Shown here: positions 1-64,000 of the stretch, piece by piece
Layout: every line of letters begins with the position of its first letter
Position numbering within the stretch: the stretch's first letter is position 1
Assembly: GCF_024223415.1 (NCBI RefSeq)
Contig: NZ_CP100500.1
Origin: Escherichia coli
GTDB taxonomy: Bacteria > Pseudomonadota > Gammaproteobacteria > Enterobacterales > Enterobacteriaceae
Direction: 5' to 3' (one strand)
DNA: 64,000 nucleotides
Program-made: the position numbers and the translations under genes
The notes under the pieces: generated by a model
What the model was told of the DNA's origin: nothing
The model's input: the letters and a program-made list of their open reading frames with translations, nothing else
Databases searched by the model: none

Positions 1-223
1 AGATTCAGCAACGGATACGGTTTCCCCAACTTGCCTACTTCCATACGTGTCCTCCTTACCAGAAATTTATCCTTAAGCTCCTCAATAACCATTTTCCTGC
101 TAACTAAATTCATGGTTAAGGTTGCATAATGATAGGCAACAAATGTATAACATTTTCTTTACCAAAAGAAATAAACAAAAGCGACCGACAAAAGCATCGG
201 ATTACGGCAGGAGACATAATGGC

Positions 224-1522
224 ATGGCTGAAAGTACTGTAACGGCAGACAGCAAACTGACAAGTAGTGATACACGTCGCCGCATTTGGGCGATTGTGGG
301 GGCCTCTTCAGGTAATCTGGTCGAGTGGTTCGATTTCTATGTCTACTCGTTCTGTTCACTCTACTTTGCCCACATCTTCTTCCCTTCCGGGAACACGACG
401 ACTCAACTACTACAAACAGCAGGTGTTTTTGCTGCGGGATTCCTGATGCGCCCAATAGGCGGTTGGCTATTTGGCCGCATAGCCGATAAACATGGTCGCA
501 AAAAATCGATGCTGCTATCGGTGTGTATGATGTGTTTCGGCTCACTGGTAATCGCCTGTTTGCCTGGTTATGAAACAATCGGTACGTGGGCTCCGGCATT
601 ATTGCTTCTCGCGCGTTTATTTCAGGGATTATCCGTTGGCGGAGAATATGGCACCAGCGCCACCTATATGAGTGAAGTTGCCGTTGAAGGGCGTAAAGGT
701 TTTTACGCATCATTTCAGTATGTGACGTTGATCGGCGGACAACTGCTAGCCCTACTGGTTGTCGTGGTTTTACAACACACCATGGAAGACGCTGCACTCA
801 GAGAGTGGGGATGGCGTATTCCTTTCGCGTTAGGAGCTGTGTTAGCTGTTGTGGCGTTGTGGTTACGTCGTCAGTTAGATGAAACTTCGCAACAAGAAAC
901 GCGCGCTTTAAAAGAAGCTGGATCTCTGAAAGGATTATGGCGCAATCGCCGTGCATTCATCATGGTTCTCGGTTTTACCGCTGCGGGCTCCCTTTGTTTC
1001 TATACCTTCACCACTTATATGCAGAAGTATCTGGTAAATACTGCGGGAATGCATGCCAACGTGGCGAGTGGCATTATGACTGCCGCATTGTTTGTATTCA
1101 TGCTTATTCAACCACTCATTGGCGCGCTGTCGGATAAGATTGGTCGCCGTACCTCAATGTTATGTTTCGGTTCGCTGGCAGCGATTTTTACCGTTCCTAT
1201 TCTCTCAGCATTGCAAAACGTTTCCTCGCCTTATGCCGCTTTTGGTCTGGTGATGTGTGCCCTGCTGATAGTGAGTTTTTATACATCAATCAGTGGAATA
1301 CTGAAGGCTGAGATGTTCCCGGCACAGGTTCGCGCATTAGGCGTTGGTCTGTCATATGCGGTCGCTAATGCTATATTTGGTGGTTCGGCGGAGTACGTAG
1401 CGTTGTCGCTGAAATCAATAGGAATGGAAACAGCCTTCTTCTGGTATGTGACCTTGATGGCCGTGGTGGCGTTTCTGGTTTCTTTGATGCTACATCGCAA
1501 AGGGAAGGGGATGCGTCTTTAG
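224..1522 (+). CDS. kgtP: alpha-ketoglutarate:H+ symporter (MFS)
   Basis: ORF 122..1522; translation from internal Met ([15 protein letters not shown]...) matches remembered K-12 KgtP, 432 aa; start taken at that Met. Confidence 0.92.
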
Positions 1523-1842
1523 TGACGGGTCAGTTGCCAGACGGTATAGCCGGTGCTTGCACCGGCGACATCCCAGGCCAAATCCTTCCAGCTCCAGCCG
1601 CTCCCTTCGGGGCGGCTATCCCAAAGCTCTTTTGACGCCCCCAAACTGACAGAGAACATCAATCCAAACATGGCACTGCGATCCCGGCTCATCCCCTGAT
1701 GCTGTGAATATTCATTTCCGGCGGCGGAAAGCATCGCCGAGGCGATAAAGTGTTGAGCTTTATCCTGCCCGCTCCAGCTATCGTTAGCCATATGGCTGCA
1801 TCCAGAAAGTAACAATAGCGAACAGACAAAAAGAATACGCAA
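1519..1842 (-). CDS. yfiM: DUF2279 lipoprotein YfiM
   Basis: ORF 1519..1863; lipobox LLLSGC; K-12 YfiM is 107 aa, consistent with a TTG start at 1842 ([15 protein letters not shown]...). Start uncertain. Confidence 0.75.
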
Positions 1843-1887
1843 AACGTGGCCTCCAAAAAACAAACCCCGTACAGGACGGGGTTGTGA

Positions 1888-3243
1888 TTACAGGATGCGG
1901 CTAATTAATCGGTCGATGCGGATACGGCGCAAACGGCGGATGAGTTTACGAACCTTCACCGGATAATCGGCAATACTTTGCAGATCGCGATAGTGCTTAA
2001 CGATGGTGGTATGCTCGCGGATCAGCTCCAGTTCTTTCTCTCGCTGTGGCGCAAGCTCCAGTTGCGGATCGTGGATCAAAATGGCGTTTTCCAGATCCAG
2101 ACGCCAGGCGCGCGGGTTCAGGTTATTACCGGTGATCAACATCCACTTATCATCAACCCACATCCCTTTCAGGTGATAGGTGTTGTCGTCATCTTTCCAT
2201 AACCGAACCACTAACTGGTCAGTATTGACGTAATACTGCAAACGGCTCAGGAAACGACGCAGATTGATCTCATAGAGATAAGGCAATGCGCCAATTATCT
2301 TGAAAGGTTCATCTTCCGGAATGTAGAAGTCGTTCGCGGTTTTATCACCAACAATAATTTCGACCTTTTTCCCTTCGCGCAGCAACTGGATAATATTGCG
2401 CACAAGGATTGCTGGCAGGTTGAAGTATGGCGTACAGATGGTTAGTTTCTGCTCGGCACAAGGCATAAGATGGAAAATGGTCTTGTTCAACAGACTCGAT
2501 TTCCCCAGCCCCACTAGCGGCGTTACGGAAAGCTGATCGTTGTCGGCATCGCCCTGGAAATGATAAGCGGCATCACGCAGCTCCTGGCGGAACAGACGAA
2601 TATCATTCTTGATTTCCGGGCTTTTTGGCCGATTAACATCATCCAGACGATTAACGCCGCGGCCATTCATAATATTCTGTGTAACCCATTCAAACATAAT
2701 GTCTGACATCTTACGGTTACGGATAAGATGATAACGGTCGTAGCGATATTTATCGTGCTGATGCAGGTAAACATCGTTCAGGCTGGCACCGCTATAAAGT
2801 ACGCTATCGTCGATGATAAAGCCTTTAAAGTGCAGAACGCCAAGGGCTTCACGGGTATTGATTGGAACGCCATAAACCGGAACATCTACGCCCGGATTTT
2901 CCTGCGCCATGCGGCAGTACCAGTCAGCGTTAGTGTTAGATGCCGCAGCGCCAATGCGTCCACGTTGTGCACGATGCCAGTCGACCAGCACCCGCACATC
3001 CAGTTCCGGACGCTGCCTTTTAGCTTCATACAACGCGTTCAGAATGCCTTTGCCACCGTCATCCTGTTCGAGATACAGGGCGACAATGCAAATGCGCTGC
3101 TTCGCGCTGGCTATTTTTTCCAGCAGCGTCTCCCGGAAGTCGGCGGGAGCGTAAAAGAAATCGACATCATCAACTGATTGAGAAATCTTGGGTAGTTGGG
3201 CAAGGTGTTGTTGATGTTTATTACGCTTAAATTTTGACAACAT
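1888..3243 (-). CDS. pssA: CDP-diacylglycerol--serine O-phosphatidyltransferase (phosphatidylserine synthase)
   Basis: 452-aa ORF; MLSKFKRNKHQQHLAQLPKISQ... matches remembered PssA (451 aa from second Met). Confidence 0.93.
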   Translation of the reverse strand: MLSKFKRNKHQQHLAQLPKISQSVDDVDFFYAPADFRETLLEKIASAKQRICIVALYLEQDDGGKGILNALYEAKRQRPELDVRVLVDWHRAQRGRIGAAASNTNADWYCRMAQENPGVDVPVYGVPINTREALGVLHFKGFIIDDSVLYSGASLNDVYLHQHDKYRYDRYHLIRNRKMSDIMFEWVTQNIMNGRGVNRLDDVNRPKSPEIKNDIRLFRQELRDAAYHFQGDADNDQLSVTPLVGLGKSSLLNKTIFHLMPCAEQKLTICTPYFNLPAILVRNIIQLLREGKKVEIIVGDKTANDFYIPEDEPFKIIGALPYLYEINLRRFLSRLQYYVNTDQLVVRLWKDDDNTYHLKGMWVDDKWMLITGNNLNPRAWRLDLENAILIHDPQLELAPQREKELELIREHTTIVKHYRDLQSIADYPVKVRKLIRRLRRIRIDRLISRIL

Positions 3244-3356
3244 CACAGTGCATTTCTTCTCTGTTCATTGAAGGGTCCTCTGTGCAATGCAGACGACATA
3301 AGCGGGCAATAATAACACCAGTCCCGATTAAGTGGTCAACATTTCCAGTACCTTAC

Positions 3357-6017
3357 TCATGATTCCTCGCGTTGGGCAAGATTTAGCGTAAGCCCAACGA
3401 TCCCCTCTTCGAGCTGGATATCAACGTTAAACCCGAGCTTGCGGGCCAGCGCCACCATGCCACGATTATTTGGCATCGTAATACCATTCAGACGTTGTAG
3501 TCCGTGATCTCGCGTATAGGTAATCAACTTTTCCATTAAGCGTCGACCTAAGCCTAACCCTTTGAGATCCGAGCGAACCAGCACGGCAAATTCGGCATCG
3601 ATGTTATCAGGGTCGGAGATCGCACGCGTGACGCCGAGGATCTCTTCCGTTTGATCAATACGTCGTACCGCTACAAACGCCATTTCCCGATCGTAGTCGA
3701 TCTGCGTCATGTTGGCTAAATCTTCATGGGTAAATTCGTTGATCTCGCTAAAGTAGCGGTAATAAAGATCTTCTTTGGTGACTCGCGAAATGAATTGCTG
3801 AAGTTGTGGCTCATCTTCTGGCAAAATCGGGCGGAACAAGCAGCGTTCACCGTTTTTCAATTCTACCCATTCTTCCAGCTGATGCGGATAAGGGCGCACT
3901 GCCAGCCGACTCTCGTTATCGCCTTCAAACGGCGCGATATCCAGCGTGACATCCAGCGCGTTAAATTCACTGCCAGAAGCCAGCAAAGGATGAATATCCA
4001 GACGCTGAATTTCCGGGCAATCGACAATCAAGTTGGAAACCTGCACCAGAAGCTGGCTCAAGCCTGCAACATCCAATGGGCGTAGCGCACTGCGCGCACG
4101 AATCTTTTTACTTTTGATCCCCTGAATAACCAGATAGCGGGCCAGGTTCATATTCAGCGGCGGCAGTGCGACGACGGCTTGATCTTCAGGACGCCACTCC
4201 ACACCGCCTTCACCCAGCATGATCAACGGCCCAAAAACCGGATCGTGCTCAACCACAACCCGCAACTCCTGAGCGCCAGCACGGTTAGCCATACTTTGCA
4301 CCAACAGGCCGTGGACCCGCGCCTGCGGCCAGGTCATTTTTACGCGATCGAAAATAGCGTTTGCCGCTTGCTGGACTTCATTGGCTGTACGCAGGTACAG
4401 CATGACGCCCTGAACTTCCGATTTATGTGGAATATCCGGCGAACGCAATTTCAGCGCCACCGGATAACCAATCTGTTCGGCAATATGCACCGCTTCGGTG
4501 CTATCACTGGCAATCCAGGTAGGGAGCGTGTTCATGCCATACGCTTGCAGGATGGGCTGAACTTCATGGGTATCGAGCGACGTAGCCCCTTCGGCAATCG
4601 CCTGTTGCAACAGAAGATGCGCTTTTGCGGTATTGGAAGTCAGATTGCTGGGCAACGCCGGCGTTTCGCGTAGTTGCTTCTGATTACGCCGGTACTCCAC
4701 CATATGCATAAAAGCAGTGATGGTTCCTTCCGGGGTACGGTAGGTCGGCAGCCCGGCTTCGCTGAATAAACGTCGTGCCTCTTGCGAGGAGTGCTCGCCG
4801 CACCAGTTCGTCAGCAGAGAAACATACTTGCTGCGGGGATGATGCTTTACCGCTTCAATTAATGCTTGCGCACTTTCTGTTGCGGGAGCAGCGGCGCTGG
4901 GCGAATGAATAACCATCAGCGCATCAAAATCCTGGCTATGGAGCAGAATGTCCAGCGTTTTGACATAATGCTCGCTGCTGGCGTCATCGCGCAGATCGAG
5001 CGGGTTAGAGATTGCCACATGTCCTGGCAGTGCATCGCGCAGTTTCTGGCAGGTTTCTTCGCTTAGTGTTGCCAGCTTGCCATTGCGTGACCATAAGGCA
5101 TCCAGCGCCAGCGCGGCAGGCGCAGCACCGTTGCTGATAATCATCAACCGGTCGCCACGCAGCGGGCGCATATGGCTAAGGGTTTCTACCGCCGAAAACA
5201 GTTCGTGGGTGTCCTGTACCCGCAACAAACCGGCACGCTGAATAGCCGCATCCCATGCCGGGTCCATTCCTGCCGTCGTGTTGAGCAGTCGCTGTGCCGC
5301 CGGGCTACGTCCGCTTTTAATCACCAGAATCGGTTTATTACGCGAGGCACTACGGGCCGCCGAAACAAAGCGTCGCGCGTCGCTTAACTGTTCGAGATAG
5401 AGCAGGATGGCGCTGGTTTTACTGTCGCGTGCCAGATAGTCAAGCAATTCATCAACGTCGATATCCAGGCTGTCGCCGAGCGCAATAAAGTAGGAAAAGC
5501 CCATCTCACGTTGTTGCGCCCAGTCGAGGATGGTGTTGGAGACGGCAGCCGATTGTGAAATAAACGCCAGCTTGCCGCGTTTAATAGGTACCGGCGAAAA
5601 GCTGGCATTCAGACCTTGCCAGGGAGCCAGTAAACCCAGACTGTTTGGTCCAAGCAGGCGCATGTTATGGCGCAGGGCGCAGGCGCGGAGATCTTCGTGT
5701 TGCGATGCCGGGGCGGAAAGAATAATGCAGGTTTTACAGCCTTTCTCGCCGAGCTCTTCCAGAAGAGCAAGATTACGGCTGGCATTGGTACATAAAACCG
5801 CAAGGTCGGGTGTAAAGGGCAAGCTGGCAATATCCGGCCAGGCCAACACACCCAACACCGCTTTCCAGGCTGGCGTCACCGGGAGTACCGGTCCGTTAAA
5901 GCCTCCCGCCAGCAGGTTACGCATCATCAGGTAACCTGCGCGATTGGGTTTCATCGACGCGCCAATTACCGCTATCGATTTTGGTCGCAGTAGTGCTTCC
6001 AGTCCTCGCTGACTCAT
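3357..6017 (-). CDS. patZ: protein lysine acetyltransferase (NDP-forming acyl-CoA synthetase-like + GNAT)
   Basis: 886-aa ORF; MSQRGLEALLRPKSIAVIGAS...; size and position between pssA and yfiP match PatZ/YfiQ. Confidence 0.9.
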   Translation of the reverse strand: MSQRGLEALLRPKSIAVIGASMKPNRAGYLMMRNLLAGGFNGPVLPVTPAWKAVLGVLAWPDIASLPFTPDLAVLCTNASRNLALLEELGEKGCKTCIILSAPASQHEDLRACALRHNMRLLGPNSLGLLAPWQGLNASFSPVPIKRGKLAFISQSAAVSNTILDWAQQREMGFSYFIALGDSLDIDVDELLDYLARDSKTSAILLYLEQLSDARRFVSAARSASRNKPILVIKSGRSPAAQRLLNTTAGMDPAWDAAIQRAGLLRVQDTHELFSAVETLSHMRPLRGDRLMIISNGAAPAALALDALWSRNGKLATLSEETCQKLRDALPGHVAISNPLDLRDDASSEHYVKTLDILLHSQDFDALMVIHSPSAAAPATESAQALIEAVKHHPRSKYVSLLTNWCGEHSSQEARRLFSEAGLPTYRTPEGTITAFMHMVEYRRNQKQLRETPALPSNLTSNTAKAHLLLQQAIAEGATSLDTHEVQPILQAYGMNTLPTWIASDSTEAVHIAEQIGYPVALKLRSPDIPHKSEVQGVMLYLRTANEVQQAANAIFDRVKMTWPQARVHGLLVQSMANRAGAQELRVVVEHDPVFGPLIMLGEGGVEWRPEDQAVVALPPLNMNLARYLVIQGIKSKKIRARSALRPLDVAGLSQLLVQVSNLIVDCPEIQRLDIHPLLASGSEFNALDVTLDIAPFEGDNESRLAVRPYPHQLEEWVELKNGERCLFRPILPEDEPQLQQFISRVTKEDLYYRYFSEINEFTHEDLANMTQIDYDREMAFVAVRRIDQTEEILGVTRAISDPDNIDAEFAVLVRSDLKGLGLGRRLMEKLITYTRDHGLQRLNGITMPNNRGMVALARKLGFNVDIQLEEGIVGLTLNLAQREES

Positions 6018-6048
6018 ACCGGTCTCCCGCAGAAGTGACCGAATGATT

Positions 6049-6747
6049 TTAAACGCTTTCTAACTGTTCTGCTGTGATGCTACCCAGATGTTGCGTTTTT
6101 CCTGCCAGATAGCGTGTTTTAAAGCGGGTAAAATGCTCGCCTAACCCTGCTGCCGCCCCGGTATCGCCGGCCATATCTAACAGTGCGATGGCTACCTCGG
6201 CAGTACAATATTGGCCTTCAGCCTGGGCTTCACGCAGGCGATAGGCAGAAAGCCGGGAAAGATCGACGGAAATGACGGGAAGATTATCCAGATACGGACT
6301 TTTACGAAACATCTTGCGAGCTTCCGGCCAGGTACCATCGAGCATGATAAACAGCGGTGGCTTACCGGAAGGCGGGGTGAAGATCACTTCCCGTTGCTCA
6401 TCAGCATACGAGGCTGGAAAGACCACCATTGGCTGATAATCCGGATTTTGTACCAGATCCAGCAAATCCTGCGAGGGTTCGGTACGCGACCATTGAAACG
6501 CAACGGTATCAGGTAAAATATCAGCAATCAGACGCCCGGTATTACTGGGCTTCATTGGCTCGGTGTCGAACATCAGCAAACAGAAGCGACTTTTTGCTTG
6601 TGCTGGGGTAATTGTCGAACAGAGACATAATTTCTCTGGCAAAAGACAGCGTTGGCAGCGACGAACGCGATTACCGCGGGCAAGAAAAGGACGTGTTGCG
6701 CGCGCAATACGCTCGGCGCGTAACTGGAGAACAGCGTTTTCGGTCAT
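6049..6747 (-). CDS. tapT: DTW-domain tRNA-uridine aminocarboxypropyltransferase
   Basis: ORF 6049..6798; internal start MTENAVLQLRAERIA... gives the ~232-aa YfiP/TapT; DTW motif region (FIMLDGTWPEARKM) present. Confidence 0.85.
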   Translation of the reverse strand: MTENAVLQLRAERIARATRPFLARGNRVRRCQRCLLPEKLCLCSTITPAQAKSRFCLLMFDTEPMKPSNTGRLIADILPDTVAFQWSRTEPSQDLLDLVQNPDYQPMVVFPASYADEQREVIFTPPSGKPPLFIMLDGTWPEARKMFRKSPYLDNLPVISVDLSRLSAYRLREAQAEGQYCTAEVAIALLDMAGDTGAAAGLGEHFTRFKTRYLAGKTQHLGSITAEQLESV

Positions 6748-6815
6748 AAGAGAGCGTCGAAAAAACGCCATTGTCGCAGAGGAGAATACGGGGCACAAGA
6801 TGCGCCCCGGTAAGA

Positions 6816-7235
6816 TTAAAGAGATTCGTTCAGCCAGCTATCGAACGGCGCTTTCGGTACTGCGCCATTAAGCATGTCGACAACCTGACCGTTTTTGAAA
6901 ATCATGATCGTCGGTATACTACGAATTCCAAAGCGACTGCTCAATTCACGTTCAGCTTCGGTATTCACTTTCACAAAGCGCACTTTACCGCTACGCTCTT
7001 GCGCGACATCTTCAAAAATTGGTGCGAAATTACGGCAGGGGCCGCACCACGGTGCCCAGAAGTCGATCACCACTGGTAGATCATCTTTCAGCAATTTGTC
7101 GAGCGTTTCACCGGTCGCATTAATCACCTCTCCGTCAAACAAGTCGTGACCGCAGCGTCCGCATTTTGCCGCATCTTCGATCCGATCGTCGGGAATGCGA
7201 TTGATGGCCTGACAATGGGTACAAACGGTATTCAT
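6816..7235 (-). CDS. trxC: thioredoxin 2
   Basis: 139 aa; N-terminal zinc-finger cysteines (CTHC...CGRC) plus WCGPC active site. Confidence 0.95.
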
Positions 7236-7441
7236 AACTAACCTCGGGATGAGTAAGGAGACTTATCGGCAACGACGCCGGTATGTTTCTAATATGTTAC
7301 ATATTATCGGGGACATTGTTCCAGACAACAATCTGTTTTATTCAATAGGTATGATAGTCGCAGGCTTTGGTACGAAATCATGGCGAACCGCGCGGACTTC
7401 GGGTAATCTGCGCGCTTCGCGCAGCGCTGGTGGAGAAAAGC

Positions 7442-8479
7442 ATGAACGATGAAATGAAAGGTAAAAGCGGCAAGGTCAAAGTGATGTATGTCCGCAGTGA
7501 TGATGATTCTGATAAACGTACCCACAACCCGCGTACCGGGAAAGGGGGCGGGCGTCCAGGAAAATCTCGTGCTGACGGTGGCCGTCGCCCCGCCCGCGAT
7601 GACAAACAGAGTCAGCCCCGTGACCGCAAGTGGGAAGAGTCGCCGTGGCGCACGGTTTCCCGCGCGCCGGGTGATGAAACGCCGGAAAAGGCCGATCACG
7701 GTGGCATCAGTGGTAAAAGTTTTATTGATCCAGAAGTTTTGCGTCGTCAGCGTGCGGAAGAAACCCGCGTCTACGGCGAAAATGCATGTCAGGCACTGTT
7801 CCAGAGCCGTCCGGAAGCGATTGTTCGCGCCTGGTTTATCCAGAGCGTAACGCCACGTTTTAAAGAAGCCTTGCGCTGGATGGCGGCAAACCGCAAAGCG
7901 TACCATGTGGTGGATGAAGCGGAATTGACAAAAGCGTCAGGCACGGAACATCACGGTGGCGTTTGCTTCCTGATCAAAAAGCGTAATGGCACAACCGTGC
8001 AGCAGTGGGTAAGCCAGGCAGGTGCGCAGGATTGCGTACTGGCACTGGAAAACGAATCTAACCCGCATAACCTGGGTGGCATGATGCGCAGCTGCGCGCA
8101 CTTCGGCGTGAAAGGCGTTGTGGTGCAGGATGCGGCACTGCTGGAGTCGGGTGCGGCTATCCGTACCGCAGAAGGCGGCGCAGAGCACGTTCAGCCGATT
8201 ACTGGCGACAACATTGTTAACGTGCTGGATGATTTCCGTCAGGCGGGTTACACCGTAGTGACAACTTCCAGCGAGCAGGGGAAACCGCTGTTCAAAACCA
8301 GCCTGCCAGCGAAAATGGTACTGGTGCTGGGTCAGGAATATGAAGGGTTACCGGATGCCGCACGCGATCCGAACGATCTGCGCGTGAAGATTGACGGTAC
8401 GGGCAACGTTGCCGGGCTGAATATCTCTGTCGCAACCGGCGTTTTGCTTGGTGAATGGTGGCGTCAGAATAAAGCCTGA
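7442..8479 (+). CDS. yfiF: SpoU/TrmH-family RNA methyltransferase
   Basis: ORF 7367..8479; start at [14 protein letters not shown]... gives 345 aa as in K-12 YfiF; basic low-complexity N-terminus then SpoU-like core. Confidence 0.88.
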
Positions 8480-8526
8480 TAAATCAGCCGGGTGGCAACT
8501 CTGCCATCCGGCATTTTCCCGCAAAT

Positions 8527-9216
8527 TTACTCACTCTCTGCCGGTAATACTGGCATCCAGTCAATCGGCGTCTCGCCATGTTGTTCCAGCCACTGATTTG
8601 CCAGCACAAAATGGTTGCAGCCAAAGAATCCACGATGCGCCGAAAGCGGCGACGGATGCGGTGCTTTCAGTACATGATGGCGTTGCTTATCTATAATCGC
8701 CCCTTTCTTTTGCGCATGAGATCCCCACAACAAAAACACCACGCCTTCGCGATGCTGGTTAATCAGGCTGATCACTTTATCGGTGAAGGTTTCCCAGCCG
8801 AGGCTGGCGTGGGAATGCGCCTGACCTGCGCGTACCGTCAACACAGTATTGAGTAGCAGAACGCCCTGACGCGCCCAGCTTTCAAGATAACCATGATTAG
8901 GGCGGGTGAAGCCCGGAATAGTATTTTCGAGCTCTTTATACATATTCAGCAGTGACGGAGGAGTGGCGATTCCGGGGCGAACGGAAAATGCCAGCCCATG
9001 CGCCTGTCCCGGTCCGTGATAAGGATCCTGGCCGAGAATCACCACTTTAACGTCACCCAACTCGGTAAAGCGGAACGCGTTAAAGACATCTTTTTGTGGT
9101 GGATAGATAGTGACGCCGGACTGCCGCTCGCTGGCGACGGTCTGAAGGGTATTAAGAAAATAGGGTTGCTGCTTCTCTTCAGCCAGCACGTCATGCCAGG
9201 TTAATTTGTTAGCCAT
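8527..9216 (-). CDS. ung: uracil-DNA glycosylase
   Basis: 229 aa; [20 protein letters not shown]...; motifs GQDPYH and HPSPLS. Confidence 0.96.
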
Positions 9217-9520
9217 CTCGCTCTCCTGCGAATCTTCAATCCGCCTAGCTTAACTGCTTCTTTCTACAGAACAAAATCATGCTCATTTTTTAGACTTAAA
9301 CGAGTGCAAAAAAATGTAAATTGGTAAAATTTCACACCCGCATAAGTTGATGTAAAACAATAAAATCCATTTACGACCACAATCGATGTGTGGTTTCTAT
9401 TGATTTAAATCAAAGAATCAAGGGTGTTTGAGGAGTATATATACACTCAAGCAACAATGGTTTTACCAATTGGCCGCGACAGGCTGAACAAATCAAATAA
9501 TTTTGCCGGGGAGGCATCAC

Positions 9521-9904
9521 ATGATTACAGGTATCCAGATTACTAAAGCCGCTAACGACGATCTGCTGAACTCTTTCTGGCTGCTGGACAGCGAAAAAGG
9601 CGAAGCGCGTTGCATCGTTGCAAAAGCAGGTTATGCAGAAGATGAAGTGGTTGCAGTAAGCAAACTGGGTGACATTGAATACCGTGAAGTTCCAGTAGAA
9701 GTGAAACCAGAAGTTCGCGTTGAAGGTGGTCAACACCTGAACGTAAACGTTCTGCGTCGTGAAACTCTGGAAGATGCAGTTAAGCATCCGGAAAAATATC
9801 CGCAGCTGACCATCCGTGTATCCGGATATGCAGTTCGCTTTAACTCTCTGACTCCGGAACAGCAGCGCGACGTTATTGCTCGTACCTTTACTGAAAGCCT
9901 GTAA
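9521..9904 (+). CDS. grcA: stress-induced alternate pyruvate formate-lyase subunit (glycyl-radical cofactor)
   Basis: ORF 9503..9904; [20 protein letters not shown]... to ...[29 protein letters not shown] matches GrcA (127 aa). Confidence 0.95.
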
Positions 9905-9926
9905 GGCTTAAGTAGCAAGTTACTAA

Positions 9927-9957
9927 GCGGAAGAGGGCGACTTCTTCCGCTTTTTTT
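9927..9957. terminator. bidirectional rho-independent terminator between grcA and eamB
   Basis: GC-rich inverted repeat (gcggaagag / cttcttccgc) followed by a T run; seen directly in sequence. Confidence 0.7.
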
Positions 9958-9959
9958 CG

Positions 9960-10547
9960 TTAATAGAAAATGCGTACCGCGCAATAGACCAGCAACAGTG
10001 CAAGCACGATATTCAACTGGCGACCATACTGGCGAAACAATCGCTGAAACAGATGCCCCGCCAGCGCCCAGCACACATTGCCAAACGTCCCAATCATCGC
10101 CAGCAAAACGCTGACGCCAACTACCCAGCTTAACGCCTGTGTTTGCGGCAGAACAAATGTCGACAGTGCCGTAACACCGTACAAAATGATTTTGACGTTC
10201 ACAAACTGCAAAGCAAAGCTGGCCCAAAAACTGATTGGTTTTGTCTGAAGCCCGTCTTCCTTTGTTGGACTGGTAGCGATTTTCCACGCCAGCCAGACAA
10301 TATATGCCGCCCCCGCCCAACTCAACAGATGCACAGCTGCCGGGTCGATAACAGCCAGTGAAAACGAAATGCCCGCACACAGCAACATGACGATTAAAAA
10401 TCCCAGACTCATCCCTGCCAGCACGCGGGTACTCTGATGAAATCCGTGCGTTGTGGCTGAGCTAAGGGCGAGAATATTGTTCGGTCCTGGCGTCATGGCG
10501 GTAATCAGGGTGTAAGTCCAAAAAGCACTTAAAAGGGTCGGTGTCAC
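9960..10547 (-). CDS. eamB: cysteine/O-acetylserine exporter (LysE/RhtB family)
   Basis: 195 aa multi-TM protein; MTPTLLSAFWTYTLITAMTPGPNNILALSS... matches EamB/YfiK. Confidence 0.9.
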   Translation of the reverse strand: MTPTLLSAFWTYTLITAMTPGPNNILALSSATTHGFHQSTRVLAGMSLGFLIVMLLCAGISFSLAVIDPAAVHLLSWAGAAYIVWLAWKIATSPTKEDGLQTKPISFWASFALQFVNVKIILYGVTALSTFVLPQTQALSWVVGVSVLLAMIGTFGNVCWALAGHLFQRLFRQYGRQLNIVLALLLVYCAVRIFY

Positions 10548-10649
10548 TTGTTATCTCCTCTGTTTTGGTAGACAGTACCCGACACGGAATATTTAAAAAA
10601 ATGAATGTTTTTACATTCTAAATTCGATATTTTCGATAGGTTTGGGGTT

Positions 10650-11531
10650 ATGGATCTGCGCCGTTTTATTACGCTTAAAACCGTGGTGGAAGAAGGTTCC
10701 TTTTTGCGAGCTTCGCAAAAATTGTGCTGCACACAATCGACGGTGACTTTTCATATTCAGCAGCTTGAGCAGGAGTTCTCAGTCCAGTTATTTGAGAAAA
10801 TTGGTCGACGAATGTGCCTTACCCGCGAAGGGAAAAAGCTGCTGCCGTACATTTATGAACTCACCAGAGTGATGGATACCCTTCGTGAGGCTGCCAAAAA
10901 GGAGTCGGATCCGGACGGGGAACTACGCGTTGTTTCGGGCGAAACGTTGCTCTCTTACCGAATGCCGCAGGTGTTGCAGCGTTTTCGGCAACGCGCCCCA
11001 AAAGTGCGTTTATCGTTGCAGTCTCTGAACTGTTACGTGATCCGTGATGCGCTATTGAATGATGAGGCCGATGTCGGGGTTTTTTATCGCGTAGGGAATG
11101 ATGATGCCCTGAACCGACGAGAATTGGGTGAGCAATCGCTGGTGCTGGTAGCTTCACCGCAAATTGCAGATGTCGATTTTACTGAGCCGGGAAGACATAA
11201 CGCCTGTAGCTTTATTATCAACGAACCGCAATGTGTATTCCGGCAGATATTTGAGAGCACGCTGCGCCAGCGGCGGATCACGGTGGAAAATACCATTGAG
11301 CTGTTAAGCATTGAAAGTATCAAACGTTGTGTCGCGGCGAATATCGGTGTCAGTTACTTGCCCCGCTTTGCGGTGGAAAAAGAGCTTGAGAGCGGAGAAT
11401 TAATTGAATTGCCTTTTGGCGAACACTCGCAGACCATTACGGCAATGTGCGCTTACCATGCCGGAAAAGCGGTTAGCCCGGCGATGCACACTTTTATTCA
11501 GTGTGTTGAAGATTGTTTTTTGCCGGGATAA
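10650..11531 (+). CDS. yfiE: LysR-family transcriptional regulator
   Basis: ORF 10605..11531; start MDLRRFITLKTVVEEGSFLRASQKL... (LysR HTH) gives ~293 aa; divergent from eamB. Confidence 0.88.
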   Translation: MDLRRFITLKTVVEEGSFLRASQKLCCTQSTVTFHIQQLEQEFSVQLFEKIGRRMCLTREGKKLLPYIYELTRVMDTLREAAKKESDPDGELRVVSGETLLSYRMPQVLQRFRQRAPKVRLSLQSLNCYVIRDALLNDEADVGVFYRVGNDDALNRRELGEQSLVLVASPQIADVDFTEPGRHNACSFIINEPQCVFRQIFESTLRQRRITVENTIELLSIESIKRCVAANIGVSYLPRFAVEKELESGELIELPFGEHSQTITAMCAYHAGKAVSPAMHTFIQCVEDCFLPG

Positions 11532-11535
11532 AAAT

Positions 11536-11559
11536 AATGCCGGGCTTAAACCCGGCATT
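11536..11559. terminator. hairpin terminator between yfiE and srmB
   Basis: Inverted repeat aatgccggg...cccggcatt with a T-rich flank on the srmB strand. Confidence 0.55.
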
Positions 11560-11563
11560 GAGA

Positions 11564-12898
11564 TTACTCTTCTGTCGTTTGCGGTGGCACGCCCGTTCCG
11601 CTTGGTTTACGGCGCTTACCAATATTTTTGGTATCGCGATGGCGTTTTTTCACCCGCGGCTTCTCTTTCTCTTTAGCTTTTTTCTTCTCGGCGCGTTTTG
11701 CCAGTACTTTCTTCGATGGCTTGCCGGTCTGCTTCTCGCTTGGTGCACGCGTTTTCGGGCGTAACTCATCAATTACGCGAGCTTTAATTGGCTCTTCAAT
11801 ATAGCGACCAACTTTGCCCAGCAGCAGATGGTCATGGGCTTCTACCAGCGAAATTGCGGTGCCTTTACGACCGGCGCGCGCGGTACGTCCGATACGGTGC
11901 AAATAAGTATCGCCACTGCGCGGCATATCGAAGTTAAAGACGTGGCTGACGTCAGGAATGTCGATACCGCGCGCAGCAACATCGGTTGCAACCAGTACGT
12001 TTACGCGACCTTCGGTCAAACGCTTGATCGCTTCGTTACGCTTGCCTTGTACCATCTCACCTTCGAGATAGCAGTTGTTGATGCCCGCTTCGCGCAGCCA
12101 GTTTGCCAGCTCATGCACACGTTCACGCTTACGCACAAACACAATTGAGCGGGTCGCTTCCGGCTGTTTTAACAGATGCACCAGCAACGCGGTTTTATGC
12201 TCAAGATCATCGGCGCGGTAATACCACTGATGAATTTTTTTGCGCTCACGGGTGGACGGATTGGCAGAAACTTCCACCGGATCTTCCAGCAGACGCTCGG
12301 CAAAGTCCTGAATCGCATCGCCTTCCAGAGTTGCCGAAAAGAGCAGGGTCTGTTTACGCCAGCGCGTTTCGCCAGCAATATGTTCGATATCCTGAGCGAA
12401 GCCCATATCCAGCATACGGTCTGCTTCGTCGAGGATCAGCGTTTCAACCGCGCGGCAATCGAAGTTCTCTTCTTTTATGTATTGCAGCAGACGTCCGGTC
12501 GTGGCGACCACGATGTCCTGATTTTCGCTGAACACTTCCGCGTGGTTCATATAGGCTACGCCGCCGGTGATGGTGGCGATATCCAGATGCGTATGTTTCG
12601 CCAGTTCGCGGGCATGATCGGCCACCTGCATCGCCAGCTCGCGAGTTGGGGTGAGGATCAAAATACGCGGCGGACCGGATTTCTTACGCGGGAAATCGAG
12701 CAGGTGCTGCAACGCTGGCAGCAGATACGCCGCCGTTTTACCGGTGCCTGTCGGCGCAGAACCGAGTACATCACGGCCATCGAGCGCAGGCGGAATGGCG
12801 GCAGCCTGAATGGCGGTCGGGCGAGTGAAACCTTTATCCTGGAGGGCTTCCAGCAGGCTTTCGTCGAGTTCAAGTTCGGAAAAAGTCGTTACAGTCAT
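11564..12898 (-). CDS. srmB: DEAD-box ATP-dependent RNA helicase
   Basis: 444 aa; Q motif, Walker A (SAPTGTGKT), DEAD ([12 protein letters not shown]), basic C-terminal tail. Confidence 0.95.
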
Positions 12899-13029
12899 GT
12901 TCTACCTCTGTGTGGGGCGCTGATTATAGACGTTACGGCTGCAATCTTCATCTGTTTGTATGGATATCGCTTCTCGGGTATTGTTCTCACCCGGTGCTAT
13001 CGCCGTTTTTCCTGCAAGGTTTTATTTTC

Positions 13030-15383
<2,354 letters not shown>

Positions 15384-15781
15384 TTAATTTACTAAACATG
15401 GTTTGGTCAGCATAGCATCATGTTGTGCGAATAAACACCTGCTATTTTAATATTTGTTACAGTGGCTAAACACGCTGACGCAGGGCGGCGAGAAAAAGAG
15501 AAGTTACTGGCTGGTGGAGGATTAGGTGGTGAAATAAAAAGGCCGTTGGGTTACTCTTCAGGCAGTTAAATGGGCATTTCTACACAGATAATGCGATGTT
15601 CAGATTCTGTAGACTTATAATGATAGATAATGATCCGTCTACAGCATGACAAACAAAAACAGATGCGTTACGGAACTTTACAAAAACGAGACACTCTAAC
15701 CCTTTGCTTGCTCAAATTGCAGCTAATGGAGTGGCGTTTCGATAGCGCGTGGAAATTTGGTTTGGGGAGACTTTACCTCGG

Positions 15782-16357
15782 ATGAGCGAGCAGTTAACGG
15801 ACCAGGTCCTGGTTGAACGGGTCCAGAAGGGAGATCAGAAAGCCTTTAACTTACTGGTAGTGCGCTATCAGCATAAAGTGGCGAGTCTGGTTTCCCGCTA
15901 TGTGCCGTCGGGTGATGTTCCCGATGTGGTACAAGAAGCTTTTATTAAAGCCTATCGTGCGCTGGATTCGTTCCGGGGAGATAGCGCTTTTTATACATGG
16001 CTGTATCGGATTGCTGTAAATACAGCGAAAAATTACCTGGTTGCTCAGGGGCGTCGTCCACCTTCCAGTGATGTGGATGCCATTGAAGCTGAAAACTTCG
16101 AAAGTGGCGGCGCGTTGAAAGAAATTTCGAACCCTGAGAACTTAATGTTGTCAGAAGAACTGAGACAGATAGTTTTCCGAACTATTGAGTCCCTCCCGGA
16201 AGATTTACGCATGGCAATAACCTTGCGGGAGCTGGATGGCCTGAGCTATGAAGAGATAGCCGCTATCATGGATTGTCCGGTAGGTACGGTGCGTTCACGT
16301 ATCTTCCGAGCGAGGGAAGCTATTGATAACAAAGTTCAACCGCTTATCAGGCGTTGA
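15782..16357 (+). CDS. rpoE: RNA polymerase sigma-E (ECF sigma-24)
   Basis: ORF 15749..16357; start MSEQLTDQVLVERVQKGDQKAFNLLV... gives 191 aa. Confidence 0.96.
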   Translation: MSEQLTDQVLVERVQKGDQKAFNLLVVRYQHKVASLVSRYVPSGDVPDVVQEAFIKAYRALDSFRGDSAFYTWLYRIAVNTAKNYLVAQGRRPPSSDVDAIEAENFESGGALKEISNPENLMLSEELRQIVFRTIESLPEDLRMAITLRELDGLSYEEIAAIMDCPVGTVRSRIFRAREAIDNKVQPLIRR

Positions 16358-16389
16358 CGATAGCGGGATACTGGATAAGGGTATTAGGC

Positions 16390-17040
16390 ATGCAGAAAGA
16401 ACAACTTTCCGCTTTAATGGATGGCGAAACGCTGGATAGTGAGCTGCTTAACGAACTGGCTCATAACCCAGAAATGCAGAAAACCTGGGAAAGCTATCAC
16501 TTAATCCGTGACTCAATGCGGGGTGATACTCCCGAGGTGCTCCATTTCGATATCTCTTCACGCGTGATGGCCGCCATTGAAGAAGAGCCAGTACGTCAAC
16601 CGGCGACATTGATCCCGGAAGCCCAGCCTGCGCCGCATCAATGGCAGAAAATGCCATTCTGGCAGAAAGTACGTCCGTGGGCGGCACAGCTTACCCAAAT
16701 GGGCGTAGCCGCATGCGTATCGCTTGCAGTTATCGTTGGCGTCCAGCACTATAATGGACAATCTGAAACGTCCCAGCAGCCCGAAACGCCGGTATTTAAT
16801 ACACTGCCGATGATGGGTAAAGCCAGCCCGGTTAGCCTGGGAGTACCTTCTGAAGCGACCGCAAATAATGGTCAACAGCAGCAGGTACAGGAGCAGCGTC
16901 GTCGCATTAATGCAATGTTGCAGGATTACGAACTGCAACGCCGACTCCACTCTGAACAGCTTCAGTTTGAGCAGGCGCAAACCCAGCAAGCCGCTGTACA
17001 GGTGCCAGGAATTCAAACTTTAGGAACGCAATCGCAGTAA
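16390..17040 (+). CDS. rseA: anti-sigma-E factor RseA
   Basis: ORF 16354..17040; start MQKEQLSALMDGETLDSELL... gives 216 aa; single TM and Q-rich periplasmic domain. Confidence 0.95.
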   Translation: MQKEQLSALMDGETLDSELLNELAHNPEMQKTWESYHLIRDSMRGDTPEVLHFDISSRVMAAIEEEPVRQPATLIPEAQPAPHQWQKMPFWQKVRPWAAQLTQMGVAACVSLAVIVGVQHYNGQSETSQQPETPVFNTLPMMGKASPVSLGVPSEATANNGQQQQVQEQRRRINAMLQDYELQRRLHSEQLQFEQAQTQQAAVQVPGIQTLGTQSQ

Positions 17041-17996
17041 TGAAGCAACTTTGGTTTGCCATGTCATTAGTGACAGGTAGCCTGTTATTCTCTGCTAACG
17101 CCTCGGCCACTCCCGCGTCCGGGGCGTTATTACAGCAGATGAACCTGGCCAGTCAGTCACTGAATTACGAGCTGTCATTCATCAGCATCAATAAACAGGG
17201 TGTTGAGTCTCTGCGTTATCGACATGCACGCCTCGATAACCGTCCTCTTGCACAATTGTTGCAAATGGATGGCCCGCGCCGGGAAGTGGTACAGCGCGGC
17301 AATGAAATCAGCTATTTTGAACCGGGACTTGAACCGTTCACGCTTAATGGCGATTACATTGTTGATTCTCTGCCATCGCTCATTTATACCGATTTCAAAC
17401 GCCTTTCTCCTTACTACGACTTTATCTCCGTCGGGCGCACGCGTATTGCTGATCGTCTTTGCGAAGTCATTCGCGTGGTTGCCCGAGATGGTACACGCTA
17501 CAGCTACATCGTGTGGATGGACACCGAATCGAAATTACCGATGCGGGTTGATCTTCTTGATCGCGATGGTGAAACGCTGGAACAATTTCGCGTGATTGCT
17601 TTTAACGTCAATCAGGATATCAGCAGCAGTATGCAGACGCTGGCGAAGGCAAATTTGCCGCCGTTGCTTTCTGTTCCTGTAGGTGAAAAAGCTAAATTCA
17701 GCTGGACGCCAACCTGGTTGCCACAGGGTTTTAGCGAAGTTTCCAGTAGTCGACGTCCGCTACCGACGATGGACAACATGCCTATCGAATCACGTCTCTA
17801 TTCCGACGGATTATTCAGCTTCTCGGTAAACGTTAACCGCGCTACGCCATCGAGCACCGATCAGATGTTGCGCACCGGACGCAGAACCGTCAGTACAAGC
17901 GTACGTGATAACGCCGAAATCACCATTGTCGGTGAACTGCCGCCGCAAACGGCGAAACGCATTGCCGAGAATATTAAGTTCGGGGCAGCGCAATGA
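17040..17996 (+). CDS. rseB: sigma-E regulatory protein RseB
   Basis: 318 aa with signal peptide; MKQLWFAMSLVTGSLLFSANASA... Confidence 0.95.
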   Translation: MKQLWFAMSLVTGSLLFSANASATPASGALLQQMNLASQSLNYELSFISINKQGVESLRYRHARLDNRPLAQLLQMDGPRREVVQRGNEISYFEPGLEPFTLNGDYIVDSLPSLIYTDFKRLSPYYDFISVGRTRIADRLCEVIRVVARDGTRYSYIVWMDTESKLPMRVDLLDRDGETLEQFRVIAFNVNQDISSSMQTLAKANLPPLLSVPVGEKAKFSWTPTWLPQGFSEVSSSRRPLPTMDNMPIESRLYSDGLFSFSVNVNRATPSSTDQMLRTGRRTVSTSVRDNAEITIVGELPPQTAKRIAENIKFGAAQ

Positions 17997-18472
17997 TCAA
18001 AGAGTGGGCTACCGTCGTCTCCTGGCAAAACGGGCAGGCGCTGGTCAGTTGTGATGTTAAAGCCTCATGCAGCAGCTGCGCTTCACGCGCCGGTTGCGGT
18101 AGCCGCGTGTTGAATAAACTTGGCCCGCAAACCACGCATACCATTGTCGTACCCTGTGATGAGCCGTTAGTGCCGGGGCAAAAAGTGGAATTGGGGATCG
18201 CCGAAGGCAGCCTGCTTAGCTCCGCATTACTGGTTTATATGTCGCCGCTGGTGGGATTATTCCTCATCGCTTCGCTATTTCAGCTACTCTTTGCTTCTGA
18301 CGTCGCAGCATTATGTGGTGCGGTCCTCGGCGGTATTGGCGGGTTCCTGATTGCGCGTGGCTACTCGCGTAAGTTTGCTGCCCGGGCAGAATGGCAACCG
18401 ATCATCTTAAGCGTGGCATTGCCGCCTGGCCTTGTGCGATTTGAAACATCTTCGGAAGACGCGAGCCAGTGA
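17993..18472 (+). CDS. rseC: sigma-E regulatory protein RseC
   Basis: 159 aa; MIKEWATVVSWQNGQALVSCDVKASCSSCASRAGCG... Confidence 0.93.
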   Translation: MIKEWATVVSWQNGQALVSCDVKASCSSCASRAGCGSRVLNKLGPQTTHTIVVPCDEPLVPGQKVELGIAEGSLLSSALLVYMSPLVGLFLIASLFQLLFASDVAALCGAVLGGIGGFLIARGYSRKFAARAEWQPIILSVALPPGLVRFETSSEDASQ

Positions 18473-18669
18473 TTTCACTGGCTTTGTTGCATTTTGCATA
18501 ACAAATGCGAGGACGTTTCCAGATACCACAATCCATACGGTATGAACATTTCCTCGCCTCAATGTTGTAGTGTAGAATGCGGCGTTTCTATTAATACAGA
18601 CGTTAAGCTCAGAACAGCGACTTCTAAAAGCCTGGTTAACCGGGCATTAAGGCACAATAATCATACTTT

Positions 18670-20469
<1,800 letters not shown>

Positions 20470-20484
20470 CCCTTAGGAGTTGGC

Positions 20485-21459
20485 ATGGCGAATATGTTTG
20501 CCCTGATTCTGGTGATTGCCACACTGGTGACGGGCATTTTATGGTGCGTGGATAAATTCTTTTTCGCACCTAAACGGCGGGAACGTCAGGCAGCGGCGCA
20601 GGCGGCTGCCGGTGACTCACTGGATAAAGCAACGTTGAAAAAGGTTGCGCCGAAGCCTGGCTGGCTGGAAACCGGTGCTTCTGTTTTTCCGGTACTGGCT
20701 ATCGTATTGATTGTGCGTTCGTTTATTTATGAACCGTTCCAGATCCCGTCAGGTTCGATGATGCCGACTCTGTTAATCGGTGATTTTATTCTGGTAGAGA
20801 AGTTTGCTTATGGCATTAAAGATCCTATCTACCAGAAAACGCTGATCGAAACCGGTCATCCGAAACGCGGCGATATCGTGGTCTTTAAATATCCGGAAGA
20901 TCCAAAGCTTGATTACATCAAGCGCGCGGTGGGTTTACCGGGCGATAAAGTCACTTACGATCCGGTCTCAAAAGAGCTGACGATTCAACCGGGATGCAGT
21001 TCCGGCCAGGCGTGTGAAAACGCGCTGCCGGTCACCTACTCAAACGTGGAACCGAGCGATTTCGTTCAGACCTTCTCACGCCGTAATGGTGGGGAAGCGA
21101 CCAGCGGATTCTTTGAAGTGCCGAAAAACGAAACCAAAGAAAATGGAATTCGTCTTTCCGAGCGTAAAGAGACACTGGGTGATGTGACGCACCGCATTCT
21201 GACAGTGCCGATTGCGCAGGATCAGGTGGGGATGTATTACCAGCAGCCAGGGCAACAACTGGCAACCTGGATTGTTCCGCCGGGACAATACTTCATGATG
21301 GGCGACAACCGCGACAACAGCGCGGACAGCCGTTACTGGGGTTTTGTGCCTGAAGCGAATCTGGTCGGTCGGGCAACGGCTATCTGGATGAGCTTCGATA
21401 AGCAAGAAGGCGAATGGCCGACAGGTGTGCGCTTAAGTCGCATTGGCGGCATCCATTAA
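20485..21459 (+). CDS. lepB: signal peptidase I
   Basis: 324 aa; MANMFALILVIATLVTGILW...; catalytic Ser motif region (GSMMPTL). Confidence 0.96.
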   Translation: MANMFALILVIATLVTGILWCVDKFFFAPKRRERQAAAQAAAGDSLDKATLKKVAPKPGWLETGASVFPVLAIVLIVRSFIYEPFQIPSGSMMPTLLIGDFILVEKFAYGIKDPIYQKTLIETGHPKRGDIVVFKYPEDPKLDYIKRAVGLPGDKVTYDPVSKELTIQPGCSSGQACENALPVTYSNVEPSDFVQTFSRRNGGEATSGFFEVPKNETKENGIRLSERKETLGDVTHRILTVPIAQDQVGMYYQQPGQQLATWIVPPGQYFMMGDNRDNSADSRYWGFVPEANLVGRATAIWMSFDKQEGEWPTGVRLSRIGGIH

Positions 21460-21472
21460 TAGCCATCTTCGT

Positions 21473-21510
21473 TCACGTTGTCGCCGTTATGGCGACAACG
21501 TGAATTATTT
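21473..21510 (+). terminator. long perfect hairpin downstream of lepB (terminator / rnc leader structure)
   Basis: ~13-bp perfect inverted repeat (cacgttgtcgcc ... ggcgacaacgtg) then AT-rich tract; the lepB-rnc intergenic region is known to carry regulatory structure. Confidence 0.5.
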
Positions 21511-21700
21511 ATGAGATAAATCTCCCGTGGCTAACGACATCCCCCGTCGTTGTGTATAGAATATTCCCCCGAAGTTTAAGGTTGGCACCTCCAGGTTGCC
21601 ACGGCACACGAAACAGCGTTGGTCCCCATATACCGCTAAACTGAAACTGCAGCGAAGCAGTTAGCAGAGCCATGTATATCAGGTCTGTTTCGTGTGCTGA

Positions 21701-23313
<1,613 letters not shown>

Positions 23314-23324
23314 GAGTAACTCCG

Positions 23325-24053
23325 ATGGAAGGCTGGCAGCGCGCATTTGTCCTGCATAGTCGCCCGTGGAGCGAAACCAGCCTGATGCTGGACGTCTTCA
23401 CGGAGGAATCGGGGCGCGTGCGTCTGGTTGCCAAAGGCGCACGCTCTAAACGCTCTACCCTGAAAGGTGCATTACAGCCTTTCACCCCTCTCTTGCTACG
23501 TTTTGGCGGGCGTGGCGAAGTCAAAACGCTGCGCAGTGCTGAAGCCGTCTCGCTGGCGCTGCCATTAAGCGGTATCACGCTTTACAGCGGTCTGTACATC
23601 AACGAACTTCTCTCCCGCGTACTGGAATACGAGACGCGCTTCTCTGAACTCTTTTTCGATTACTTGCACTGCATTCAGTCTCTTGCAGGGGGCACTGGTA
23701 CGCCAGAACCCGCGCTGCGCCGCTTTGAACTGGCACTGCTCGGGCATCTGGGTTATGGCGTCAATTTTACCCATTGTGCGGGTAGCGGCGAGCCGGTAGA
23801 TGACACCATGACGTATCGTTATCGCGAAGAAAAAGGGTTTATCGCAAGCGTCGTTATCGACAATAAAACGTTCACCGGAAGGCAGTTAAAAGCGTTAAAC
23901 GCACGGGAATTTCCTGACGCAGACACACTGCGCGCCGCGAAACGCTTTACCCGCATGGCGCTTAAGCCGTATCTTGGCGGTAAACCTTTAAAGAGCAGGG
24001 AACTGTTCCGGCAATTTATGCCTAAGCGAACGGTGAAAACACATTATGAATGA
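23325..24053 (+). CDS. recO: DNA repair protein RecO
   Basis: 242 aa; [40 protein letters not shown]... Confidence 0.95.
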
Positions 24054-24064
24054 TGAGGATTGTC

Positions 24065-24796
24065 ATGGCTGAATTACTGTTAGGCGTCAACATTGACCAT
24101 ATCGCTACGCTGCGCAACGCGCGCGGTACCGCTTACCCGGATCCGGTGCAGGCCGCGTTTATTGCCGAGCAGGCGGGGGCGGACGGCATTACCGTGCATT
24201 TACGTGAAGATCGCCGCCACATTACTGACCGCGATGTGCGCATCCTGCGTCAGACGCTGGATACCCGCATGAATCTGGAGATGGCGGTGACCGAAGAGAT
24301 GCTGGCGATCGCGGTTGAGACGAAGCCGCATTTTTGCTGCCTGGTACCAGAAAAGCGTCAGGAAGTAACAACCGAAGGCGGCCTGGACGTTGCAGGGCAG
24401 CGTGACAAAATGCGCGATGCCTGCAAACGTCTGGCGGATGCCGGGATTCAGGTTTCTCTGTTTATCGACGCCGATGAAGAGCAGATCAAAGCTGCGGCAG
24501 AGGTTGGCGCACCGTTTATCGAGATCCACACCGGTTGCTATGCTGATGCCAAAACTGACGCCGAACAGGCGCAAGAGCTGGCGCGTATCGCCAAAGCCGC
24601 GACCTTTGCCGCTAGTCTCGGTTTGAAAGTTAACGCTGGACACGGTCTGACCTATCACAACGTAAAAGCCATTGCCGCCATCCCTGAGATGCACGAACTG
24701 AATATCGGTCATGCCATTATTGGTCGTGCAGTGATGACCGGACTGAAAGATGCGGTGGCAGAAATGAAGCGCCTGATGCTGGAAGCGCGTGGCTAA
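24065..24796 (+). CDS. pdxJ: pyridoxine 5'-phosphate synthase
   Basis: ORF 24050..24796; start [21 protein letters not shown]... gives 243 aa. Confidence 0.95.
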
Positions 24797-25176
24797 TGGC
24801 AATATTAGGTTTAGGCACGGATATCGTAGAGATCGCTCGCATAGAAGCAGTGATCGCCCGATCCGGTGAGCGCCTGGCACGCCGCGTATTAAGCGATAAC
24901 GAATGGGAAATTTGGAAAACGCACCACCAGCCGGTGCGTTTTCTGGCGAAACGCTTTGCCGTAAAAGAAGCCGCAGCAAAAGCGTTTGGCACCGGGATCC
25001 GCAATGGTCTGGCGTTTAATCAGTTTGAAGTATTTAACGATGAGCTTGGTAAGCCACGGCTGCGACTGTGGGGCGAGGCATTAAAACTGGCGGAAAAGCT
25101 GGGCGTTGCAAATATGCATGTGACGCTGGCCGATGAGCGCCACTATGCTTGCGCCACGGTAATTATTGAAAGTTAA
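24796..25176 (+). CDS. acpS: holo-[acyl-carrier-protein] synthase
   Basis: 126 aa; [32 protein letters not shown]... Confidence 0.96.
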
Positions 25177-25202
25177 AAATAATACCGTTCTCTTTAAAAA
25201 GT

Positions 25203-25240
25203 AAAACCCCCGAACTGGTAAGGAACGGGGGTTTTACTTT
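25203..25240. terminator. acpS terminator hairpin (probably also terminates the antisense sRNA OhsC)
   Basis: 10-bp stem aaaacccccg/cgggggtttt with 13-nt loop; T tracts on both strands. Confidence 0.7.
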
Positions 25241-25290
25241 GTAACTTTAATTTAGTGCAGCACGCACCCTCAACAACAGCGATTATGGAT
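25205..25290 (-). ncRNA. ohsC: OhsC-like antitoxin sRNA of the shoB/ohsC type I TA locus (boundaries approximate)
   Basis: A 24-nt segment at 25254..25277 is, on the minus strand, complementary to 25502..25525 in the shoB 5' leader; the two mismatches both become G.U wobble pairs. Placement matches remembered literature that OhsC is divergent from shoB with short complementarity. Ends not determined. Confidence 0.5.
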
Positions 25291-25596
25291 CAGGGTAGTT
25301 ATCTTTTACAAGCAACTTGCAATCTTTATCATAAAAACTCGAGCCTTTACGAAGAAAGCGATATTGATGGCAAGATTAACGTGACCGCCAATTCGTAAGT
25401 ACATTAAAATTGGTTTCGTTATTGGCGATTTTGCTGTGCTTTACACCATGCCACAGAATTCCCCCATTGAAACGAGTGGTGTCGTCAAAGCTCTGGTGTG
25501 GAGTGCAGCATGCACCCTCAATAACTCGCACGTTCAGTTTTGGGGAGATGTAAGGGCTAATCTGAACGGCTGCATTCCTTGTTTAAGGAAAAACGA

Positions 25597-25677
25597 ATGA
25601 CTGATTGCCGATACCTTATTAAACGGGCCATTAAAATCATCATTGCTGTTTTACAGCTGATCCTTCTGTTCTTATAA
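25597..25677 (+). CDS. shoB: type I toxin ShoB (26-aa hydrophobic peptide)
   Basis: Short ORF not in the six-frame track: ATG 25597, translation MTDCRYLIKRAIKIIIAVLQLILLFL, stop 25675..25677. Matches remembered ShoB and its K-12 position between acpS and yfhL. Confidence 0.85.
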   Translation: MTDCRYLIKRAIKIIIAVLQLILLFL

Positions 25678-25871
25678 CACAAGGAAACGTACTTAAGGTG
25701 CGTCCGGTGAACCAGTCGAACGCACCTTTAATAACTATAAATAAGTGTCTGGGCAGATACTATATAAATTAACTTAGTGAATGTTTGTGCTAATAATCAT
25801 CAATTAAATAAATATAATAGCGTTAAGGTTTCCCTATAAAATAATTAATACTCTACTTCAGGAGCAGAATA

Positions 25872-26141
<270 letters not shown>

Positions 26142-26340
26142 TTACCGTTAAATCATTTTAAAATCAGTAAGTTGTATCGAGTTTGTATGCTTTACTGTCA
26201 TTAACTTACTGTATGTTGATCCAGTGTATTTAACCTTGATAAACTCAGTCCAGCAACACAAAACCGCAACACATTGCATTTTGTCCCGTAGAAAAGACTT
26301 GTATGTGTGAGCTTGTTTTCTGCGCCTACGCAGATAAGGA

Positions 26341-27744
26341 TTGAGAATGCCGCGCACTGTAACACATAATCCGGATAGCCCCAATAATGACGATGTTTTA
26401 GCCGCTTCTGAAAAATGGGACGCCTGTAAACCCCCCTATACCAGCGCACACATGAAAATCTGTGTTGCTGCCGCCAAAATCATCCTCGCTGCTTCCGGCG
26501 TGGCTCGCCGTTCCAAATACGAAAAAGAGAACTATCTCCGTATCGATTTCAGCAAAGCCGGTAAGGTTACATTTTACGCCGAGTTTCCAAAAAAGATGGG
26601 CCTCAAAGGTAAAAAGCTCGGCGAGTGGCCGGAGCTCGCTATCCAGCTGGCGCGCGAAAAAGCACTAGGTATGGCTGACGGTGGACTGCGGGCAGAGTCC
26701 GTACATGCAGCGCTGGAAATGTACCGGGATGACCTCAAAGCCAAAGTAGCCCGTCAGAAGCTGAGCCCGGACAGTTTCACAACCTATGGGGTGCGTATCG
26801 ACCGGATTAAATCAACGTTCGGCGAGCGCGAGGTGTTCAGCGACGTAACATACAGTCGGCTGGTGGAAGTGCTGGACGAGTGGATCGCCACTCGCTCGAA
26901 CAATAACGCCCTGGAGTTGTTTGCCGAGCTCCGTCGGTTCTGGAAGTTCTGCGCACCTACTCTTTGCAACGGCCGCAATGTTGCCGCCAGTCTGCCAGAT
27001 GATTATGTTTCCTCCCGCGTACAGAAACCCACCCCCACACGGCTTTTTACCGATATTGAGTCAATCGCCCGGCTCTGGCTCAATGTTGCCGCCTGCACCT
27101 CTGTACACCAGAAGAATGCTGTTCGCTTCATGATCATCACCGGAGTTCGTCCGATTAATGTCCATAACCTGCGCTGGGACTACGTTCACGAGGAGGTTGG
27201 TGAAATTGTTTATCCGGAAGGGGTTATCGGCATGCGAGGGGCTATGAAAACACAAAAGGCTTTCCGCCTGCCGATAACGCCTGAGATCCGGCGGATTATC
27301 GACGAGCAGAAAGCCTGGCGTGATTCAGTTCCTGAGTGCAACAGGGATTATGTATTTTTGCAGCCACGTGATCCAATGCAGCCATTTTCAAAACGATCAC
27401 TGGATAAGCTGGTGAAAACATACAGCCCGGACGGGGCTGTAAAAGGAATAAAACATGATGGGACTGTTAAAGGGAAAGACGGTGCATTTAATACGATGTG
27501 CCGTAAATTCCTTAAGAGCAATGTTATTGCCTTGATGAAGGAAAGAGGCTATTCCCGATCAGACCGAAGGGAAATCAGCCTCCTTTGCCTTCACCACTCC
27601 AGCAAGTCAGATGACCCGATGGCAGAACATTACGACTTTTCTGATGAGATTTTACAGGAAGAGATTGCGTTAAAGCGCGAAGCTTTCGAGGCTCACGAGC
27701 GGAGCATACTTGCGCAGGTGGCATTGCTACGGCGGCGAGGTTAA
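26341..27744 (+). CDS. prophage site-specific recombinase (divergent tyrosine integrase); true start may be internal
   Basis: 467-aa ORF at prophage edge next to an AlpA-like excisionase; C-terminal part shows integrase-like elements (ITGVRP..., ...LHHSSKSDDPMAEHY with candidate catalytic Tyr). Family call by eye only. Confidence 0.6.
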   Translation: MRMPRTVTHNPDSPNNDDVLAASEKWDACKPPYTSAHMKICVAAAKIILAASGVARRSKYEKENYLRIDFSKAGKVTFYAEFPKKMGLKGKKLGEWPELAIQLAREKALGMADGGLRAESVHAALEMYRDDLKAKVARQKLSPDSFTTYGVRIDRIKSTFGEREVFSDVTYSRLVEVLDEWIATRSNNNALELFAELRRFWKFCAPTLCNGRNVAASLPDDYVSSRVQKPTPTRLFTDIESIARLWLNVAACTSVHQKNAVRFMIITGVRPINVHNLRWDYVHEEVGEIVYPEGVIGMRGAMKTQKAFRLPITPEIRRIIDEQKAWRDSVPECNRDYVFLQPRDPMQPFSKRSLDKLVKTYSPDGAVKGIKHDGTVKGKDGAFNTMCRKFLKSNVIALMKERGYSRSDRREISLLCLHHSSKSDDPMAEHYDFSDEILQEEIALKREAFEAHERSILAQVALLRRRG

Positions 27745-27941
27745 TACCGGCTGCGACACTTTTGAATAAAAGCGTCGACATTGCGGCGCTCATAACGAAC
27801 TACTTTTGCACTGAAACGAATTGGTGCCAGGATAGCCCGATGACGATGCTTAATATTCCACTCACATAGCGTTTTCTGTGTAATACCTAACTTTTGGCAT
27901 ACTTCATCCGGGGTGAGTAAATCGTCGGGTTTCTCGCTCAT
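27741..27941 (-). CDS. AlpA/Xis-like excisionase / transcriptional regulator
   Basis: ORF 27741..28139; real start at internal Met (MSEKPDDLLTPDEVCQKLGITQKTLCEWN...), 66 aa; AlpA-type HTH; adjacent to the integrase. Confidence 0.7.
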   Translation of the reverse strand: MSEKPDDLLTPDEVCQKLGITQKTLCEWNIKHRHRAILAPIRFSAKVVRYERRNVDAFIQKCRSRY

Positions 27942-29332
27942 GCTATACCTCTCTTTTTCATGGCATCGAGCAGGATGTCCTGCACTGTTCGTTTTGAGTT
28001 GCGCCGCTCTATCACCATTTCGTCCATAGTGTCGGCGGCGATAATGTGGTGAATGAACACCGGGCGGTTGTGTCCGGCCTGAATCTGCCGGGTTGGCCCG
28101 ATGCGTTCGATAATTTGTTGGTACTGCTCCAGATTCCACCAGTGCGAGAAAAACACCAGTATGTTTCCGCCGTCCTGCATGTTCAGGCCGTGGCCCGCGC
28201 TGGCTGGGTGTGCAAAGAGAACAGGAATCTTTCCGGAATTCCAGTCGCGCAGTGTCTGTGGATCCTGGTCGAGGTGACGACCGCGAGGGAATGCTTTAAG
28301 CAAGCGTTCAAGATCGTGTTTCCAGTGATAAGCAACCAGCACAGGTGCGCCAGCTGCTTCGGTCAGTATGCTGTCCAGCGCTTGTAGTTTGGTGTCATGC
28401 AGTTCTGACCAACTTCCGGTGTCGTCTGTGTATACTGCGCCACTGGCGATTTGCAGACATTTCAGTGTCTTTGCCGCGGCGTTCGGTGCTTCGATGCCTT
28501 CGCCATTCAGCTCGAGGAACATTTCCTTTTCCATTTCACGATACTGCTGACGGGCCTTCGGCGGCATATCCACGCGGATTACGTTATGGATGGGGTCTTT
28601 GATATCGAACCAGTCGGCCGCATCCAGCGAGAGGGTCACATCGGCTAATGCTCGCTGTATTTCACCCTGTGAGTGAGCAAAAGGCTCCAGTTTAGTCCAG
28701 CTCTGTCCCGGAAACTGTATCGAGTTGAACCAGCGTGAGGTAAACGCACCGTAAGTGCGCCCGAGACGTTGCCCCTGGTCCACAAACCACGATTGTCCCC
28801 ACAAATCTACCAGGCCGTTCGGTGCTGGCGTACCGGTGAGATTTATCCAGCGCCGGACATACTTATGCGCCACTTTGCCCAGCGCCGCTGCGCGCTTACC
28901 ACCACCTCGCAGCCGGAAGGATTTTAGCCGGGTGCTTTCATCCGGAATGACAGTAACGAACGGCCATCGTTCTCCCAATTCCTCAACCAGCCAGACAAGG
29001 TTATCGTAGTTGATGGTGAACACGCTTGCGTTGCTGTTCGCCAGCGCTGCAGAGCGCGCTTTGGCGTTACCAACAATCGGCTGCACCTCAATATTACGCA
29101 GATGCCCCCATTTCAGCGCTTCATCCGGCCATGTGTTTGCTGCAACACGTAGCGGCGCGAGGACCAGCGCGGGGCGTGTTTCTGCCCCTGCCATAAAGAG
29201 ATCTTCCAGCGTAGTGAGCGTTGCCACGGTTTTACCCATCCCCATCCCTGCCCAGATGTTGCCGCGCAGGGTTTCGGTTTCGTGGTTGATGATGAGGTCC
29301 TGGTAAGGGCGAGGCGTGAAAATTTGTCCCAT
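27938..29332 (-). CDS. SNF2/DEAD-like superfamily-2 helicase (phage replication/recombination)
   Basis: 464 aa; Walker A (GMGMGKT), DExx-like box (IPDEST), helicase C-terminal region. Confidence 0.7.
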   Translation of the reverse strand: MGQIFTPRPYQDLIINHETETLRGNIWAGMGMGKTVATLTTLEDLFMAGAETRPALVLAPLRVAANTWPDEALKWGHLRNIEVQPIVGNAKARSAALANSNASVFTINYDNLVWLVEELGERWPFVTVIPDESTRLKSFRLRGGGKRAAALGKVAHKYVRRWINLTGTPAPNGLVDLWGQSWFVDQGQRLGRTYGAFTSRWFNSIQFPGQSWTKLEPFAHSQGEIQRALADVTLSLDAADWFDIKDPIHNVIRVDMPPKARQQYREMEKEMFLELNGEGIEAPNAAAKTLKCLQIASGAVYTDDTGSWSELHDTKLQALDSILTEAAGAPVLVAYHWKHDLERLLKAFPRGRHLDQDPQTLRDWNSGKIPVLFAHPASAGHGLNMQDGGNILVFFSHWWNLEQYQQIIERIGPTRQIQAGHNRPVFIHHIIAADTMDEMVIERRNSKRTVQDILLDAMKKRGIA

Positions 29333-29376
29333 AGTATTTTAGCCAGTAGGGCGCGGGATAATCCCGCGCAAGAATG

Positions 29377-30099
29377 TCAGATTAGATCGGCGTAATAGGT
29401 GAAGTTGCCAAACTGCGGATGCCTCCAGCGCTTGCGGTTACCTTTCGGCGGTGTCGATTCGTTTAACAGCTTTTGAGCTGCTTGTTCGATCGCCGGAAGG
29501 TTAACGAGCAATCCCCGAACACCGGTGTCTGAACGTACCGGTATCCTGGCGAAGCCGATCAATTTCCGGCATGTTGAATCAGATAAACCTGTTTTCCATG
29601 CTGCTTTGCTGACGGGGACATATTCACCTTCAACATGAGATAAATTCGCTGGTGCGGCTGGTTGAGAATAGCCAGTTGCATCAAGACAGGCTTTCATTGT
29701 TGCTTCTGCTACGACGCGAGCAAGCTGGACGATGCCGTCGTTGATCGTAATGCTTGGCGCGGGCGCTGCTGATATTTGAACCTGCTCTTTTTCCCTTTCA
29801 AGTTCTTGCCAGCGGTCAACGATTTGTGCAGTGAATTCAGGACAGAGTTGAGCGACTACAACAATGCTATCGCGTCTGCCTTGTTCTCCTTCAAAGTTAT
29901 ATACTTCATCTTTGACTGTGTGGCCTAAGTTATTGATTCTTTCGATAAACGCCGTTGGCGGTTTTCGTATGATATCGCGCTCGACCAGTCTTTCGATGCT
30001 ACGTTTGACGTCACCCGGACGGCTACCTACCAGATCGGCAATCTCCTTATGGGTCATTGAAAGTTGCTTGGTATCGTTTATCAGTGTTAGAGTATTCAT
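29377..30099 (-). CDS. Rha-family phage regulatory protein
   Basis: 240 aa; N-terminus MNTLTLINDTKQLSMTHKEIADLVGSRPGDVKRSIERLV... typical of Rha. Confidence 0.65.
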   Translation of the reverse strand: MNTLTLINDTKQLSMTHKEIADLVGSRPGDVKRSIERLVERDIIRKPPTAFIERINNLGHTVKDEVYNFEGEQGRRDSIVVVAQLCPEFTAQIVDRWQELEREKEQVQISAAPAPSITINDGIVQLARVVAEATMKACLDATGYSQPAAPANLSHVEGEYVPVSKAAWKTGLSDSTCRKLIGFARIPVRSDTGVRGLLVNLPAIEQAAQKLLNESTPPKGNRKRWRHPQFGNFTYYADLI

Positions 30100-30158
30100 G
30101 CTGTATTCTCCATTCAGTTAAAGACGCGCTGATAGTTACCGCTACCAGTGCGTTTTGT

Positions 30159-30416
30159 TTATTCATCCCACGGCTTGTTTGCAGCCTCCCTTGCGGCCTG
30201 CTGCGCAAAATAAATCAATTCAAAAGCTAACTGTTCTCCTTTTTCCAGCGAACTGAGAAGCCTTGCTGTTTCCAGCATGTCCGCGATATACCCGAAAATA
30301 TCTGCCTGATGTAACTGCGTGATCTTGATAGCCATAGCGTTAACCTCGATGGAACCACTGCGGTCCATTTTAGTAAACCACCGTGGTTTATTGATGTCAA
30401 CACCACCGTGGTGCAT
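30159..30416 (-). CDS. hypothetical phage protein (85 aa)
   Basis: ORF only; divergent from the Arc-like gene across a ~30-bp gap. Confidence 0.4.
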   Translation of the reverse strand: MHHGGVDINKPRWFTKMDRSGSIEVNAMAIKITQLHQADIFGYIADMLETARLLSSLEKGEQLAFELIYFAQQAAREAANKPWDE

Positions 30417-30448
30417 ACTTTGAGAATCGAGTTTATGAGGTAGTTACT

Positions 30449-30763
30449 ATGAGTCGTGAAGATGCGCAGATGAAGATCCGTTTACCTGCGGAACTGAAAG
30501 AATTATTGGAGAATGCAGCCCGTGCTAACGGTCGTTCGTTGAATGCAGAGGTGCTTCAACGCTTAAGATCTTCATTTCCTGCAATAAATAAGCTGGAAAG
30601 CCAGAATACTCATGCGTTTTTATATCTACGACAAGCTGAAGGTATGGGGCTTGGACGCGAAGCTGAATCTTTGCTTAATGAGTGGGGCAAAAATATTGAA
30701 AAAAACACAGAACTCTTAGAAAGACTGCATGAACTCGTAGAAAATCGTTTGGGGAAAAAATAA
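30449..30763 (+). CDS. Arc/MetJ-family ribbon-helix-helix DNA-binding protein
   Basis: 104 aa; N-terminal KIRLPAELKELLENAARANGRSLNAEVLQRL matches the Arc-like RHH pattern. Confidence 0.65.
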   Translation: MSREDAQMKIRLPAELKELLENAARANGRSLNAEVLQRLRSSFPAINKLESQNTHAFLYLRQAEGMGLGREAESLLNEWGKNIEKNTELLERLHELVENRLGKK

Positions 30764-30918
30764 TGTACCGTAACGAAATTGTTACTTAAGGTCTTTAGCT
30801 AGCCTGAATAATATTTCTGCATTTACTGAACGCATATTTTTCTTTGCTGTTTTCTTTAACTCCTCCGCTAATGCGCGGGGGATCCGTAATTTAAACTGTA
30901 AGTGCTCATCTGATTTTT

Positions 30919-31188
30919 TCACAATATCCCCTCCAGATTTTTGCTATCCAGCACCACCACGGTAAAGCCCAGTTTTCGCAGACGTTCATGTTCGCGCAAC
31001 TGGTCAGGTCGTGGTGGTTTGCCTGGCGCTTTGCATTCGACAAAGACGATGCGACCGCCGGGTAGCAGGACAATGCGATCCGGTACCGAGCGGCGACCGG
31101 GAGATACGAACTTAAAGGCCACACCGCCAGCTTTTTTCACTTCAGCGACGAGGTGCTTTTCGATAAGGCTTTCACGTTCACAGGCCAT
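30919..31188 (-). CDS. VRR-NUC domain nuclease
   Basis: 89 aa; HLVAEVKKAGG...RIVLLPGGRIVFVECKAPGKPPRPDQ...KLGFTVVVLD matches the VRR-NUC PD-(D/E)xK pattern. Confidence 0.65.
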   Translation of the reverse strand: MACERESLIEKHLVAEVKKAGGVAFKFVSPGRRSVPDRIVLLPGGRIVFVECKAPGKPPRPDQLREHERLRKLGFTVVVLDSKNLEGIL

Positions 31189-31399
31189 CGTCTGCCACCT
31201 TACGTTTTTCGCGTATGTTCTGCATCAGGCAAAAATCAGATCTGCGCTCACTCCATTCCTGATTGAGCGCGTTACGTGACTGGCGGTTGGCTTTGGCCCA
31301 GACCTTTGCTGCCCGATCGTACGCGCCGGACTGCTCAAGGCACAAAGCCTCCCGTGCAGTCTGGTAATAAAGTGGACTGTCCCGGTATTTAAATGACAT
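31178..31399 (-). CDS. hypothetical small phage protein (73 aa)
   Basis: ORF in operon context; overlaps VRR-NUC gene start. Confidence 0.4.
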   Translation of the reverse strand: MSFKYRDSPLYYQTAREALCLEQSGAYDRAAKVWAKANRQSRNALNQEWSERRSDFCLMQNIREKRKVADDGL

Positions 31400-31410
31400 A
31401 TATTTCGATT

Positions 31411-31898
31411 CCTGTAAAAAGCCCCTGACAGTGCAGGGGCGGGATTGATTTGAATTAACGAGGTAAGGCTGGTGGAATGTATTTGCCGATGCGGTCTTCT
31501 ATCGTTGGCAGAATACACATGCTGTCGTTAAAGCGATCGTGCAGTTTGTAGACCAGTTTCGAATCAGCCATTTCAAGCGCTGGCATTAACTGAGTCTGCC
31601 AGATTTCGTTGATGCGCCGGAAGTTATGACAGATCGCACGAAGATTATTAATGAACATTTCCTTCTCTGCGTCAGTGACTTCTGTTTGTGTTTTCTGAAT
31701 ACGCTTTGTGCTGCCGTTCCGGTAAAAGCGTTCCTGCGCAGCGACAGCCTCATCCACAGTCGGATAACAGCCAACGTATACGTTTTTCTCGCCGTCCCAT
31801 GCATAAGCCCGGTACGGATTGTATTTGCTCCGGTGATGGTAAATCATCTTCGGCAGACATTCCCTGTGCGGCGCCAGTATCGTGGAGGACTGCGGAAC
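31411..31898. repeat. ~490-bp direct repeat, copy A (3' part of BRO-N gene + its terminator)
   Basis: Near-identical to 35504..35990 at DNA and protein level (C-terminal 147 aa plus downstream hairpin gcccctgacagtgcaggggc). Confidence 0.85.
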
Positions 31899-32231
31899 GG
31901 CGGTATCTTTCTCGATAAGGTCAAGCACCCAGCGACGAAATTCTTTGGCTACCGGAGTCGTTGCGAATATTGCTACCAGGTGGGCACCGCGCAGGGAGAA
32001 AACTCGCACATCTTTTTCACGTAAGCTATTGTTTATTCCGTTGAACCTCATTTTGAGGTTGATTGACATACCCGGGGTAAACTCATCTGCGTTGCGGTTG
32101 TATATCTGGGTGATTTTATCGCCGCGCGAATACCCCAGCGCAGTAGCCAGCGTTGCGGCGGTGAACCACTGCCTGCCGTTGTGTTCGGTAGTTTCGAGAA
32201 CGTGAGATTTGAATACGAGTTGGGTACTCAT
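31455..32231 (-). CDS. BRO-N domain antirepressor-like protein with C-terminal AP2-like DNA-binding module
   Basis: ORF 31455..32393; probable start at Met55 (MSTQLVFKSHVLETTEHNGRQWFTAATLATALGY..., BRO-N-like). C-terminal ~147 aa (YRAYAWDGEKNVYVGCYPTVDEAVAAQERF, AP2-like) is nearly identical to the C-terminus of ORF 35547..36311. Confidence 0.65.
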   Translation of the reverse strand: MSTQLVFKSHVLETTEHNGRQWFTAATLATALGYSRGDKITQIYNRNADEFTPGMSINLKMRFNGINNSLREKDVRVFSLRGAHLVAIFATTPVAKEFRRWVLDLIEKDTAVPQSSTILAPHRECLPKMIYHHRSKYNPYRAYAWDGEKNVYVGCYPTVDEAVAAQERFYRNGSTKRIQKTQTEVTDAEKEMFINNLRAICHNFRRINEIWQTQLMPALEMADSKLVYKLHDRFNDSMCILPTIEDRIGKYIPPALPR

Positions 32232-32498
32232 AGTTTTATGTCCTTTGCAATATTTTGAATTCACCCCTTTTGAGAGGGCGGTCAGGCGCTCAAAACCGTG
32301 CAAAGTCGGCGGGCGTATTTCCCTTACGGGTATTGTATTAGCCTCACGCCCGACCATTGAATTCTCAATATCGTGGACATAAAAAATCCGCATGTCTGTC
32401 GGGTGCGGTTTCCGCTTTGCAAGGTGTTTTGAGCACCATGACGCGGAATATAGCCCCGTTAACGCGACATTGTCAAACTGAAGAATTTTACGGATAGC

Positions 32499-32540
32499 AA
32501 AAACCCCCGAACTGGTGAGGAACAGGGGTTTTTACTTTAC
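32499..32540. terminator. hairpin terminator downstream of the TIR-like gene; ~40-nt near-identical copy of the host acpS terminator
   Basis: aaaacccccgaactggtgaggaacaggggtttt versus 25203..25235 aaaacccccgaactggtaaggaacgggggtttt; stem and loop both conserved. Confidence 0.6.
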
Positions 32541-32613
32541 TACTGATTTCGCGGTACGCTGATCTCAAACAGACGAGATTATCACCAGACTTGTAAAGTA
32601 AGCAATGGGCGGA

Positions 32614-33357
32614 TTAAGATGAAGCGTTCGCTATCTGAGCGTCGCTGAATGTGAAACCCGCCTGTTTAAGACGCTGGATTAAGCGGGGTACTGTCTCCCG
32701 AACATGGTCATTAAAGTTGAGATAAAGAATACCGGCGGCATCAGAAGGCTGCTCAAGGTGTTGTTTCTGCAGGATGACCACGTTACTGCGACCGAGTGAA
32801 GATAACAGCATCCCCATTTCTAAAACTACGTTTTGGCGTGCCCTGGGCTGGGCTGCTTCCTGGCCGTCTCTTTTGGCGTATCCCACATCATCGGGAGTGA
32901 GGAGAACAATGCCGAAACGCGTCGCTGTCCGTCCCTGACCAATTTCACGTTCAAGCTCTTCAATTATCGTAAGCCCGGTCCCACCGGTATTCTGCAAAAT
33001 AAAATGGTCAGGTAATCCAAGCTTATGAAGAATAAGTTCAAGCTGCTCTTTTGCTACATGATCGTGACCGTGAACGATGAAAATCTTTTTTGCTGGTTCT
33101 TGCATCATGACTGGAGCGTTACCCAGGTGTTCATTAATAATGGCTTCAACCTCAGGTTTTGCCGCTTGTGAACCCTGAATCAAAATCGTTCCGGTGTGGT
33201 AAAGCGTTATGATGGCACCATTACTTAAACGATAACAATCATGACCGGTTTTGTTTTCTTCTCCGGTAACATCAAATCCGGATTCGACTAAAAATTGACG
33301 AAAAGTATCGACAGCGTATGGGTATTTGAGTGCCATTTCATTGAGTTCCTGCATCAT
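32614..33357 (-). CDS. TIR-like domain protein (resembles the 'predicted nucleotide-binding protein containing TIR-like domain' family) with ~80-aa N-terminal domain of unknown function; candidate defence/abortive-infection effector
   Basis: 247 aa. C-terminal region has KIFIVHGHDH...GIVLLTPDD...QPRARQNVVLEMGMLLSSLGRSNVVIL, which I recognise as the signature of bacterial TIR-like (CAP12/Pycsar-effector-type) domains. From memory, not HMM-verified. Confidence 0.5.
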   Translation of the reverse strand: MMQELNEMALKYPYAVDTFRQFLVESGFDVTGEENKTGHDCYRLSNGAIITLYHTGTILIQGSQAAKPEVEAIINEHLGNAPVMMQEPAKKIFIVHGHDHVAKEQLELILHKLGLPDHFILQNTGGTGLTIIEELEREIGQGRTATRFGIVLLTPDDVGYAKRDGQEAAQPRARQNVVLEMGMLLSSLGRSNVVILQKQHLEQPSDAAGILYLNFNDHVRETVPRLIQRLKQAGFTFSDAQIANASS

Positions 33358-33410
33358 TGTGTTCCTGTAAAGTAAGCAATAGTTAACAAAGTTGCAACGA
33401 CAACGATCAC

Positions 33411-35477
33411 CTAATCTTTTCTGTAACGGTACGCCTCGAATCCTCCGGCGTTTAGTGGAATGCTCGTGGCCCAGTCAGGAACGGTTGCCAGTAACTGGCT
33501 GAGATGTTCTGCTGAGTAATCGGGTGAGTCAGGGGCCTCACTTATAATTTCATCGTGTACCGTCAGCACAATGCTGTAACCGGCATCTTCGATAAGCGGC
33601 ATGTTTCCGGCCAGAACGTCGCGGGCGGCCGCCTGGGTGACGTTCTCCACCAGCTTTCCGCCGTAGGTTTTGAGTCGTTGCCATTTACGCGAATAAGAGT
33701 TAACACCCATATAGGTGATATCCCCTTTTTCGATAACCGGAGACGGGTAGCATACAGCGCGTCCGGATGGTAGCTGTATGCGCAGCCACGCGCCATCGCG
33801 GCGGATTTTAAGATAACCGCAATACAATGTTTTTTGCGGTGTGGCGATTGCAGTGCGGACGGTGCGCTCCAGTTCGTACCAGAAATCGCAGGTCGCCGGG
33901 TGCGCCCTGCGCCACAGGCGCTTGAGCGAGTCACATGCGATGAATACACGCTCGGACAGGCCAAAGGTCGACTTACGTTTAACCGATTCGTCGTACCAGC
34001 TTTTCGCCTCGCGGATAACATCGCGGGGAATGTTTGGCAGTGCGGCGTTCGCCAGCTCGTCGAGATCGAGACCGTAAACCAGAGCAAAAGTGATGAAAGC
34101 CGATACACCACCTCCATAACCCAGACCGAGTTCCATGACTTTACCGATCTGACGCATGTGTTTATCAACATCATCTGGTGCAATATCGAAAGCTTTTGCA
34201 TACGCCAGTTTATATAAGTCCGGACCCGTTCCGGCGTCGTACTCTCTGAATGCATTCAGTTTCCATTCTTCTCCCGCCAGCCATGCCAGCATACGGCCTT
34301 CAATGTTCGACAAGTCACTTACCACCAGTTTTTTGCCTGTTGGCGCGATAATGCAGCCACGTAACGCTGAACTGGTTAGTTCCATGATATTGTCAAACAG
34401 CAGGTCTGCACATCCGGCTTTCAGTGCTTCGATGCCTTCGTCTATTTGTTCCTGTTTTAGTGAAGGGCGGGGAAGGTTCTGGGGCTGGAATAGCCGTCCG
34501 GCCCAACGACCGGTACGTGACGCCCCGCAGAACTGTAGCGTACCGCGTAAGCGCCCGTCGTGGCTTACGCCTTTCATCAGTGCCTTGTATTTACTGGTGC
34601 TGGTAGTACTGGCCTGCAGGCGGATAGCCAGCAGTTCTTTCACGGCAGATGGTAAATTGGGGTCGGCAATACGACGTTCCAGAGTACTGCGTTGCATGTC
34701 TGGTAGCTCCACACCGTAGGATTCAACAATGTGCTTAATCAACGCGTCCCGTTGTGTGGCTGCCTGCACTTCGCCATCAGTCATTTCCTGTGTACGCTTT
34801 GCCAGGCGCTTTTGCTCCTGGTCTACCGCTTCGATCGCAGCGCGCGCGAGTTGAATGTCCATGCAGACGCCCCGGTCGTTGATCTGCTGATCACGATGCC
34901 AGAGTGCCAGTTCTGTCCCCTGATAATTCCACTTCGGCAGACGTTTATAGACTTCGCGCATTGCCTCGATATCCAGTCCGGCGTAAGCAACAAAGCGCCG
35001 CCATTCTTCCGGGTGGGTTTTGCTGGTGGCCCGGCGCAGTTTGCTGTTTTTCGGGCGTGGTTTGCACAGTAGCTGAATTAGTGACTTGCCTTCTTTATCC
35101 TTCGCTTTGTCCTGCGGGACGCCCAGCACTTCGCAAAGAGCGCCCAGCGCCCCCGGAAGACCATGCGCCAGCGCCTGCACCATTGTGTCGCGCCAGCGTT
35201 CAGTAGCTGGTGACATGTCTGGCATACAATGACGAAGTATCGTGCGGTCAAAGTGCGAATTGTGCGCCCAAACCTCCACATCCGGGTTTTTGAGTGCGAG
35301 ACGTAATTCCGGGGGGATTTTTTCGCCTGCGGTCAGGTCCCACACCTGCACGGGATCGTTATTGATGGCCCAGGCAAAAAGCATAATTTCAGCGCCTTCT
35401 GCATATGCGTGGGTACCGTTTTTTATCGGTATTTCAGAGAAGGTTTCAAGATCGAGCCAGAGAATGTTTGCAGGCAA
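33411..35477 (-). CDS. family A DNA polymerase with 3'-5' exonuclease domain (phage-type)
   Basis: 688 aa; Exo I motif (LDLETFS), exo motif YAGLDI, polymerase motif B-like ([16 protein letters not shown]), motif C (TVHDEII). Confidence 0.8.
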
Positions 35478-35503
35478 AACAGGACCCTCCGTAAATTAAA
35501 CGG

Positions 35504-35990
35504 CTACAAAAAGCCCCTGACAGTGCAGGGGCGGGATTGATTTGAATTAACGAGGTAAGGCTGGTGGAATGTATCTGCCGATGCGGTCTTCTATGGTCGG
35601 CAGAATGCACATGCTGTCGCTGAAGCGGTCATGCAACTGGTAAACCAGTTTAGAATCCATTTTTTCGAGAGCAGGCATTAACTGCGCCCGCCAGATTTCG
35701 TTGATGCGCCGGAAGTTATGACAGACGGCGCGGAGATTGTTGATGAACATTTCCTTCTCTGCGTCAGTGACTTCTGTCTGTGTTTTCTGAATACGCTTTG
35801 TGCTGCCATTCCGATAGAAGCGTTCCTGAGCAGCAACAGCCTCATCCACGGTTGGATAGCACCCTACGTAAACGCTCTTCTCTCCGTTCCATGCGTAGGC
35901 TCTGTACGGGTTGTATTTGCTCCGGTGATGGTAAACCATCTTCGGCAGACACTCCCTGTGTGGCGCCAGTATCGTGGAGGATTGCTGGTG
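35504..35990. repeat. ~490-bp direct repeat, copy B (3' part of AntA-type gene + its terminator)
   Basis: See copy A. Confidence 0.85.
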
Positions 35991-36311
35991 CAGTTTGCGT
36001 TCGCACTCGATGAAGTATCGGCGGATCTGGCGGCCTTTTTCGTTGCGCTCCACCATCGCCAGTTCTTTGGCCGTGTCGAGGGTGAGGTGGTAGTCCTTAC
36101 AAAGAACATTTTTACGCTTTCCAGTTTTGGAAAACGTTACGATATAATCCTGATTTTCAACGAATTCATAGTCTGCAATTCGTGATGTAATCCACGCTGC
36201 AAACACTTTCCCTACCCCAAGGAATGCGTGCAGATCGCGAGCATTGCAGAGCAGGGTGGTTTCGTTGGCGATAGCGCCGTTGAAAACGGGGATGAGTTGA
36301 GTTGCCATCAC
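35547..36311 (-). CDS. AntA-type antirepressor-like protein with C-terminal AP2-like module (paralogue of 31455..32231)
   Basis: 254 aa; distinct N-terminal domain (NARDLHAFLGVGKVFAAWITSRI...) fused to the same ~147-aa C-terminal module as the BRO-N protein. Confidence 0.65.
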   Translation of the reverse strand: MMATQLIPVFNGAIANETTLLCNARDLHAFLGVGKVFAAWITSRIADYEFVENQDYIVTFSKTGKRKNVLCKDYHLTLDTAKELAMVERNEKGRQIRRYFIECERKLHQQSSTILAPHRECLPKMVYHHRSKYNPYRAYAWNGEKSVYVGCYPTVDEAVAAQERFYRNGSTKRIQKTQTEVTDAEKEMFINNLRAVCHNFRRINEIWRAQLMPALEKMDSKLVYQLHDRFSDSMCILPTIEDRIGRYIPPALPR

Positions 36312-36691
36312 AGTTACCTCTAACGGTGAAATTCACCGCCACCACTGAGTTGCAAATCTCATATGGGTGGCGAACTGACGAGGTTTGCAATACCGGCGTT
36401 AGAGGAAACCGGCGCGCCGAAGCGCCCCCGCCAGCCCGCCATAATGCGAACGTGGCAAAGCTTGCGACAATAAAAAAGACGCTGGCGCGTCTGGTGTCGC
36501 CCCTAACAATTCCGGGTTGCAAATCCCGATCTCCATTTGGGAGATTCGGTGAGCATAAACCGGAAGGGGGCGATGAGTCAATATCGGGGTAGCAGGGCGA
36601 CTGGGTGCTAACCAGAACAATACAGGTAGCTCCGGGCATATTCCCCTTTGCAAAAACACCCGGCGTTTAACCGGGCGTCTGTGAAGCAGGA

Positions 36692-37240
36692 TTAAATCAG
36701 TGCTTCAGCATCAGCACCTTCGCTGATATCGTCGAAATCGTCAGCGCTTGCCACTCCGCCGCCAGCGAATGCATCGCCGTCTCGCAGGAACTGGACTCCG
36801 CCGAGTGAGGCATTAATGCGTTTACCGAAATTATTGTCCTGTGCCCAGATATCGATAACGGCGTTTACATAGCACCCTGCATAGGGACGTCCATCAGCCT
36901 GAGTAAGTGGCGAACGATCGCGATCAAGAACAGCCGGGCGCGCTTTGTTAGCAGCATTCAGGAAGAAATTACCGGGGAAACCTTCATACTCTGCTTTTTC
37001 ATCGCCGTCATGCAGGCACAGATTGAGTTTCTTCTCCAGTTGGTTATAAACAGCCTCCCACTTCTCTCCCCATTTTTCCTTTGCGACCTGCTTCATTGCT
37101 TTACGGATTTCTTCCAGTTGTGGGTGTTCGGGAGACATTAAAAATACAGCGGAGAAACGCGGATCGCCTTCGCCGTTTACAGTTTTAGCTTCAAACAGCG
37201 CAGGAAAAGCCAGACGAACATTGTTCAGCTTCAGTTTCAT
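36692..37240 (-). CDS. phage single-stranded DNA-binding protein (DUF2815-like)
   Basis: 182 aa; MKLKLNNVRLAFPALFEAKTVNGEGDPRFSAVF... pattern typical of phage SSB of this family; acidic C-terminal tail. Confidence 0.6.
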   Translation of the reverse strand: MKLKLNNVRLAFPALFEAKTVNGEGDPRFSAVFLMSPEHPQLEEIRKAMKQVAKEKWGEKWEAVYNQLEKKLNLCLHDGDEKAEYEGFPGNFFLNAANKARPAVLDRDRSPLTQADGRPYAGCYVNAVIDIWAQDNNFGKRINASLGGVQFLRDGDAFAGGGVASADDFDDISEGADAEALI

Positions 37241-37255
37241 TATATGTCTCCTTAA

Positions 37256-38560
37256 TCAGATGAGGTCAGCGGCGAGCGCGTCGTCGGACACGTCATCGAA
37301 ATCATTTACAGGGTTAATATTGAGTGCGGGGCGCGGATCTGAATCAGGAACGACGGTGGGTTTACCGTCCGCTCGTGTTATCAGGGCCTCGACTTTTGGC
37401 CAGCGGCGCGGACTGGCTTTTTTGATGAGTTTTTCTGCTTTGGCAGGGCTAATCAGTTTAAAGTCGAAAACTTCTTCAGTTTTATACCTGAACTGATCCT
37501 TCAGAAGAGCTCGAGCTGCTTCCTCATCACTCCAGGTCCGGTTACCTTGTTTTCCTGTTACCAGTTTAAACCCCGGTACCGTATGCCCGGCATGGAGTTC
37601 ATTGTGAACCCGGTCACGTAGCGCTTTGCAAAAAGACTCAATCAGGTCAACATGGCTGTAAATGTCTGCCAGTTGTTCAGCGGTCAGTAGTGGTACACGC
37701 TTAACGGCATCTGCGAGTTGCTCGCCAACGGGTCTGCTCAGGTCAACGAAGTCGTCCGCAACGGCGTTAAGTCTGGCCTGTGCTTCTGCTGAACACAGCC
37801 CACCTTTTGCTTTACAGAAGAGGCACTGTTTCTCGCCTGGTGTGAAGTTTTCAGGTGGCAGGGTTTCGACGCCTTCGCAATCGGCGATGTTGAACATCAC
37901 GATCACACTGGCGGCAGCTTCCTGCGCCCGTTTGCCGAATGCCTGCAGTTCCTCCACCGTCAGGGACCACTCTGAAACGTGGTTAATCCGCGGCTGGTGG
38001 ATGAACAGGCGCACCGTCTCGAAGTCGTACAGAAGGCTGAACTGCTCGAGCACGCCCAGGGCATACAGCTGCAACTGCTCGTTCTGCTCAGCGTCGACAC
38101 GCACTCCCTTACCGTATTTCAGGTCGTGGATCTGCAGTTCGTTACCCGCGATGATTATGCAGTCGGCAGTTCCGAAAGAGTCTTCCACACCGACGATGTG
38201 GGAGAAGTCTACGCGTTGCTCAACCAGCAGCGTGTTGCCCTGTGCCAGTGACCAGACTGTATCAACATACCGGCCAACGGCTTCGACCATTTCCTCATCC
38301 ACCTGTGGGCCAGATGTATCATCAGGATTTGCGCGAAGGGGGTATGAGCCGAGAAACATAGAAACATTGCATCCGGCGTAGTGTTCCGGGTGACTTTGCC
38401 TGTTTCGCAGGACTTTTTCTGCAAGCGCGTGCGCCGCAGTACCTTCAACAGCAAAGGATGTTTCTTTGTCAGGCTGAGTGGACTCCAGCGCCAGACTGCC
38501 GCTACAACGCATCCATCTGTGGGCGGCTGATGGAGATAATTTTGCATGAACCTCGGGCAT
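37256..38560 (-). CDS. PD-(D/E)xK exonuclease, Cas4/RecB-like (DUF2800-like)
   Basis: 434 aa; nuclease motif (IHDLKYGKG), N-terminal Cys plus C-terminal CxxC cluster ([11 protein letters not shown]) suggests an Fe-S nuclease. Confidence 0.6.
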
Positions 38561-38562
38561 AA

Positions 38563-39486
38563 TTAACCCTCCAGCGCTTTTTCAGCAAGGGCTATCACGT
38601 CTGCGAGTTTATCGTCAGCGACTTCACCGAGTTTTCTGGCTCCCTGTTTTTCCAGAATGGCAATAGCTTCTGCCCGGTAACCGCCTTTTGCAAGCTGGAG
38701 GATCAACCCTTCGGCCTGTTTACGCAGTGCAGCAAAATCGGTCTGTTCGCCAGTATCTTCCACGGCATCACCACCAGTTTCGGTACCGCTTTTTGCTGCG
38801 TCTCTGCGTGCAAATTCTTCCTGCAGCTGAAGGTACTCAACACGGTTGATCTCGATATGGCCTTTTTTCAGCATCTCGTTCAACTTGCGTAAGGTGTGGA
38901 GTTCACTGGCTGCTGTGCCGGATACATTTTTGACGTAAAACGGCCCCGTGCGTTCTCCATCTTTGTTACTGGCCTTTTTCGGCTTAACTTCATCACGCCC
39001 ATCTGCAGGTGCATCAAGTAGCTGCTCGGCAAAAGCACGTCGCTCGCCGATAGTTGGCAGGTCGTCCCAGAACTTAAGAATGTTGCGGGACAGGTCCAGA
39101 AGAGCGGGTTTATGCAGTGCCCTGGCTCGTTTGACGCACTGCAATGTGCTGTCGAGAGCATCAATCTGAACTACTCGTTTATCACCTTCAGCATCACGGT
39201 AAGCAACAGCTCGTTGCAGCATGTCTTCAGTAACAGGGGTAGCTGACGGGTAGAAACCAGCCAGTGCGATAACGTCGCTGAACTCCAGATCATCCAGTGT
39301 CATTACCGCTTTATTTTCAGTTTCATCTGCTGTTTCGGTTGCTGTATCCCGACATTCCTGTACTTGTGAAATGGCGTCAGGATGCATAACAATACCTGAT
39401 GCCATTGTGCGGATAAGACGTTCAAGCAGCACATTATGTTGCGCCAGAAGTTGGTTATTAAGTTCGAGACTGGTTTCTAAGCTCAT
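38563..39486 (-). CDS. hypothetical phage early protein (307 aa)
   Basis: ORF in the leftward early operon; no motif recognised. Confidence 0.45.
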
Positions 39487-39665
39487 ACTGTGGTCCTCGC
39501 TACAAGGAGAATGAAAGTGATGATCAGGCCAAGTGCAGTGGCAACGACCAGACCTGTCATCAAATCGAAGTGTTTACGGCGATAACGGAGAACATCGCGC
39601 CCCGTCAGTCGATGGATGTGTTCAGGTTTCATCGGTTGTATTCCTTTTTTCATATCGGGGAGCAC
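39483..39665 (-). CDS. small membrane protein (60 aa)
   Basis: Single predicted TM helix (LMTGLVVATALGLIITFILLVA); overlaps the stop of the upstream gene. Confidence 0.4.
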   Translation of the reverse strand: MLPDMKKGIQPMKPEHIHRLTGRDVLRYRRKHFDLMTGLVVATALGLIITFILLVARTTV

Positions 39666-39748
39666 GCTGTTGCGAGTGCGCTTTCAGACATAAAAAAGCC
39701 CGTCACTTGCGGCGGGCAAAGACTACACACAGCAATTACATGGATGAT

Positions 39749-39943
39749 TCAGTTGGTATTGTGCGTACGTGGTACCACGAGGTTGAAGCGGACACGCCAG
39801 TGCGTTGCAATGGTATGCAGGAAAGCACCACATCTAGGGCAGTGCTCATAACATTCGTTGATTTGGTATCGTTTTGGCTTTGGTGTCTGAAGTTGTGTTT
39901 GGCAAGCAGGGCATTCACCTTTGAGCGGTTTATACGTTTTCAC
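39749..39943 (-). CDS. zinc-ribbon protein (64 aa)
   Basis: Two CxxC pairs (CPACQ...CPRCG). Confidence 0.45.
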   Translation of the reverse strand: MKTYKPLKGECPACQTQLQTPKPKRYQINECYEHCPRCGAFLHTIATHWRVRFNLVVPRTHNTN

Positions 39944-40266
39944 GCCGTTTCCTCATTCAGTTCACTTTGGTGGTTCGGCGGCTTCGACTTGTATCAGTAG
40001 ACAGTGCTTCGCCGCACCCCAAAGGGAACTTACTGACCCGTATTGCCGACATCCTGTCCCGCCACGGTCCCGACGCATGGTTTAGAGTCGCGCCGTTCGA
40101 CTTGATGAGGGATAAATTACTATGTTTATTGTATTACGTAAACCACAAATATGGTATTTATGGTTGCAAAAATACCATATTATTGATATTTAAGTTAATT
40201 TAGTTGGTAGACAATCGGGGCGGGCGGTATGGCGGGAGGGCTTTTTCGCCCTCTTTCTGGATGGGA

Positions 40267-40890
40267 TTATCTTTTGCGGCGGTAAATACGATGTTCAATC
40301 ATGACCCCTACGATCTGTAAGGGGACATCTGCACTTCGTAGCACGGGATAGTCGGGATTCAGGGGGACCAGTTCAAAATCATCAACGCCGATACCCAACG
40401 GGCGGTATTTTTTGAAAGTGGCCTCATACCCGTTGTTCTTTGCAACGACGAATTCGCCAGGCATGGGGCATAAATCCGGGTCAATTATTACAATATCGCC
40501 TTCCTTAAACTCCGGTTGCATACTGTCACCATCTATCCGCAGGGCGAAGCAGGACTCAGGTACGTCGGAATCCGCGAGAACGTATTCCATATTTCCATCC
40601 ATGTCCGTAGCGTCTTTTGCTTCCGTTAGCGCACCGGCCTGTACGTAACTGAGGATCGGGATGCGGCGGGTACTTATTTCCGCCAGGGGCATTATATTCC
40701 TGCCATTTAAAAGCCAGTCGGGACTGCATTTCAGTGCCTTTGAAAGCTCTATGATGTTGCGGGGCTTCCGGGTCTTTCCGCTTTCAATAGTCTCAATGGA
40801 TTGCTGGCTGACCCCCGCGATTGCTGCAACTTCTGTTTGTGTCATCCCGAGTTCTGTACGGCGTGCTTTAAAGCGTTCTGCAAGTGACAT
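40267..40890 (-). CDS. CI-like prophage repressor (XRE HTH + S24 LexA-like peptidase domain)
   Basis: ORF 40267..40956; start at Met23 (MSLAERFKARRTELGMTQTEVAAIAGVSQQSI...) preceded by AGGGGG RBS; S24 motifs (GDSM...) in C-terminal half; divergent from cro. Confidence 0.85.
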   Translation of the reverse strand: MSLAERFKARRTELGMTQTEVAAIAGVSQQSIETIESGKTRKPRNIIELSKALKCSPDWLLNGRNIMPLAEISTRRIPILSYVQAGALTEAKDATDMDGNMEYVLADSDVPESCFALRIDGDSMQPEFKEGDIVIIDPDLCPMPGEFVVAKNNGYEATFKKYRPLGIGVDDFELVPLNPDYPVLRSADVPLQIVGVMIEHRIYRRKR

Positions 40891-40949
40891 GGTGTACCCC
40901 CTGATTCCTGATTTTTTGCTCTCCCTTATTAATACAATTTTTGTTGTAG

Positions 40950-40978
40950 TTGACAAACATCATTTATTGTCGCTAAAT
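40950..40978 (+). promoter_or_regulatory. PR-like promoter for cro (TTGACA-17 bp-CTAAAT) within the cI/cro operator region
   Basis: Consensus -35 TTGACA with 17-bp spacer and a -10-like hexamer ~30 bp upstream of the cro ATG; flanking short inverted repeats (tacaattt / aaattgta) may be operators. Confidence 0.5.
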
Positions 40979-41006
40979 ACCACATAAATTGTAGGAGACA
41001 ATAATC

Positions 41007-41216
41007 ATGACACTTGCTACCCGAGTAAAAAACCAGCGTAAGGCTCTTGGCCTGACGCAGGTTATGCTGGCAGAACGCACAGGGATTAGCCAGCAGGCCA
41101 TTAACCGCATTGAAAGCGGCCTTATATCCCGTCCCCGTTATCTGCTGGAAATAGCTGTTGCCCTGAACTGCGACCCTAACTGGCTGTTGCATGGTACTCC
41201 CGCGGATAAGACGTAA
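41007..41216 (+). CDS. Cro-like HTH regulator
   Basis: 69 aa; HTH (LGLTQVMLAERTGISQQAINRIESG); divergent from the CI-like gene. Confidence 0.8.
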   Translation: MTLATRVKNQRKALGLTQVMLAERTGISQQAINRIESGLISRPRYLLEIAVALNCDPNWLLHGTPADKT

Positions 41217-41219
41217 CTT

Positions 41220-43364
41220 ATGGCCCAGATCAATCTCTCATACGGCCGGGAACTGGTAGACAACCTTCCTGTGCCCTGTACTGATGCCGATTTTAACCGG
41301 ACATTTAAGCGTGTTAAAAAGTGGGCTCGTGCTATCGGCGCAACCAAACAGGATACAAAAAGCCAGCTTAACGCCAAAAAAGCGCGTCTGCCCTACATCT
41401 GGCACGCAATGAAGGACGTCACCAAAGGTCGTAACGCTGCTAATGCGGGCAACCGTGATGTGCTCTTCATGGATATGGACGGCTGTAACGCGCCTGCATG
41501 GGGCGCTTTACGCGATGCGCTGGCCTGTTTCTCATGTTTCACCTATTCAACGCCAAGTCATCTGCACCCCACTGCAAACGGGGAACATCGCTGGCGTATC
41601 TGCCTGGAGCTGAGTCGCCAGGTCACGCCCGAAGAGTACAAGCGTCTTGGCCTTGCGGTTGAAAACTGGCTGATGGATTGTATCAGCCTGCTGGACGATT
41701 ACACCGTCAAGTGGGACCACAGCGTTTACAACCCGGACCATATGGTTTTTGCCCCTGATGAAAAGGCCATCTTTGAACGTTTTACCGGGGAACCTGTTGA
41801 CGTTGATATCCTGTTGGCCAGCGCACCGGAAGTTACCATCCCTGAAAAAGCATCTTCCACAGACCGCGATGATTTGTCACGCGCTGTCGAACTGAACGGC
41901 ATCAGTCAGGAAACTTTTGACGACCTGCGCGAAGTGATGTGGCATCCGGCTGTACTGGCAGACGCTGAGCCGGGTTGCGGTAAATACCATAGCTGGGCGG
42001 CGATGGGAAATCGTCTGGCATGGTTTAAGGGAACCGACTGGGAAGACGCAGCCCGTCAGCTTTGGGTCGACTGGTCGATAGCGGGTGGTGGCGATGGCAT
42101 CAGCGCTGAACATAAATGGGACAGTAACCAGCTTACCGCCGAACGAACCGGTTACCAGGCCATTTTCGCCCATGCGCAGAAAGCAGGGGTCGCTAACCCC
42201 GCGACCGACCGTATGCGCGGTTTTGTCGCCGGTGCGAATGACTTCGACGAGTTGCCACCGGAAAAACCGGAGCTGCCAAAGTCCAGACCGCACACAGGCG
42301 GCTACGGTAAGCCGGGAAAGTTCATCATTGAAGGGATGGTGCCGCACGGGGTGACCATGCTCTATGGAGCTTCGTCATCGTTCAAATCCTATGGCGTTAT
42401 CTCCATGCTCTGCCGTGTGGCGACGAAAACTCATCGCTGGGGCGGGCGTAACCTCAAAGGTGGCGCTGTTCTGTATGTTGCCGCTGAGGGTGGCAGCTCC
42501 GTTATGCCGCGTGTCGGCGCATGGGCGGATAAGTACAATGACGGTAAGCCACTGGATTTGTTCTACACCCTGCCACTGGCGGTTGATCTCTCTGTCCCCG
42601 CAAACGTCACAAAGATGGTAAACGAGATTAAGCGCATAGCGTACCACACCGGCGAACCTGTCCGGCTTGTGGCCGTCGACACGCTGTCGCAGTCCATGAT
42701 GCAGGGCGAGGAAAACAGCGCCAGTGATGTGGCAAAATTCATGGCGGGCGCAACCAGGGTGTTCACCGAAACGGGCGCAGCGGTGATTATCGTTCACCAC
42801 AGCGGCAAAGACAGCAGTAAGGGGATGCGTGGCTCTTCTGCTGCCTTTGCTAACGCCGATGCGGTCATTCGCGTGGAACGCATCGGCGACGCGGTGAACC
42901 TGATTAACGAGAAACAGCGTACCGGTCCGGTACAGCCGACCCGCGGTTACATGGTACCGACAGTGCAGCTTCCTGACGACGTTATCGCGGCTAACGAAAC
43001 GTACGATGATGAGTATACCAGCACTGAAGGGGAAGTATATGACCCTGTAAGGCTTACCACCGAGCGCGTGTTTGAAGATGCACCAATGGCGGAGATCACC
43101 CCACTGCTGGTGGATAAGGGCGACGGGAATACCAAAGGCAGCAGCGATGAATCCTGGGTATGGGAAAAGCTGGAGGCCTCCGGCGGCAGCATCAACCGTT
43201 CTGCGCTTCGCGAGTTATGGAAGGATGAAACCGATAAAAGTACCGGTCAGTTACGTGCGGTTCTGGGGCGCATGAAAGAGAAGTATTACATCGTTGAGCG
43301 CGACGGCGTAATCAGGGATCCGCTATGCAATGGCGTACCACCTGGAGGGGATGAAATTGCTTAA
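41220..43364 (+). CDS. replication primase-helicase (N-terminal primase-like region + RecA/DnaB-like P-loop ATPase)
   Basis: 714 aa; Walker A-like (YGASSSFKSYG), RecA-like core (VLYVAAEGGSS...VIIVHHSGKD); immediately followed by an iteron-rich region. Confidence 0.7.
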   Translation: MAQINLSYGRELVDNLPVPCTDADFNRTFKRVKKWARAIGATKQDTKSQLNAKKARLPYIWHAMKDVTKGRNAANAGNRDVLFMDMDGCNAPAWGALRDALACFSCFTYSTPSHLHPTANGEHRWRICLELSRQVTPEEYKRLGLAVENWLMDCISLLDDYTVKWDHSVYNPDHMVFAPDEKAIFERFTGEPVDVDILLASAPEVTIPEKASSTDRDDLSRAVELNGISQETFDDLREVMWHPAVLADAEPGCGKYHSWAAMGNRLAWFKGTDWEDAARQLWVDWSIAGGGDGISAEHKWDSNQLTAERTGYQAIFAHAQKAGVANPATDRMRGFVAGANDFDELPPEKPELPKSRPHTGGYGKPGKFIIEGMVPHGVTMLYGASSSFKSYGVISMLCRVATKTHRWGGRNLKGGAVLYVAAEGGSSVMPRVGAWADKYNDGKPLDLFYTLPLAVDLSVPANVTKMVNEIKRIAYHTGEPVRLVAVDTLSQSMMQGEENSASDVAKFMAGATRVFTETGAAVIIVHHSGKDSSKGMRGSSAAFANADAVIRVERIGDAVNLINEKQRTGPVQPTRGYMVPTVQLPDDVIAANETYDDEYTSTEGEVYDPVRLTTERVFEDAPMAEITPLLVDKGDGNTKGSSDESWVWEKLEASGGSINRSALRELWKDETDKSTGQLRAVLGRMKEKYYIVERDGVIRDPLCNGVPPGGDEIA

Positions 43365-43369
43365 TTTTA

Positions 43370-43660
43370 CCAATTTGCAGAAAGCTACAAATTTGCATAA
43401 AAATGCAAAAATAAAATATATGCAATTTATTTGCATAAATAGTCAGCGCAACAAAAATTTTAAGCAGCAAGCGCAACACGATGCGCAACAGCGCAACAAA
43501 AAATGTTGCGCCGCTGATTTTAAAGGCTTTTTTAACCGCAACAAGAGCAACACGACGGCTAGCGTAGTGGCGCAACACAATACCCCTCTCCCCCCTTTAG
43601 GGGGGAGGGGTTTGTTGCGCCCGAGCCGTTGCGGTTTTTATTCATTTAAATGCATATGCA
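43370..43660. repeat. putative replication origin: AT-rich tract with TTTGCAT/ATGCAA repeats, GCGCAACA iterons (direct and inverted), and a GC-rich hairpin
   Basis: At least 6 copies of gcgcaaca or its complement within ~180 bp, preceded by an AT-rich block and followed by hairpin cccctctcccccc-ttta-ggggggagggg. Seen directly. Confidence 0.55.
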
Positions 43661-44386
43661 ATGCTGGTGAATGATAAGGGGGTGCAGATGCTGACAGCAA
43701 TCAACAACGAAAAAATTGTCATCGCAAGGGACGCGCAGAAACCGGGAATTTTCGCCTGCCCGGAATGTGGTGAAGTTGTCACCCTGCGGAAAGGTTCGGT
43801 GAAAGTTCACCATTTCGCCCATCGCAGCACCACATCCTGCGGTTACGGGAAAGGCGAATCTGAGTTGCACATGGATTTGAAAATGCAGGTCTATGACGCG
43901 TTGAACGCGCATCGTGAGGTGGAATATGTTGCGATGGAGGTCGCAGTCGGTGATGTTCGTCCCGATGTGCTGGCGATTATTCGGGGTCAGAAGGTTGCTT
44001 TTGAGATTCAGGTTAGTTCGCTGAGTATTGAAGACCTCTATCGCCGCACGGTTGCGTACGCAGCTCAGGACATTGCGATGATCTGGATCCTGCACTGGCC
44101 TGAAGGTACTGCACTGGACCGGCTTTATCACCCTGCATCATGGGAGCGATGGTTACATACTTGCGGAATGGCAACTCTGTACTTCTGGGCGGGCGATGGC
44201 TGGGTCAGGCCAGTGCGTCTGGGAAACCGACAACATGGATTACAAAGAGCACCTCGTGCCCATCTGGTTGATGATTTCGAACCAAAGCGAACAGGCGGGT
44301 GGATTAAAGGTGATTTTCTGATACCTGCTCGCTTTATCTGGAATCGTGTGCGACGGCAAAAACGTAGAGGTCAGAGCTATGCGTAA
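43661..44386 (+). CDS. CoiA-like / PD-(D/E)xK-type nuclease family protein
   Basis: 241 aa; CPECG zinc ribbon, HHFAH, and DVRPDVLAI...AFEIQVSS resembling competence protein CoiA-like nucleases. Confidence 0.5.
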   Translation: MLVNDKGVQMLTAINNEKIVIARDAQKPGIFACPECGEVVTLRKGSVKVHHFAHRSTTSCGYGKGESELHMDLKMQVYDALNAHREVEYVAMEVAVGDVRPDVLAIIRGQKVAFEIQVSSLSIEDLYRRTVAYAAQDIAMIWILHWPEGTALDRLYHPASWERWLHTCGMATLYFWAGDGWVRPVRLGNRQHGLQRAPRAHLVDDFEPKRTGGWIKGDFLIPARFIWNRVRRQKRRGQSYA

Positions 44387-44813
44387 TATTCAACAGGTTT
44401 TAGAGCGCTGGGGTGGCTGGGCTGCCAATAGCAACACCACAGTGAGCTGGGCTCCAATAGCGGCGGGATTTAAAGGGCTGGTAGTCAGCAGCCTGCCTGG
44501 CAGGCTGAGTTGCTGCGACGACGATGGCCTGATTATCGATGCTTGCGTCTGTCGGCTGCAGCAGGTCCGTAAGCCTGAGGAACTGGACGTCATTATGCTG
44601 TACTACGTCTACGGGTTAAGCAAACGTGAGATAGGACGGCGGCGTCGATGTTCTGAAGGATTTATCCGCCAGCAGTTGCAGGTAGCTGAGGGATTCATTG
44701 AGGGGTGTCTCTGCATGCTGGGTGTGAGCCTTCAGATGGATCCTGAGGTCGAAATTCAAAGGGATGAAAAAAGTATTAGTGCGCTACGCAAAAACTGCGC
44801 TACGCTGGTATGA
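44379..44813 (+). CDS. late-gene antiterminator Q (phage 21/82-type)
   Basis: ORF 44346..44813; probable start MRNIQQVLERWGGWAANSN...; position directly upstream of the lysis cassette. Confidence 0.7.
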   Translation: MRNIQQVLERWGGWAANSNTTVSWAPIAAGFKGLVVSSLPGRLSCCDDDGLIIDACVCRLQQVRKPEELDVIMLYYVYGLSKREIGRRRRCSEGFIRQQLQVAEGFIEGCLCMLGVSLQMDPEVEIQRDEKSISALRKNCATLV

Positions 44814-44940
44814 GTTGAATTTCTGACCTCAACGAAGAGCTCCAAATTATTGGGGGTTTTTTGTACGCACAACAGGTAATAGTATTGAACCCGCAGACCT
44901 CGCGGAACTGGTGAAAGGTGCCGCGCAGTGCTCTTATCGT

Positions 44941-45070
44941 TGTGGTGAAGCTCAATGGCGAGCTAGCAGATAGGCGACAGTGAAAATACTAGTCATGTAT
45001 CTGACCGCCGCGCGTACTGCAATCGGCAGCGCACCGATGGAAGCCGGTTCGATTCCGGCCGCCACAACCC
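44941..45070 (+). other. tRNA-like element (canonical 3' half; 5' acceptor/D-arm match separated by ~58-nt insert) - probable degenerate phage tRNA or tRNA 3' fragment
   Basis: T-arm GCCGG-TTCGATT-CCGGC, anticodon-arm-like ATCGG-CAGCGCA-CCGAT, acceptor 3' strand CGCCACA complementary to TGTGGTG at 44941; does not fold as a canonical 76-nt tRNA. Confidence 0.3.
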
Positions 45071-45187
45071 AAACTGAGCCGTAGCCACTGGCTGTCCTGA
45101 ACTCCTCAGTGATAGTTACGCTGCGGCCTTCTTTTTCCCCTTCCTAATACAAGAACTACGCAATCCGTTACTGGCGGAGGCGTTGCT

Positions 45188-45403
45188 ATGAAATCAATGG
45201 ACAAAATCTCAACTGGCATTGCCTACGGAACATCCGCTGGTAGTGCGGGATACTGGTTTTTACAGTGGTTGGATCAGGTCAGTCCGTCACAGTGGGCTGC
45301 TATTGGTGTGCTGGGGAGTCTGGCACTGGGCTTTCTGACTTATCTGACGAATCTGTACTTCAAGATAAAAGAGGACCGTCGCAAGGCGGCGCGGGGAGAG
45401 TAA
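45188..45403 (+). CDS. holin (phage 21 S / EssD-like, class II)
   Basis: 71 aa; [45 protein letters not shown]... matches remembered DLP12 EssD/S21. Confidence 0.9.
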
Positions 45404-45407
45404 TTCA

Positions 45408-46343
45408 ATGGAACATAATAATGAAAAATCCAGAGAGCACTCTGGAAACAGCAAACATTATTCCATTGCTCATTCATTCGGCGGCTTTCGTGATGTAGTC
45501 GGACAGGGTGCTGAGAGAGAACAGGAGAGTAATACAATGACTCAAAACCATGAACTGGTTGTTAAAGGAACCCGAAATTTTGAGAATAAAATTGCGGTGA
45601 TTTTAACCCTGCGTGACAAAAAGCGTTTTGCCTGTGAGATATTTGACTTACACATCAACCTTGAACGACAGGAAGGCGCCACTCTGGAGTTTTATGAGTC
45701 AGAGGCAATAAAACGGGCAAAGACATTGTTCCGGGATGTTGCTGCAGGGTTATGTGAAGGGGACGAGCTGTCGCCGGAAAAGCGCCCCATAATTTTACAG
45801 GCGCACAATGTGTGGATAACCTACAAAGGAAAGCTACCGGGAAGAATTACTGGTTCTCTGAAGATGCCGCCGTCAACACTGCGGTCAGAAAAAGAGGCGT
45901 CTTGTCTGCAGTCTGAGTACTCCATTACGGTTAAAAGTGCCGGAGAGGAAGGAAATAAACGTTATTTTATTGCGTCTGCACCTGATAAAGATCAGGAATG
46001 GGAGTGTAACCGGCCATCCTTTGTTGTATACGGAGATGGCGGGAAAATAACCATCTCAGAAAATGGGAAATTAACACCGCCATCGCACCAGCATAGTGAG
46101 GCGCTCATTGAATTTGCCATTGATTACCTGAAGAACAATAAAAAGCAGGGGCTGATGAAGCGCATTGGTCGTTGCATGGGATATCTGCAGGTAGCAGCTG
46201 AGATTGAAATGATGGCCAGTGGTGCTGACAATGATGCAGTTGTGCTGGAGGCTCTTCTGCGTGATTTTGATAATACGCCCTTTAAGAAAGCACCTGTTGA
46301 CTGGATGCAGCCGGGGATGACTTATCTGAAAGGGCGTATATAA
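45408..46343 (+). CDS. hypothetical protein inserted between holin and endolysin (moron A; alternative start 45537)
   Basis: 311-aa ORF with RBS, starting 4 nt after holin stop; no recognisable motif; N-terminal 43 aa low complexity, so Met44 (MTQNHELVV..., RBS GGAGAG) may be the real start. Confidence 0.5.
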   Translation: MEHNNEKSREHSGNSKHYSIAHSFGGFRDVVGQGAEREQESNTMTQNHELVVKGTRNFENKIAVILTLRDKKRFACEIFDLHINLERQEGATLEFYESEAIKRAKTLFRDVAAGLCEGDELSPEKRPIILQAHNVWITYKGKLPGRITGSLKMPPSTLRSEKEASCLQSEYSITVKSAGEEGNKRYFIASAPDKDQEWECNRPSFVVYGDGGKITISENGKLTPPSHQHSEALIEFAIDYLKNNKKQGLMKRIGRCMGYLQVAAEIEMMASGADNDAVVLEALLRDFDNTPFKKAPVDWMQPGMTYLKGRI

Positions 46344-46352
46344 GGTGGCTCG

Positions 46353-46667
46353 TTATCTGTTGCTGGATAATCGACTGAAGATGCGTTCTTTTTGTGTTTT
46401 TGCGTAATGATTGTCCCACTCACAATCAAGGTAGCTTAATTCTTCATTCAACCAGTTATTTATATTGGTCTTAATACGCATAAGCATGGGCTGTGTTAAT
46501 GCTCTGGCGATAATGCCGAGAGTCACAGGTGTGAGATGTCCATACGGCTCAGCCTGAATGGATTTTACTGCATCGTGTTCTTGTGGGAGGAGTAAGAGGC
46601 ACTCTGATTTTACCCGCTCATTTATGGCTTGCAGGCATAAATCATAATTATGTTGATCGTTATGCAT
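46353..46667 (-). CDS. hypothetical protein (moron B, 104 aa), convergent with moron A
   Basis: ORF only; lies inside the lysis cassette on the opposite strand. Confidence 0.45.
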   Translation of the reverse strand: MHNDQHNYDLCLQAINERVKSECLLLLPQEHDAVKSIQAEPYGHLTPVTLGIIARALTQPMLMRIKTNINNWLNEELSYLDCEWDNHYAKTQKERIFSRLSSNR

Positions 46668-46795
46668 GGTTAATCCTCTACTGAAATTGTCAGATATATT
46701 TCAGCCATCAGGAAAAACGCCAGTGTCCTACCGCTGGCGGGCTGAAGATTTAACATATCCAGGGATTCGGAACCGATAAATCCTGATAAATATCC

Positions 46796-47329
46796 ATGAA
46801 CACCAAAATCAAATATGGCCTGTCGGCTGCCGTTCTGGCACTGATTGCCGTCGGTGCGCCTGCGCCTGATATTCTCGACCAGTTTCTGGATGAAAAAGAA
46901 GGTAACCACACAACGGCATACCGCGATGGTTCCGGTATATGGACCATCTGTCGTGGTGCCACAATGGTGGATGGTAAGCCCGTCATACCGGGAATGAAGC
47001 TGTCGAAGGAAAAATGCGTTCAGGTTAATGCCATTGAGCGTGATAGGGCGCTGGCATGGGTGGAGCGCAATATTAAAGTACCTCTGACCGAAGCACAGAA
47101 AGCGGGTATTGCGTCATTCTGTCCCTATAACATTGGCCCCGGTAAGTGTTTCCCGTCGACGTTTTATAAGCGGCTTAATGCCGGTGATCGTAAAGGTGCC
47201 TGTGAGTCGATTCGCTGGTGGATTAAGGACGGTGGGCGTGATTGCCGCACACGTTCAAATAACTGCTACGGACAGGTTATTCGTCGTGACCAGGAAGCAG
47301 CACTTGTGTGCTGGGATATCGACAGATGA
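46796..47329 (+). CDS. SAR endolysin (phage 21 R-type lysozyme)
   Basis: 177 aa; N-terminal signal-anchor-release helix (GLSAAVLALIAVGAPA); lysozyme core (TICRGAT...). Confidence 0.85.
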   Translation: MNTKIKYGLSAAVLALIAVGAPAPDILDQFLDEKEGNHTTAYRDGSGIWTICRGATMVDGKPVIPGMKLSKEKCVQVNAIERDRALAWVERNIKVPLTEAQKAGIASFCPYNIGPGKCFPSTFYKRLNAGDRKGACESIRWWIKDGGRDCRTRSNNCYGQVIRRDQEAALVCWDIDR

Positions 47330-47421
47330 GCAGAATATTTTGCTGAAAAATGACGTTGGCCAACGCGGACGGATAACACGATATTCGACATAAATGAATT
47401 TAAATAGTGAATAAAAGCAGA

Positions 47422-47458
47422 AACCCCGATTGTTGGTCGCAATCGGGGTTTTGTGTTT
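47422..47458 (+). terminator. rho-independent terminator inside the R-Rz insert
   Basis: 11-bp stem aaccccgattg/caatcggggtt followed by TTTTGTGTTTCT. Confidence 0.7.
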
Positions 47459-47644
47459 CTGGCAGTAAGTTATGGGAGGCTGCCTTGATTAATTTTAGCG
47501 GAGGAGACTGGATTGTGGAAGCTCTGAAATTGCTCGAAAGAAGTCCGGTTCTGAGAAGAATGTTTTATATAGCTCTTATAGTTATCGGAGCATTCGCCGT
47601 TGCGAAATCACTTCCGGGAATAGCTGAAATCATAAAGGCGCTGA

Positions 47645-47818
47645 ATGCATAAAGAATACCTGGCTGAGGCTGACAAACAGGTCTCTGAATTGAAAGCTCC
47701 GGTAACCGATGACATCAGCGGAGCGGTGGCTTTTGCCATTAAGTGGGTGGCAGTCGGCGTTGCTATATCACCGGTACTGTATGGGCTGGCAAAGCTGGTT
47801 ATTGCGTTGAAATCATAA
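47645..47818 (+). CDS. small hydrophobic peptide (57 aa) carried on the R-Rz insert
   Basis: ATG 47645 to TAA 47818, MHKEYLAEADKQVSELKAPVTDDISGAVAFAIKWVAVGVAISPVLYGLAKLVIALKS, one TM helix; not in the ORF track. A second possible peptide MFYIALIVIGAFAVAKSLPGIAEIIKALNA (47560..47652) directly precedes it. Confidence 0.35.
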   Translation: MHKEYLAEADKQVSELKAPVTDDISGAVAFAIKWVAVGVAISPVLYGLAKLVIALKS

Positions 47819-47881
47819 CTGTTACGGCCAGGTTATTCGTCGTGACCAGGAAAGTGCATTAGCCTGTTGGGGGATAGATCA

Positions 47882-48349
47882 GTGAGCAGAGTCGCCGCGA
47901 TTATTTATGCTCTGGTTATCTGCATCATCGTCTGCCTGTCGTGGGCGGTCAATCATTACCGTGATAACGCCATCGCCTACAAAGAACAGCGTGATAAAAA
48001 AGTCAGTGAGCTGAAGCAGGCGACCGCCACCATTACTGACATGCAGCAACGCCAGCGTGCTGCTGATGTACTCGATGCTAAATACACGAAGGAGTTGGCT
48101 GATGCGAAAGCTGAAAATGATGCTCTTCGGCGCAAGCTTGATAATGGTGGTCGGGTGCTCGTCAAAGGAAAATGCTCTGTGCCATCCTCAGCCGAAACCT
48201 CCAGCGCCTCCGGCATGGGCAATGATGCCACCGTCGAACTCTCTCCAGTTGCTGGACGAAACGTTCTCGGTATCCGGGACGGAATCATCAGAGACCAGAC
48301 AGCACTGAGAACGCTTCAGGAATATATCAGGACGCAATGCCTTCGATGA
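47882..48349 (+). CDS. i-spanin Rz
   Basis: ORF 47867..48349; lambda Rz-like sequence ([33 protein letters not shown]...) beginning at a GTG aligned with lambda Rz Met1. Confidence 0.85.
48102..48308 (+). CDS. o-spanin Rz1 (lipoprotein, nested in +1 frame of Rz)
   Basis: ORF 48057..48308; start [21 protein letters not shown] with lipobox VVGC; proline-rich mature part ([16 protein letters not shown]). Confidence 0.8.
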
Positions 48350-48521
48350 TAGCGATAATTTTACTGATCATCCTTCACATCTGGCTCTGTAGACAGGGTG
48401 GTGATCACTTCTGGAGTGAATCCAGATTAAACATCTCATTGCTGATGCTTGAAGTTGAGCATCTGGCGCGCGGTAAGGGGCTGCGTTGAAATAAGAGCCA
48501 GTCATTAAAAATACCTGGATT

Positions 48522-48548
48522 TAGCCTCGCATTCGCGGGGCTTTTTAT
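48522..48548 (+). terminator. hairpin + T-run after Rz/Rz1
   Basis: agcctcgc-att-cgcggggct followed by TTTTTATT. Confidence 0.55.
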
Positions 48549-48550
48549 TG

Positions 48551-48776
48551 CCATTACAAAAGCCACTCCCTACAGAGTGGCTTTGATAATGGCTTATACC
48601 CTACACGGGATAACTTAACTGATATCCCTTTTAACGGATAAAGGTATTCAAGCCTGACACATCATGCGCTGTATCGTCGCCGTATTCCCGTATTAACAGA
48701 GACCGTAGCCCGACGGGGAACTCCTTCTGCGAGAGTGTGCGGGAATAATCAAAAACGATGCACACCGGGTTTTTAC
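48551..48776. repeat. ~225-bp direct repeat, left copy (DR-L)
   Basis: Near-identical to 50338..50562 (a few mismatches); weaker similarity continues ~70 bp further in both copies. Confidence 0.85.
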
Positions 48777-48899
48777 CGCGCTAATGATTCGCGGGTTTGT
48801 CCCTCATGCTCGCCAGTCCTGTGCGAGGGTGGAAGAAACAGGGCATGTATTCAGGAGCGTGCGACCGTGGTCGCACGGTATCTTTGTCAGGAGGTTTTG

Positions 48900-49760
48900 A
48901 TGAAAGAGTTGCAAAAAATTAATTCAATAATGGAAAGGTTAAGTGCTCTTGAGCGTAAGCTGGACGATTGTGGAAAGCTGTGTGTTGAAAAGCAAAATGA
49001 GCTTTACCGGGAATTTTTTACAATCGTAAGTGAGCTGATGCCAATTGTTAATAACTGCCTGATGACATCCAGATTTTTTAATGTCGATGCTACTACATCC
49101 AGAAAATTTTCTGTGAAAATTCAAGAAAGAGTTTCTGGTAGTGTGACAAGAGAGATGGCTGAACAGTTGGTGGCAATGAGCAATAAAACAAAAAGAAAAA
49201 AGGCATTGCTTGTAACAGCAAATCAGCTTTCAGGGCGCGTTGACTTTCAGGTCAGACAGGGTGGGCGTGTACTGGTAAATGATGCGTTCGTTGGACGTAG
49301 CTTTAGTCCTTACTCGATAAAATATGATGTTGATGCAGATGATCAGGATATCAGCATTTCCTGGAAATCTGAGACAGCAGGGATTGTATTAACAGCAGAG
49401 TTGTTGAGTGATGATAAAAATGATGTCCAGCATCATTTGGACGAAAAGAATCATATTTCTGAAATTTGTATGAAGCCACGCAGCGGAATGACTTTATTGT
49501 CACGCACTCTTGCTGCTGGCTTTTCTGCACCGGAAAAACGTGTGCTTCTGGTAGTGCCTGAAGATGCAGATATTCGACCACTGAATGGCTGTGATGTTAT
49601 TAGTGCAAAAACATTGCATACCCGCGTCATTCCTGTACCGGATGTGGTCATTATTGATGATGTTGAGAAATGCAAGTCTGTTTCCTCAACTGCCACAATC
49701 AAGCGAATTTTACGTTGTAGCACGTCGGCTGTTGTATTCCGGAAGCAGTTACATAACTAA
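48900..49760 (+). CDS. hypothetical protein (286 aa), first gene of AT-rich cassette
   Basis: ORF 48735..49760; probable start Met56 MKELQKINSIMERLSALERKLDD... with AGGAGG RBS; coiled-coil-like N-terminus; AT-rich codon usage unlike surrounding phage genes. Confidence 0.55.
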   Translation: MKELQKINSIMERLSALERKLDDCGKLCVEKQNELYREFFTIVSELMPIVNNCLMTSRFFNVDATTSRKFSVKIQERVSGSVTREMAEQLVAMSNKTKRKKALLVTANQLSGRVDFQVRQGGRVLVNDAFVGRSFSPYSIKYDVDADDQDISISWKSETAGIVLTAELLSDDKNDVQHHLDEKNHISEICMKPRSGMTLLSRTLAAGFSAPEKRVLLVVPEDADIRPLNGCDVISAKTLHTRVIPVPDVVIIDDVEKCKSVSSTATIKRILRCSTSAVVFRKQLHN

Positions 49761-49886
49761 CCAGTTTTGTTTTGCAGAACATCCTCAACTAAAAGCTTAT
49801 AGAAAGAGAGCCTGAGATATTTTTTCTGTCTCTCGTAGTTGTTTGTTTTTTTTTTCGAACAGGCTTACAACTTACAGGATATAAAC

Positions 49887-50336
49887 ATGCAAGAAGAAGC
49901 AAATAAAATTCTTGTTGATTTATTGAAGAAGGCCAGCGATGGAATTGATTCCGCCATTGCATTCAGTCAGGCTCAGATTCCGGATGTTGTTCATCAGTTG
50001 CTGGTATGGAATATGGTTGATAGCCTGATTAAAACATTAATAGCCATTTCAACAATCCCTCTGGTTTTCTGGTTTATGAAGAAGCAGTGCCAAAGAGTTG
50101 AGACAGGTAAAATCGGTGATGAAGGATATTCATGGGAGAAGGGAAATCCCAAATACAGGCCGACAATGGTTTGGGATAGCAAAGGTGATATTAATCTTCT
50201 TATCGTGCCATTGGTTGGAGTTTTGACTATGTGGGGGATTTTTATTATTTGTGCAGTAACCAATATGACATGGTTAAAAATCTGGCTGGCACCTAAGTTA
50301 TATCTAATCGAATACGCAGCATCACTAATTAAATAG
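49887..50336 (+). CDS. hypothetical membrane protein (149 aa, two predicted TM helices), second gene of AT-rich cassette
   Basis: ORF 49839..50336; start MQEEANKILVDLLKK...; hydrophobic segments LIKTLIAISTIPLVFWFM and LLIVPLVGVLTMWGIFIICAV. Confidence 0.55.
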   Translation: MQEEANKILVDLLKKASDGIDSAIAFSQAQIPDVVHQLLVWNMVDSLIKTLIAISTIPLVFWFMKKQCQRVETGKIGDEGYSWEKGNPKYRPTMVWDSKGDINLLIVPLVGVLTMWGIFIICAVTNMTWLKIWLAPKLYLIEYAASLIK

Positions 50337-50337
50337 T

Positions 50338-50562
50338 CCATTACAAAAGCCATTCGCTACAGAGTGGCTTTGATAATGGTTTATACCCTGTACGGGATAA
50401 CTTAACTGATATCCCTTTTAACGGATAAAGGTATTCAAGCCTGACACATCATGCGCTGTATCGTCGCCGTATTCCCGTATTAACAGAGACCGTAGCCCGA
50501 CGGGGAACTCCTTCTGCGCGAGTGTGCGGGAATAATCAAAAACGATGCACACCGGGTTTTAC
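50338..50562. repeat. ~225-bp direct repeat, right copy (DR-R)
   Basis: See DR-L. Confidence 0.85.
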
Positions 50563-50631
50563 TGTGCTGACAGACGCAGGGTTACTCTCATAGTCGCTTT
50601 TCCGGTGCGATGGTGGAAGAAACCGGGATGT

Positions 50632-50826
50632 TTATTCATCATCTATTTGGATTGATGTATATGCTCTCTTTTCTGACGTTAGTCTCCGACGGCAGGCTTC
50701 AATGACCCAGGCTGAGAAATTCCCGGACCCTTTTTGCTCAAGAGCGATGTTAATTTGTTCAATCATTTGGTTAGGAAAGCGGATGTTGCGGGTTGTTGTT
50801 CTGCGGGTTTTGTTCTTCGTTGACAT
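50632..50826 (-). CDS. YlcI/YnfO-family small prophage protein
   Basis: 64 aa; MSTKNKTRRTTTRNIRFPNQMIEQINIALEQKGSGNFSAWVIEACRRRLTSEKRAY... near-identical to remembered DLP12 YlcI. Confidence 0.8.
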   Translation of the reverse strand: MSTKNKTRRTTTRNIRFPNQMIEQINIALEQKGSGNFSAWVIEACRRRLTSEKRAYTSIQIDDE

Positions 50827-51023
50827 GAGGTTGCCCCGTATTCAGTGTCGCTGATTTGTATTGTCTGAAGTTGTTTTTACGTTAAGTTGATGCAGATCAA
50901 TTAATACGATACCTGCGTCATAATTTATTATTTGACGTGGTTTGATGGCGTAGATGCACGTTGTGACATGTAGATGATAATTATTATCATTTTGCGGGTC
51001 CTTTCCGGCATGTGGACCGTTAC

Positions 51024-51036
51024 GGGGCGTCGACCT
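51024..51036. other. cosN-like cohesive-end site
   Basis: ACGGGGCGTCGACCTCGCGGTTTTTCGCTATTTATGA is near-identical to the lambda left end GGGCGGCGACCTCGCGGGTTTTCGCTATTTATGA, ~220 bp upstream of the Nu1-like gene. Confidence 0.7.
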
Positions 51037-51252
51037 CGCGGTTTTTCGCTATTTATGAGATTTTTTGAGGGGGTGGTTGTTGTTTAATTGTTTGGTATAT
51101 CTAATTGATAAGTAAGGTGAAAATAAAATAAATACAACAACCTTACGATGTGCTTTGATGTCATTAATGTGAAAAAATTAAATGATATCAAATGGTTTTG
51201 TAAAAACACATGGTTGTTGTATCGCTTTTTATCGATGACTTATGGAGAGGAG

Positions 51253-51759
51253 ATGGCCTTTTTATTGAATAAAAGTGATATGGCCTCCTCCATCGGTATC
51301 TCTGTTCAGGCATTTGATAAATGGGGTGTTCCTCCTGTCGAGCGTCGGGGGAGGGAAGTTTTTTATGACGTTAAAACTGTACTGGAGATAGATCGCGAGC
51401 GGCGACAACACAATCATAGAACACCTGATGACGGGGGCGATCTGGAGGAAAGGCTGCTTCGGGCCAGAGCTGAACTGACAGAAGAACAGGCCGTAGCTCA
51501 AAAACTTAAAAATCAGGTAACCGAAGGTAAGCTCATCGATTCAGACTTCTGCGTTTTCGCCCTCAGCAAGCTGGCGATGGCATTGTCCAGTACGCTTGAT
51601 TCTATTCCGTTATCCATGCAGCGACAGTTCCCGGATTTAACGCCACGTCATCTTGACCATCTGAAAACCCTTATTGCGAAGGGCGCAAATCAGTGTGCGC
51701 GGGCAGGGGATAAATTACCGGATTTGCTGGATGAATATATCAGAGCAACAACTGAATAA
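51253..51759 (+). CDS. terminase small subunit (lambda Nu1-like)
   Basis: ORF 51148..51759; start MAFLLNKSDMASSIGISVQAFDKWG... (RBS GGAGAGGAG) aligns with lambda Nu1 N-terminus; C-terminal ...FPDLTPRHLDHLK... Nu1-like. Confidence 0.85.
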   Translation: MAFLLNKSDMASSIGISVQAFDKWGVPPVERRGREVFYDVKTVLEIDRERRQHNHRTPDDGGDLEERLLRARAELTEEQAVAQKLKNQVTEGKLIDSDFCVFALSKLAMALSSTLDSIPLSMQRQFPDLTPRHLDHLKTLIAKGANQCARAGDKLPDLLDEYIRATTE

Positions 51760-53659
51760 TCTGATGGCTGCCGTTTCGGTTGCGCTGCAGCCTCTGGTCA
51801 GGGTTGTACCGATGACGGCAGTTGAATGGGCTGATCAAAATTATTATCTGCCGAAAGAATCCTCATACGGTGACGGCGAATGGAAAACGCTGCCGTTCCA
51901 GATCGCCATCATGAACAGTATGGGGAATGATCAGGTCCGCACTGTTAATCTGATTAAATCTGCCCGTATTGGTTATACAAAGATGTTGCTGGGGGTGGTC
52001 GGGTATTTTATTGAGCATAAATCCCGAAACAGTCTGCTTTTTCAGCCCACGGATTCTGCCGCTGAAGATTTTATGAAGTCTCACGTGGAGACGACGATTA
52101 GGGACGTGCCATGCCTGAAAGACCTTTCCCCATGGCTGGGTCGTAAACATCGTGATAATACCCTCACGCTGAAACGCTTTTCATCGGGCGTCGGTTTCTG
52201 GTGCCTGGGCGGCGCTGCCGCCAAAAACTACCGTGAAAAATCCGTGGACGTGGTCTGCTATGACGAACTCTCATCGTTTGAACCTGATGTTGAAAAAGAG
52301 GGCTCGCCAACCCTGCTGGGGGATAAGCGTATTGAGGGCTCTGTATGGCCAAAATCCATTCGCGGCTCGACGCCTAAAATCAAAGGCTCCTGCCAGATCG
52401 AAAAAGCCGCTAACGAGTCGGCACATTTCATGCGTTTTTATGTGCCCTGTCCGCACTGTGGGGAGGAGCAGTATCTGAAATTTGGTGATGATGCCTCGGC
52501 TTTCGGTCTTAAGTGGGAGAAGAATAAGCCAGAAAGTGTTTTCTACCTTTGTGAGCATCATGGCTGTGTGATCCATCAGTCTGAGCTTGACCAGAGTAAC
52601 GGGCGGTGGATCTGTGAAAACACGGGGATGTGGACCCGTGACGGTCTGACGTTTTTCAGCGCCCGGGGTGATGAAATTCCGCCGCCGCGCTCCATCACTT
52701 TCCATATCTGGACGGCGTACAGTCCGTTCACCACCTGGGTACAGATAGTCTATGACTGGCTGGATGCACTGAAAGATCCCAACGGCCTGAAAACCTTTGT
52801 GAACACCACGCTGGGCGAGACCTGGGAAGAGGCCGTGGGCGAAAAACTCGATCACCAGGTACTGATGGATAAGGTTGTGCGTTACACGGCGGCGGTGCCT
52901 GCCCGGGTGGTTTATCTGACGGCGGGCATTGACTCGCAGCGAAACCGTTTTGAGATGTATGTCTGGGGATGGGCTCCGGGAGAGGAAGCCTTTCTGGTGG
53001 ATAAAATCATCATTATGGGACGTCCCGATGAGGAAGAGACGCTGTTACGTGTGGATGCGGCGATCAACAAAAAATACTGCCATGCAGACGGAACCGAAAT
53101 GACCATTTCCCGTGTCTGCTGGGACATCGGGGGGATCGATGGCGAAATCGTTTATCAGAGGTCAAAAAAACACGGTGTTTTCCGGGTGCTGCCGGTAAAA
53201 GGCGCATCTGTCTATGGCAAGCCGGTGATCACCATGCCAAAAACCCGCAATCAGCGGGGCGTGTATCTGTGTGAAGTGGGGACGGACACCGCAAAAGAAA
53301 TTCTCTATGCCCGTATGAAAGCCGCTCCCACGCCTGCGGATGAATCCACGTCGTATGCCATCCGTTTTCCTGATGATCCGGAGATTTTTTCGCAGACAGA
53401 GGCGCAGCAACTGGTCGCGGAAGAGCTTGTGGAGAAGTGGGAAAAAGGAAAGATGCGTCTGCTGTGGGATAACAAAAAGCGGCGTAACGAAGCGCTGGAC
53501 TGCCTGGTGTATGCCTACGCGGCATTACGTGTGTCCGTGCAACGCTGGCAGCTTGATCTGGCTGTACTGGCAAAATCCCGGGAAGAAGAGACGACCCGGC
53601 CAACCCTTAAAGAACTGGCAGCGAAGCTGTCCGGAGGAGTGAATGGTTACAGTCGCTGA
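51731..53659 (+). CDS. terminase large subunit (lambda gpA-like)
   Basis: ORF 51674..53659; start MNISEQQLNNL...; long colinear similarity to lambda A (TAVEWADQNYYLPKES..., FHIWTAYSPFTTWVQIV...). Confidence 0.92.
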   Translation: MNISEQQLNNLMAAVSVALQPLVRVVPMTAVEWADQNYYLPKESSYGDGEWKTLPFQIAIMNSMGNDQVRTVNLIKSARIGYTKMLLGVVGYFIEHKSRNSLLFQPTDSAAEDFMKSHVETTIRDVPCLKDLSPWLGRKHRDNTLTLKRFSSGVGFWCLGGAAAKNYREKSVDVVCYDELSSFEPDVEKEGSPTLLGDKRIEGSVWPKSIRGSTPKIKGSCQIEKAANESAHFMRFYVPCPHCGEEQYLKFGDDASAFGLKWEKNKPESVFYLCEHHGCVIHQSELDQSNGRWICENTGMWTRDGLTFFSARGDEIPPPRSITFHIWTAYSPFTTWVQIVYDWLDALKDPNGLKTFVNTTLGETWEEAVGEKLDHQVLMDKVVRYTAAVPARVVYLTAGIDSQRNRFEMYVWGWAPGEEAFLVDKIIIMGRPDEEETLLRVDAAINKKYCHADGTEMTISRVCWDIGGIDGEIVYQRSKKHGVFRVLPVKGASVYGKPVITMPKTRNQRGVYLCEVGTDTAKEILYARMKAAPTPADESTSYAIRFPDDPEIFSQTEAQQLVAEELVEKWEKGKMRLLWDNKKRRNEALDCLVYAYAALRVSVQRWQLDLAVLAKSREEETTRPTLKELAAKLSGGVNGYSR

Positions 53660-53849
53660 ACTGCAGGCGCTGCGTCAGGCGCGCCTTGATTTATTAACCG
53701 GTAAACGGGTGGTGTCTGTCCAGAAAGATGGTCGCAGAATTGAATATACGGCGGCTTCTCTGGATGAGCTTAACCGGGCGATCAATGATGCGGAGTCGGT
53801 ACTGGGGACAACCCGACGTCGCCGTCGTCCGCTGGGAGTGAGGTTATGA
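53643..53849 (+). CDS. head-tail joining protein (lambda gpW-like)
   Basis: 68 aa; ...LLTGKRVVSVQKDGRRIEYTAASL... matches lambda W. Confidence 0.88.
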   Translation: MVTVAELQALRQARLDLLTGKRVVSVQKDGRRIEYTAASLDELNRAINDAESVLGTTRRRRRPLGVRL

Positions 53850-55438
53850 AAAGAACGCCTGTCCTGATTGATGTGAACGGCGTTCCGCTTCGTGAGAGTC
53901 TCAGCTACAACGGGGGCGGCGCAGGATTTGGCGGGCAAATGGCGGAGTGGTTGCCACCGGCGCAGAGTGTCGATGCGGCCCTGCTGCCCGCGTTGCGTCT
54001 GGGGAATGCCCGGGCAGATGATCTGGTGCGCAATAACGGAATAGCGGCTAATGCGGTGGCCCTGCATAAGGATCACATAGTCGGGCATATGTTTCTGATC
54101 AGCTACCGTCCGAACTGGCGCTGGCTGGGGATGCGGGAGACCGCAGCAAAAAGCTTTGTCGATGAGGTGGAGGCGGCCTGGTCGGAATACGCCGAAGGGA
54201 TGTCTGGCGAGATCGACGTGGAAGGAAAACGCACGTTCACGGAATTTATCCGTGAAGGTGTGGGCGTTCATGCGTTTAACGGCGAAATCTTTGTGCAGCC
54301 GGTCTGGGATACGGAAACCACGCAGTTATTCCGTACGCGTTTTAAAGCCGTGAGTCCGAAACGGGTGGACACGCCTGGACACGGTATGGGGAACCGCTTT
54401 CTGCGGGCCGGGGTGGAGGTCGATCGGCATGGACGGGCCGTTGCGTACCATATCTGTGAGGATGATTTTCCGCTCTCTGGTAGTGGACGATGGGAACGGA
54501 TCCCGCGTGAACTTCCCACCGGGCGTCCGGCCATGCTGCATATTTTCGAGCCGGTTGAGGACGGGCAGACCCGTGGGGCTAATCAGTTTTACAGCGTCAT
54601 GGAACGGCTGAAAATGCTCGATTCCCTGCAGGCAACACAGCTTCAGTCAGCCATAGTGAAGGCGATGTATGCAGCGACGATTGAAAGTGAACTTGATACC
54701 GAAAAGGCCTTTGAATATATCGCCGGTGCGCCGGAGGGGCAGAAGGATAATCCGCTTATTAATATTCTGGAGAAGTTCTCCAGCTGGTATGACACGAATA
54801 ACGTGACACTGGGCGGTGTCAAAATTCCGCACCTTTTCCCCGGTGATGATCTGAAACTACAGACTGCGCAGGATTCAGACAATGGATTTTCTGCGCTTGA
54901 ACAGGCGCTGCTGCGGTATATCGCCGCCGGTCTTGGCGTTTCCTACGAACAGTTGTCCCGTGATTACTCGAAGGTCAGTTATTCAAGTGCCCGCGCCTCC
55001 GCCAATGAGTCGTGGCGCTATTTTATGGGGCGGCGAAAATTTATTGCGGCCCGGCTGGCCACGCAGATGTTTTCCTGCTGGCTGGAAGAGGCTCTTCTGC
55101 GGGGGATTATTCGTCCGCCACGGGCGCGTTTTGATTTTTATCAGGCGCGTTCATCCTGGTCACGGGCAGAGTGGATTGGAGCCGGAAGAATGGCCATTGA
55201 CGGGCTCAAGGAGGTCCAGGAATCGGTGATGCGCATTGAGGCCGGACTGAGCACGTATGAGAAAGAGCTGGCGCTGATGGGTGAGGATTATCAGGACATT
55301 TTCCGCCAGCAGGTCAGGGAATCTGCAGAGCGGGAAAAAGCCGGACTCTCACGTCCGGTGTGGATAGCGCAGGCGTATCAGCAGCAGATAGCGGCGAGTC
55401 GCAGGCCGGAAGAGGAGACAACACCACGTGAGACGTAA
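53846..55438 (+). CDS. portal protein (lambda gpB-like)
   Basis: 530 aa; extensive similarity to lambda B (GANQFYSVMERLKMLDSLQATQLQSAIVKAMYAATIESELDT...). Confidence 0.92.
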   Translation: MKRTPVLIDVNGVPLRESLSYNGGGAGFGGQMAEWLPPAQSVDAALLPALRLGNARADDLVRNNGIAANAVALHKDHIVGHMFLISYRPNWRWLGMRETAAKSFVDEVEAAWSEYAEGMSGEIDVEGKRTFTEFIREGVGVHAFNGEIFVQPVWDTETTQLFRTRFKAVSPKRVDTPGHGMGNRFLRAGVEVDRHGRAVAYHICEDDFPLSGSGRWERIPRELPTGRPAMLHIFEPVEDGQTRGANQFYSVMERLKMLDSLQATQLQSAIVKAMYAATIESELDTEKAFEYIAGAPEGQKDNPLINILEKFSSWYDTNNVTLGGVKIPHLFPGDDLKLQTAQDSDNGFSALEQALLRYIAAGLGVSYEQLSRDYSKVSYSSARASANESWRYFMGRRKFIAARLATQMFSCWLEEALLRGIIRPPRARFDFYQARSSWSRAEWIGAGRMAIDGLKEVQESVMRIEAGLSTYEKELALMGEDYQDIFRQQVRESAEREKAGLSRPVWIAQAYQQQIAASRRPEEETTPRET

Positions 55439-56933
55439 TCTTTCACACATTATTGCCGCAGCATTCAATGAACCGCTGCTTCTGGAGCCCGCCTATGCGC
55501 GGGTTTTCTTTTGCGCGCTCGGGCGCGAGATGGGGGCAGCAAGTCTTTCGGTACCACAACAGCAGGTACAGCTTGATGCTCCCGGAATGCTGGCTGAAAC
55601 GGACGAGTACATGGCCGGAGGTAAACGACCGGCCCGTGTTTACCGGGTGGTGAACGGTATTGCTGTACTGCCGGTGACCGGCATGCTGGTGCACCGGCTG
55701 GGTGGTATGCGGCCATTTTCCGGAATGACAGGCTATGACGGCATTGTCGCCTGTCTTCAGCAGGCAATGGCGGACACCGCTGTCCGGGGCGTACTGCTGG
55801 ACATTGACAGTCCGGGCGGGCAGGTCGCAGGCGCGTTTGACTGCGCTGACATGATTTACCGCCTCCGTCAGCAGAAGCCGGTCTGGGCACTGTGCAATGA
55901 CACGGCCTGTTCTGCAGCCATGCTGCTGGCGTCGGCCTGCTCCCGACGGCTGGTTACCCAGACATCCCGTATCGGCTCCATTGGCGTGATGATGAGCCAT
56001 CTCAGCTATGCCGGTCATCTGGCGCAGGCCGGTGTGGATATCACGCTGATTTATGCCGGGGCGCACAAGGTGGATGGCAATCAGTTTGAAGCCTTACCGG
56101 AAGAGGTGCGTCAGGACATGCAGCAGCGCATTGATGCGGCACACCGGATGTTTGCCGAAAAAGTGGCGATGTATACCGGGCTGTCTGTGGATGTGGTCAC
56201 GGGAACAGAGGCCGCCGTTTTTGAAGGTCAGTCCGGCATTGAGGCCGGGCTGGCGGATGAATTAGTCAATGCGTCGGATGCCATCAGTGTGATGACCACG
56301 GCGCTGTACACACATGATACAGGAGGCACTATGCCGCAATTAACTGCAACGGAAGCCGCCGCGCAGGAGAACCAGCGAGTGATGGGGATCCTGACGAGTA
56401 AGGAAGCGAAAGGACGTGAACAGCTTGCCACGATGCTGGCGGGACAACAGGGCATGAGCGTTGAACAGGCCCGGGAGATCCTGGCCGCGGCGGCACCACA
56501 GCAGCCGGTGGCATCCGCGCAGAGTGAAGCCGATCGCATTATGGCGTGTGAAGAGGCGAAAGGTCGTGAACAACTGGCGGCAACGCTGGCGGCGATGCCG
56601 GAGATGACGGTGGAAAAAGCCCGCCCGATCCTGGCAGCTTCACCGCAGGCGGATGCCGGACCATCACTCCGTGATCAGATCATGGCCCTGGATGAGGCAA
56701 AAGGGGCTGAGGCGCAGGCTGAACAGCTGGCTGCCTGCCCGGGAATGACCGTGGAGAACGCCCGGGCTGTGCTGGCTGCGGGATCAGGTAAGGCAGAACC
56801 GGTCTCTGCATCCACAACCGCCATGTTTGAACATTTCATGGCGAACCATTCACCGGCAGCGGTACAGGGTGGCGTGCCACAGACGTCAGCAGACGGTGAT
56901 GCGGACGTGAAAATGCTCATGGCCATGCCATGA
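55428..56933 (+). CDS. head maturation protease / minor capsid protein C (S49 ClpP-like) with nested scaffold region
   Basis: 501 aa, GTG start; S49 peptidase core (DIDSPGGQVAG...); repeated EAKGREQLA segments in the C-terminal scaffold-like part; lambda C/Nu3 position. Confidence 0.85.
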   Translation: MRRNLSHIIAAAFNEPLLLEPAYARVFFCALGREMGAASLSVPQQQVQLDAPGMLAETDEYMAGGKRPARVYRVVNGIAVLPVTGMLVHRLGGMRPFSGMTGYDGIVACLQQAMADTAVRGVLLDIDSPGGQVAGAFDCADMIYRLRQQKPVWALCNDTACSAAMLLASACSRRLVTQTSRIGSIGVMMSHLSYAGHLAQAGVDITLIYAGAHKVDGNQFEALPEEVRQDMQQRIDAAHRMFAEKVAMYTGLSVDVVTGTEAAVFEGQSGIEAGLADELVNASDAISVMTTALYTHDTGGTMPQLTATEAAAQENQRVMGILTSKEAKGREQLATMLAGQQGMSVEQAREILAAAAPQQPVASAQSEADRIMACEEAKGREQLAATLAAMPEMTVEKARPILAASPQADAGPSLRDQIMALDEAKGAEAQAEQLAACPGMTVENARAVLAAGSGKAEPVSASTTAMFEHFMANHSPAAVQGGVPQTSADGDADVKMLMAMP

Positions 56934-56969
56934 AGCCAGTGCTGACCATCAATAGGAGGTTTTTACAAT

Positions 56970-57317
56970 ATGGTAACGAAAACCATCACTGAACAGCGTG
57001 CGGAAGTACGTATTTTTGCCGGTAATGATCCGGCTCATACCGCCACAGGCAGCAGCGGGATTTCCTCGCCAACACCGGCACTGACGCCCCTGATGCTGGA
57101 TGAAGCCACCGGGAAACTGGTGGTCTGGGACGGACAGAAAGCCGGTAGTGCGGTTGGCATACTGGTACTGCCGCTTGAAGGCACAGAGACGGTGCTGACG
57201 TATTACAAGTCGGGAACCTTTGCGACGGAGGCAATCCGCTGGCCTGACAGTGTGGATGAACACAAAAAGGCCAACGCCTTTGCCGGTAGTGCCCTGAGTC
57301 ACGCGGCGCTGCCGTAA
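56970..57317 (+). CDS. head decoration protein (lambda gpD-like)
   Basis: 115 aa; similar to lambda D. Confidence 0.88.
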   Translation: MVTKTITEQRAEVRIFAGNDPAHTATGSSGISSPTPALTPLMLDEATGKLVVWDGQKAGSAVGILVLPLEGTETVLTYYKSGTFATEAIRWPDSVDEHKKANAFAGSALSHAALP

Positions 57318-57374
57318 CACGTTATCAGGCCACCGCGGTGGCCTGACTGATTTCTGAATGAAAGGAACTGATTT

Positions 57375-58403
57375 ATGGGATTGTTTACGACCCGCCAGTT
57401 ACTCGGTTATACCGAACAAAAAGTGAAATTTCGTGCGCTGTTTCTGGAGCTGTTTTTCCGTCGTACGGTGAATTTCCATACCGAAGAGGTGATGCTGGAC
57501 AAAATTACCGGAAAAACGCCGGTGGCGGCCTATGTCTCCCCGGTTGTTGAAGGAAAAGTGCTGCGTCATCGTGGTGGTGAAACCCGCGTGTTGCGTCCGG
57601 GCTACGTCAAGCCGAAACACGAATTTAATTCCCGGCAGGCGGTTGAGCGCCTTCCTGGTGAAGATCCGGCTCAACTGAACGATCCGGCTTACCGCCGTCT
57701 GCGTATCATTACCGATAACCTCAAACAGGAAGAGCACGCGATTGTCCAGGTGGAAGAAATGCAGGCGGTAAATGCCGTGCTGTATGGCAAATACACCATG
57801 GAAGGAGACCAGTTCGAGAAAATTGAGGTCGATTTTGGCAGGTCGACGAAGAATAACATTACGCAGGCCAGTGGTAAAAAATGGTCTGAGCACGATCGTG
57901 ACACGTTCGATCCTGCGCATGATATTGACCTCTACTGCGACCAGGCCAGCGGCCTTGTGAATATTGCCATTATGGACGGTACCGTCTGGCGTCTGCTGAA
58001 TGGTTTTAAGCTGTTCCGCGAAAAACTGGATACCCGTCGCGGTTCAAATTCGCAACTCGAAACGGCAGTGAAAGACCTGGGGGCGGTGGTGTCTTTCAAA
58101 GGGTATTACGGTGATCTGGCCATTGTGGTGGCGAAAACGTCTTATGTGGCAGAGGACGGTACCGAAAAACGTTATCTGCCAGACGGCACGCTGGTCCTGG
58201 GGAATACTGCTGCAGATGGGATCCGTTGTTACGGTGCCATTCAGGATGCACAGGCGTTGTCTGAAGGAGTGGTGGCCTCTTCCCGTTATCCGAAACACTG
58301 GCTGACGGTGGGGGATCCCGCCCGTGAATTTACCATGACGCAGTCCGCGCCGCTGATGGTGTTGCCGGACCCGGATGAGTTTGTGGTGGTACAGGTGAAA
58401 TAA
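57375..58403 (+). CDS. major capsid protein (lambda gpE-like)
   Basis: 342 aa; colinear with lambda E (...PGYVKPKHEFN...EEMQAVNAVLYGKYTMEGD...TRRGSNSQLETAVKDLG...). Confidence 0.93.
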   Translation: MGLFTTRQLLGYTEQKVKFRALFLELFFRRTVNFHTEEVMLDKITGKTPVAAYVSPVVEGKVLRHRGGETRVLRPGYVKPKHEFNSRQAVERLPGEDPAQLNDPAYRRLRIITDNLKQEEHAIVQVEEMQAVNAVLYGKYTMEGDQFEKIEVDFGRSTKNNITQASGKKWSEHDRDTFDPAHDIDLYCDQASGLVNIAIMDGTVWRLLNGFKLFREKLDTRRGSNSQLETAVKDLGAVVSFKGYYGDLAIVVAKTSYVAEDGTEKRYLPDGTLVLGNTAADGIRCYGAIQDAQALSEGVVASSRYPKHWLTVGDPAREFTMTQSAPLMVLPDPDEFVVVQVK

Positions 58404-58454
58404 TCCGTGAGCGGGGGCGAAATGCCCCCGTGTCTTTTTTCACAGGGGGCTGAT

Positions 58455-58817
58455 ATGGCAACGAAAGAGCAAAATCTGAAACGGCTTGATGAACTGGCCC
58501 TGATTCTGGGGCGTGAGCCGGATATATCCGGGAGTGCCGCAGAGATAGCGCAGCGGGTGGCGGAATGGGAAGAGGAAGCAGAGGACAAAAACCAGGAGAG
58601 TGATGAGAACGAAAGGCATTTGATGACGTATAGCCACTCCACTGGCGGGGATGAAATGAGCACTGTTCGTGTACTCAAAACCCTGCATGTGGCGGGAAAA
58701 CATCCGCATGATGACAGTGATATGGAGATTGTTGTTACAGGTATGACTGTCAGAGTTGATCCAGTGAATGTTGCGGAACTTGTCCTGGAGGGGCTTGTTA
58801 CAGATGAAAGTTATTAA
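58455..58817 (+). CDS. DNA packaging protein FI-like
   Basis: ORF 58407..58817; probable start MATKEQNLKRLDELA...; position between E and FII. Confidence 0.75.
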   Translation: MATKEQNLKRLDELALILGREPDISGSAAEIAQRVAEWEEEAEDKNQESDENERHLMTYSHSTGGDEMSTVRVLKTLHVAGKHPHDDSDMEIVVTGMTVRVDPVNVAELVLEGLVTDESY

Positions 58818-59166
58818 TATCAGGGATAACGGTTTTGATACAGCCATTGCCCGGGCTGATGAAACGATACGCGGGCATATGGGAACGTCAGCCACCATTA
58901 CATCCGGTGAGCAGCCCGGCGCAGTAATACGTGGTGTTTTTGATGACCCTGAAAATATCAGCTATGCCGGACAGGGCGTGCGCGTTGAAGGCTCCAGCCC
59001 GTCCCTGTTTGTCCGGACTGATGATGTGCGGCAACTGCGGCGTGGAGACACGCTGACCATCGGTGAGGAAAACTTCTGGATAGACCGGGTTTCGCCGGAT
59101 GATGGCGGAAGCTGTCATCTCTGGCTTGGGCGGGGCGTACCGCCTGCCGTTAATCGTCGCCGCTGA
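58804..59166 (+). CDS. head-tail connector FII-like
   Basis: ORF 58768..59166; start MKVINIRDNGFDTAIARADETIRGHMGTSATITSGEQPGAVIRGVFDDPENISYAGQGVRVEG... near-identical to lambda FII. Confidence 0.9.
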   Translation: MKVINIRDNGFDTAIARADETIRGHMGTSATITSGEQPGAVIRGVFDDPENISYAGQGVRVEGSSPSLFVRTDDVRQLRRGDTLTIGEENFWIDRVSPDDGGSCHLWLGRGVPPAVNRRR

Positions 59167-59177
59167 AAGGGGGATGT

Positions 59178-59753
59178 ATGGCCATACAGGGTCTTGAGCA
59201 GGCCGTTGAAAACCTCAGCCGTATCAGCAGAACGGCGGTGCCTGGTGCCGCCGCAATGGCCATTAACCGCGTGGCCACAACGGCGATTAATCAGTCTTCG
59301 TCTCAGGTCGCCCGTGAAACCCGGGTGCCGAGAAAACTTGTTAAAGAGCGATCCAGACTGAAACGGGCTACGGTCAGAAATCCGAACGCAAAAATTATCG
59401 TTAACCGCGGCGATCTTCCTGTGATTAAGCTGGGGATCAGGATGCTGGGACGTCGCCCGAACAGCATACTCAAAGCCGGTCAGCATCGTTATCAGCGGGC
59501 ATTCATCCAGCGACTGAATAATGGGCGCTGGCATGTTATGCAACGTCTGCCAGAAGCCAGGTATGCGAAGGGCAATGACGATAAGGGAAGGAAAAAGCGT
59601 AATCGTCTTCCCATTCAGGTGGTGAAAATTCCGATGTCGGCCCCACTGAAACAGGCTTTTGATGAGAACGTTAACCGTATCCGACGCGAACGTCTGCCAA
59701 AAGAACTGAGCTATGCGCTGAAACAACAACTGAGGATTGTGATAAAGCGATGA
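59178..59753 (+). CDS. minor tail protein Z-like
   Basis: 191 aa; lambda gpZ position and similarity. Confidence 0.85.
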   Translation: MAIQGLEQAVENLSRISRTAVPGAAAMAINRVATTAINQSSSQVARETRVPRKLVKERSRLKRATVRNPNAKIIVNRGDLPVIKLGIRMLGRRPNSILKAGQHRYQRAFIQRLNNGRWHVMQRLPEARYAKGNDDKGRKKRNRLPIQVVKIPMSAPLKQAFDENVNRIRRERLPKELSYALKQQLRIVIKR

Positions 59754-60145
59754 AAAATACTGATATCCGTACAGCCGTACTGGATGCACTGGAGAAGCAT
59801 GACACCGGGGCGACGTTTTTTGATGGTCGCCCCGCTGTTTTTGATGAGGCGGATTTTCCGGCAGTTGCCGTTTATCTCACCGGCGCTGAATACACGGGCG
59901 AAGAGCTGGACAGCGATACCTGGCAGGCGGAGCTGCATATTGAAGTTTTCCTGCCTGCTCAGGTGCCGGATTCAGAGCTGGATTCGTGGATGGAGTCCCG
60001 GATTTATCCGGTGATGAGCGATATCCCGGCACTGTCAGATTTGATCACCAGTATGGTGGCCAGTGGCTATGACTACCGGCGCGACGATGATGCGGGCCTG
60101 TGGAGTTCAGCCGATCTGACTTATGTCATTACCTATGAAATGTGA
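59750..60145 (+). CDS. tail terminator protein U-like
   Basis: 131 aa; lambda gpU position and similarity. Confidence 0.85.
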
Positions 60146-60152
60146 GGACGAT

Positions 60153-60905
60153 ATGCCAACACCAAATCCTCTGGCACCGGTGAAAGGGGCCGGGACCACA
60201 CTGTGGGTTTATAAGGGGAACGGTGACCCTTATGCGAATCCGCTTTCAGACAATGACTGGTCGCGTCTGGCTAAAGTTAAAGACCTGACGCCCGGCGAAC
60301 TGACCGCTGAGTCCTATGACGACAGTTATCTCGATGATGAAGATGCGGACTGGGCCGCGACCGGACAGGGGCAGAAATCCGCCGGAGATACCAGCTTCAC
60401 GCTGGCGTGGATGCCCGGAGAGCAGGGGCAGCAGGCGCTGCTGGCGTGGTTTAATGAAGGTGATACCCGTGCCTATAAAATCCGCTTCCCGAACGGCACG
60501 GTCGATGTGTTCCGCGGCTGGGTCAGCAGCATCGGTAAGGCGGTGACAGCGAAGGAAGTGATCACCCGCACGGTGAAAGTCACTAACGTGGGTAAACCTT
60601 CTGTAGCGGAAGAACGCAGCAAAATTACGCCGGTCAGTGCGATTAAGGTGACGCCGACATCCGGTACGGTGGCAAAAGGGAAAACAACCACCCTGACGGT
60701 TTCTTTTGAGCCGGAAAGTGCAACCGACAAGACGTTCAGAGCGGTTTCCGCCGATCCGTCGAAAGCCACCATTAGTGTGAAAGATATGACAATTACGGTA
60801 AACGGCGTGGCGACAGGTAAGGTGCAGATCCCTGTGGTGAGCGGAAATGGTCAGTTCGCCGCAGTGGCTGAAGTCACCGTTACTGAAGCGGGCGCTGCAG
60901 GGTAA
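60153..60905 (+). CDS. major tail tube protein V-like with C-terminal Ig-like domain
   Basis: ORF 60123..60905; probable start [20 protein letters not shown]...; C-terminal Big_2-like region. Confidence 0.88.
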
Positions 60906-60918
60906 ACGGAGGTAATAC

Positions 60919-61341
60919 ATGTTTCTGAAAACAGAACAATTTGAATATAACGGTGTGTCTGTCACGCTTTCCGAATTGTCTGCGCTGCAGCGTATCGAGC
61001 ATCTTGCCCTCCTGAAACGGCGTGCAGAACAGGCAGAATCCAGCGGCAACCTGCAGGTAAGCGTGGAAGATCTCGTCAGAACCGGCGCGTTTCTGGTGGC
61101 GATGTCCCTGTGGCATAACCATCCACAGAAAACGCAGATGCCGTCCATGAATGAAGCCGTTAAACAGATTGAGCAGGAAGTGCTTACCACCTGGCCCACG
61201 CAGGCAATTTCTCATGCTCAAAACGTGGTGTACCGGCTGTCCGGAATGTATGAGTTTGTGGTGAATAATGCCCCTGAACAGACAGAGGACGCCGGGCCCG
61301 CAGAGCCTGTTTCTGCGGGAAAGTGTTCGACGGTGAGCTGA
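60919..61341 (+). CDS. tail assembly chaperone G-like
   Basis: 140 aa; MFLKTEQFEYNGVSVTLSELSALQRIEHLALLKRRAE...; ends just after the slippery site. Confidence 0.88.
   Translation: MFLKTEQFEYNGVSVTLSELSALQRIEHLALLKRRAEQAESSGNLQVSVEDLVRTGAFLVAMSLWHNHPQKTQMPSMNEAVKQIEQEVLTTWPTQAISHAQNVVYRLSGMYEFVVNNAPEQTEDAGPAEPVSAGKCSTVS
61317..61323 (+). promoter_or_regulatory. programmed -1 ribosomal frameshift slippery heptamer G GGA AAG (G to G-T)
   Basis: GGGAAAG in the G reading frame (...SAGK), identical to the lambda G/GT slippery sequence; the -1 frame continues as the T ORF. Confidence 0.8.
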
Positions 61342-61757
61342 GTTTTGCCCTGAAACTGGCGCGCGAGATGGGGCGACCCGACTGGCGCGCCATGCTTGCC
61401 GGGATGTCATCCACGGAGTATGCCGACTGGCACCGCTTTTACAGTACCCATTATTTTCATGATGTTCTGCTGGATATGCACTTTTCCGGGCTGACGTACA
61501 CCGTGCTCAGCCTGTTTTTCAGCGATCCGGATATGCATCCGCTGGATTTCAGTCTGCTGAACCGGCGCGAGGCTGACGAAGAGCCTGAAGATGATGTGCT
61601 GATGCAGAAAGCGGCAGGGCTTGCCGGAGGCGTCCGCTTTGGCCCGGACGGGAATGAAGTTATCCCTGCATCCCCGGATGTGGCGGACATGACGGAGGAT
61701 GACGTAATGCTGATGACAGTATCAGAAGGGATCGCAGGAGGAGTCCGGTATGGCTGA
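61323..61757 (+). CDS. tail assembly protein T region (expressed as G-T fusion by -1 frameshift)
   Basis: 144-aa ORF in the -1 frame overlapping the G 3' end; lambda gpT position. Confidence 0.8.
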   Translation: MFDGELSFALKLAREMGRPDWRAMLAGMSSTEYADWHRFYSTHYFHDVLLDMHFSGLTYTVLSLFFSDPDMHPLDFSLLNRREADEEPEDDVLMQKAAGLAGGVRFGPDGNEVIPASPDVADMTEDDVMLMTVSEGIAGGVRYG

Positions 61758-64000
61758 ACCGGTAGGCGATCTGGTCGTTGATTTAAGTCTGGATGCGGCC
61801 AGGTTTGACGAGCAGATGGCCAGAGTCAGGCGTCATTTTTCCGGTACGGAAAGTGATGCGAAAAAAACAGCGGCAGTCGTTGAACAGTCAATGAACCGGC
61901 AGGCGCTGGCTGCACAGAAAGCGGGGATTTCCGTCGGACAGTATAAAGCCGCCATGCGTATGCTGCCTGCACAGTTCACCGACGTGGCCACACAGCTTGC
62001 AGGCGGGCAGAGTCCGTGGCTGATCCTGCTGCAACAGGGTGGTCAGGTGAAGGACTCCTTCGGCGGGATGATCCCCATGTTCAGGGGGCTTGCCGGTGCG
62101 ATCACCCTGCCGATGGTCGGGGCCACCTCGCTGGCGGTGGCGACCGGTGCGCTGGCGTATGCCTGGTATCAGGGCAACTCAACCCTGTCCGATTTCAACA
62201 AAACGCTGGTCCTTTCCGGCAATCAGGCGGGACTGACGGCAGATCGTATGCTGGTCCTGTCCAGAGCCGGGCAGGCGGCAGGGCTGACGTTTAACCAGAC
62301 CAGCGAGTCACTCAGCGCACTGGTTAAGGCGGGGGTAAGCGGTGAGGCTCAGATTGCGTCCATCAGCCAGAGTGTGGCGCGTTTCTCCTCTGCATCCGGC
62401 GTGGAGGTGGACAAGGTCGCTGAAGCCTTCGGGAAGCTGACCACAGACCCGACGTCGGGGCTGACGGCGATGGCGCGCCAGTTCCATAACGTGACGGCGG
62501 AGCAGATTGCGTATGTTGCTCAGTTGCAGCGTTCCGGCGATGAGGCAGGGGCATTGCAGGCGGCGAACGAGGCCGCAACGAAAGGGTTTGATGACCAGAC
62601 CCGCCGCCTGAAAGAGAACATGGGCACGCTGGAGACCTGGGCAGACAGGACAGCGCGGGCATTCAAATCCATGTGGGATGCGGTGCTGGATATTGGTCGC
62701 CCGGACACTGCCCGGGAAATGCTGGAGAAAGCAGAAAAGGCTTTTGATGAGGCGGACAAAAAATGGCAGTGGTATCAGAGCCGGAGCCACCGGCGCGGTA
62801 AAGCCTCAGCATTTCTTGCCAATCTCCGGGGAGCATGGGAGGACAGAGCGAATGCGCAACTTGGGCTTTCAGCCGCCACGTTGCAGGCCGATCTTGAAAA
62901 GGCCAGAGAGATGGCAGCAAAGGACTGGGCCGACTCTGAGGCATCACGGCTGAAATATACCGAAGAGGCGCAGAAGGCTTACGAACGCCTGCAGACGCCG
63001 CTGGAGAAATATACCGCCCGTCAGGAAGAACTGAACAAGGCACTGAAAGACGGAAAAATCCTGCAGGCAGATTACAACACGCTGATGGCGGCGGCGAAAA
63101 AGGATTATGAAGCGACGCTGAAAAAGCCGAAACAGTCCGGCGTGAAGGTGTCTGCGGGCGATCGTCAGGAAGACAGTGCTCATGCCGCCCTGCTGACGCT
63201 TCAGGCAGAACTCCGGACGCTGGAGAAGCATGCCGGAGCAAATGAGAAAATCAGCCAGCAGCGCCGGGATTTGTGGAAGGCGGAGAGTCAGTTCGCGGTA
63301 CTGGAGGAGGCGGCGCAACGTCGCCAGCTGTCTGCACAGGAGAAATCCCTGCTGGCGCATAAAGATGAGACGCTGGAGTACAAACGCCAGCTGGCTGCAC
63401 TTGGCGACAAGGTTACGTATCAGGAGCGCCTGAACGCGCTGGCGCAGCAGGCGGATAAATTCGCACAGCAGCAACGGGCAAAACGGGCCGCCATTGATGC
63501 GAAAAGCCGGGGGCTGACTGACCGGCAGACAGAACGGGAAGCCACGGAACAGCGCCTGAAGGAACAGTATGGCGATAATCCGCTGGCGCTGAATAACGTC
63601 ATGTCAGAGCAGAAAAAGACCTGGGCGGCTGAAGACCAGCTTCGCGGGAACTGGATGGCAGGCCTGAAGTCCGGCTGGAGTGAGTGGGAAGAGAGCGCCA
63701 CGGACAGTATGTCGCAGGTAAAAAGTGCAGCCACGCAGACCTTTGATGGAATTGCACAGAATATGGCGGCGATGCTGACCGGCAGTGAGCAGAACTGGCG
63801 CAGCTTCACCCGTTCCGTGCTGTCCATGATGACAGAAATTCTGCTTAAGCAGGCAATGGTGGGGATTGTCGGGAGTATCGGCAGCGTCATTGGCGGTGCT
63901 GCCGGTGGTGGCGCATCAGTGTCAGGCGGTACAGCCATTCAGGCTGCTGCGGCAAAATTCCATTTTGCGACCGGAGGATTTACGGGAACCGGCGGCAAAT
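61750..64000 (+). CDS. tail tape-measure protein H-like (partial, continues beyond window)
   Basis: Open frame from ATG 61750 to window end (absent from ORF track because there is no stop); MAEPVGDLVVDLSLDAARFDEQMARV..., coiled-coil-rich, Gly-rich near the end. Confidence 0.85.
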   Translation, partial: MAEPVGDLVVDLSLDAARFDEQMARVRRHFSGTESDAKKTAAVVEQSMNRQALAAQKAGISVGQYKAAMRMLPAQFTDVATQLAGGQSPWLILLQQGGQVKDSFGGMIPMFRGLAGAITLPMVGATSLAVATGALAYAWYQGNSTLSDFNKTLVLSGNQAGLTADRMLVLSRAGQAAGLTFNQTSESLSALVKAGVSGEAQIASISQSVARFSSASGVEVDKVAEAFGKLTTDPTSGLTAMARQFHNVTAEQIAYVAQLQRSGDEAGALQAANEAATKGFDDQTRRLKENMGTLETWADRTARAFKSMWDAVLDIGRPDTAREMLEKAEKAFDEADKKWQWYQSRSHRRGKASAFLANLRGAWEDRANAQLGLSAATLQADLEKAREMAAKDWADSEASRLKYTEEAQKAYERLQTPLEKYTARQEELNKALKDGKILQADYNTLMAAAKKDYEATLKKPKQSGVKVSAGDRQEDSAHAALLTLQAELRTLEKHAGANEKISQQRRDLWKAESQFAVLEEAAQRRQLSAQEKSLLAHKDETLEYKRQLAALGDKVTYQERLNALAQQADKFAQQQRAKRAAIDAKSRGLTDRQTEREATEQRLKEQYGDNPLALNNVMSEQKKTWAAEDQLRGNWMAGLKSGWSEWEESATDSMSQVKSAATQTFDGIAQNMAAMLTGSEQNWRSFTRSVLSMMTEILLKQAMVGIVGSIGSVIGGAAGGGASVSGGTAIQAAAAKFHFATGGFTGTGGK

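Follow-up and report, generated by a model that had tools for sequence, protein, structure and literature searches.

Defence by a single TIR protein carried on a mobile element is of an established kind. In the characterised systems whose TIR is of the PF10137 type, Cap12 and PycTIR, this domain is an NAD+-depleting effector; certain PF10137-related or TIR-like enzymes have non-immune roles in nucleotide processing. SpbK, encoded by ICEBs1 of Bacillus subtilis, joins an N-terminal sensor to a C-terminal TIR NADase and acts by abortive infection when a phage portal protein binds and activates it (PMC11984713). A further family, PDC-S35, is one of "145 untested" computational candidates and was nominated since its members are embedded in BREX, DISARM and type I RM loci (bioRxiv 10.1101/2024.01.29.577857).

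We analysed a TIR gene in a prophage of Escherichia coli, within a 64-kb stretch of DNA (the window). The 247-aa ORF to which a first-pass annotation had drawn attention was found where it had been placed, and its translation holds the motifs KIFIVHGHDH, LLTPDD and PRARQNVVLEMG that had been listed for it. A second ATG 3 bases into the ORF gives a 246-aa form that is also in NCBI. The gene had been put forward as possibly undescribed, which does not hold since the family is already catalogued as the PADLOC candidate PDC-S35 and carries the RefSeq label "TIR domain-containing protein". The protein matches PDC-S35 (PDLC05003) with E=8.9e-107 over residues 11-247 and profile positions 3-245 of 245, and phrog_16442 with E=1.9e-77, matches by which it is assigned to a catalogued, uncharacterised family. 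An identical protein (P0121) occurs in 116 E. coli contigs. Over the whole gene the dN/dS between this allele and a 253-aa allele is 0.074, indicating that the gene is functional and under strong purifying selection. The features of the locus are collected in Table 1.

Table 1. Features of the TIR locus and its surroundings, in positions of the window (strand "." where none applies).
Feature	Position	Strand	Basis or remark
Neighbouring unit: C4-like leader RNA, then Bro-N antirepressor-type gene	31455..32355	-	
Strong promoter-like site TTGACA-18-TATATT of the next unit, at the left edge of the indel relative to TIR-less relatives	32447..32476	-	11/12 consensus
ohsC-like sRNA/terminator element ending the polA-TIR transcription unit	32494..32569	-	Rfam, fold
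Downstream 15-mer copy, 7 nt past the TIR stop codon	32592..32606	.	overlaps -35-like TTGCTT
Gene for the two-domain 247-aa TIR protein (PADLOC PDC-S35 family, PHROG 16442)	32614..33357	-	ORF list, HMM matches
TIR-domain codons (PF10137 match, residues 91-216; domain runs on to the C-terminus)	32710..33087	-	Pfam, profile, fold
Glu180 codon in NVVLEMG, predicted catalytic glutamate	32818..32820	-	conservation, alignment with Cap12 structures
Segment of the 247-aa TIR ORF, 5' of the TIR-domain codons	33124..33336	-	
Upstream 15-mer copy, within the 53 nt of leader between polA and TIR and immediately 5' of the RBS AGGAA (33362-33366)	33366..33380	.	
Family A DNA polymerase gene (polA), immediately upstream of TIR	33411..35477	-	ORF; "DNA polymerase"/PF00476 in relatives

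The suspicion that the C-terminal region is TIR-like was borne out by three kinds of comparison, all of which support a TIR of the Cap12/Pycsar type. Pfam PF10137 (CAP12/Pycsar effector TIR; STIR clan) matched with E=1e-30 over model positions 1-118 of 119, and a profile built from 87 homologues matched TIR-STING/Cap12 (9lmq and 7un8) and PycTIR (8jsj) in the PDB. A Foldseek search with an AF2 model of the protein, which at full length is of moderate quality (pLDDT 79, pTM 0.57), matched TIR-STING, the SPARTA TIR, SARM1, SpbK and MAL. By sequence the C-terminal domain is thus of the PF10137 type and is predicted to be of the NAD-degrading kind. Glu180 and 50 further positions are invariant among the 87 homologues, and this glutamate aligns with the Glu of NVVFEFG in the TIR-STING/Cap12 structures; from general knowledge of TIR NADases we take it to be the catalytic residue.

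The N-terminal domain, described previously as about 80 residues of unrecognised sequence, can in fact be recognised as a TBP-like fold of the kind seen in the RNase H3 N-domain and RnlA. In the predicted structure a helix, a four-stranded antiparallel sheet and a second helix superpose on solved TBP-like members, and the fold is common to the RNase H3 N-domain and RnlA TBP1-2 at marginal sequence similarity (E 0.006-0.2). Identity across the family is 25-35% in the N-domain versus 70-73% in the TIR domain, dN relative to the allele of locus L004 is 0.54 versus 0.10, and the dN/dS of the TIR domain is 0.034. Among E. coli prophages three N-domain alleles sit on nearly identical TIR domains. 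These alignments indicate a fast-evolving N-domain joined to a highly conserved TIR domain. The N-domain carries a net charge of -4, an indirect proxy for nucleic-acid binding; values across the family run from -6 to +4 with a median of -1. This acidity makes nucleic-acid binding less probable and is a poor fit with the RNA/DNA-hybrid binding of the RNase H3 N-domain, although the domain may still bind nucleic acid.

The TBP-like domains of RNase H3 and RnlA bind the nucleic-acid substrate (PMC3710099, PMC8266594), and fusions with a TBP-like domain are known from RnlA/LsoA and from the Schlafen defence nucleases of prokaryotes (PMC8266594, PMC13056530). We found the N-domain of the TIR protein on dCTP-deaminase defence proteins (PADLOC dCTPase, E ~1e-170) and on a multi-TM protein. 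We raise, tentatively and as a possibility on the doubtful side, that the TBP-like domain of about 75 residues is a previously unrecognised and widely shared infection-sensing module, carried on unrelated suicide or depletion effectors and detecting a common hallmark of phage replication. The effectors would be a TIR NADase, a dCTP deaminase and a membrane protein, with the HEPN RNase of RnlA/LsoA and the Schlafen nucleases as more distant cases. The hallmark might be a phage protein that is conserved or an intermediate of replication or transcription such as an RNA:DNA hybrid, and the prophage's own copy of the TIR protein, encoded right behind polA, would have to be blind to its carrier.

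The TIR gene is an accessory prophage gene and not a core component of replication. Its variable presence had been anticipated and was seen when the junction was compared in relatives, where it occupies a slot of the replication module. It is found in 46 of 5426 E. coli genomes, its neighbouring polA type in 158, and about 70% of related prophages are without it, so that replication does not need it; its G+C is 46% versus 54% for polA. The replication setting had been taken to be lambdoid, whereas the module consists of DUF2800, DUF2815, PolA, VRR-NUC and SNF2 and is not lambda-like. Despite this non-lambdoid module, a CI/LexA-like repressor is found at 40267-40956. In relatives the same slots hold Nmad5, DUF4406 and a cytosine methyltransferase, and in ECONIH2 the slot across polA holds a SIR2 candidate (PDC-S25; weak ThsA-like matches). 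Both slots flanking polA collect accessory genes, among them TIR/PDC-S35, SIR2/PDC-S25, antirepressors, homing endonucleases and IS605 TnpB. The unit that follows the TIR gene in the window comprises a C4-like leader (32272-32355; Rfam sRNA-Xcc1 match, 79.8 bits) and a Bro-N gene (31455-32231, 258 aa); a 258-aa Bro-N is also called in relatives, and every contig retrieved by an exact match to the Bro-N protein of the window has the 247-aa TIR allele as well.

Family members occur in wholly different contexts, namely E. coli prophages, an integron-like cassette array in Vibrio, an integrase/Mrr/PemK island and an island in Ralstonia, and since the neighbours differ so completely we regard the TIR gene as standalone with no conserved partner. 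No cyclase (CD-NTase or pyrimidine) was found in any context examined, the neighbours in the window being polA and the Bro-N gene. The first-pass annotation was right on this point, as no partner is adjacent and none is kept across the E. coli, Vibrio and island contexts.

The TIR gene is probably read from the polA transcript. No sigma-70-like promoter for it scored above the scanner threshold in the polA-TIR gap or just upstream in polA. A candidate picked by eye in the leader, TTGCAA-17-TACTTT, was rejected as weak (7/12) and because its start would fall inside the RBS. In this leftward replication operon 53 nt separate the gene from polA and no promoter was found, so that its expression in the lysogen, on which a defence role for a prophage gene depends, is something that we only infer.

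The sequence TGTAAAGTAAGCAAT occurs exactly twice in the window, once on each side of the gene. None of 100 shuffles held two or more copies, and for exact direct repeats 15 nt or longer and at most 1 kb apart a Markov-1 simulation gave an expectation of 0.06 per window versus two observed, the 15-mer included. The flanks diverge at once on both sides and the repeat is therefore exactly 15 bp. It had been placed 8 bp outside both stop and start, which is correct for the start codon, while the distance from the stop codon is 7 nt. The earlier reading, of a cassette dropped into a junction between modules, would make the repeat a target-site duplication or att-like core of a mobile single-gene cassette, and an exact repeat, far from chance and within 7-8 nt of the ORF, is in accordance with it, as are its retention in all checked contigs with the 247-aa allele (the downstream copy in 8 of 8 contigs carrying the identical allele) and the integron-type cassette of one family member in Vibrio. 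We nevertheless consider it unlikely, since the breakpoints of presence and absence do not fall at the repeats. In the comparison with TIR-less relatives the two ends of the indel are the polA stop (~33413) and the -35 of the following promoter (~32477), and in loci L002 and L003 the polA stop codon directly adjoins this -35 or shares bases with it; relative to a TIR-positive relative, homology stops about 5 nt past the stop codon (~32609), ahead of the downstream copy. The bracket is also absent in relatives: alleles of 70% identity have neither copy, and in the 92% allele the upstream one stands alone, at 13/15. A 13/15 version of the upstream copy is in the same place beside the 253-aa allele (L001), the downstream copy is missing in L001, L004 and L006, and both copies occur only with the 247-aa allele. 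An ohsC-like module that also occurs without TIR has a promoter-like region (by eye, TTGCTT at 32600-32605, a 16-nt spacer and GATAAT at 32578-32583) within which the downstream copy falls, and the -10 GATAAT is kept in L004 and in chromosomal ohsC. Further points against a mobile cassette are that no recombinase or transposase is linked to the gene and that no empty site was found among the 5426 E. coli genomes, where the chromosomal ohsC terminator and one other phage slot were the sole matches to the sequence that follows TIR. In the JGI metagenomes a hypothetical empty junction (leader, one 15-mer and downstream flank) had 0 matches, a negative that is uninformative since the occupied junction had 0 matches there as well; IMG/VR likewise gave 0 matches for the occupied form. 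In all likelihood the repeat arose as a scar of recombination in the 247-aa allele alone, and not as a transposon-type target duplication. Sequence behind polA would have been duplicated as the TIR gene was spliced ahead of the ohsC-like/antirepressor-promoter module. The 15-mer was also considered as a target of the C4-like antisense RNAs of antirepressor leaders and rejected, the duplex energies being no better than those of shuffles.

The gene had further been credited with its own terminator. A terminator does follow it (hairpin at ~32500-32535, 3' of the gene; fold z=-3.3), as one follows every TIR allele, but it is the full-length ohsC-like element of the upstream module of the neighbouring antirepressor gene, and in L004 a copy of this element precedes an AntA gene without TIR. 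The element is homologous to the chromosomal ohsC/acpS terminator (25198-25274) and matches Rfam RF02495 (ohsC_RNA) over model positions 1-77 of 77 with E=2.5e-5. Because its 44.5 bits fall below the gathering threshold of 50 and its pairing with shoB is no better than random, we call it ohsC-like and not ohsC. A full-length element with a conserved -10 directly downstream of TIR, and a 15-mer common to the TIR leader and the promoter region of the sRNA, could suggest that the two form a toxin-antitoxin (addiction) pair. We hold this to be extremely improbable: the predicted pairing of the RNA with the TIR leader or mRNA did not exceed that of shuffles, in an analysis that scored its control, the chromosomal ohsC-shoB pair, as strongly positive; other TIR alleles are without the element, and L004 has the element without TIR. 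With pairing no better than in shuffles, the RNA was rejected both as an antitoxin on the TIR mRNA and as a partner of chromosomal shoB.

By analogy with the described systems we favour, with moderate confidence, the view that the protein is a standalone anti-phage NADase of the abortive-infection type, carried as a prophage moron. As in Cap12, PycTIR and SpbK, the TIR effector would be held inactive as a monomer or small oligomer. The N-domain of 70-80 residues would be a built-in sensor for a cue of infection, which might be a nucleic-acid structure or a protein of the phage, and binding of this cue would drive the assembly of the TIR into a higher-order oligomer. Composite active sites around Glu180 could then hydrolyse NAD+ and lead to arrest or death of the cell, the outcome being abortive infection or superinfection exclusion against other phages. 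For the protein in hand we infer NADase activity, oligomerisation, trigger and defence phenotype, as we do its expression in the lysogen.

Two other functions have to be weighed against this. The protein might serve the lytic cycle of its own phage (host take-over, counter-defence or nucleotide metabolism) and not protect the lysogen; its synthesis would then accompany that of the replication proteins, its targets would be NAD+, nucleotides or signalling molecules of host immunity, and its TBP-like domain would tether it to replication intermediates. The position 53 nt behind polA with no promoter detected is consistent with such a role, as are the nucleotide-related genes in the slots of relatives and the binding of RNA/DNA hybrids in RNase H3 by the closest fold to the N-domain (PMC3710099). 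We think it rather unlikely, since close family members are found outside phages, in integron-like arrays and in islands next to Mrr and PemK, the family owes its nomination to genes within BREX, DISARM and RM loci, the N-domain is shared with dCTP-deaminase defence proteins and is acidic, and most related prophages do without the gene. Less probable still, and in our opinion very doubtful, is that the TIR makes a signalling nucleotide in the manner of ThsB for an effector encoded elsewhere, instead of depleting NAD+. Against it stand the NAD+-depleting action of PF10137-type TIRs in Cap12 and PycTIR, the lack of a SIR2, SLOG or Macro neighbour in the window and of any partner kept across contexts; in its favour, the SIR2 protein across polA in ECONIH2 has weak ThsA-like matches. 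Bacterial TIR domains can indeed make signals, and the work that discusses this set standalone TIRs aside as likely effectors (10.64898/2025.12.03.692087).

If the abortive-infection reading is correct, the locus would be a compact one-gene immune system of 0.75 kb, with a small and quickly diversifying sensor in control of a conserved TIR that destroys NAD+. Three N-domain alleles on near-identical TIRs, together with the same domain on dCTP deaminases, could make the target of the sensor identifiable by experiment, and such a target would help to make sense of the N-terminal domains of RnlA/LsoA, so far unexplained. Mining for further defence genes may usefully be directed at both slots beside polA in this family of temperate phages. 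As single-protein TIR defences are already established, no concept is changed by this locus.

Among known systems the protein is closest in make-up to PDC-S35, with a full-length HMM match, the same two-domain single-gene architecture and no structural difference. As PDC-S35 is only a computational candidate, membership lends the protein no mechanism. Our literature search found no paper naming "PDC-S35" and no experimental work on the TIR plus TBP-like architecture, and the DefensePredictor and language-model preprints do not cover the family. With Cap12 TIR-STING/TIR-SAVED and PycTIR it shares the TIR subfamily (by Pfam, by profile-to-PDB comparison with the Glu aligned, and by fold), and their chemistry, NAD+ hydrolysis after ligand-driven oligomerisation, is what we would expect of it. 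Unlike them it has no STING, SAVED or cyclic-nucleotide-binding domain and carries the TBP-like domain instead. Membership in Cap12 was rejected, as the NCBIfam models score 33.4 and 31.9 bits versus a cut-off of 450 and align with the TIR core alone; so was PycTIR, as were CBASS/Pycsar, with no adjacent CD-NTase or pyrimidine cyclase gene, and Thoeris ThsB, with no PADLOC ThsB match, no SIR2/SLOG or Macro/TM neighbour in the window and a SIR2 across polA in a single relative only. The protein is set apart from RNase H3, RnlA and LsoA by the acidity of its TBP-like domain and by an attached enzyme other than a nuclease. Two PADLOC dCTPase proteins, P0218 and P0284, carry its N-domain (PDC-S35 N-terminal match E=1e-12 and 3e-10) ahead of a kinase-like and deaminase body, which points to a shared sensor; dCTPase profile positions 1-141 are unmatched in both, indicating a variant architecture, and their effector differs in depleting nucleotides by deamination. 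SpbK resembles the TIR protein in being a single protein on a mobile element with a C-terminal TIR and an N-terminal sensing region of the kind proposed here, but the likeness is at the level of fold only (filament 9phb, 16% identity, E=8e-3) and the N-terminal regions are unrelated. By analogy, SpbK is the closest working precedent for the TIR protein of this prophage.

The 247-aa ORF and the motifs quoted for it in the first-pass annotation are present in the window, and its C-terminal region is indeed TIR-like: residues 91-216 match Pfam PF10137 (CAP12/Pycsar effector TIR domain, E=1e-30). A profile of 87 homologues run against all PDB sequences matched only TIR-STING/Cap12 (9lmq, 7un8) and PycTIR (8jsj), with NVVLEMG aligned to NVVFEFG of these structures; Glu180 and 50 further positions are invariant in the 87 sequences. 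The AlphaFold2 model (pLDDT 79) likewise matched TIR-STING, SPARTA TIR, SARM1, SpbK and MAL filaments. The gene had been suggested to be undescribed, but it is already catalogued, since the PADLOC model PDC-S35 matches the whole protein end to end (E=8.9e-107); PHROG 16442 is matched as well. PDC-S35 belongs to a set of 145 “phage defence candidates” drawn from genes that lie within BREX, DISARM and type I RM loci, which their own authors termed untested (Payne et al.) and which a later preprint leaves out as unvalidated. No experimental work on the architecture of a TBP-like domain joined to a TIR domain was found in the literature searched, and the locus clearly belongs to a candidate family that is catalogued but experimentally uncharacterised. 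The gene (46% G+C vs 54% for polA) is under purifying selection overall, with a dN/dS of 0.074 for the whole gene, 0.034 for the TIR part and 0.21 for the N-terminal domain.

This N-terminal domain, at first called unrecognised, is not an orphan: fold and weak sequence signals both place it as TBP-like (RNase H3/RnlA). Modelled by itself (pLDDT 84) it has the order helix, four strands, helix, and in Foldseek RnlA and LsoA rank after two top matches. The sequence signals to TIGR00716 rnhC, DUF3378 and RnlA_toxin (the last at 1.5e-4 for one family member, and precomputed on the homologue P0031) are mutually consistent and agree with Foldseek, and the best two PDB sequence matches, 3vn5 and LsoA, have a G(T/S)xxxQG motif in common with it. 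RNase H3 uses its TBP-like domain to bind RNA/DNA hybrids (PMC3710099), in RnlA substrate binding requires the first TBP-like domain (PMC8266594), and the fusion partners of prokaryotic Schlafen defence nucleases include TBP-like domains (PMC13056530). A profile of the N-domain alone matched 1019 representative proteins. Of the longer matches, P0218 (617 aa) and P0284 (607 aa) carry it ahead of a body that matches the PADLOC dCTP-deaminase defence model (E about 1e-170) and also contains a Pfam deaminase domain, and in P0210 (428 aa) it precedes a hydrophobic, multi-TM-like region.

Mean pairwise identity in the homologue family is 35% for the N-domain vs 73% for the TIR domain, median identity to the query 25% vs 70%, and dN against one of the 70% alleles (L004) 0.54 vs 0.10; by these measures the N-domain evolves far faster. 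Against the 253-aa allele of E. coli ECONIH2 (L001 4003-4764, aligned with window 32614-33357) dS comes to 0.115 in the N-domain part but 0.49 in the TIR part; this four-fold difference between the gene halves, along with an indel of 6 aa in the linker, indicates that a recombination breakpoint lies within the gene. When a single small, variable domain is found joined to several unrelated toxic effectors, it usually marks a defence sensor. Fast evolution, selection and mosaicism, and reuse on unrelated effectors lead us to read the N-domain as a putative sensor. Because it is acidic (net charge -4; family median -1), a protein ligand would fit better than nucleic acid.

The E. coli chromosome in the window is marked by matches to rseC antisense, rncO and ohsC and, by comparison, by pdxJ-acpS-shoB-yfhL. 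From its integrase the prophage runs through an SNF2 helicase, Arc-type regulators, a VRR-NUC nuclease, an ANR regulator, a Bro-N antirepressor-type gene and the TIR gene to the family A DNA polymerase (polA), a second Bro-N/Ant, DUF2815 (SSB-like), a DUF2800 nuclease, the CI/LexA-like repressor and a divergent primase-helicase. The replication setting had been taken as lambdoid, but a module of DUF2800, DUF2815, polymerase, VRR-NUC and SNF2 is not lambda-type. The induced E. coli phages vB_EcoM-689R2, -611R5 and -606R2 share this layout, and the TIR gene in their equivalent slot is 71% identical. Presence at this junction is variable, as had been anticipated: among 5426 complete E. coli genomes 158 have the polymerase and 46 a TIR homologue, so the TIR gene is accessory, and the slot in relatives is otherwise empty or filled by a small ORF or a Bro-N gene.

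The slot across polA is even more variable (SIR2 of PDC-S25; Band_7 with a NUMOD4-HNH endonuclease; Nmad5 with UCP028583; AntA; IS605 OrfB/TnpB). In the loci L007-L014 and L024-L033 this DUF2815-polA slot is hypervariable although the prophages are otherwise near-identical; it also holds unknown 199-229-aa proteins, and the slot proteins tested from these loci gave no PADLOC match. In ECONIH2 (NZ_CP014667.1; L001 6970-8472) it encodes a 500-aa SIR2 protein matching PADLOC candidate PDC-S25 (E=4e-158), and polA is thus flanked there by two NAD-related defence candidates. The polymerase gene of TIR-less E. coli VL7S7 (L003 4293-7127) measures 2835 bp, the one in the window 2067 bp, and the alignment of the two is split into two pieces, which suggests an inserted element, e.g. 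an intein or homing-endonuclease domain.

Distant homologues occupy other mobile settings. In Vibrio parahaemolyticus (L015-L017, gene 7001-7762) a homologue with 53% identity is embedded in a long series of small genes on one strand (LysE, acetyltransferases, DinB, many tiny ORFs), an array that looks like a chromosomal integron; a second setting is an island with integrase, Mrr and PemK, and the third, in Ralstonia, is an island that carries a serine recombinase. These three settings have no neighbour in common, which supports a standalone system and agrees with the partner-less gene first described.

The gene had further been proposed to form a cassette precisely bounded by a 15-bp direct repeat. 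TGTAAAGTAAGCAAT does occur exactly twice in the window, 7 nt past the stop codon and 8 nt ahead of the start codon (not 8 at both ends), and the match is exactly 15 bp, the flanking sequence diverging immediately. Two copies were seen in 0/100 shuffles, and under a broader null 0.06 exact direct repeats of at least 15 nt within 1 kb are expected per 64-kb window; a chance origin is unlikely. Elsewhere in the window just one such repeat occurs, 24 nt long and with copies 556 bp apart, in the rightward part of the prophage. Real as it is, the 15-mer does not mark the limits of the presence/absence unit. Compared with the TIR-less loci L002 and L003, the extra DNA starts at the polA stop codon and reaches as far as the -35 of a strong promoter, whose TTGACA abuts the polA stop in those loci. 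Against L001, homology covers polA, the leader, the upstream 15-mer (13/15 in L001) and the gene, and ends about 5 nt past the stop codon, ahead of the downstream 15-mer. The 70% alleles (L004, L006) have no 15-mer, a different leader, and their own small terminator with an ANR gene directly after. The identical 247-aa allele has both copies in 8/8 contigs checked and is invariably found linked to a single Bro-N allele.

In our reading the downstream 15-mer belongs to an ohsC-like/antirepressor-promoter module and the upstream one to the polA-TIR leader, and their identity would be a scar left when recombination placed this TIR allele before that module. Such a scar predicts a TIR-less relative of the form polA - leader - one 15-mer - ohsC-like, which was not found in 5426 E. 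coli genomes; metagenome scans for the single-15-mer junction were uninformative because the occupied form was also without matches. The 15-mer as target of a C4-like RNA was rejected, as it is not complementary.

Coordinates of features in the window
Feature	Position	Strand	Remark
Chromosomal ohsC/acpS terminator	25198-25274	minus	
Integrase	26341-27744		
Antirepressor direct repeat	31416-31715, 35508-35807		at least 300 nt at 90%
Leader RNAs of two Bro-N/Ant genes	32272-32355, 36363-36446, 36472-36545	minus	Rfam: sRNA-Xcc1, C4 antisense RNA, isrK
Strong promoter-like site	32476-32447	minus	TTGACA-18-TATATT
ohsC-like element	32494-32569	minus	full-length Rfam match, 44.5 bits vs gathering score 50, E=2.5e-5
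GATAAT -10	32583-32578	minus	
TTGCTT, -35-like	32605-32600	minus	
15-mer	32592-32606, 33366-33380		
TIR ORF	32614..33357	minus	247 aa
CI/LexA-like repressor	40267-40956		
24-nt repeat	47273-47296, 47829-47852		

The terminator credited to the gene is present as a downstream hairpin, but this hairpin is part of the ohsC-like element, which in L004, where its GATAAT -10 is conserved, precedes an AntA gene in a different slot with no TIR gene nearby. The element is homologous to the chromosomal ohsC/acpS terminator, only 7 kb away and adjoining the prophage insertion site. By inspection the downstream 15-mer provides a -35-like TTGCTT 16 nt ahead of the GATAAT, and the Rfam match begins 7-8 nt after this GATAAT. 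Both Bro-N/Ant genes have leaders that are P1 immI-like antirepressor control regions; since the leader RNA matches occupy the antirepressor gene's leader, the 312-aa ORF 31455..32393 probably starts at 32231 (258 aa), matching gene calls in relatives. The 3' halves of the antirepressor-type genes and their terminators form a direct repeat (spacing 4092 bp) that extends further into both genes, and homologous recombination between its copies would delete the intervening TIR gene and polA.

Homology to Cap12/PycTIR, the precedent of SpbK and the evolutionary signatures lead us to favour, with moderate confidence, a one-protein abortive-infection system in which the TBP-like domain would bind an infection cue, the protein would oligomerise through its TIR domain and NAD+ would be destroyed; we infer all three of NADase activity, trigger and phenotype. 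The main weakness of this model is expression, as no promoter was detectable ahead of the gene, which lies within the replication operon. These same two observations make it conceivable, if rather unlikely, that the protein acts in the phage's own lytic cycle. A Thoeris-like signalling role is less likely still, and a toxin-antitoxin pairing with the ohsC-like sRNA is very improbable: predicted pairing of this RNA with the TIR mRNA or shoB was no better than random whereas the real ohsC-shoB control pairs, and an action on the TIR mRNA was rejected. Because pairing with shoB is at this level, the element may be a terminator that was captured, or else an sRNA directed at a different target.

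Three points are new here: the fold of the N-domain is identified, the domain is found reused on dCTP-deaminase and membrane effectors, and the idea of the cassette boundary is corrected. The kind itself, a mobile-element-borne TIR effector fused to a sensor, is already established. SpbK is element-borne and combines an N-terminal sensor with a TIR NADase whose activator is a phage portal protein (PMC11984713), and the protein described here resembles it in being element-borne and in joining a putative N-terminal sensor to a TIR domain.

What the first reader, a model, noticed from the sequence alone, without database searches (positions are those of the whole stretch)
43370..43660. Iteron-rich AT/GC-structured region downstream of the primase-helicase: putative prophage replication origin
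Non-coding ~290 bp with an AT-rich block carrying TTTGCAT/ATGCAA repeats, at least six GCGCAACA iterons in both orientations, and a GC-rich hairpin (cccctctcccccc/ggggggagggg). This resembles initiator-binding origins. It is placed immediately 3' of the primase-helicase rather than inside an O-like gene as in lambda.
Basis: partly seen in the sequence, partly recalled or inferred. Interest (0 to 1): 0.4.

Follow-up and report, generated by a model that had tools for sequence, protein, structure and literature searches.

The report
Iteron origin beside phage primase-helicase
The ~300 bp after a prophage's primase-helicase gene is most likely that phage's replication origin: an array of 8-bp sites for the winged-helix tail of the same protein, a known design (SaPI/PICI, P4) built here from unrelated enzyme domains.

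Summary
Window 43365-43687 lies between a 714-aa gene and a CoiA-like gene in a lambda-like prophage. It holds 7 exact and 2 one-mismatch GCGCAACA copies within 175 bp; the other 63.8 kb holds 4. It also has an AT-rich block full of TGCA repeats and a ~50-nt palindrome: iteron, GC stem, inverted iteron.

The 714-aa protein has four parts: an AEP primase, a helical domain, a RepA-type (AAA_25) helicase and a C-terminal winged helix.

In 16 related loci, plus 4 from metagenomes, the same DNA scaffold always follows this gene. The 8-mer differs between loci (GCGCAACA, GCGGGACA, GCGTGGCA, GCGTGACA, CGGTGACA, GCGTTACA, CGTAACA, TGTGCCC). It tracks the winged-helix recognition helix, not the helicase core. 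One pairing was predicted before the DNA was read and held.

RefSeq annotates a 107-aa ORF over the array. That ORF shows no third-codon-position excess and its frame is not conserved, so it is probably spurious.

Best reading: a replication origin bound by its own initiator, organised like SaPI/PICI ori and P4 crr. The helicase, however, is SF4-type, and the origin also resembles IncQ oriV. Origin activity is inferred, not shown. I rate it a new variant of a known kind, of moderate interest.

The parts
41220..43364 (+). Initiator gene (714 aa) with four parts: AEP primase (about res 1-200), helical PriCT-like domain (about 218-335), AAA_25/RepA-type helicase (about 350-600), linker, C-terminal winged helix (about 642-700).
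43143..43319 (+). Coding region of the C-terminal winged-helix domain (res 642-700). The predicted recognition helix H3 is res 675-687, TGQLRAVLGRMKE (nt 43242-43280).
   Evidence: AF2 of the last 100 aa: H1-beta-H2-H3-beta-hairpin, core pLDDT 87-91. All top Foldseek PDB hits are winged-helix domains, with weak E-values of 0.02-0.3. This is the hypervariable part of an otherwise highly conserved protein.
43365..43445 (.). AT-rich block with TGCA/A-tract repeats (TTTGCATAAAAATGCAAAA...). Candidate bent or unwinding region.
   Evidence: 60-nt windows across 43370-43459 have 22-23% GC. TGCA occurs 5 times against 0.19 expected. The block is kept in the E. coli, Salmonella and Erwinia loci whatever the iteron class, and is absent from L006, L028 and L029.
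43446..43511 (.). Left iteron cluster: four direct GCGCAACA (starting at 43446, 43471, 43483, 43491) and one inverted copy (43504-43511).
   Evidence: The same offsets are occupied by other 8-mers in other winged-helix classes.
43515..43535 (.). Conserved AT-rich core TGATTTTAAAGGCTTTTTTAA between the two iteron groups. Candidate melting site.
   Evidence: Many columns of this block are invariant or nearly invariant across the 16 loci. It was used as a search anchor.
43536..43552 (+). Two direct one-mismatch iterons: CCGCAACA (43536-43543) and GAGCAACA (43545-43552).
   Evidence: The homologous positions hold the locus-specific iteron in the other loci. Metagenome locus L033 has GCGCAACA at the second site.
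43553..43569 (.). Conserved spacer CGACGGCTAGCGTAGTG (family consensus CACGGCAAGCGCAGGA). Role unknown.
   Evidence: Conserved independently of iteron class.
43570..43620 (.). Palindrome of about 50 nt: iteron (43570-43577), GC-rich stem-loop (43582-43611, loop TTTA), inverted iteron (43613-43620).
   Evidence: Palindromic in all 16 loci. In 11 of 20 pairs both sides changed and pairing was kept, including in the inner GC stem.
43621..43666 (.). Right edge: CCGAGCC, a degenerate inverted iteron GTTGCGG (43628-43634), TTTTTATTCA, and ATGCATATGCAATGC.
   Evidence: Conserved blocks. The iteron-like heptamer changes with class (GTCCCAA, GTCACGG, GCCACAA). TTATTCAC resembles a relaxed DnaA box in most relatives, but the window has TTATTCAT.

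Best explanation
Window 43365-43666 is the replication origin of a lambda-like prophage that has replaced lambda O/P with its own machinery. The upstream gene encodes one polypeptide with four parts: an AEP primase, a helical PriCT-like domain, a RepA/SF4-type helicase and a C-terminal winged helix.

Proposed mechanism, with each step marked:
1. The winged helix reads the 8-bp iterons through helix H3. This is inferred from covariation.
2. Nine to ten sites sit in two groups around an AT-rich core, with inverted copies. They concentrate protomers and orient two helicase assemblies. Inferred by analogy with SaPI Rep, P4 alpha and IncQ.
3. An AT-rich segment melts and the helicase loads itself. 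Inferred.
4. The conserved palindrome is flanked by iterons and does not depend on specificity class. It becomes single-stranded and forms the same hairpin on both strands. These hairpins act as ssi-like priming or loading sites for the AEP primase. Speculative.
5. The phage's own family-A polymerase extends the primers. Inferred from gene content.

The winged helix and its iterons form one contiguous cassette of about 500 bp. That cassette has been exchanged between phages, giving at least 8 specificities. This probably prevents cross-talk between co-resident relatives.
For: **Site clustering.** Seven exact and two near-exact iterons lie within 175 bp, P about 4e-18. It is the only such cluster in 64 kb.

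**Constant link to the gene.** In all 16 loci the same scaffold starts right after the stop codon of this gene (E. coli, Salmonella, Erwinia, Mixta, Arsenophonus-type, Serratia, Xenorhabdus). The next gene varies: CoiA in 8 loci, other genes or Q in 8. A scaffold-pattern scan of viral contigs returned only contigs carrying the gene.

**Covariation of iteron and winged helix.**
- LR[AT]V[LI][GS]RMK goes with GCGCAACA (4 loci, including a distant Arsenophonus-type one).
- DTFRRxxNRM goes with GCGGGACA (Erwinia and Salmonella). I predicted this pairing from the helix before reading the DNA.
- TLRKEIKRM goes with GCGTGGCA; ATLRQG[IK]RRL with GCGTGACA; ALKQALWRM with CGGTGACA; SLRLALYRM with GCGTTACA; the remaining classes follow the same pattern.
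- Mantel test of iteron distance against H3: r = 0.31, p = 0.004. Against the helicase core: r = -0.13, p = 0.72.
- Four further metagenome loci obey the mapping.

**Iterons replaced in place.** Their offsets (82, 107, 119, 127, 140-, 172, 181, 206, 249-) are identical in three classes with different 8-mers.

**Mosaic structure.** The window's helicase-core DNA is 76-98% identical (per 60-nt bin) to Salmonella loci of other classes. Identity falls to 40-66% exactly over the winged helix and stays at 48-73% over the iteron part of the origin. Same-class loci show the reverse pattern.

**Protein folds.** The C-terminus has a winged-helix fold. The N-terminus has an AEP primase fold with the catalytic residues invariant; RSF1010 RepB' is among the top hits. 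The middle is an AAA_25 helicase.

**Conserved palindrome.** It is kept with compensatory changes.

**Precedent.**
- SaPI/PICI origins lie immediately 3' of rep, with iterons in both orientations around an AT-rich region. They are bound by Rep's C-terminal winged helix and were shown to drive plasmid replication (PMC9371898, PMC6092414).
- P4 crr has 8-bp repeats in both orientations directly after alpha.
Against: - There is no experimental evidence of replication, binding or melting for any member of this family. No sequenced phage isolate carries the full-length protein.
- The covariation demonstrates a protein-DNA recognition pair, not that DNA synthesis starts here.
- The winged-helix assignment rests on an AF2 model and Foldseek hits with weak E-values (0.02-0.3).
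- Two classes with different H3 helices share CGTGACA (N against B/E/G/H), so the code is not one-to-one.
- All characterised self-loading initiator-helicases with a winged helix are SF3 or SF6. SF4 helicases normally need a separate initiator or loader, so self-loading is less certain here.
- The GC hairpin followed by TTTGTT also meets a loose terminator definition.
Confidence: 0.75

Rival explanations
1. The array is a cis-acting regulatory or auxiliary site for the initiator rather than the start site. It could be a P4 crr-like enhancer, a copy-control or handcuffing array, or an autoregulatory operator, with the true origin elsewhere.
For: P4 has exactly this: iterons directly 3' of alpha (crr), while initiation occurs at ori 4.5 kb away. 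The covariation evidence fits any binding-site array equally well.
Against: The window has no second iteron cluster, either inside the gene or in the cI-cro region. The array has the full set of origin-type features: an AT-rich block, an AT-rich core between opposed iterons, and a palindrome. In SaPI/PICI the equivalent array is the origin (PMC9371898, PMC6092414).
Confidence: 0.12
2. The region is mainly a transcription terminator or attenuator of the early-right operon, acting as a lambda tR2-like timer before Q. The repeats would be incidental or regulatory.
For: The GC hairpin followed by TTTGTTGC scores as terminator-like, as do two weaker sites. The site lies between the early genes and Q. 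No internal promoter was found, so Q must be read through it.
Against: The T-run is weak and is part of the inverted iteron. The Serratia and Xenorhabdus loci keep the palindrome but have no T-run at all. A terminator does not explain 9 class-specific 8-mers in both orientations or their covariation with the winged helix. The hairpin could still have a secondary role in transcription.
Confidence: 0.08
3. The region is a real protein-coding gene: the 107-aa hypothetical protein annotated in RefSeq as WP_029490148.1, window 43351-43674.
For: An ORF of 114 codons is open here. PGAP and other gene callers annotate it in several genomes. The same relative frame stays open for 94-99 codons in 8 of 16 loci.
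Against: - Substitutions by codon position are 22/15/22 and 23/11/21, so there is no third-position excess. The adjacent helicase 3' end gives 17/12/47 and 24/16/53.
- The open frame shifts or disappears in 8 of 16 loci.
- +8 and -9 nt indels occur within the ORF region in the alignment with L005.
- The repeat unit occurs in two codon phases and on both strands.
- No Pfam family was precomputed for the ORFs that gene callers call here.
Confidence: 0.03
4. The region is a promoter or operator array for the downstream CoiA-like gene.
For: It lies immediately upstream of the CoiA-like gene in the window.
Against: No sigma-70-like promoter was found on either strand. The downstream gene is CoiA in only 8 of 16 loci, while the array and the upstream gene are constant.
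Confidence: 0.02

Closest known systems
SaPI/PICI Pri-Rep-ori replicons (SaPI1, SaPIbov1, SaPI5 PriRep5; E. coli EcCICFT073)
   Same: The origin lies immediately 3' of the initiator-helicase gene. It consists of short (5-8 bp) iterons in two sets around an AT-rich region, with copies in opposite orientations. A C-terminal winged helix of the helicase recognises them. Primase and helicase can be fused in one chain. There are several mutually specific Rep/ori types (PMC9371898, PMC6092414).
   Different: SaPI Reps are AAA+ SF3 or SF6 helicases (PMC9371898), whereas this one is AAA_25/RepA-type. This primase has an AEP fold. The element is a complete lambda-like prophage with terminase, portal and capsid genes, not a satellite. 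It has an extra conserved iteron-flanked GC palindrome and a TGCA-repeat block. [quoted passage not shown]
Phage P4 alpha protein with ori and crr
   Same: One polypeptide is primase, helicase and C-terminal origin-binding winged helix. The repeats are 8 bp (GGTGAACA), in both orientations around an AT-rich stretch. crr lies directly 3' of the alpha gene (PMC4234260 text).
   Different: There is no sequence similarity. P4 uses a Toprim primase and an SF3 helicase. P4 needs two separate arrays (ori and crr), whereas only one array exists here.
IncQ plasmid RSF1010 oriV with RepA, RepB' and RepC
   Different: RSF1010 uses three separate proteins and 20-bp direct iterons bound by RepC. Here a single chain carries a winged helix, the iterons are 8 bp, and a single palindrome would give the same hairpin on both strands. 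The ssi-like role of the palindrome is untested.
Lambda ori with the O protein
   Same: The genomic context is the same: cI-cro, then replication genes, then Q. Both have iterons plus an AT-rich region plus a palindrome (established knowledge of ori-lambda). Both show allelic initiator/iteron specificities among lambdoid phages.
   Different: Lambda ori lies inside the O gene, has four ~19-bp iterons, and recruits host DnaB through P. Here the origin is intergenic, has 8-bp iterons, and the phage brings its own helicase, primase and polymerase.
pRN1 ORF904 and Bordetella phage BIP-1 type replicons
   Same: The replication protein combines an AEP prim-pol, a helical domain (PriCT_2 in BIP-1), a helicase and a C-terminal winged helix. 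The origin lies directly 3' of its gene and contains a required stem-loop (PMC4234260).
   Different: Those use SF3 helicases and a ~100-nt stem-loop without iterons. Here the helicase is SF4-type, the origin is rich in iterons, and the palindrome is about 50 nt.

Membership tests
Iteron-type replication origin bound by its own initiator (general class) | Clustered repeats of a short sequence, far above chance, next to AT-rich DNA | tested here: met
   7 exact and 2 near-exact 8-mers in 175 bp, P about 4e-18. The adjacent block has 22-23% GC.
Iteron-type replication origin bound by its own initiator (general class) | The initiator has a DNA-binding domain whose specificity matches the repeats | tested here: met
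   By covariation only. About 14 winged-helix classes against 8 or more iteron types; Mantel p = 0.004 for H3; one blind prediction confirmed; 4 extra loci consistent. No binding assay was possible.
Iteron-type replication origin bound by its own initiator (general class) | The fragment supports initiator-dependent autonomous replication, and synthesis starts there | not testable with these tools
   Needs cloning, marker-frequency analysis or 2D gels.
SaPI/PICI-type ori organisation | Located immediately 3' of the rep (initiator-helicase) ORF | tested here: met
   The scaffold starts at the stop codon in 16 of 16 loci.
SaPI/PICI-type ori organisation | Two sets of iterons flank an AT-rich region, with at least two iterons on each side pointing in opposite directions | tested here: inconclusive
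   There are two sets around the AT-rich core at 43515-43535. Their orientations are + + + + - | + + + (palindrome) - -. Each side therefore mixes orientations rather than forming cleanly opposed sets.
SaPI/PICI-type ori organisation | The element is a phage satellite (PICI) with an SF3/SF6 Rep | tested here: not met
   It is a complete lambda-like prophage with terminase gpA, portal, protease and capsid E. The helicase is AAA_25/RepA-type. It works like a PICI ori but is not a member of that family.
P4 ori/crr | Homology of the initiator to P4 alpha (Toprim primase, SF3 helicase, alpha origin-binding domain) | tested here: not met
   BLASTP found no significant match. hhalign of the winged-helix profile against the alpha C-terminus gave probability 0.1%.
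P4 ori/crr | Two separated iteron arrays (ori and crr), both required in cis | tested here: not met
   There is only one cluster in the 64-kb window.
IncQ (RSF1010) oriV-type origin | RepA-family helicase plus an AEP-like primase | tested here: met
IncQ (RSF1010) oriV-type origin | Hairpin ssi sites used by the primase for priming | not testable with these tools
   A conserved palindrome is present with compensatory changes. Whether it is used for priming is unknown.
Rho-independent terminator | GC-rich stem-loop followed by a U-run, conserved across relatives | tested here: inconclusive
   The stem is conserved. The tail is TTTGTT in 14 loci, and there is no T-run in L028 and L029.
Protein-coding gene (RefSeq WP_029490148.1) | Conserved reading frame and an excess of third-codon-position substitutions | tested here: not met
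   Substitutions by codon position are 22/15/22 and 23/11/21, against 17/12/47 and 24/16/53 in the control. The frame is not conserved in 8 of 16 loci.

The most novel reading that the evidence does not exclude
The protein is an 'IncQ replicon in one polypeptide': RepB'-like AEP primase, RepA-type SF4 helicase and a RepC-like origin reader in one chain.

- It would be the first self-loading SF4 initiator-helicase. All characterised helicases with a fused origin-binding winged helix are SF3 or SF6.
- It would use an iteron-flanked palindrome as a symmetric hairpin priming and loading site.
- Together with the phage's own family-A polymerase, this would make initiation independent of host DnaA, DnaB, DnaC and DnaG.
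- Specificity would be set by a small readable code: 3-4 residues of helix H3 against the central 3 bp of GCG-NNN-CA. It would be swapped between phages as a cassette of about 500 bp.
Probability: 0.3. Interest if true: 0.65.

Novelty: new variant of a known kind. Interest (0 to 1): 0.45.

Why it matters
- **Uncharacterised origins.** Lambdoid prophages of E. coli and Salmonella carry many non-lambda replication modules whose origins and mechanisms are not characterised. PMC8951638 says there is 'so far no knowledge' for the Eru types of Stx phages. This family offers a fully specified candidate with exact sites, a predicted reader domain and natural specificity variants. It is ready for a plasmid-maintenance and EMSA test.
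- **A broader design rule.** If confirmed, the 'iterons right after the initiator-helicase gene, read by its C-terminal winged helix' design is not special to PICI satellites or to AAA+ helicases. A RecA-fold SF4 helicase would have arrived at it independently.
- **Orthogonal parts.** The 8 or more natural winged-helix/iteron pairs on a constant scaffold are a ready-made set for studying DNA-recognition codes, and possibly for building orthogonal replicons.
- **Annotation.** RefSeq hypothetical protein WP_029490148.1 and its relatives are probably ORFs called over an origin.

Tried and rejected
- **DNA similarity.** The 296-421 bp region found nothing in 50,697 phage records or 72,556 plasmids. 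Only 1 of 5,426 complete E. coli genomes holds it.
- **Full-length protein.** No phage isolate has it. The best hits are the N-terminal half of APSE P3 at 48% and helicase-only hits at about 34%.
- **Solved structures by sequence.** No PDB relative was found with either a single sequence or a profile.
- **P4.** Alpha is not homologous, and the winged-helix profile does not match the alpha C-terminus. P4 is therefore an analogue only.
- **Rfam.** Nothing came near a gathering score; the best hit scored 21 bits against a threshold of 100.
- **Promoters.** The scan found none.
- **Host-factor sites.**
  - No DnaA box at <=1 mismatch in the window's array.
  - No IHF consensus in the window or in any relative except L029.
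  - The conserved TTATTCAC is only DnaA-box-like.
- **Second iteron cluster.** No P4-like ori/crr pair exists in the window.
- **Species-representative genomes.** The scan gave only 3 loci, duplicates of ones already held. The protein database plus contig look-ups were far more productive.
- **Metagenome pattern scan.** It gave 4 true members and 3 unrelated chance matches without iterons.
- **TTTGCAT as the repeat unit.** It is not enriched in the window. TGCA with A-tracts describes the repeat better.

Full report
**1. What is in the sequence**

The finding lies between a 714-aa ORF (41220-43364, +) and a CoiA-like gene. The CoiA ORF opens at 43661, but its likely start is the ATG at 43688.

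GCGCAACA occurs 11 times in the 64-kb window. Seven of these fall within 43446-43620, five on the + strand and two on the - strand. Two more one-mismatch copies lie at 43536 and 43545. The background rate predicts 0.011 copies in 175 bp (Poisson P about 4e-18). No other 300-bp stretch has more than 3 copies at <=1 mismatch.

Upstream of the repeats, 43370-43459 shows 22-23% GC in 60-nt windows. The tetramer TGCA with A-tracts is the real feature: 5 copies in 85 nt against 0.19 expected.

The GC hairpin is at 43582-43611. It is flanked by an iteron and an inverted iteron, which makes a palindrome of about 50 nt. As single-stranded DNA it folds at -23.1 kcal/mol, z = -6.8.

**2. Context**

The element is a complete lambda-like prophage. 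Its genes are:
- integrase at 26341-27744;
- an early-left operon with an SNF2 helicase, Bro-N, a TIR-domain protein, a family-A DNA polymerase (33411-35477), DUF2815 and a DUF2800 nuclease;
- an S24 CI-type repressor (40267-40956, -) and a Cro-like HTH (41007-41216);
- the 714-aa gene, the array, CoiA, Q and the lysis genes;
- a lambda-type terminase, portal, protease and capsid E.

It is rare. Only one of 5,426 complete E. coli genomes carries it. Nothing similar was found in phage or plasmid records.

**3. The protein**

- **Helicase.** Pfam finds AAA_25 at res 368-532, E = 3.9e-28. NCBI names close homologues 'helicase RepA family'.
  - CAPP, ASFV and MPXV primases also appear.
  Residues expected for AEP motifs I-III (D85, D87; S113, H114, H116; D166) are invariant in a 12-sequence alignment. 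Xenorhabdus homologues carry Pfam PriCT_2.
- **Winged helix.** The last 100 residues model as H1-beta-H2-H3-beta-hairpin with core pLDDT 87-91. All top Foldseek PDB hits are winged-helix domains (MCM and ORC winged helices, BlaI/MecI, Z-alpha, ArsR/MarR), but with weak E-values of 0.02-0.3.

So 'primase-helicase' is right, and the protein also has a candidate origin-reading domain at res ~642-700.

**4. The decisive comparison**

I collected relatives in three ways:
- a peptide-pattern scan of viral contigs;
- a protein search that returned 167 hits, of which the best 120 were listed;
- contig look-ups for one representative of each C-terminal class.

Across the alignment, many long stretches of the helicase core are invariant. 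The ~85 residues after the motif ERVFED fall into about 14 classes.

In all 16 loci the DNA after the stop codon has the same scaffold, in this order:
- an AT-rich block (in the enterobacterial loci);
- 3-5 direct repeats plus one inverted repeat;
- TGATTTTAAAGGnTTTTT;
- two direct repeats;
- CACGGCAAGCGCAGGA;
- the palindrome of repeat, GC stem and inverted repeat;
- CCGAGCC plus an inverted repeat;
- TTTTTATTCAC...TATGCA.

The repeat itself differs between loci:

| Loci | Repeat |
|---|---|
| window, L003, L030, L017 | GCGCAACA |
| L005, L021 | GCGGGACA |
| L022 | GCGTGGCA |
| L020, L023, L025, L026, L029 | GCGTGACA |
| L024 | CGGTGACA |
| L027 | GCGTTACA |
| L028 | GCGTAACA |
| L006 | TGTGCCC |

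The repeats sit at identical offsets after the stop codon (82, 107, 119, 127, 140-, 172, 181, 206, 249-) in classes with different 8-mers.

The repeat type follows helix H3 of the winged helix:
- Loci with LR[AT]V[LI][GS]RMK have GCGCAACA, even when they are otherwise distant (L017).
- The Erwinia class (DTFRRELNRM) and a Salmonella class (DTFRRTINRM) share GCGGGACA. I predicted this pairing from the helix before fetching the Salmonella DNA.

A Mantel test relates iteron distance to H3 distance (r = 0.31, p = 0.004) and to winged-helix distance (r = 0.39, p = 0.017). It finds no relation to helicase-core distance (r = -0.13, p = 0.72).

A later metagenome scan with a scaffold pattern added four members, and all obey the mapping.

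A sliding-identity comparison shows a mosaic:
- The window's helicase-core DNA is 76-98% identical (per 60-nt bin) to Salmonella loci of other classes.
- Identity drops to 40-66% over the winged helix and stays at 48-73% over the iteron-rich part of the origin.
- Loci of the same class are less similar in the core but 83-100% identical in the right half of the array.

The winged helix and its sites therefore travel together as one cassette.

**5. Rivals**

- **Coding ORF.** RefSeq annotates 43351-43674 as a hypothetical protein, and other gene callers do the same in about half the contigs.
  - Substitutions between same-class loci fall evenly on codon positions: 22/15/22 and 23/11/21. The adjacent helicase 3' end gives 17/12/47 and 24/16/53.
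  - The open frame moves or vanishes in 8 of 16 loci.
  - +8 and -9 nt indels occur within the ORF region in the alignment with L005.
  - One database protein (P0073, 820 aa) is simply a read-through of the helicase into this ORF.
- **Promoter for CoiA.** No promoter-like site was found. CoiA is the next gene in only half the loci.
- **Terminator.** The hairpin plus TTTGTT passes a loose scan. However, the Ts belong to the inverted iteron, and the two most distant loci keep the palindrome with no T-run. A secondary role in timing Q expression remains possible.
- **crr-like auxiliary site.** This cannot be excluded without experiment. There is no second cluster in the window.

**6. The palindrome**

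An alignment of 15 palindromes gives 20 consensus pairs. In 11 of them both sides changed and pairing was kept, including inside the GC stem. The GC stem does not vary with specificity class.

The conserved palindromic symmetry therefore matters in its own right. It could act as a DNA hairpin or cruciform, as an RNA hairpin, or as a symmetric site for a conserved protein part. These data cannot tell which.

**7. Mechanism proposed**

*Shown*
- There is a unique, highly non-random site array.
- It is constantly linked to this gene.
- It co-varies with a winged-helix-like domain.
- The palindrome and the AT-rich elements are conserved.

*Inferred*
- The winged helix binds the iterons through H3.
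- Multiple sites in both orientations assemble and orient the helicase.
- AT-rich DNA melts.
- The helicase loads itself.
- The AEP domain primes.
- The phage's family-A polymerase extends.

*Speculative*
- The palindrome acts like the ssiA/ssiB hairpins of RSF1010.

**8. Comparison with known systems**

The organisation is that of SaPI/PICI origins. Those lie immediately downstream of rep, have iterons on both sides of an AT-rich region, are read by the Rep C-terminal winged helix, sometimes have a fused Pri-Rep, and have been shown to drive plasmid replication (PMC9371898; PMC6092414).

P4 crr is a second analogue. It has 8-bp repeats in both orientations directly after alpha.

Membership fails for both:
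- There is no homology to alpha.
- The helicase is RepA/SF4-type, not SF3 or SF6.
- The element is a full phage, not a satellite.

By enzyme content the nearest system is IncQ RSF1010, which has a RepA helicase, an AEP-like RepB' primase and the iteron-binding RepC (PMC4234260). Here those functions are fused into one chain.

pRN1 and BIP-1 replicons share the plan of AEP, helicase and winged helix with an origin 3' of the gene, but they use SF3 helicases and a stem-loop without iterons (PMC4234260).

[quoted passage not shown] This family, like P4 crr, shows otherwise.

**9. Verdict**

- Novelty: new variant of a known kind.
- Confidence that this is the initiator's binding-site array: about 0.9.
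- Confidence that it is the actual origin: about 0.75.
- Interest: moderate (0.45). The logic is familiar. The evidence is unusually clean and directly testable, and an SF4 helicase with its own origin reader would be new.

Noticed in passing
window 43351-43674 (+): RefSeq/PGAP annotates a 107-aa hypothetical protein (WP_029490148.1) over the iteron array. Gene callers call an ORF there in 5 of 11 fetched contigs. One database protein (P0073, 820 aa) is a read-through fusion of the helicase with this ORF. It is probably an annotation artefact.
   Followed up: yes
window 41220-42250 (res 1-343); APSE phage records H2-H18; P0107-P0120: The AEP primase plus helical module is also found fused to VapE-type (PF05272) helicases. 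This occurs in Salmonella prophages (70-86% identity) and in APSE phages of Hamiltonella (P3, 48%). The primase module is therefore shuffled between helicase types. I did not examine what origin follows those genes.
   Followed up: partly
L006 3872-5656 and L007: In this relative the gene is 594 aa and lacks residues ~49-170, which include AEP motifs I and II. It still keeps a full iteron array (TGTGCCC type). It may be defective, or it may depend on another primase.
   Followed up: no
window 32614-33357 (-): A gene with a CAP12/Pycsar-effector-type TIR domain (Pfam PF10137, E = 5.6e-31) sits in the prophage early-left operon next to the DNA polymerase. It is a possible prophage-borne defence or counter-defence gene.
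   Followed up: no
window 27938-38560 (-): The prophage carries its own replication and recombination set on the early-left side: an SNF2 helicase, a family-A DNA polymerase, DUF2815 and a DUF2800 PD-(D/E)XK nuclease. This is unusual for a lambda-like phage and fits host-independent replication.
   Followed up: partly
window 43637-43645; same position in L020-L030, L003, L005: The conserved TTTTTATTCAC at the right edge of the array matches 8 of 9 positions of the relaxed DnaA box TTWTNCACA in 12 of 16 loci. It matches perfectly in L021, L025 and L030. The window itself has TTATTCAT. No other DnaA or IHF consensus is conserved.
   Followed up: partly
window 43688-44386 (+) and 8 of 16 related loci: A CoiA-like protein (CoiA_N plus a CoiA nuclease-like domain) is the first gene after the origin in half of the loci. 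This hints at a role linked to replication or recombination.
   Followed up: no
window 43553-43569; family consensus CACGGCAAGCGCAGGA: A 16-17 nt spacer between the right-hand iterons and the palindrome is conserved across iteron classes. It is neither AT-rich nor part of the palindrome. Its role is unexplained.
   Followed up: no
L010 and L012 (Mixta mediterraneensis, two contigs): One genome carries two copies of this replication gene on different contigs. Both are 67% identical to the window protein. I did not check whether they share the same iteron class, which would bear on incompatibility.
   Followed up: no

What the first reader, a model, noticed from the sequence alone, without database searches (positions are those of the whole stretch)
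43661..44386. CoiA-like putative nuclease between the origin region and Q
A zinc-ribbon plus PD-(D/E)xK-like protein at this position (where lambdoid phages carry nin-region morons) could be a recombination/repair nuclease or an exclusion nuclease. Function is not assignable by eye.
Basis: inference. Interest (0 to 1): 0.3.

Follow-up and report, generated by a model that had tools for sequence, protein, structure and literature searches.

The report
Short CoiA-type nuclease in phage replicon
This prophage gene encodes a small, intact DNA-cutting enzyme related to the bacterial competence nuclease CoiA, and it is inherited as one block with the phage's replication helicase and origin, so it probably processes branched phage DNA and is unlikely to be an accessory defence gene.

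Summary
A real gene lies here and encodes a zinc ribbon (CoiA_N) plus a PD-ExQ nuclease core (CoiA_nuc). Both Pfam domains score above their curated cutoffs, all Zn and catalytic residues are invariant across 22 homologs, and a confident AlphaFold model matches restriction-endonuclease-like folds. The true start is 43688, not 43661, giving 232 aa.

The "nin-region moron / exclusion nuclease" reading is not supported. The gene has no promoter or terminator of its own, its composition matches its neighbours, its stop overlaps the Q start, and its dN/dS is 0.11, like the adjacent helicase (0.12).

In E. coli, Salmonella, Xenorhabdus, Erwinia and Yersinia it always follows an AAA_25 primase-helicase and an iteron origin. 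Sister E. coli prophages replace exactly this block (window 41195-44358) with VapE- or D5-type helicase cassettes that lack the gene. In distant viral contigs it again follows primases or helicases of several unrelated families.

It is a short variant of CoiA. It lacks CoiA's long C-terminal region and instead has a ~95-aa domain with no known fold.

Best explanation (about 0.55, inferred): a structure-specific endonuclease that works with the replicon's RadA/DnaB-like helicase on forks, flaps or D-loops. No isolated phage carries it and no experiment exists.

The parts
43688..44386 (+). CDS of the short CoiA-like nuclease (232 aa).
   Evidence: All homologs start MLTA. The PGAP start in E. 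coli F1022 is equivalent. An SD AAGGGGG lies at 43676-43682. dN/dS is 0.11.
43736..43843 (+). N-terminal zinc ribbon (CoiA_N), with ligands C24, C27, H42 and H45
   Evidence: PF25164 scores 49 bits, above its cutoff. The ligands are invariant in 22 sequences and in Bacillota CoiA.
43856..44095 (+). PD-ExQ nuclease core (alpha-beta-beta-beta-alpha-beta), with E57, H61, K65, E84, D93, E106, Q108, R120
44096..44383 (+). Family-specific C-terminal beta-rich domain (aa 137-232; invariant W152, E153, F197, P213). The last ~9 codons derive from the shared Q leader.
43365..43660 (.). Origin-like intergenic region: an AT-rich tract, the GCGCAACA iteron 5x direct and 2x inverted, and a long palindrome at 43569-43621 with a G/C hairpin core
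   Evidence: DNA fold -24.8 kcal/mol, z = -5.4. The architecture is conserved, but the iteron sequence differs by lineage.
41220..43364 (+). Primase-helicase (714 aa, AAA_25 ATPase domain), the upstream partner in the cassette
   Evidence: PF13481 scores 98.9 bits. PHROG matches are helicase-primase and DnaB-like families. It is always upstream of the CoiA-like gene in the enterobacterial clade.
41195..44358 (+). Exchangeable replicon cassette (primase-helicase + ori + CoiA-like), defined by homology breakpoints with sister prophages
   Evidence: blastn breakpoints against ECONIH2 and B771. Their annotation shows VapE or DUF5906 helicases and no CoiA-like gene.
44379..44813 (+). Q antiterminator. 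Its ATG overlaps the CoiA-like stop codon by 8 nt.
   Evidence: Phage_antitermQ scores 169.8 bits. Sequence. PGAP start.

Best explanation
The gene encodes a catalytically intact, short member of the CoiA nuclease family: a Zn ribbon, a PD-ExQ restriction-endonuclease-like core, and a private ~95-aa C-terminal domain. It is a delayed-early gene. It is transcribed rightward through the primase-helicase and the origin and is translationally coupled to Q. It forms one heritable replicon cassette with an AAA_25 (RadA/DnaB-like) primase-helicase and that helicase's iteron origin.

Shown here: the domain architecture, the conserved active site, the fold, purifying selection, the synteny, the cassette boundaries, and the absence of moron or defence hallmarks.

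Inferred: by analogy with pneumococcal CoiA, the phage enzyme cuts branched DNA produced when the phage helicase unwinds DNA, such as forks, flaps, D-loops of recombination-dependent replication, or branches in concatemers. Pneumococcal CoiA is a monomeric structure-specific endonuclease that nicks at 5' ss-dsDNA junctions of flaps, forks, bubbles and D-loops and acts synergistically with the DnaB-type helicase RadA. Such cutting would stabilise or extend replication intermediates and leave unbranched DNA for packaging. The gene also occupies the slot just upstream of Q, where, from general knowledge of lambdoid phages, those phages carry Rap/NinG or RusA.
Against: No experiment exists on this protein or on any member of the short family. 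No isolated phage carries it. The substrate is inferred from a homolog that is 28-38% identical only over the first ~140 residues, and the C-terminal domains differ. Sister prophages manage without the gene, so it is not generally essential. In chromosomal copies from cyanobacteria and proteobacteria there is no helicase neighbour. Helicase adjacency in phages could partly reflect the general clustering of DNA-metabolism genes, and I ran no formal background control. One distant locus pairs the gene with a D5-type helicase, so the link is not exclusive to AAA_25. CoiA-like alleles and helicase alleles are not strictly co-diverged: Erwinia is 75% (helicase) against 48% (CoiA-like).
Confidence: 0.55

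Rival explanations
1. Origin-processing nuclease. The enzyme recognises the palindrome or cruciform (G/C hairpin flanked by inverted iterons) in the adjacent origin and nicks it. This either loads the ring helicase or provides a 3' end, starting or switching the mode of replication.
For: The gene lies immediately downstream of the origin in every enterobacterial lineage. The palindrome 43569-43621 is very stable (z = -5.4). It is conserved with compensatory changes across four iteron types. It is absent from the VapE and DUF5906 cassettes that lack the gene. A distant Toprim-helicase phage (L010) also has an iteron array between helicase and CoiA-like. CoiA nicks supercoiled plasmid and ss-ds junctions.
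Against: CoiA-like divergence does not track iteron type, whereas the helicase C-terminus does. The hairpin could simply be a transcription terminator or attenuator ahead of Q. L021 and L024 show no clear iteron or hairpin structure. Chromosomal family members have no origin nearby.
Confidence: 0.12
2. Superinfection-exclusion or defence nuclease. It would be expressed from the prophage and would cut incoming phage DNA.
For: The CoiA_N zinc ribbon also occurs in the defence proteins DruB and PD-lambda-4B. The gene is rare in E. coli, in 1 of 5,426 genomes. One homolog lies near Abi_C, and another near a ubiquitin-like/ThiF system on a conjugative element.
Against: Only the Zn ribbon is shared with the defence proteins, and no partner genes are present. 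No full-length PADLOC model matches. The gene has no promoter or terminator of its own, overlaps Q, and has the composition of its neighbours. It has ancient strict synteny inside the replication operon. It would be repressed in the lysogen together with the helicase.
Confidence: 0.1
3. Host-takeover or anti-defence nuclease, or a 5'-flap/primer-removal enzyme for lagging-strand maturation. These are other lytic-cycle DNA roles that do not depend on the helicase.
For: The gene's position is delayed-early. It recurs next to primases, including Prim-Pol, Toprim and D5. CoiA slightly prefers 5' flaps.
Against: Sister phages with other primase-helicases lack it. The host provides Pol I and RNase H (general knowledge). 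Nothing suggests non-specific DNA degradation, since CoiA barely cuts ssDNA and only nicks plasmid.
Confidence: 0.12
4. Free-standing homing endonuclease or other selfish insert.
Against: The gene co-diverges with its flanks over 41-100% identity at a fixed position, with dN/dS 0.11. Presence or absence is explained by exchange of the whole cassette, not by a gene-sized indel. The family also has stable chromosomal copies.
Confidence: 0.04

Closest known systems
CoiA (Streptococcus pneumoniae CoiA / Bacillus subtilis YjbF; Pfam PF25164 + PF06054), the competence-specific D-loop resolvase of Bacillota
   Same: The N-terminus (MLTA...) is the same. So are the CxxC...HxxH zinc ribbon and the PD-ExQ active site with a conserved E in helix 1 and a conserved Arg. 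Homology over aa 1-140 is certain (hhalign 99.9%, E = 5e-31). Each is encoded or used alongside a RecA-fold AAA_25/DnaB-type helicase.
   Different: This protein is 232 aa, against 313-420 aa. It matches only profile positions 1-80 of 158 in CoiA_nuc. It lacks the ~180-aa CoiA C-terminal region (PF25165/PF25166 in some) and has its own ~95-aa domain of unknown fold. It is encoded in a phage replicon cassette of Enterobacterales, not in the mecA-coiA-pepF competence context of Bacillota. Its activity is untested.
Lambdoid structure-specific endonucleases encoded just upstream of Q (Rap/NinG, RusA)
   Same: It sits immediately before Q in the delayed-early operon and is predicted to cut branched DNA (inference; the lambdoid gene order is from general knowledge).
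   Different: There is no sequence relationship, with no NinG, NinB or RusA Pfam match. The fold family differs from RusA. The phage's replication module is PolA/DUF2800/Enc34-SSB/VRR-NUC/primase-helicase, not lambda O/P.
CoiA_N-containing defence proteins: Druantia DruB and PD-lambda-4B (Vassallo et al. 2022, PMC9519451)
   Same: They share the N-terminal zinc ribbon (PADLOC DruB E = 9e-6 over aa 15-58; PD-lambda-4B matches CoiA over residues 1-66).
   Different: Those proteins do not share the PD-ExQ nuclease core with this one, and the similarity stops after the ribbon. They are multi-gene systems whose partners (DruA/C/D/E; the PD-lambda-4A ATPase) are absent here.
Other PD-(D/E)xK phage and repair nucleases (VRR-NUC, Hjc, Vsr-like, TT1808/Uma2)
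   Different: Sequence identity is 9-15%. They have no CoiA_N ribbon and different active-site variants. The same prophage type separately encodes a VRR-NUC protein on its left arm.

Membership tests
CoiA family (Bacillota competence nuclease) | N-terminal C2H2-type zinc finger/ribbon (CoiA_N, PF25164) | tested here: met
   49 bits against a cutoff of 26.3. C24, C27, H42 and H45 are invariant and align to the Bacillota CoiA ligands.
CoiA family (Bacillota competence nuclease) | PD-ExQ active site (D in beta2, ExQ in beta3; D95/E105 in S. pneumoniae) plus a conserved Arg | tested here: met
   RPD93V...AFE106IQ108...R120 are invariant in 22 sequences and aligned to RPDLL...AIEIQ...ERT of Enterococcus CoiA. 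The motif definition comes from PMC1189080 and the preprint.
CoiA family (Bacillota competence nuclease) | Full-length CoiA_nuc domain (PF06054, 158 positions) | tested here: not met
   Only profile positions 1-80 match here and in P0013 and P0022. Enterococcus CoiA matches positions 1-153.
CoiA family (Bacillota competence nuclease) | Long C-terminal region (total length ~313-420 aa; PF25165/PF25166 in some) | tested here: not met
   The protein is 232 aa. Its C-terminal 96 aa match no Pfam family. The profile-profile alignment fades after aa ~140.
CoiA family (Bacillota competence nuclease) | Chromosomal competence-regulon gene of Bacillota (e.g. the mecA-coiA-pepF context) | tested here: not met
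   Here the gene is in a prophage replicon cassette in E. coli. The canonical context is seen in L043.
CoiA family (Bacillota competence nuclease) | Structure-specific endonuclease activity at 5' ss-dsDNA junctions / D-loop resolution, with RadA synergy | not testable with these tools
   This needs biochemistry and genetics. Only adjacency to an AAA_25 helicase is shown.
PD-(D/E)xK (restriction-endonuclease-like) superfamily | alpha-beta-beta-beta-alpha-beta core fold with acidic residues on beta2/beta3 | tested here: met
Lambdoid nin-region recombination proteins (NinB/Orf, NinG/Rap, RusA) | Sequence membership in the NinB, NinG or RusA families | tested here: not met
   No such Pfam, PHROG or NCBIfam match at E <= 1.
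Phage moron / accessory gene | Own promoter and terminator, atypical composition, presence or absence as a single-gene insert | tested here: not met
   There is no + strand promoter-like site upstream and no terminator downstream. GC is 0.51-0.53, like its neighbours. Absence in sister prophages is due to exchange of the whole 3.2-kb cassette.
Known anti-phage defence systems (PADLOC-DB v2; Druantia, PD-lambda-4) | Full-length match to a defence protein model and presence of the system's partner genes | tested here: not met
   There is only an N-terminal 44-residue match to DruB. The neighbours are a helicase and Q. PD-lambda-4B shares only the ribbon.

The most novel reading that the evidence does not exclude
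The primase-helicase, the iteron origin with its conserved G/C cruciform, and the CoiA-type nuclease may form a three-part replicon. In it, the structure-specific nuclease would nick the extruded origin palindrome (or the first D-loop) to load the RadA/DnaB-like ring helicase or to prime DNA synthesis. This would be a nick- or D-loop-initiated phage replication mode that uses a 'transformation' resolvase. It would also imply that helicase/CoiA pairs are an ancient mobile module that extends well beyond Bacillota competence.
Probability: 0.12. Interest if true: 0.7.

Novelty: new variant of a known kind. Interest (0 to 1): 0.42.

Why it matters
CoiA was only recently shown to be a D-loop resolvase that works with the RadA helicase, and it was described as restricted to Bacillota. 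This finding shows a large, uncharacterised short form of the same nuclease: 496 clusters at 50% identity with E <= 1e-30. It occurs in Proteobacteria, Cyanobacteria and other phyla, and in viruses. In phages it is physically linked to replicative primase-helicases, and here it forms one exchangeable cassette with an AAA_25 helicase and its origin. If the helicase-nuclease partnership holds, it would extend the 'helicase/nuclease pair' idea from natural transformation to phage replication. It would also provide a compact, genetically tractable E. coli system (three natural cassette variants at one locus) for studying how such pairs cooperate. At a practical level, the database name 'competence protein CoiA' is misleading for these prophage genes.

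Tried and rejected
1. I asked whether CoiA-like is the iteron-specific origin binder. Rejected. Erwinia shares the E. coli iteron GCGCAACA but its CoiA-like protein is only 48% identical, whereas Xenorhabdus (56%) has a different iteron. The helicase C-terminal ~50-100 aa tracks iteron type instead. This rests on only five lineages.

2. Megablast and tblastn against 50,697 phage records found no usable isolated phage homolog. Three of the four weak hits are UNVERIFIED_ORG contigs, and the one examined in detail is Enterococcus chromosome.

3. The sequence search of the PDB found only zinc-finger noise for the nuclease and nothing for the helicase.

4. The AFDB50 fold library was unavailable.

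5. I expected the primase/helicase adjacency to hold family-wide. It does not. The neighbours at 20 reference-genome loci are heterogeneous housekeeping genes.

7. NCBIfam and PHROGs gave no family for the protein.

8. I considered exclusivity of the AAA_25 pairing. It is contradicted by L028 (D5-type) and by the Prim-Pol and Toprim partners.

Full report
**The observation**

The window has an ORF at 43661-44386 (+), 241 aa. Pfam finds two domains in it above their curated cutoffs. CoiA_N (PF25164) scores 49 bits, and CoiA_nuc (PF06054) scores 54.5 bits over model positions 1-80 of 158. PHROGs and NCBIfam give nothing useful.

The start should be moved to 43688. All 22 homologs in alignment A1 begin MLTA. 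PGAP uses the equivalent start in the 99.6%-identical gene of E. coli F1022. An AAGGGGG Shine-Dalgarno lies 5 nt upstream of that ATG. The product is 232 aa.

Upstream, at 43365-43660, there is an AT-rich tract, the octamer GCGCAACA five times direct and twice inverted, and a long palindrome. Downstream is a Q antiterminator (170 bits) whose ATG at 44379 overlaps the nuclease stop codon by 8 nt.

**What the protein is**

Numbering below is for the 232-aa protein. The invariant residues across 22 sequences (31-84% identical to the query) are these:
- C24, C27, H42 and H45, the zinc ligands.
- E57, H61 and K65, in helix 1.
- E84, D93, E106 and Q108, the PD-ExQ set.
- R120 and T121.
- W133, W152, E153, F197 and P213.

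PD-ExQ is the active-site variant described for CoiA in 2005 (PMC1189080). D and E are the residues whose mutation kills pneumococcal CoiA (D95A, E105A; bioRxiv 10.1101/2024.02.06.579203).

dN/dS against the Salmonella ortholog is 0.11, equal to the neighbouring helicase at 0.12.

**Relationship to authentic CoiA**

A record labelled as an Enterococcus phage (UNVERIFIED_ORG) turned out to be chromosome with the canonical mecA-coiA-pepF arrangement. It supplied a real CoiA of 392 aa. That protein has CoiA_N, the complete CoiA_nuc model (positions 1-153 of 158) and about 180 further residues.

Bacillota CoiAs are 313-420 aa, and some carry PF25165 or PF25166 at the C-terminus. Profile-profile comparison of A1 with 22 Bacillota CoiAs gives 99.9% probability and E = 5e-31, with every Zn and catalytic residue shared. 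The alignment fades after residue ~140.

So this is a homolog of CoiA over the ribbon and the catalytic core. It fails three defining features of the Bacillota protein: the full nuclease-domain model, the long C-terminal region, and the competence context.

**How common it is**

The gene is locally rare. It occurs in 1 of 5,426 complete E. coli genomes. It occurs in none of 50,697 deposited phage genomes at DNA level, and only four show weak partial protein hits. IMG/VR has a 100%-identical copy (L014) and 27 other loci.

Globally the short architecture is a large family. An exhaustive HMM search finds 496 clusters (50% identity) at E <= 1e-30, mostly 240-270 aa and matched end to end. A scan of one genome per species finds it in these groups:
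- Enterobacterales.
- Burkholderiales.
- Ferrimonas, Kistimonas and Rheinheimera.
- Alphaproteobacteria.
- Four cyanobacterial genera.
- Nitrospirales.
- Phycisphaerales.
- One Methanophagales MAG.

CoiA-type nucleases are therefore not confined to Bacillota, as the preprint's stricter census suggested.

**Genomic context, the main new evidence**

The gene order is invariant in E. coli, Salmonella, Xenorhabdus, Erwinia and Yersinia, where the protein is 41-77% identical. The order is S24 repressor, Cro-like HTH, a ~600-720-aa AAA_25 primase-helicase, a ~270-330-nt gap, CoiA-like, Q, then lysis. The structural modules differ entirely: lambda-like, Mu-F/portal_3, P22 portal, and myovirus.

The gap has a conserved architecture but lineage-specific iterons:
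- GCGCAACA in E. coli, Salmonella and Erwinia.
- CGTGACA in Xenorhabdus.
- GTGTGCC in Yersinia.
- GCGGGACA in L016.

In each case a G/C hairpin is flanked by inverted iterons. Iteron type tracks the last ~50-100 residues of the helicase and does not track CoiA-like.

Sister E. coli prophages are decisive. ECONIH2 is homologous up to window 41194, 26 nt before the helicase start, and again from 44359, 27 nt before the nuclease stop. In between it carries a VapE-type helicase, its own GGTACA iterons, and no nuclease. B771 carries a Prim-Pol+DUF5906 helicase, GGTAACAG iterons and a 76-aa ORF.

So [AAA_25 helicase + ori + CoiA-like] is one exchangeable replicon cassette, window 41195-44358. The last ~9 residues of this window's protein are read from the shared Q leader at the junction.

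The gene has no promoter-like site of its own on its strand, no terminator after it, and the GC content of its neighbours. None of this fits a moron.

**Distant relatives**

I examined 13 viral or metagenomic loci with full-length homologs at 28-40% identity. Seven have a large primase or helicase on the same strand, directly upstream or one small ORF away. These belong to unrelated families:
- Toprim (L010).
- XPD-like DEAD (L013).
- AAA_25 (L019).
- Prim-Pol (L021, L024).
- Prim-Pol + AAA_25 (L027).
- D5_N/DUF5906 (L028).

Prim-Pol and AAA_25 are the commonest neighbour families in that set. L010 also has an iteron array between the helicase and the nuclease.

By contrast, the neighbours at 20 reference-genome loci outside the Enterobacterales are heterogeneous housekeeping genes. 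The helicase link therefore belongs to the viral copies, and I did not run a formal background control for it.

**Mechanism**

Pneumococcal CoiA is monomeric. It nicks supercoiled plasmid and barely cuts ssDNA. It cleaves at the 5' ss-dsDNA junction of flaps, forks, bubbles and RecA-made D-loops, and it acts synergistically with the DnaB-type helicase RadA. E. coli RadA's ATPase domain is itself a Pfam AAA_25 member at 55.9 bits, the same family as the cassette helicase at 98.9 bits.

The best-supported reading (confidence about 0.55) is a helicase-associated, structure-specific endonuclease. It would process branched replication or recombination intermediates of this replicon. It sits in the slot just before Q, which Rap/NinG or RusA occupy in lambdoid phages (the lambdoid gene order is from general knowledge). 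The architecture, active site, selection and linkage are shown here. The substrate and the partnership with the helicase are inferred.

The rivals are as follows:
- **Origin-palindrome nicking (0.12).** The hairpin co-occurs with the gene and is absent from cassettes that lack it. However, the nuclease does not covary with the iterons, and the hairpin may simply be a terminator.
- **Defence or exclusion (0.10).** Only the Zn ribbon is shared with DruB and PD-lambda-4B.
- **Other lytic DNA roles such as flap or primer removal (0.12).**
- **Homing endonuclease (0.04).**

**Verdict**

The gene is a new short variant of a known family in an unstudied context. It has moderate interest (0.42), mainly for the cassette-level link between a CoiA-type nuclease and a RadA-like helicase.

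Noticed in passing
window 43365-43660 (also L002 7683-8003, L004 7742-8003, L006 7674-8003, L008 7729-8003, L016 9650-10010): There is an origin-like gap with lineage-specific iterons: GCGCAACA, CGTGACA, GTGTGCC and GCGGGACA. A conserved G/C hairpin is flanked by inverted iterons. Iteron type tracks the C-terminal ~50-100 aa of the primase-helicase, which suggests that this is the origin-binding domain.
   Followed up: partly
window 43330-43674 (+); L001 19691-20014; L002 7675-8007: PGAP and other gene callers annotate a 107-114-aa 'hypothetical protein' across the iteron/origin region. It is low-complexity and is not called in the Xenorhabdus, Erwinia or Yersinia loci. It is probably a spurious ORF.
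   Followed up: partly
window 41195-44358 against L106 (E. coli ECONIH2) and L107 (E. coli B771): There are three alternative replicon cassettes at one prophage locus: AAA_25 helicase + CoiA-like, VapE helicase, and Prim-Pol/DUF5906 helicase + a 76-aa ORF. Each has its own iterons, and the recombination breakpoints are sharp. The immunity region (repressor/cro) is a separate exchangeable block: window and F1022 differ between about 39752 and 41376.
   Followed up: yes
L042 (OR847541.1), L043 (OR846601.1), and OR849341.1 in the 'phages' collection: GenBank 'UNVERIFIED_ORG' wastewater 'Listeria/Enterococcus phage' records carry Bacillota chromosomal genes. L043 has mecA-coiA-pepF. L042 has spx- and mecA-like ORFs upstream of its CoiA match, which was not called as a complete ORF. 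They are probably bacterial contigs, not phages.
   Followed up: partly
window 41226-42248 (primase-helicase residues 3-343): The N-terminal 343 aa of the primase-helicase are ~48% identical to protein P3 of the Hamiltonella defensa APSE phages. There this region is fused to a VirE/VapE-type helicase instead of AAA_25, so the N-terminal and helicase domains are shuffled.
   Followed up: no
window 45408-46340 (+): A 311-aa ORF lies between the holin and the lysozyme, with an N-terminal DUF1327/YdfR-like domain and a C-terminal phrog_1085 region. In E. coli F1022 the equivalent is annotated as a truncated YdfR-family pseudogene.
   Followed up: no
alignment A1, columns ~230-262: The closest clade (E. 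coli, Salmonella, Xenorhabdus) lacks a ~15-30-residue segment (GGY...SKRxRT) that is present in the Erwinia/Yersinia forms and in all the more distant members. This is a lineage-specific deletion in the C-terminal domain.
   Followed up: partly
L010 7700-7980: In a distant 72-kb viral contig, the gap between a Toprim primase-helicase and its CoiA-like gene holds opposed iteron arrays (ACCTACCTT / AGGTTGGTAA). They flank an alternating CG/CA (Z-DNA-prone) tract.
   Followed up: partly
L004 10846-11088 (Xenorhabdus prophage): A small gene with an Acb2/Tad1-hairpin domain (anti-CBASS/anti-Thoeris sponge family) sits just after the lysis genes of the Xenorhabdus relative of this prophage.
   Followed up: no
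L011 (37.6-kb contig): One family member lies on a conjugative-element-like contig next to a TrwB/TraG coupling protein and a Replic_Relax protein. It is near a ubiquitin-like/ThiF/JAB gene set. So the family is also carried by non-phage mobile elements.
   Followed up: no

What the first reader, a model, noticed from the sequence alone, without database searches (positions are those of the whole stretch)
44941..45070. tRNA-like element between Q and the holin gene with an apparently intact 3' half
Lambdoid phages often carry tRNA genes downstream of Q. Here a perfect T-arm (GCCGG TTCGATT CCGGC), a 5-bp/7-nt anticodon-arm-like hairpin and an acceptor 3' strand are present, and a complementary 5' acceptor strand plus D-arm-like hairpin lie ~58 nt too far upstream. 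It could be a degenerate tRNA, a tRNA 3' fragment left by an old integration/recombination event, or a tRNA-derived regulatory RNA.
Basis: seen in the sequence. Interest (0 to 1): 0.35.

Follow-up and report, generated by a model that had tools for sequence, protein, structure and literature searches.

The report
Five-armed tRNA-like RNA in phage leaders
The "broken tRNA" between the phage Q and holin genes is an intact, widely conserved tRNA-Arg-like RNA with a fifth arm whose tip appears able to pair two copies together, and I found no description of it in Rfam or in the papers searched.

Summary
Window 44939-45069 (+) holds a tRNA-like cloverleaf in which 57 nt separate the D arm from the anticodon-type arm. 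The "degenerate tRNA / integration relic" readings are wrong. The insert is a conserved fifth arm.

- ARAGORN and Rfam miss the element. Deleting the arm in silico makes ARAGORN call tRNA-Arg(GCG).
- I collected 143 copies (68 distinct) from enterobacterial phages and prophages.
- All six helices are supported: 94.9% of cells paired, and 22 of 36 pairs carry double compensatory changes.
- The arm's apical loop carries a hexamer that changes (ACUAGU, UCUAGA, UCGCGA, GCUAGC, ACCGGU, UCCGGA, UCUGGA) but is self-complementary in 68/68 sequences. Pairing between two copies (kissing-loop homodimer) is the only RNA-level reading I found.

The element sits in late-operon leaders (Q to holin, as here) and in N-gene leaders. 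There it replaces the interior of lambda's RNase III hairpin and keeps a covarying stem of about 20 bp. It also lies beside real tRNA genes in virulent Skatevirus phages, and upstream of a Tad2-like gene.

Most likely it is cut out of the leader by tRNA/RNase III processing and acts in trans as a dimeric tRNA-Arg mimic. Its target is unknown. It is a new variant of tRNA-like RNA.

The parts
44346..44813 (+). Antiterminator Q gene (context)
   Evidence: Pfam PF06530, E = 2.5e-50; ORF.
44840..44863 (+). tR'-like intrinsic terminator of the late leader (context)
   Evidence: CTCCAAATTATTGGGG followed by GTTTTTTGTA. The homologous position in HK75 is annotated Tr'.
44875..44938 (+). Leader hairpin A, which abuts the element. 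Its 3' strand CAGTGCTCTTATC is the boxA-like flank.
   Evidence: Minimum-free-energy fold of 44858-45150. The closing strands AAGAGCATTG / CAGTGCTCTT are also conserved in lambda and Skate.
44939..44947 (+). Acceptor stem, 5' strand GTTGTGGTG (9 bp; the canonical 7 bp start at 44941)
   Evidence: Pairs with 45060-45068. Six of 9 pairs show double changes and 97.9% of cells are paired.
44950..44963 (+). D arm GCTC-AATGGC-GAGC, with the GG of the D loop, preceded by AA at positions 8-9
   Evidence: 99.3% of cells paired; variation is C-G to U-G only.
44966..45020 (+). Extra (fifth) arm. Closing helix GCAG/CTGC is 44966-69 with 45017-20. The internal loop is ATA (44970-72) opposite GCGCGTA (45010-16). 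The inner helix is 44973-80 with 45001-09. The apical region is 44981-45000.
   Evidence: Closing helix: 3 of 4 pairs show double changes. Inner helix: 8 of 9 pairs show double changes. The internal-loop bases CGTA are invariant or nearly so. G44 A45 A46 opposite (A/U)58 G59 U60 A61 resembles a bulged-G (sarcin-ricin type) motif (assigned by eye).
44988..44993 (+). Self-complementary hexamer ACTAGT in the apical loop; proposed kissing-loop dimerisation site
   Evidence: Self-complementary in 68/68 distinct sequences across 7 different hexamers. 100% of 204 cells paired against 71% in shuffles. Four different palindromes occur on one identical arm background, and no other segment of the element is complementary to it.
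45022..45038 (+). Anticodon-type arm ATCGG-CAGCGCA-CCGAT; anticodon position GCG at 45029-45031
   Evidence: The stem covaries as ATCAG/CTGAT, ATAGG/CCTAT and ATTGG/CCAAT. The loop is Y-N-K-CGCA, with A33 and C37 non-canonical.
45039..45042 (+). Variable loop GGAA (4 nt, class I length)
   Evidence: Read from the sequence; conserved in A3.
45043..45059 (+). T arm GCCGG-TTCGATT-CCGGC
   Evidence: Three of 5 pairs show double changes and 99.4% of cells are paired. The T loop UUCGAYU is canonical.
45060..45072 (+). Acceptor 3' strand CGCCACAAC (45060-68), then C-CAA. Read with an 8-bp stem this becomes C + CCA.
   Evidence: N-leader relatives have A + CCA after the 9-bp stem.
45078..45141 (+). 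Downstream hairpin C (GCCGTAGC...GCTGCGGC) followed by CCTTCTTTTTCCCC; terminator-like (context)
   Evidence: Fold. The segment is shared with lambda and HK75.
45188..45403 (+). Holin gene (context)
   Evidence: Pfam PF04971, P21 holin S family, E = 1.1e-35.

Best explanation
The element is a gene for a structured RNA derived from an arginine tRNA. It has a complete cloverleaf: a 9-bp acceptor stem, a D arm, an anticodon-type arm with an NCG anticodon, a 4-nt variable loop and a canonical T arm. A fifth arm of 55 nt is inserted between the D arm and the anticodon arm.

SHOWN:
- The fold is conserved and covaries.
- The family moves between unrelated phages and between different positions in them.
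- The tip of the fifth arm keeps a 6-nt self-complementary sequence through repeated double substitutions.

INFERRED:
- In this window the RNA is made only when Q lets RNA polymerase read through tR' into the late leader.
- It is then cut out by tRNA-processing enzymes (RNase P at the 5' side, then 3' trimming and CCA repair).
- In the N-leader relatives it is cut out by RNase III in the 20-bp stem that is homologous to lambda's N-leader RNase III site.
- Two released molecules pair through the palindromic loop into a kissing homodimer.
- The dimer acts in trans as a mimic of tRNA-Arg. It keeps the D-loop/T-loop elbow and positions 35-38 (CGCA) of the anticodon loop, but has A33, C37, A8 and no A20, so it is unlikely to decode.

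My best guess for the target is a host factor that recognises tRNA-Arg or tRNAs in general. Examples are a tRNA-cleaving defence nuclease that it would decoy, or a processing or modifying enzyme.

Sub-probabilities:
- Real selected structured RNA: about 0.95.
- Excised stable RNA acting in trans: about 0.5.
- Dimer through the hexamer: about 0.6.
- Decoy for a tRNA-targeting defence: about 0.2.
For: Structure:
- 68 distinct sequences give 94.9% paired cells against 84.0% in shuffles. 22 of 36 pairs show double changes (0 of 500 shuffles reach this). Controls with partners slid by 1-3 columns give 28-47% paired.
- Removing the arm yields an ARAGORN tRNA-Arg(GCG), or (TCG) in L007.
- One RefSeq record annotates a 127-nt tRNA-Arg at this spot.

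Palindrome:
- establish it.
- The series UCUAGA, UCUGGA (G.U), UCCGGA occurs on one identical arm background. A G.U intermediate points to RNA pairing.

Trans action:
- In Skatevirus the element lies with real tRNA genes on the strand opposite its neighbours. Sigma-70-like promoters lie upstream, and a hairpin followed by a T-run (read by eye; the terminator scan found none) follows the tRNA.
- In L132 and L135 a tRNA-Arg(TCT) starts 5 nt after the element.
- The same RNA is kept in at least five contexts with different downstream genes: N, three holin families, Tad2-like and Gp49-like.

Excision:
- In the N-leader class the flanks extend the acceptor helix to 20 pairs with one bulged A. Eleven of these pairs show double changes and 96.8% of cells are paired.
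- L078 and L113 match lambda in nutL, the lower stem, the Shine-Dalgarno region and the start of N as read; the interior of the hairpin is what differs.
- That lambda hairpin is the structured, RNase III-modulated N leader (PMC5725501 and PMC5371410, citing Steege 1987 and Wilson 2002).

Non-decoding features: A33, C37 and A8 are read directly from alignment A3.
Against: - There are no expression, processing or dimerisation data. Nothing here shows that a discrete RNA of about 130 nt exists.
- In most contexts the element lies just upstream of a gene on the same strand. That fits a cis role equally well.
- A 6-bp kissing contact is weak on its own.
- No partner protein is identified. No phage gene co-occurs with the element across the contexts examined (flanking ORFs only).
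- An encoded CCA is not conserved. Skatevirus copies have none, and window-type copies have one only in an 8-bp register.
- The RNase III cut positions in lambda (+88/89 and +197/198) are from my memory, not from a held paper.
- The search patterns used to collect homologues fixed parts of the D arm or the anticodon arm. Invariance of those segments is therefore partly imposed.
Confidence: 0.5

Rival explanations
1. The element is a cis-acting leader module. A tRNA-shaped domain placed ahead of the first gene of a transcription unit serves as a processing and insulation signal. RNase P or RNase III would cut there, separating the nut or terminator leader from the coding part. This would set the 5' end and so the stability or translation of the downstream mRNA. 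The released RNA would be a by-product.
For: - The element sits on the same strand, upstream of a gene, in most loci. It lies 23-26 nt before the N start codon in the 13 loci of the main N-like downstream-ORF cluster. It also precedes holins and Tad2-like or Gp49-like genes.
- In the N leader it occupies exactly the hairpin whose RNase III processing modulates N translation in lambda (PMC5725501).
- Lambda keeps only the closing stem at both sites. This shows that the stem alone can be sufficient there.
Against: - Selection reaches far beyond what a cleavage signal needs. The anticodon-loop bases CGCA are invariant, the internal-loop bases CGTA invariant or nearly so, and a palindrome is maintained by double substitutions.
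- In Skatevirus no ORF of any substance follows on that strand. The nearest same-strand ORF is about 46 codons and 230-320 nt away; what directly follows are tRNA genes.
- The distance to the downstream gene varies from 23 to more than 300 nt.
Confidence: 0.25
2. The element is a working decoding tRNA-Arg (anticodon GCG or UCG). Either the fifth arm is tolerated on the ribosome like a long variable arm, or it is removed by an unknown splicing route. The tRNA would supply CGY or CGR decoding when the host tRNA-Arg(ICG) is depleted or attacked. The odd anticodon loop would make it resistant.
For: - ARAGORN recognises a tRNA-Arg once the arm is deleted.
- PGAP annotated one copy as tRNA-Arg.
- Position 34 varies G/U while C35 and G36 stay fixed, so the anticodon always reads Arg.
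- The element sits in the slot where lambdoid and P22-like phages carry real tRNAs (PMC8022706), and it lies in tandem with real tRNAs.
- Several classes have NCCA at the end of the stem.
- The Arg codons at the start of lambda-type N are CGC or CGT.
Against: - A33 replaces the near-universal U33. C37 replaces a purine. A8 replaces U8. The D loop has 6 nt and lacks A20, which is the main E. coli ArgRS identity element (established knowledge, quoted from memory).
- The acceptor stem is 9 bp.
- CGY codons are already served by the most abundant host Arg tRNA, so there is no rare-codon rationale.
- A dimerising loop is hard to reconcile with ribosome entry.
- No bacterial mechanism is known for removing a 57-nt insert at position 26/27. 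The junction is not a bulge-helix-bulge motif (read from the sequence).
Confidence: 0.12
3. The element is a decaying tRNA pseudogene, or the 3' tRNA fragment of an old att site that lies near a chance 5' half. These were the first reader's first two options.
For: ARAGORN and Rfam do not call it. Phage att sites often contain 3' halves of tRNAs.
Against: - Whole-length conservation in 143 loci, with compensatory changes in every helix including the 'spacer'.
- Exactly one full-length copy in the window, scoring 153 bits.
- The element is not next to an integrase. It sits inside transcription units.
Confidence: 0.02
4. The conserved feature is a DNA site, not an RNA. For example, the palindromic hexamer could be the binding site of a dimeric protein, or the element could be a recombination hotspot that shuffles leader cassettes.
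For: - The hexamers are DNA palindromes (ACTAGT, TCTAGA, TCGCGA and others).
- Lambda shares only the outer stem sequences at two loci. This suggests that recombination breakpoints lie there.
Against: - A protein site would keep its sequence, not merely its symmetry.
- The G.U-type intermediate TCTGGA is symmetric only at the RNA level.
- All the other covariation is strand-specific RNA pairing that includes G.U pairs.
Confidence: 0.03

Closest known systems
Bacterial class I tRNA-Arg (E. coli argQ type; Rfam RF00005)
   Same: The acceptor, D, anticodon and T arms are in the canonical order with a 4-nt variable loop. The T loop is UUCGAYU and the D loop has GG. The anticodon is NCG. ARAGORN calls tRNA-Arg after in-silico removal of the arm.
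   Different: A 55-nt structured arm lies between positions 26 and 27. The acceptor stem is 9 bp. A8, A33 and C37 are present and A20 is absent. The native sequence is not detected by ARAGORN or Rfam.
Phage T4 stable RNAs, species 1 and 2 (rnaC, rnaD)
   Same: They are phage-encoded stable RNAs of about 120-140 nt, encoded in a tRNA gene cluster right after tRNA-Arg. rnaC has a canonical T arm (CCGGG UUCGAAU CCCGG), a terminal closing stem and long extra hairpins. Their function is still unknown (from memory).
   Different: There is no sequence homology; model R1 scores 13 bits on rnaC. The arm layout differs. I saw no D arm and no palindromic loop.
Lambda N-leader RNase III hairpin (between nutL and N)
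   Same: In the N-leader class the lower stem (GGCUUUGG / CCAAAGCU), the bulged A and the first 6 bp of the upper stem (GGUGUG / CACACC) match lambda. The position between boxB and the N Shine-Dalgarno sequence is the same.
   Different: Lambda's interior of about 88 nt is unrelated and not tRNA-like; model R1 gives no hit beyond the closing stem. The window copy lies in the late leader and has no such lower stem.
tRNA-like domain of tmRNA (RF00023), and YrlA, a tRNA-like Y RNA
   Same: These are bacterial or phage RNAs that keep the acceptor/T-arm/elbow mimicry while replacing or extending the anticodon side. Rfam gives a weak hit to the tRNA-like domain of tmRNA, 20.2 bits at 45012-45070.
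   Different: The hit is below the gathering score of 47. There is no tag reading frame and there are no pseudoknots. No YrlA hit appears at E up to 10. Here the anticodon arm is retained and the addition is a separate arm.
Kissing-loop dimerisation sites (HIV-1 DIS type)
   Same: A 6-nt self-complementary sequence sits centrally in an apical loop with A-rich flanks. It varies between lineages and always stays palindromic.
   Different: The context is a small tRNA-like RNA from a dsDNA phage, not a retroviral genome. Dimerisation is inferred from covariation only.

Membership tests
Canonical tRNA (ARAGORN; Rfam RF00005) | Detected by tRNA gene finders or by the covariance model at the curated threshold | tested here: not met
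   ARAGORN finds 0 genes in the window. There is no tRNA hit at gathering score or at E up to 10. It is met only after the fifth arm is deleted in silico.
Canonical tRNA (ARAGORN; Rfam RF00005) | Four-arm cloverleaf with one nucleotide (26) between the D stem and the anticodon stem | tested here: not met
   58 nt (44964-45021, position 26 included) lie between the D stem and the anticodon-type stem. They form a conserved, covarying fifth arm.
Canonical tRNA (ARAGORN; Rfam RF00005) | T arm with the T-loop consensus, GG in the D loop, and a paired acceptor stem | tested here: met
   GCCGG-UUCGAUU-CCGGC, D loop AAUGGC, and an acceptor stem of 9 bp. All are conserved or covary.
Canonical tRNA (ARAGORN; Rfam RF00005) | U33 and a purine at position 37 in a 7-nt anticodon loop; U8 | tested here: not met
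   The loop is C-A-G-C-G-C-A, with A33 and C37. Only 1 of 68 distinct sequences has U33 (L152). Position 8 is A.
Canonical tRNA (ARAGORN; Rfam RF00005) | Aminoacylation and use in decoding | not testable with these tools
   This needs ArgRS charging assays or acid-gel Northern blots.
Intron-containing bacterial tRNA (group I intron) | Intron in the anticodon loop, about 200 nt or more, with a group I core | tested here: not met
   The insert is 57 nt and lies between the D and anticodon arms. No intron family hit appears in Rfam at E up to 10.
tmRNA (RF00023) | Score at or above the gathering threshold; a tag reading frame and pseudoknots between the halves of the tRNA-like domain | tested here: not met
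   20.2 bits against a gathering score of 47. The model's 316 internal positions are deleted in the alignment. ARAGORN finds no tmRNA.
YrlA / bacterial Y RNA | Match to the Rfam family; a Ro (Rsr)-binding helix formed by the 5' and 3' ends | tested here: not met
   There is no hit at E up to 10. The 5' and 3' ends form the acceptor stem. The presence of an rsr gene nearby was not examined.
RNase III processing stem of the lambda N leader | A helix of about 20 bp formed by sequences flanking the excised part, homologous to the lambda site | tested here: not met
   It is not met for the window copy. The fold of 44858-45150 shows no flank pairing beyond the 9-bp stem. It is met for the 33 distinct N-leader relatives and by direct comparison with lambda.
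Kissing-loop homodimer RNAs | A self-complementary loop sequence maintained by covariation | tested here: met
   68/68 distinct sequences, 7 hexamers, and 100% of cells paired against 71% in shuffles.
Kissing-loop homodimer RNAs | Physical dimer formation | not testable with these tools
   This needs native gels, SEC-MALS or cryo-EM, with compensatory loop mutants.

The most novel reading that the evidence does not exclude
Enterobacterial phages carry a mobile RNA 'moron'. It is a five-armed tRNA-Arg mimic, cut out of operon leaders by the host's own RNase P or RNase III. It assembles into a kissing-loop homodimer and neutralises a host factor that acts on tRNA, most attractively a tRNA-cleaving anti-phage nuclease. 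That would make it an RNA-only counter-defence. A variant of this reading is that it is the first functional tRNA with a fifth arm.
Probability: 0.2. Interest if true: 0.85.

Novelty: new variant of a known kind. Interest (0 to 1): 0.62.

Why it matters
Lambda-type leaders are among the best-studied stretches of DNA in biology. Yet relatives of lambda carry a conserved, elaborately structured RNA exactly where lambda has its N-leader RNase III hairpin and its late-leader spacer.

- The family is absent from Rfam 15.
- It is unannotated in the RefSeq E. coli records I inspected, except for one automatic 'tRNA-Arg' call (174 of 5,426 complete genomes carry it).
- It is present in 174 of 5,426 complete E. 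coli genomes and in phages used against Salmonella.

If it is an excised dimeric tRNA mimic, four things follow.
1. It adds a new architecture to the small set of tRNA-like RNAs (tmRNA, Y RNA, T4 species 1).
2. It gives a testable model for how structured RNA cargo rides inside processing stems of phage operons.
3. It may explain the function of long-mysterious phage 'stable RNAs'.
4. It may reveal an RNA-based way of dealing with host tRNA-directed enzymes or defences.

On the practical side, gene finders currently miss it or mis-call it. One phage record has a 58-nt 'tRNA-Ser' and one genome has a 127-nt 'tRNA-Arg'.

Tried and rejected
- ARAGORN on the window and on homologous loci gave no call for the element.
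- Rfam gave nothing at gathering score. At E up to 10 there was only a sub-threshold tmRNA hit.
- I took the upstream flank GTGCTCTT(T/A) for a boxA (NusB/S10 site). I rejected this because it is the 3' strand of leader hairpin A, pairing with AAGAGCATTG.
- I considered that the loop CUAG pairs with the CUAG that follows the D stem (a pseudoknot). I rejected this because that segment does not change when the loop becomes CGCG or CCGG. It is fully complementary in only 1 of 68 sequences.
- I considered a pseudoknot between the anticodon-loop GCGC and the internal-loop GCGCG. Both are invariant, so there is no evidence either way.
- I considered a K-turn in the internal loop and an archaeal bulge-helix-bulge intron junction. 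By inspection the sequence fits neither.
- Descent from 933W ileZ, argN or argO: the alignments show only generic tRNA similarity.
- Lambda's interiors as decayed copies of the element: model R1 with filters off matches only the closing stem.
- The minimum-free-energy hairpin CUGC-AAUCG-GCAG is not conserved in PdC23 and other homologues. The conserved pairing is AUCGG/CCGAU.
- A second copy in the same phage as a hetero-kissing partner: no viral contig yielded two loci, and the window has a single hit.
- Nine full-text literature searches found no description of the element.
- The papers with the lambda RNase III cut sites (Wilson 2002, Wilson 1997) are not held.
Full report
**1. What is at the coordinates**

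The window around the finding reads, on the + strand:
- a Q antiterminator gene, 44346-44813 (Pfam PF06530, E = 2.5e-50);
- a tR'-like intrinsic terminator, 44840-44863;
- the element;
- a P21-type holin gene, 45188-45403 (PF04971, E = 1.1e-35).

- T arm GCCGG-TTCGATT-CCGGC, 45043-45059;
- a 5-bp/7-nt hairpin ATCGG-CAGCGCA-CCGAT, 45022-45038;
- a 3' acceptor strand, 45060-45068;
- the complementary 5' strand, 44939-44947;
- a D-arm hairpin GCTC-AATGGC-GAGC, 44950-44963.

The two halves are separated by 57 nt. ARAGORN finds no tRNA in the whole window. Rfam finds nothing there at gathering score. At E up to 10 it finds only a 20-bit match to the tRNA-like domain of tmRNA. The 140-nt stretch folds much better than shuffles, z = -3.5.

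**2. It is a conserved family, not a wreck**

BLAST against phage records found the 143-nt core at 91-99% identity:
- in lambdoid phages (HK75 and others, between Tr' and the holin gene);
- in about 80 virulent Salmonella phage records, those inspected being Skatevirus, where it lies on the strand opposite to its neighbours.

More distant copies (73-81% identity) occur in Pantoea phage PdC23, in Salmonella phage gmqsjt-1 and in the P22-like phage BIS08P22.

Together these sources gave 143 loci and 68 distinct sequences, aligned as A3.

I derived a structure by eye and counted it on A3:
- 94.9% of cells are standard pairs, against 84.0% in column shuffles.
- 22 of 36 pairs show changes on both sides; 0 of 500 shuffles reach this.
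- Versions with partners slid by 1-3 columns give 28-47% paired.

Each helix is supported.

| Helix | Pairs with double changes |
|---|---|
| Acceptor stem (9 bp) | 6 |
| T stem | 3 of 5 |
| Anticodon-type stem (ATCAG/CTGAT, ATAGG/CCTAT, ATTGG/CCAAT) | 2 |
| Closing helix of the insert | 3 of 4 |
| Inner helix of the insert | 8 of 9 |

A covariance model built from A3 hits the window exactly once, at 44939-45069, with 152.9 bits.

**3. Anatomy**

The 57 nt are a fifth arm with these parts:
- a 4-bp closing helix (GCAG/CUGC; elsewhere GGG/CCC, GUGU/ACAC, GAG/CUC, GCGA/UCGC);
- an asymmetric internal loop, AUA opposite GCGCGUA, in which CGUA is invariant or nearly so;
- a 9-bp inner helix;
- a stretch G-A-A opposite (A/U)-G-U-A that looks like a bulged-G motif (my assignment);
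- an 11-nt apical loop.

When the arm is deleted in silico, ARAGORN calls a 73-nt tRNA-Arg(GCG) with a 7-bp acceptor at default settings for the window, PdC23 and L071 copies. At a relaxed threshold it does so for all six copies tested, with anticodon TCG in L007.

The body departs from working tRNAs in several ways:
- A8-A9 instead of U8;
- a 6-nt D loop without A20;
- A33 and C37;
- two extra acceptor pairs that clearly covary.

Position 34 varies G/U, while C35-G36-C37-A38 are invariant.

One caveat applies. The scan words fixed either the D arm or the anticodon arm, so some of that invariance is imposed. Each arm was, however, free to vary in the scan anchored on the other arm.

**4. The palindromic loop**

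The six central loop bases (44988-44993, ACTAGT) are self-complementary in all 68 distinct sequences, although seven different hexamers occur:

| Hexamer | Distinct sequences |
|---|---|
| ACUAGU | 33 |
| UCUAGA | 13 |
| UCGCGA | 13 |
| GCUAGC | 4 |
| UCUGGA | 2 |
| ACCGGU | 2 |
| UCCGGA | 1 |

- Counted as three 'pairs', 100% of 204 cells are complementary, against 71% in shuffles.
- On one identical arm background (AUAGUUUUGCGG) four palindromes are found, including the G.U intermediate UCUGGA between UCUAGA and UCCGGA.
- The U-A to C-G switch also arose separately on the other arm type, as ACUAGU to ACCGGU.
- No other six-column window of the element is complementary to the hexamer across the family.

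Adjacent bases cannot pair within one molecule. The G.U intermediate is symmetric only as RNA. Pairing between two copies (a kissing-loop homodimer) is therefore the only RNA-level reading I found; a dimeric-protein DNA site is scored separately as a low-probability rival. It remains an inference from covariation.

**5. Where the family sits**

- *Late leaders of the window/HK75 type: 54 loci.* The element lies about 136 nt after Q and before the holin gene.
- *Late leaders where two near-identical terminators flank it: 22 loci*.
- *N leaders: 37 loci.*
- *Skatevirus: 7 loci.*
- *Several smaller classes.* One is an islet on the opposite strand between the portal and terminase genes, 207 nt upstream of a Tad2-like (Thoeris anti-defence) gene.

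In Skatevirus the unit runs as follows:
- sigma-70-like promoters;
- a segment homologous to the lambda late leader;
- the element;
- one or two real tRNA genes (Ile-AAT, Arg-TCT or Met/Ile-CAT);
- a hairpin followed by a T-run, read by eye (the terminator scan found none).

In L132 and L135 a tRNA-Arg(TCT) begins 5 nt after the element. Real tRNA genes are known in this late-leader slot in P22-like phages L and Sf6 (PMC8022706) and in 933W.

Among species-representative genomes the element was found only in Enterobacteriaceae, apart from one probable contaminant MAG. It occurs in 174 of 5,426 complete E. coli genomes, unannotated except for one 127-nt 'tRNA-Arg'. One phage record calls its last 58 nt 'tRNA-Ser'.

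**6. The link to lambda's N leader**

In the N-leader class the flanks pair and lengthen the acceptor helix to 20 pairs with one bulged A. Eleven of these pairs show double changes and 96.8% of cells are paired.

Loci L078 and L113 carry lambda's nutL (boxA, boxB), lambda's Shine-Dalgarno region and the start of lambda N. They match lambda across the regions read, except inside the leader hairpin:
- lambda has GGCUUUGG-GGUGUGUG-[about 88 nt]-CACACACC-A-CCAAAGCU;
- L078 and L113 have GGCUUUGG-GGUGUGGUG-[tRNA-like body]-CACCACACC-A-CCAAAGCU.

That lambda hairpin is the structured N leader whose RNase III processing modulates N translation (PMC5725501 and PMC5371410, citing Wilson 2002 and Steege 1987).

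From memory, the cuts are at +88/89 and +197/198 of the pL RNA. On the sequence these fall at GG|GGUGUG and ...CACC-ACC|AAAGC. That is a 2-nt stagger, as RNase III makes, which supports the recollection.

By homology, the same cuts would release the tRNA-like RNA with its 9-bp acceptor stem and a 3' end ...A-C-C. That is one A short of ACCA, a substrate for the CCA-adding enzyme. This step is inferred.

Lambda's late leader likewise keeps only the closing stem GUUGUGCUG/CAGCACAAC around an unrelated 65-nt interior.

The window copy has no such lower stem. It is bracketed by leader hairpin A (44875-44938) and by a terminator-like hairpin C (45078-45127 plus a T-run). Its excision would therefore have to rely on RNase P and 3' trimming. 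Its 3' flank reads C-CCA in an 8-bp register.

**7. Interpretation**

What is shown is a selected, mobile, tRNA-Arg-derived RNA structure with a fifth arm and a symmetry-constrained loop.

I consider it most likely (about 0.5) that the RNA is excised and acts in trans as a dimeric tRNA mimic. The reasons are:
- conservation goes far beyond what a cleavage signal needs;
- in Skatevirus it is a free-standing gene among tRNAs, with no ORF of any substance downstream on that strand;
- the same RNA is kept ahead of quite different genes.

Its A33, C37, A8 and 9-bp stem, together with the dimer loop, argue against decoding. The retained elbow and the C35-G36 argue that something which reads tRNA, or tRNA-Arg specifically, is the partner. 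A tRNA-directed defence nuclease is an attractive guess (about 0.2) with no direct support. The Tad2-like neighbour is only a faint hint.

The main rival (about 0.25) is a purely cis role as a processing and insulation module for the downstream gene, which the N-leader homology supports. A true decoding tRNA with a fifth arm remains possible (about 0.12). Pseudogene, att-relic and DNA-site readings are effectively excluded.

**8. Comparison with known systems, and novelty**

The element works like a tRNA gene embedded in an operon leader, and in part like lambda's RNase III hairpin. It is not a member of any family tested: tRNA, tmRNA, YrlA or group I intron-containing tRNA (see the membership table).

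The nearest functional analogue I know is T4 species 1 RNA (rnaC). That is a 139-nt stable RNA with a T arm and a closing stem, encoded after tRNA-Arg in the T4 tRNA cluster. It is not homologous.

Nine literature searches found no description. I rate the element a new variant of a known kind (tRNA-like RNAs), with interest 0.62.

Noticed in passing
L167 (lambda 34900-35700) about 486-603 on the minus strand; L004 (lambda 43800-45600) 1058-1143: Lambda keeps the outer stem of the element at two loci but has unrelated interiors. One is the N-leader RNase III hairpin (GGUGUGUG/CACACACC). The other is a late-leader three-way structure (GUUGUGCUG/CAGCACAAC; fold -28.8 kcal/mol, z = -3.1). Leader hairpins seem to act as slots in which RNA 'cargo' is exchanged.
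   Followed up: partly
window 45078-45141: A long hairpin (GCCGTAGC...GCTGCGGC) followed by CCTTCTTTTTCCCC lies between the element and the holin gene. It is shared with lambda and HK75. It is terminator-like, and I know of no described function for it. PasA and PasC sRNAs of pathogenic E. coli are reported directly next to holin-lysozyme operons (bioRxiv 10.64898/2026.05.13.724894). I did not check whether they map here.
   Followed up: no
L013 11656-12270 (also the Klebsiella locus L162): In one class the element and a Tad2-like (Thoeris anti-defence 2, PF11195, E = 1.4e-23) gene form a small unit. It lies on the strand opposite to the flanking portal and terminase genes.
   Followed up: partly
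window 17957-18788, 21571-21785, 25198-25274: Rfam hits to AsrC (antisense of rseC), rncO and ohsC place the left part of the window in an Escherichia-type rseC-rnc-shoB/ohsC chromosomal region. The prophage begins to the right of it. The best E. coli match to the Q-holin segment is only 95.6% identical, so the host may not be among the complete E. coli genomes searched.
   Followed up: no
window 32272-32355, 36363-36446, 36472-36545 (all minus strand): Three prophage-borne RNA family hits were found: sRNA-Xcc1 (79.8 bits), a C4-type antisense RNA (70.6 bits) and, 26 nt away, an isrK-type RNA just at threshold (50.9 against 50).
   Followed up: no
window 43661-44386 and 45408-46343: A CoiA-like ORF (annotated 'competence protein CoiA' in the E. 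coli homologue) overlaps the start of Q. A 311-aa DUF1327 protein sits between the holin gene and the lysozyme-like ORF at 46796-47329.
   Followed up: no
L001 2587-2644 (PQ186186.1); L164 703-829 (NZ_CM160040.1): Automatic annotation is inconsistent. One phage record calls the last 58 nt 'tRNA-Ser'. One RefSeq genome nt 'tRNA-Arg'. The other E. coli records inspected, and most phage records, leave the element blank or place spurious small ORFs over it ('polyubiquitin-A', 'hypothetical protein').
   Followed up: yes
L158 4320-4450 (Cellvibrionaceae MAG contig JAUVQU010000080.1): The element copy in a marine MAG contig matches the consensus E. coli/HK75-type sequence as displayed in the alignment (153 bits; one base differs from the window). 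This is probably contamination of the bin, not a true occurrence outside Enterobacteriaceae.
   Followed up: no
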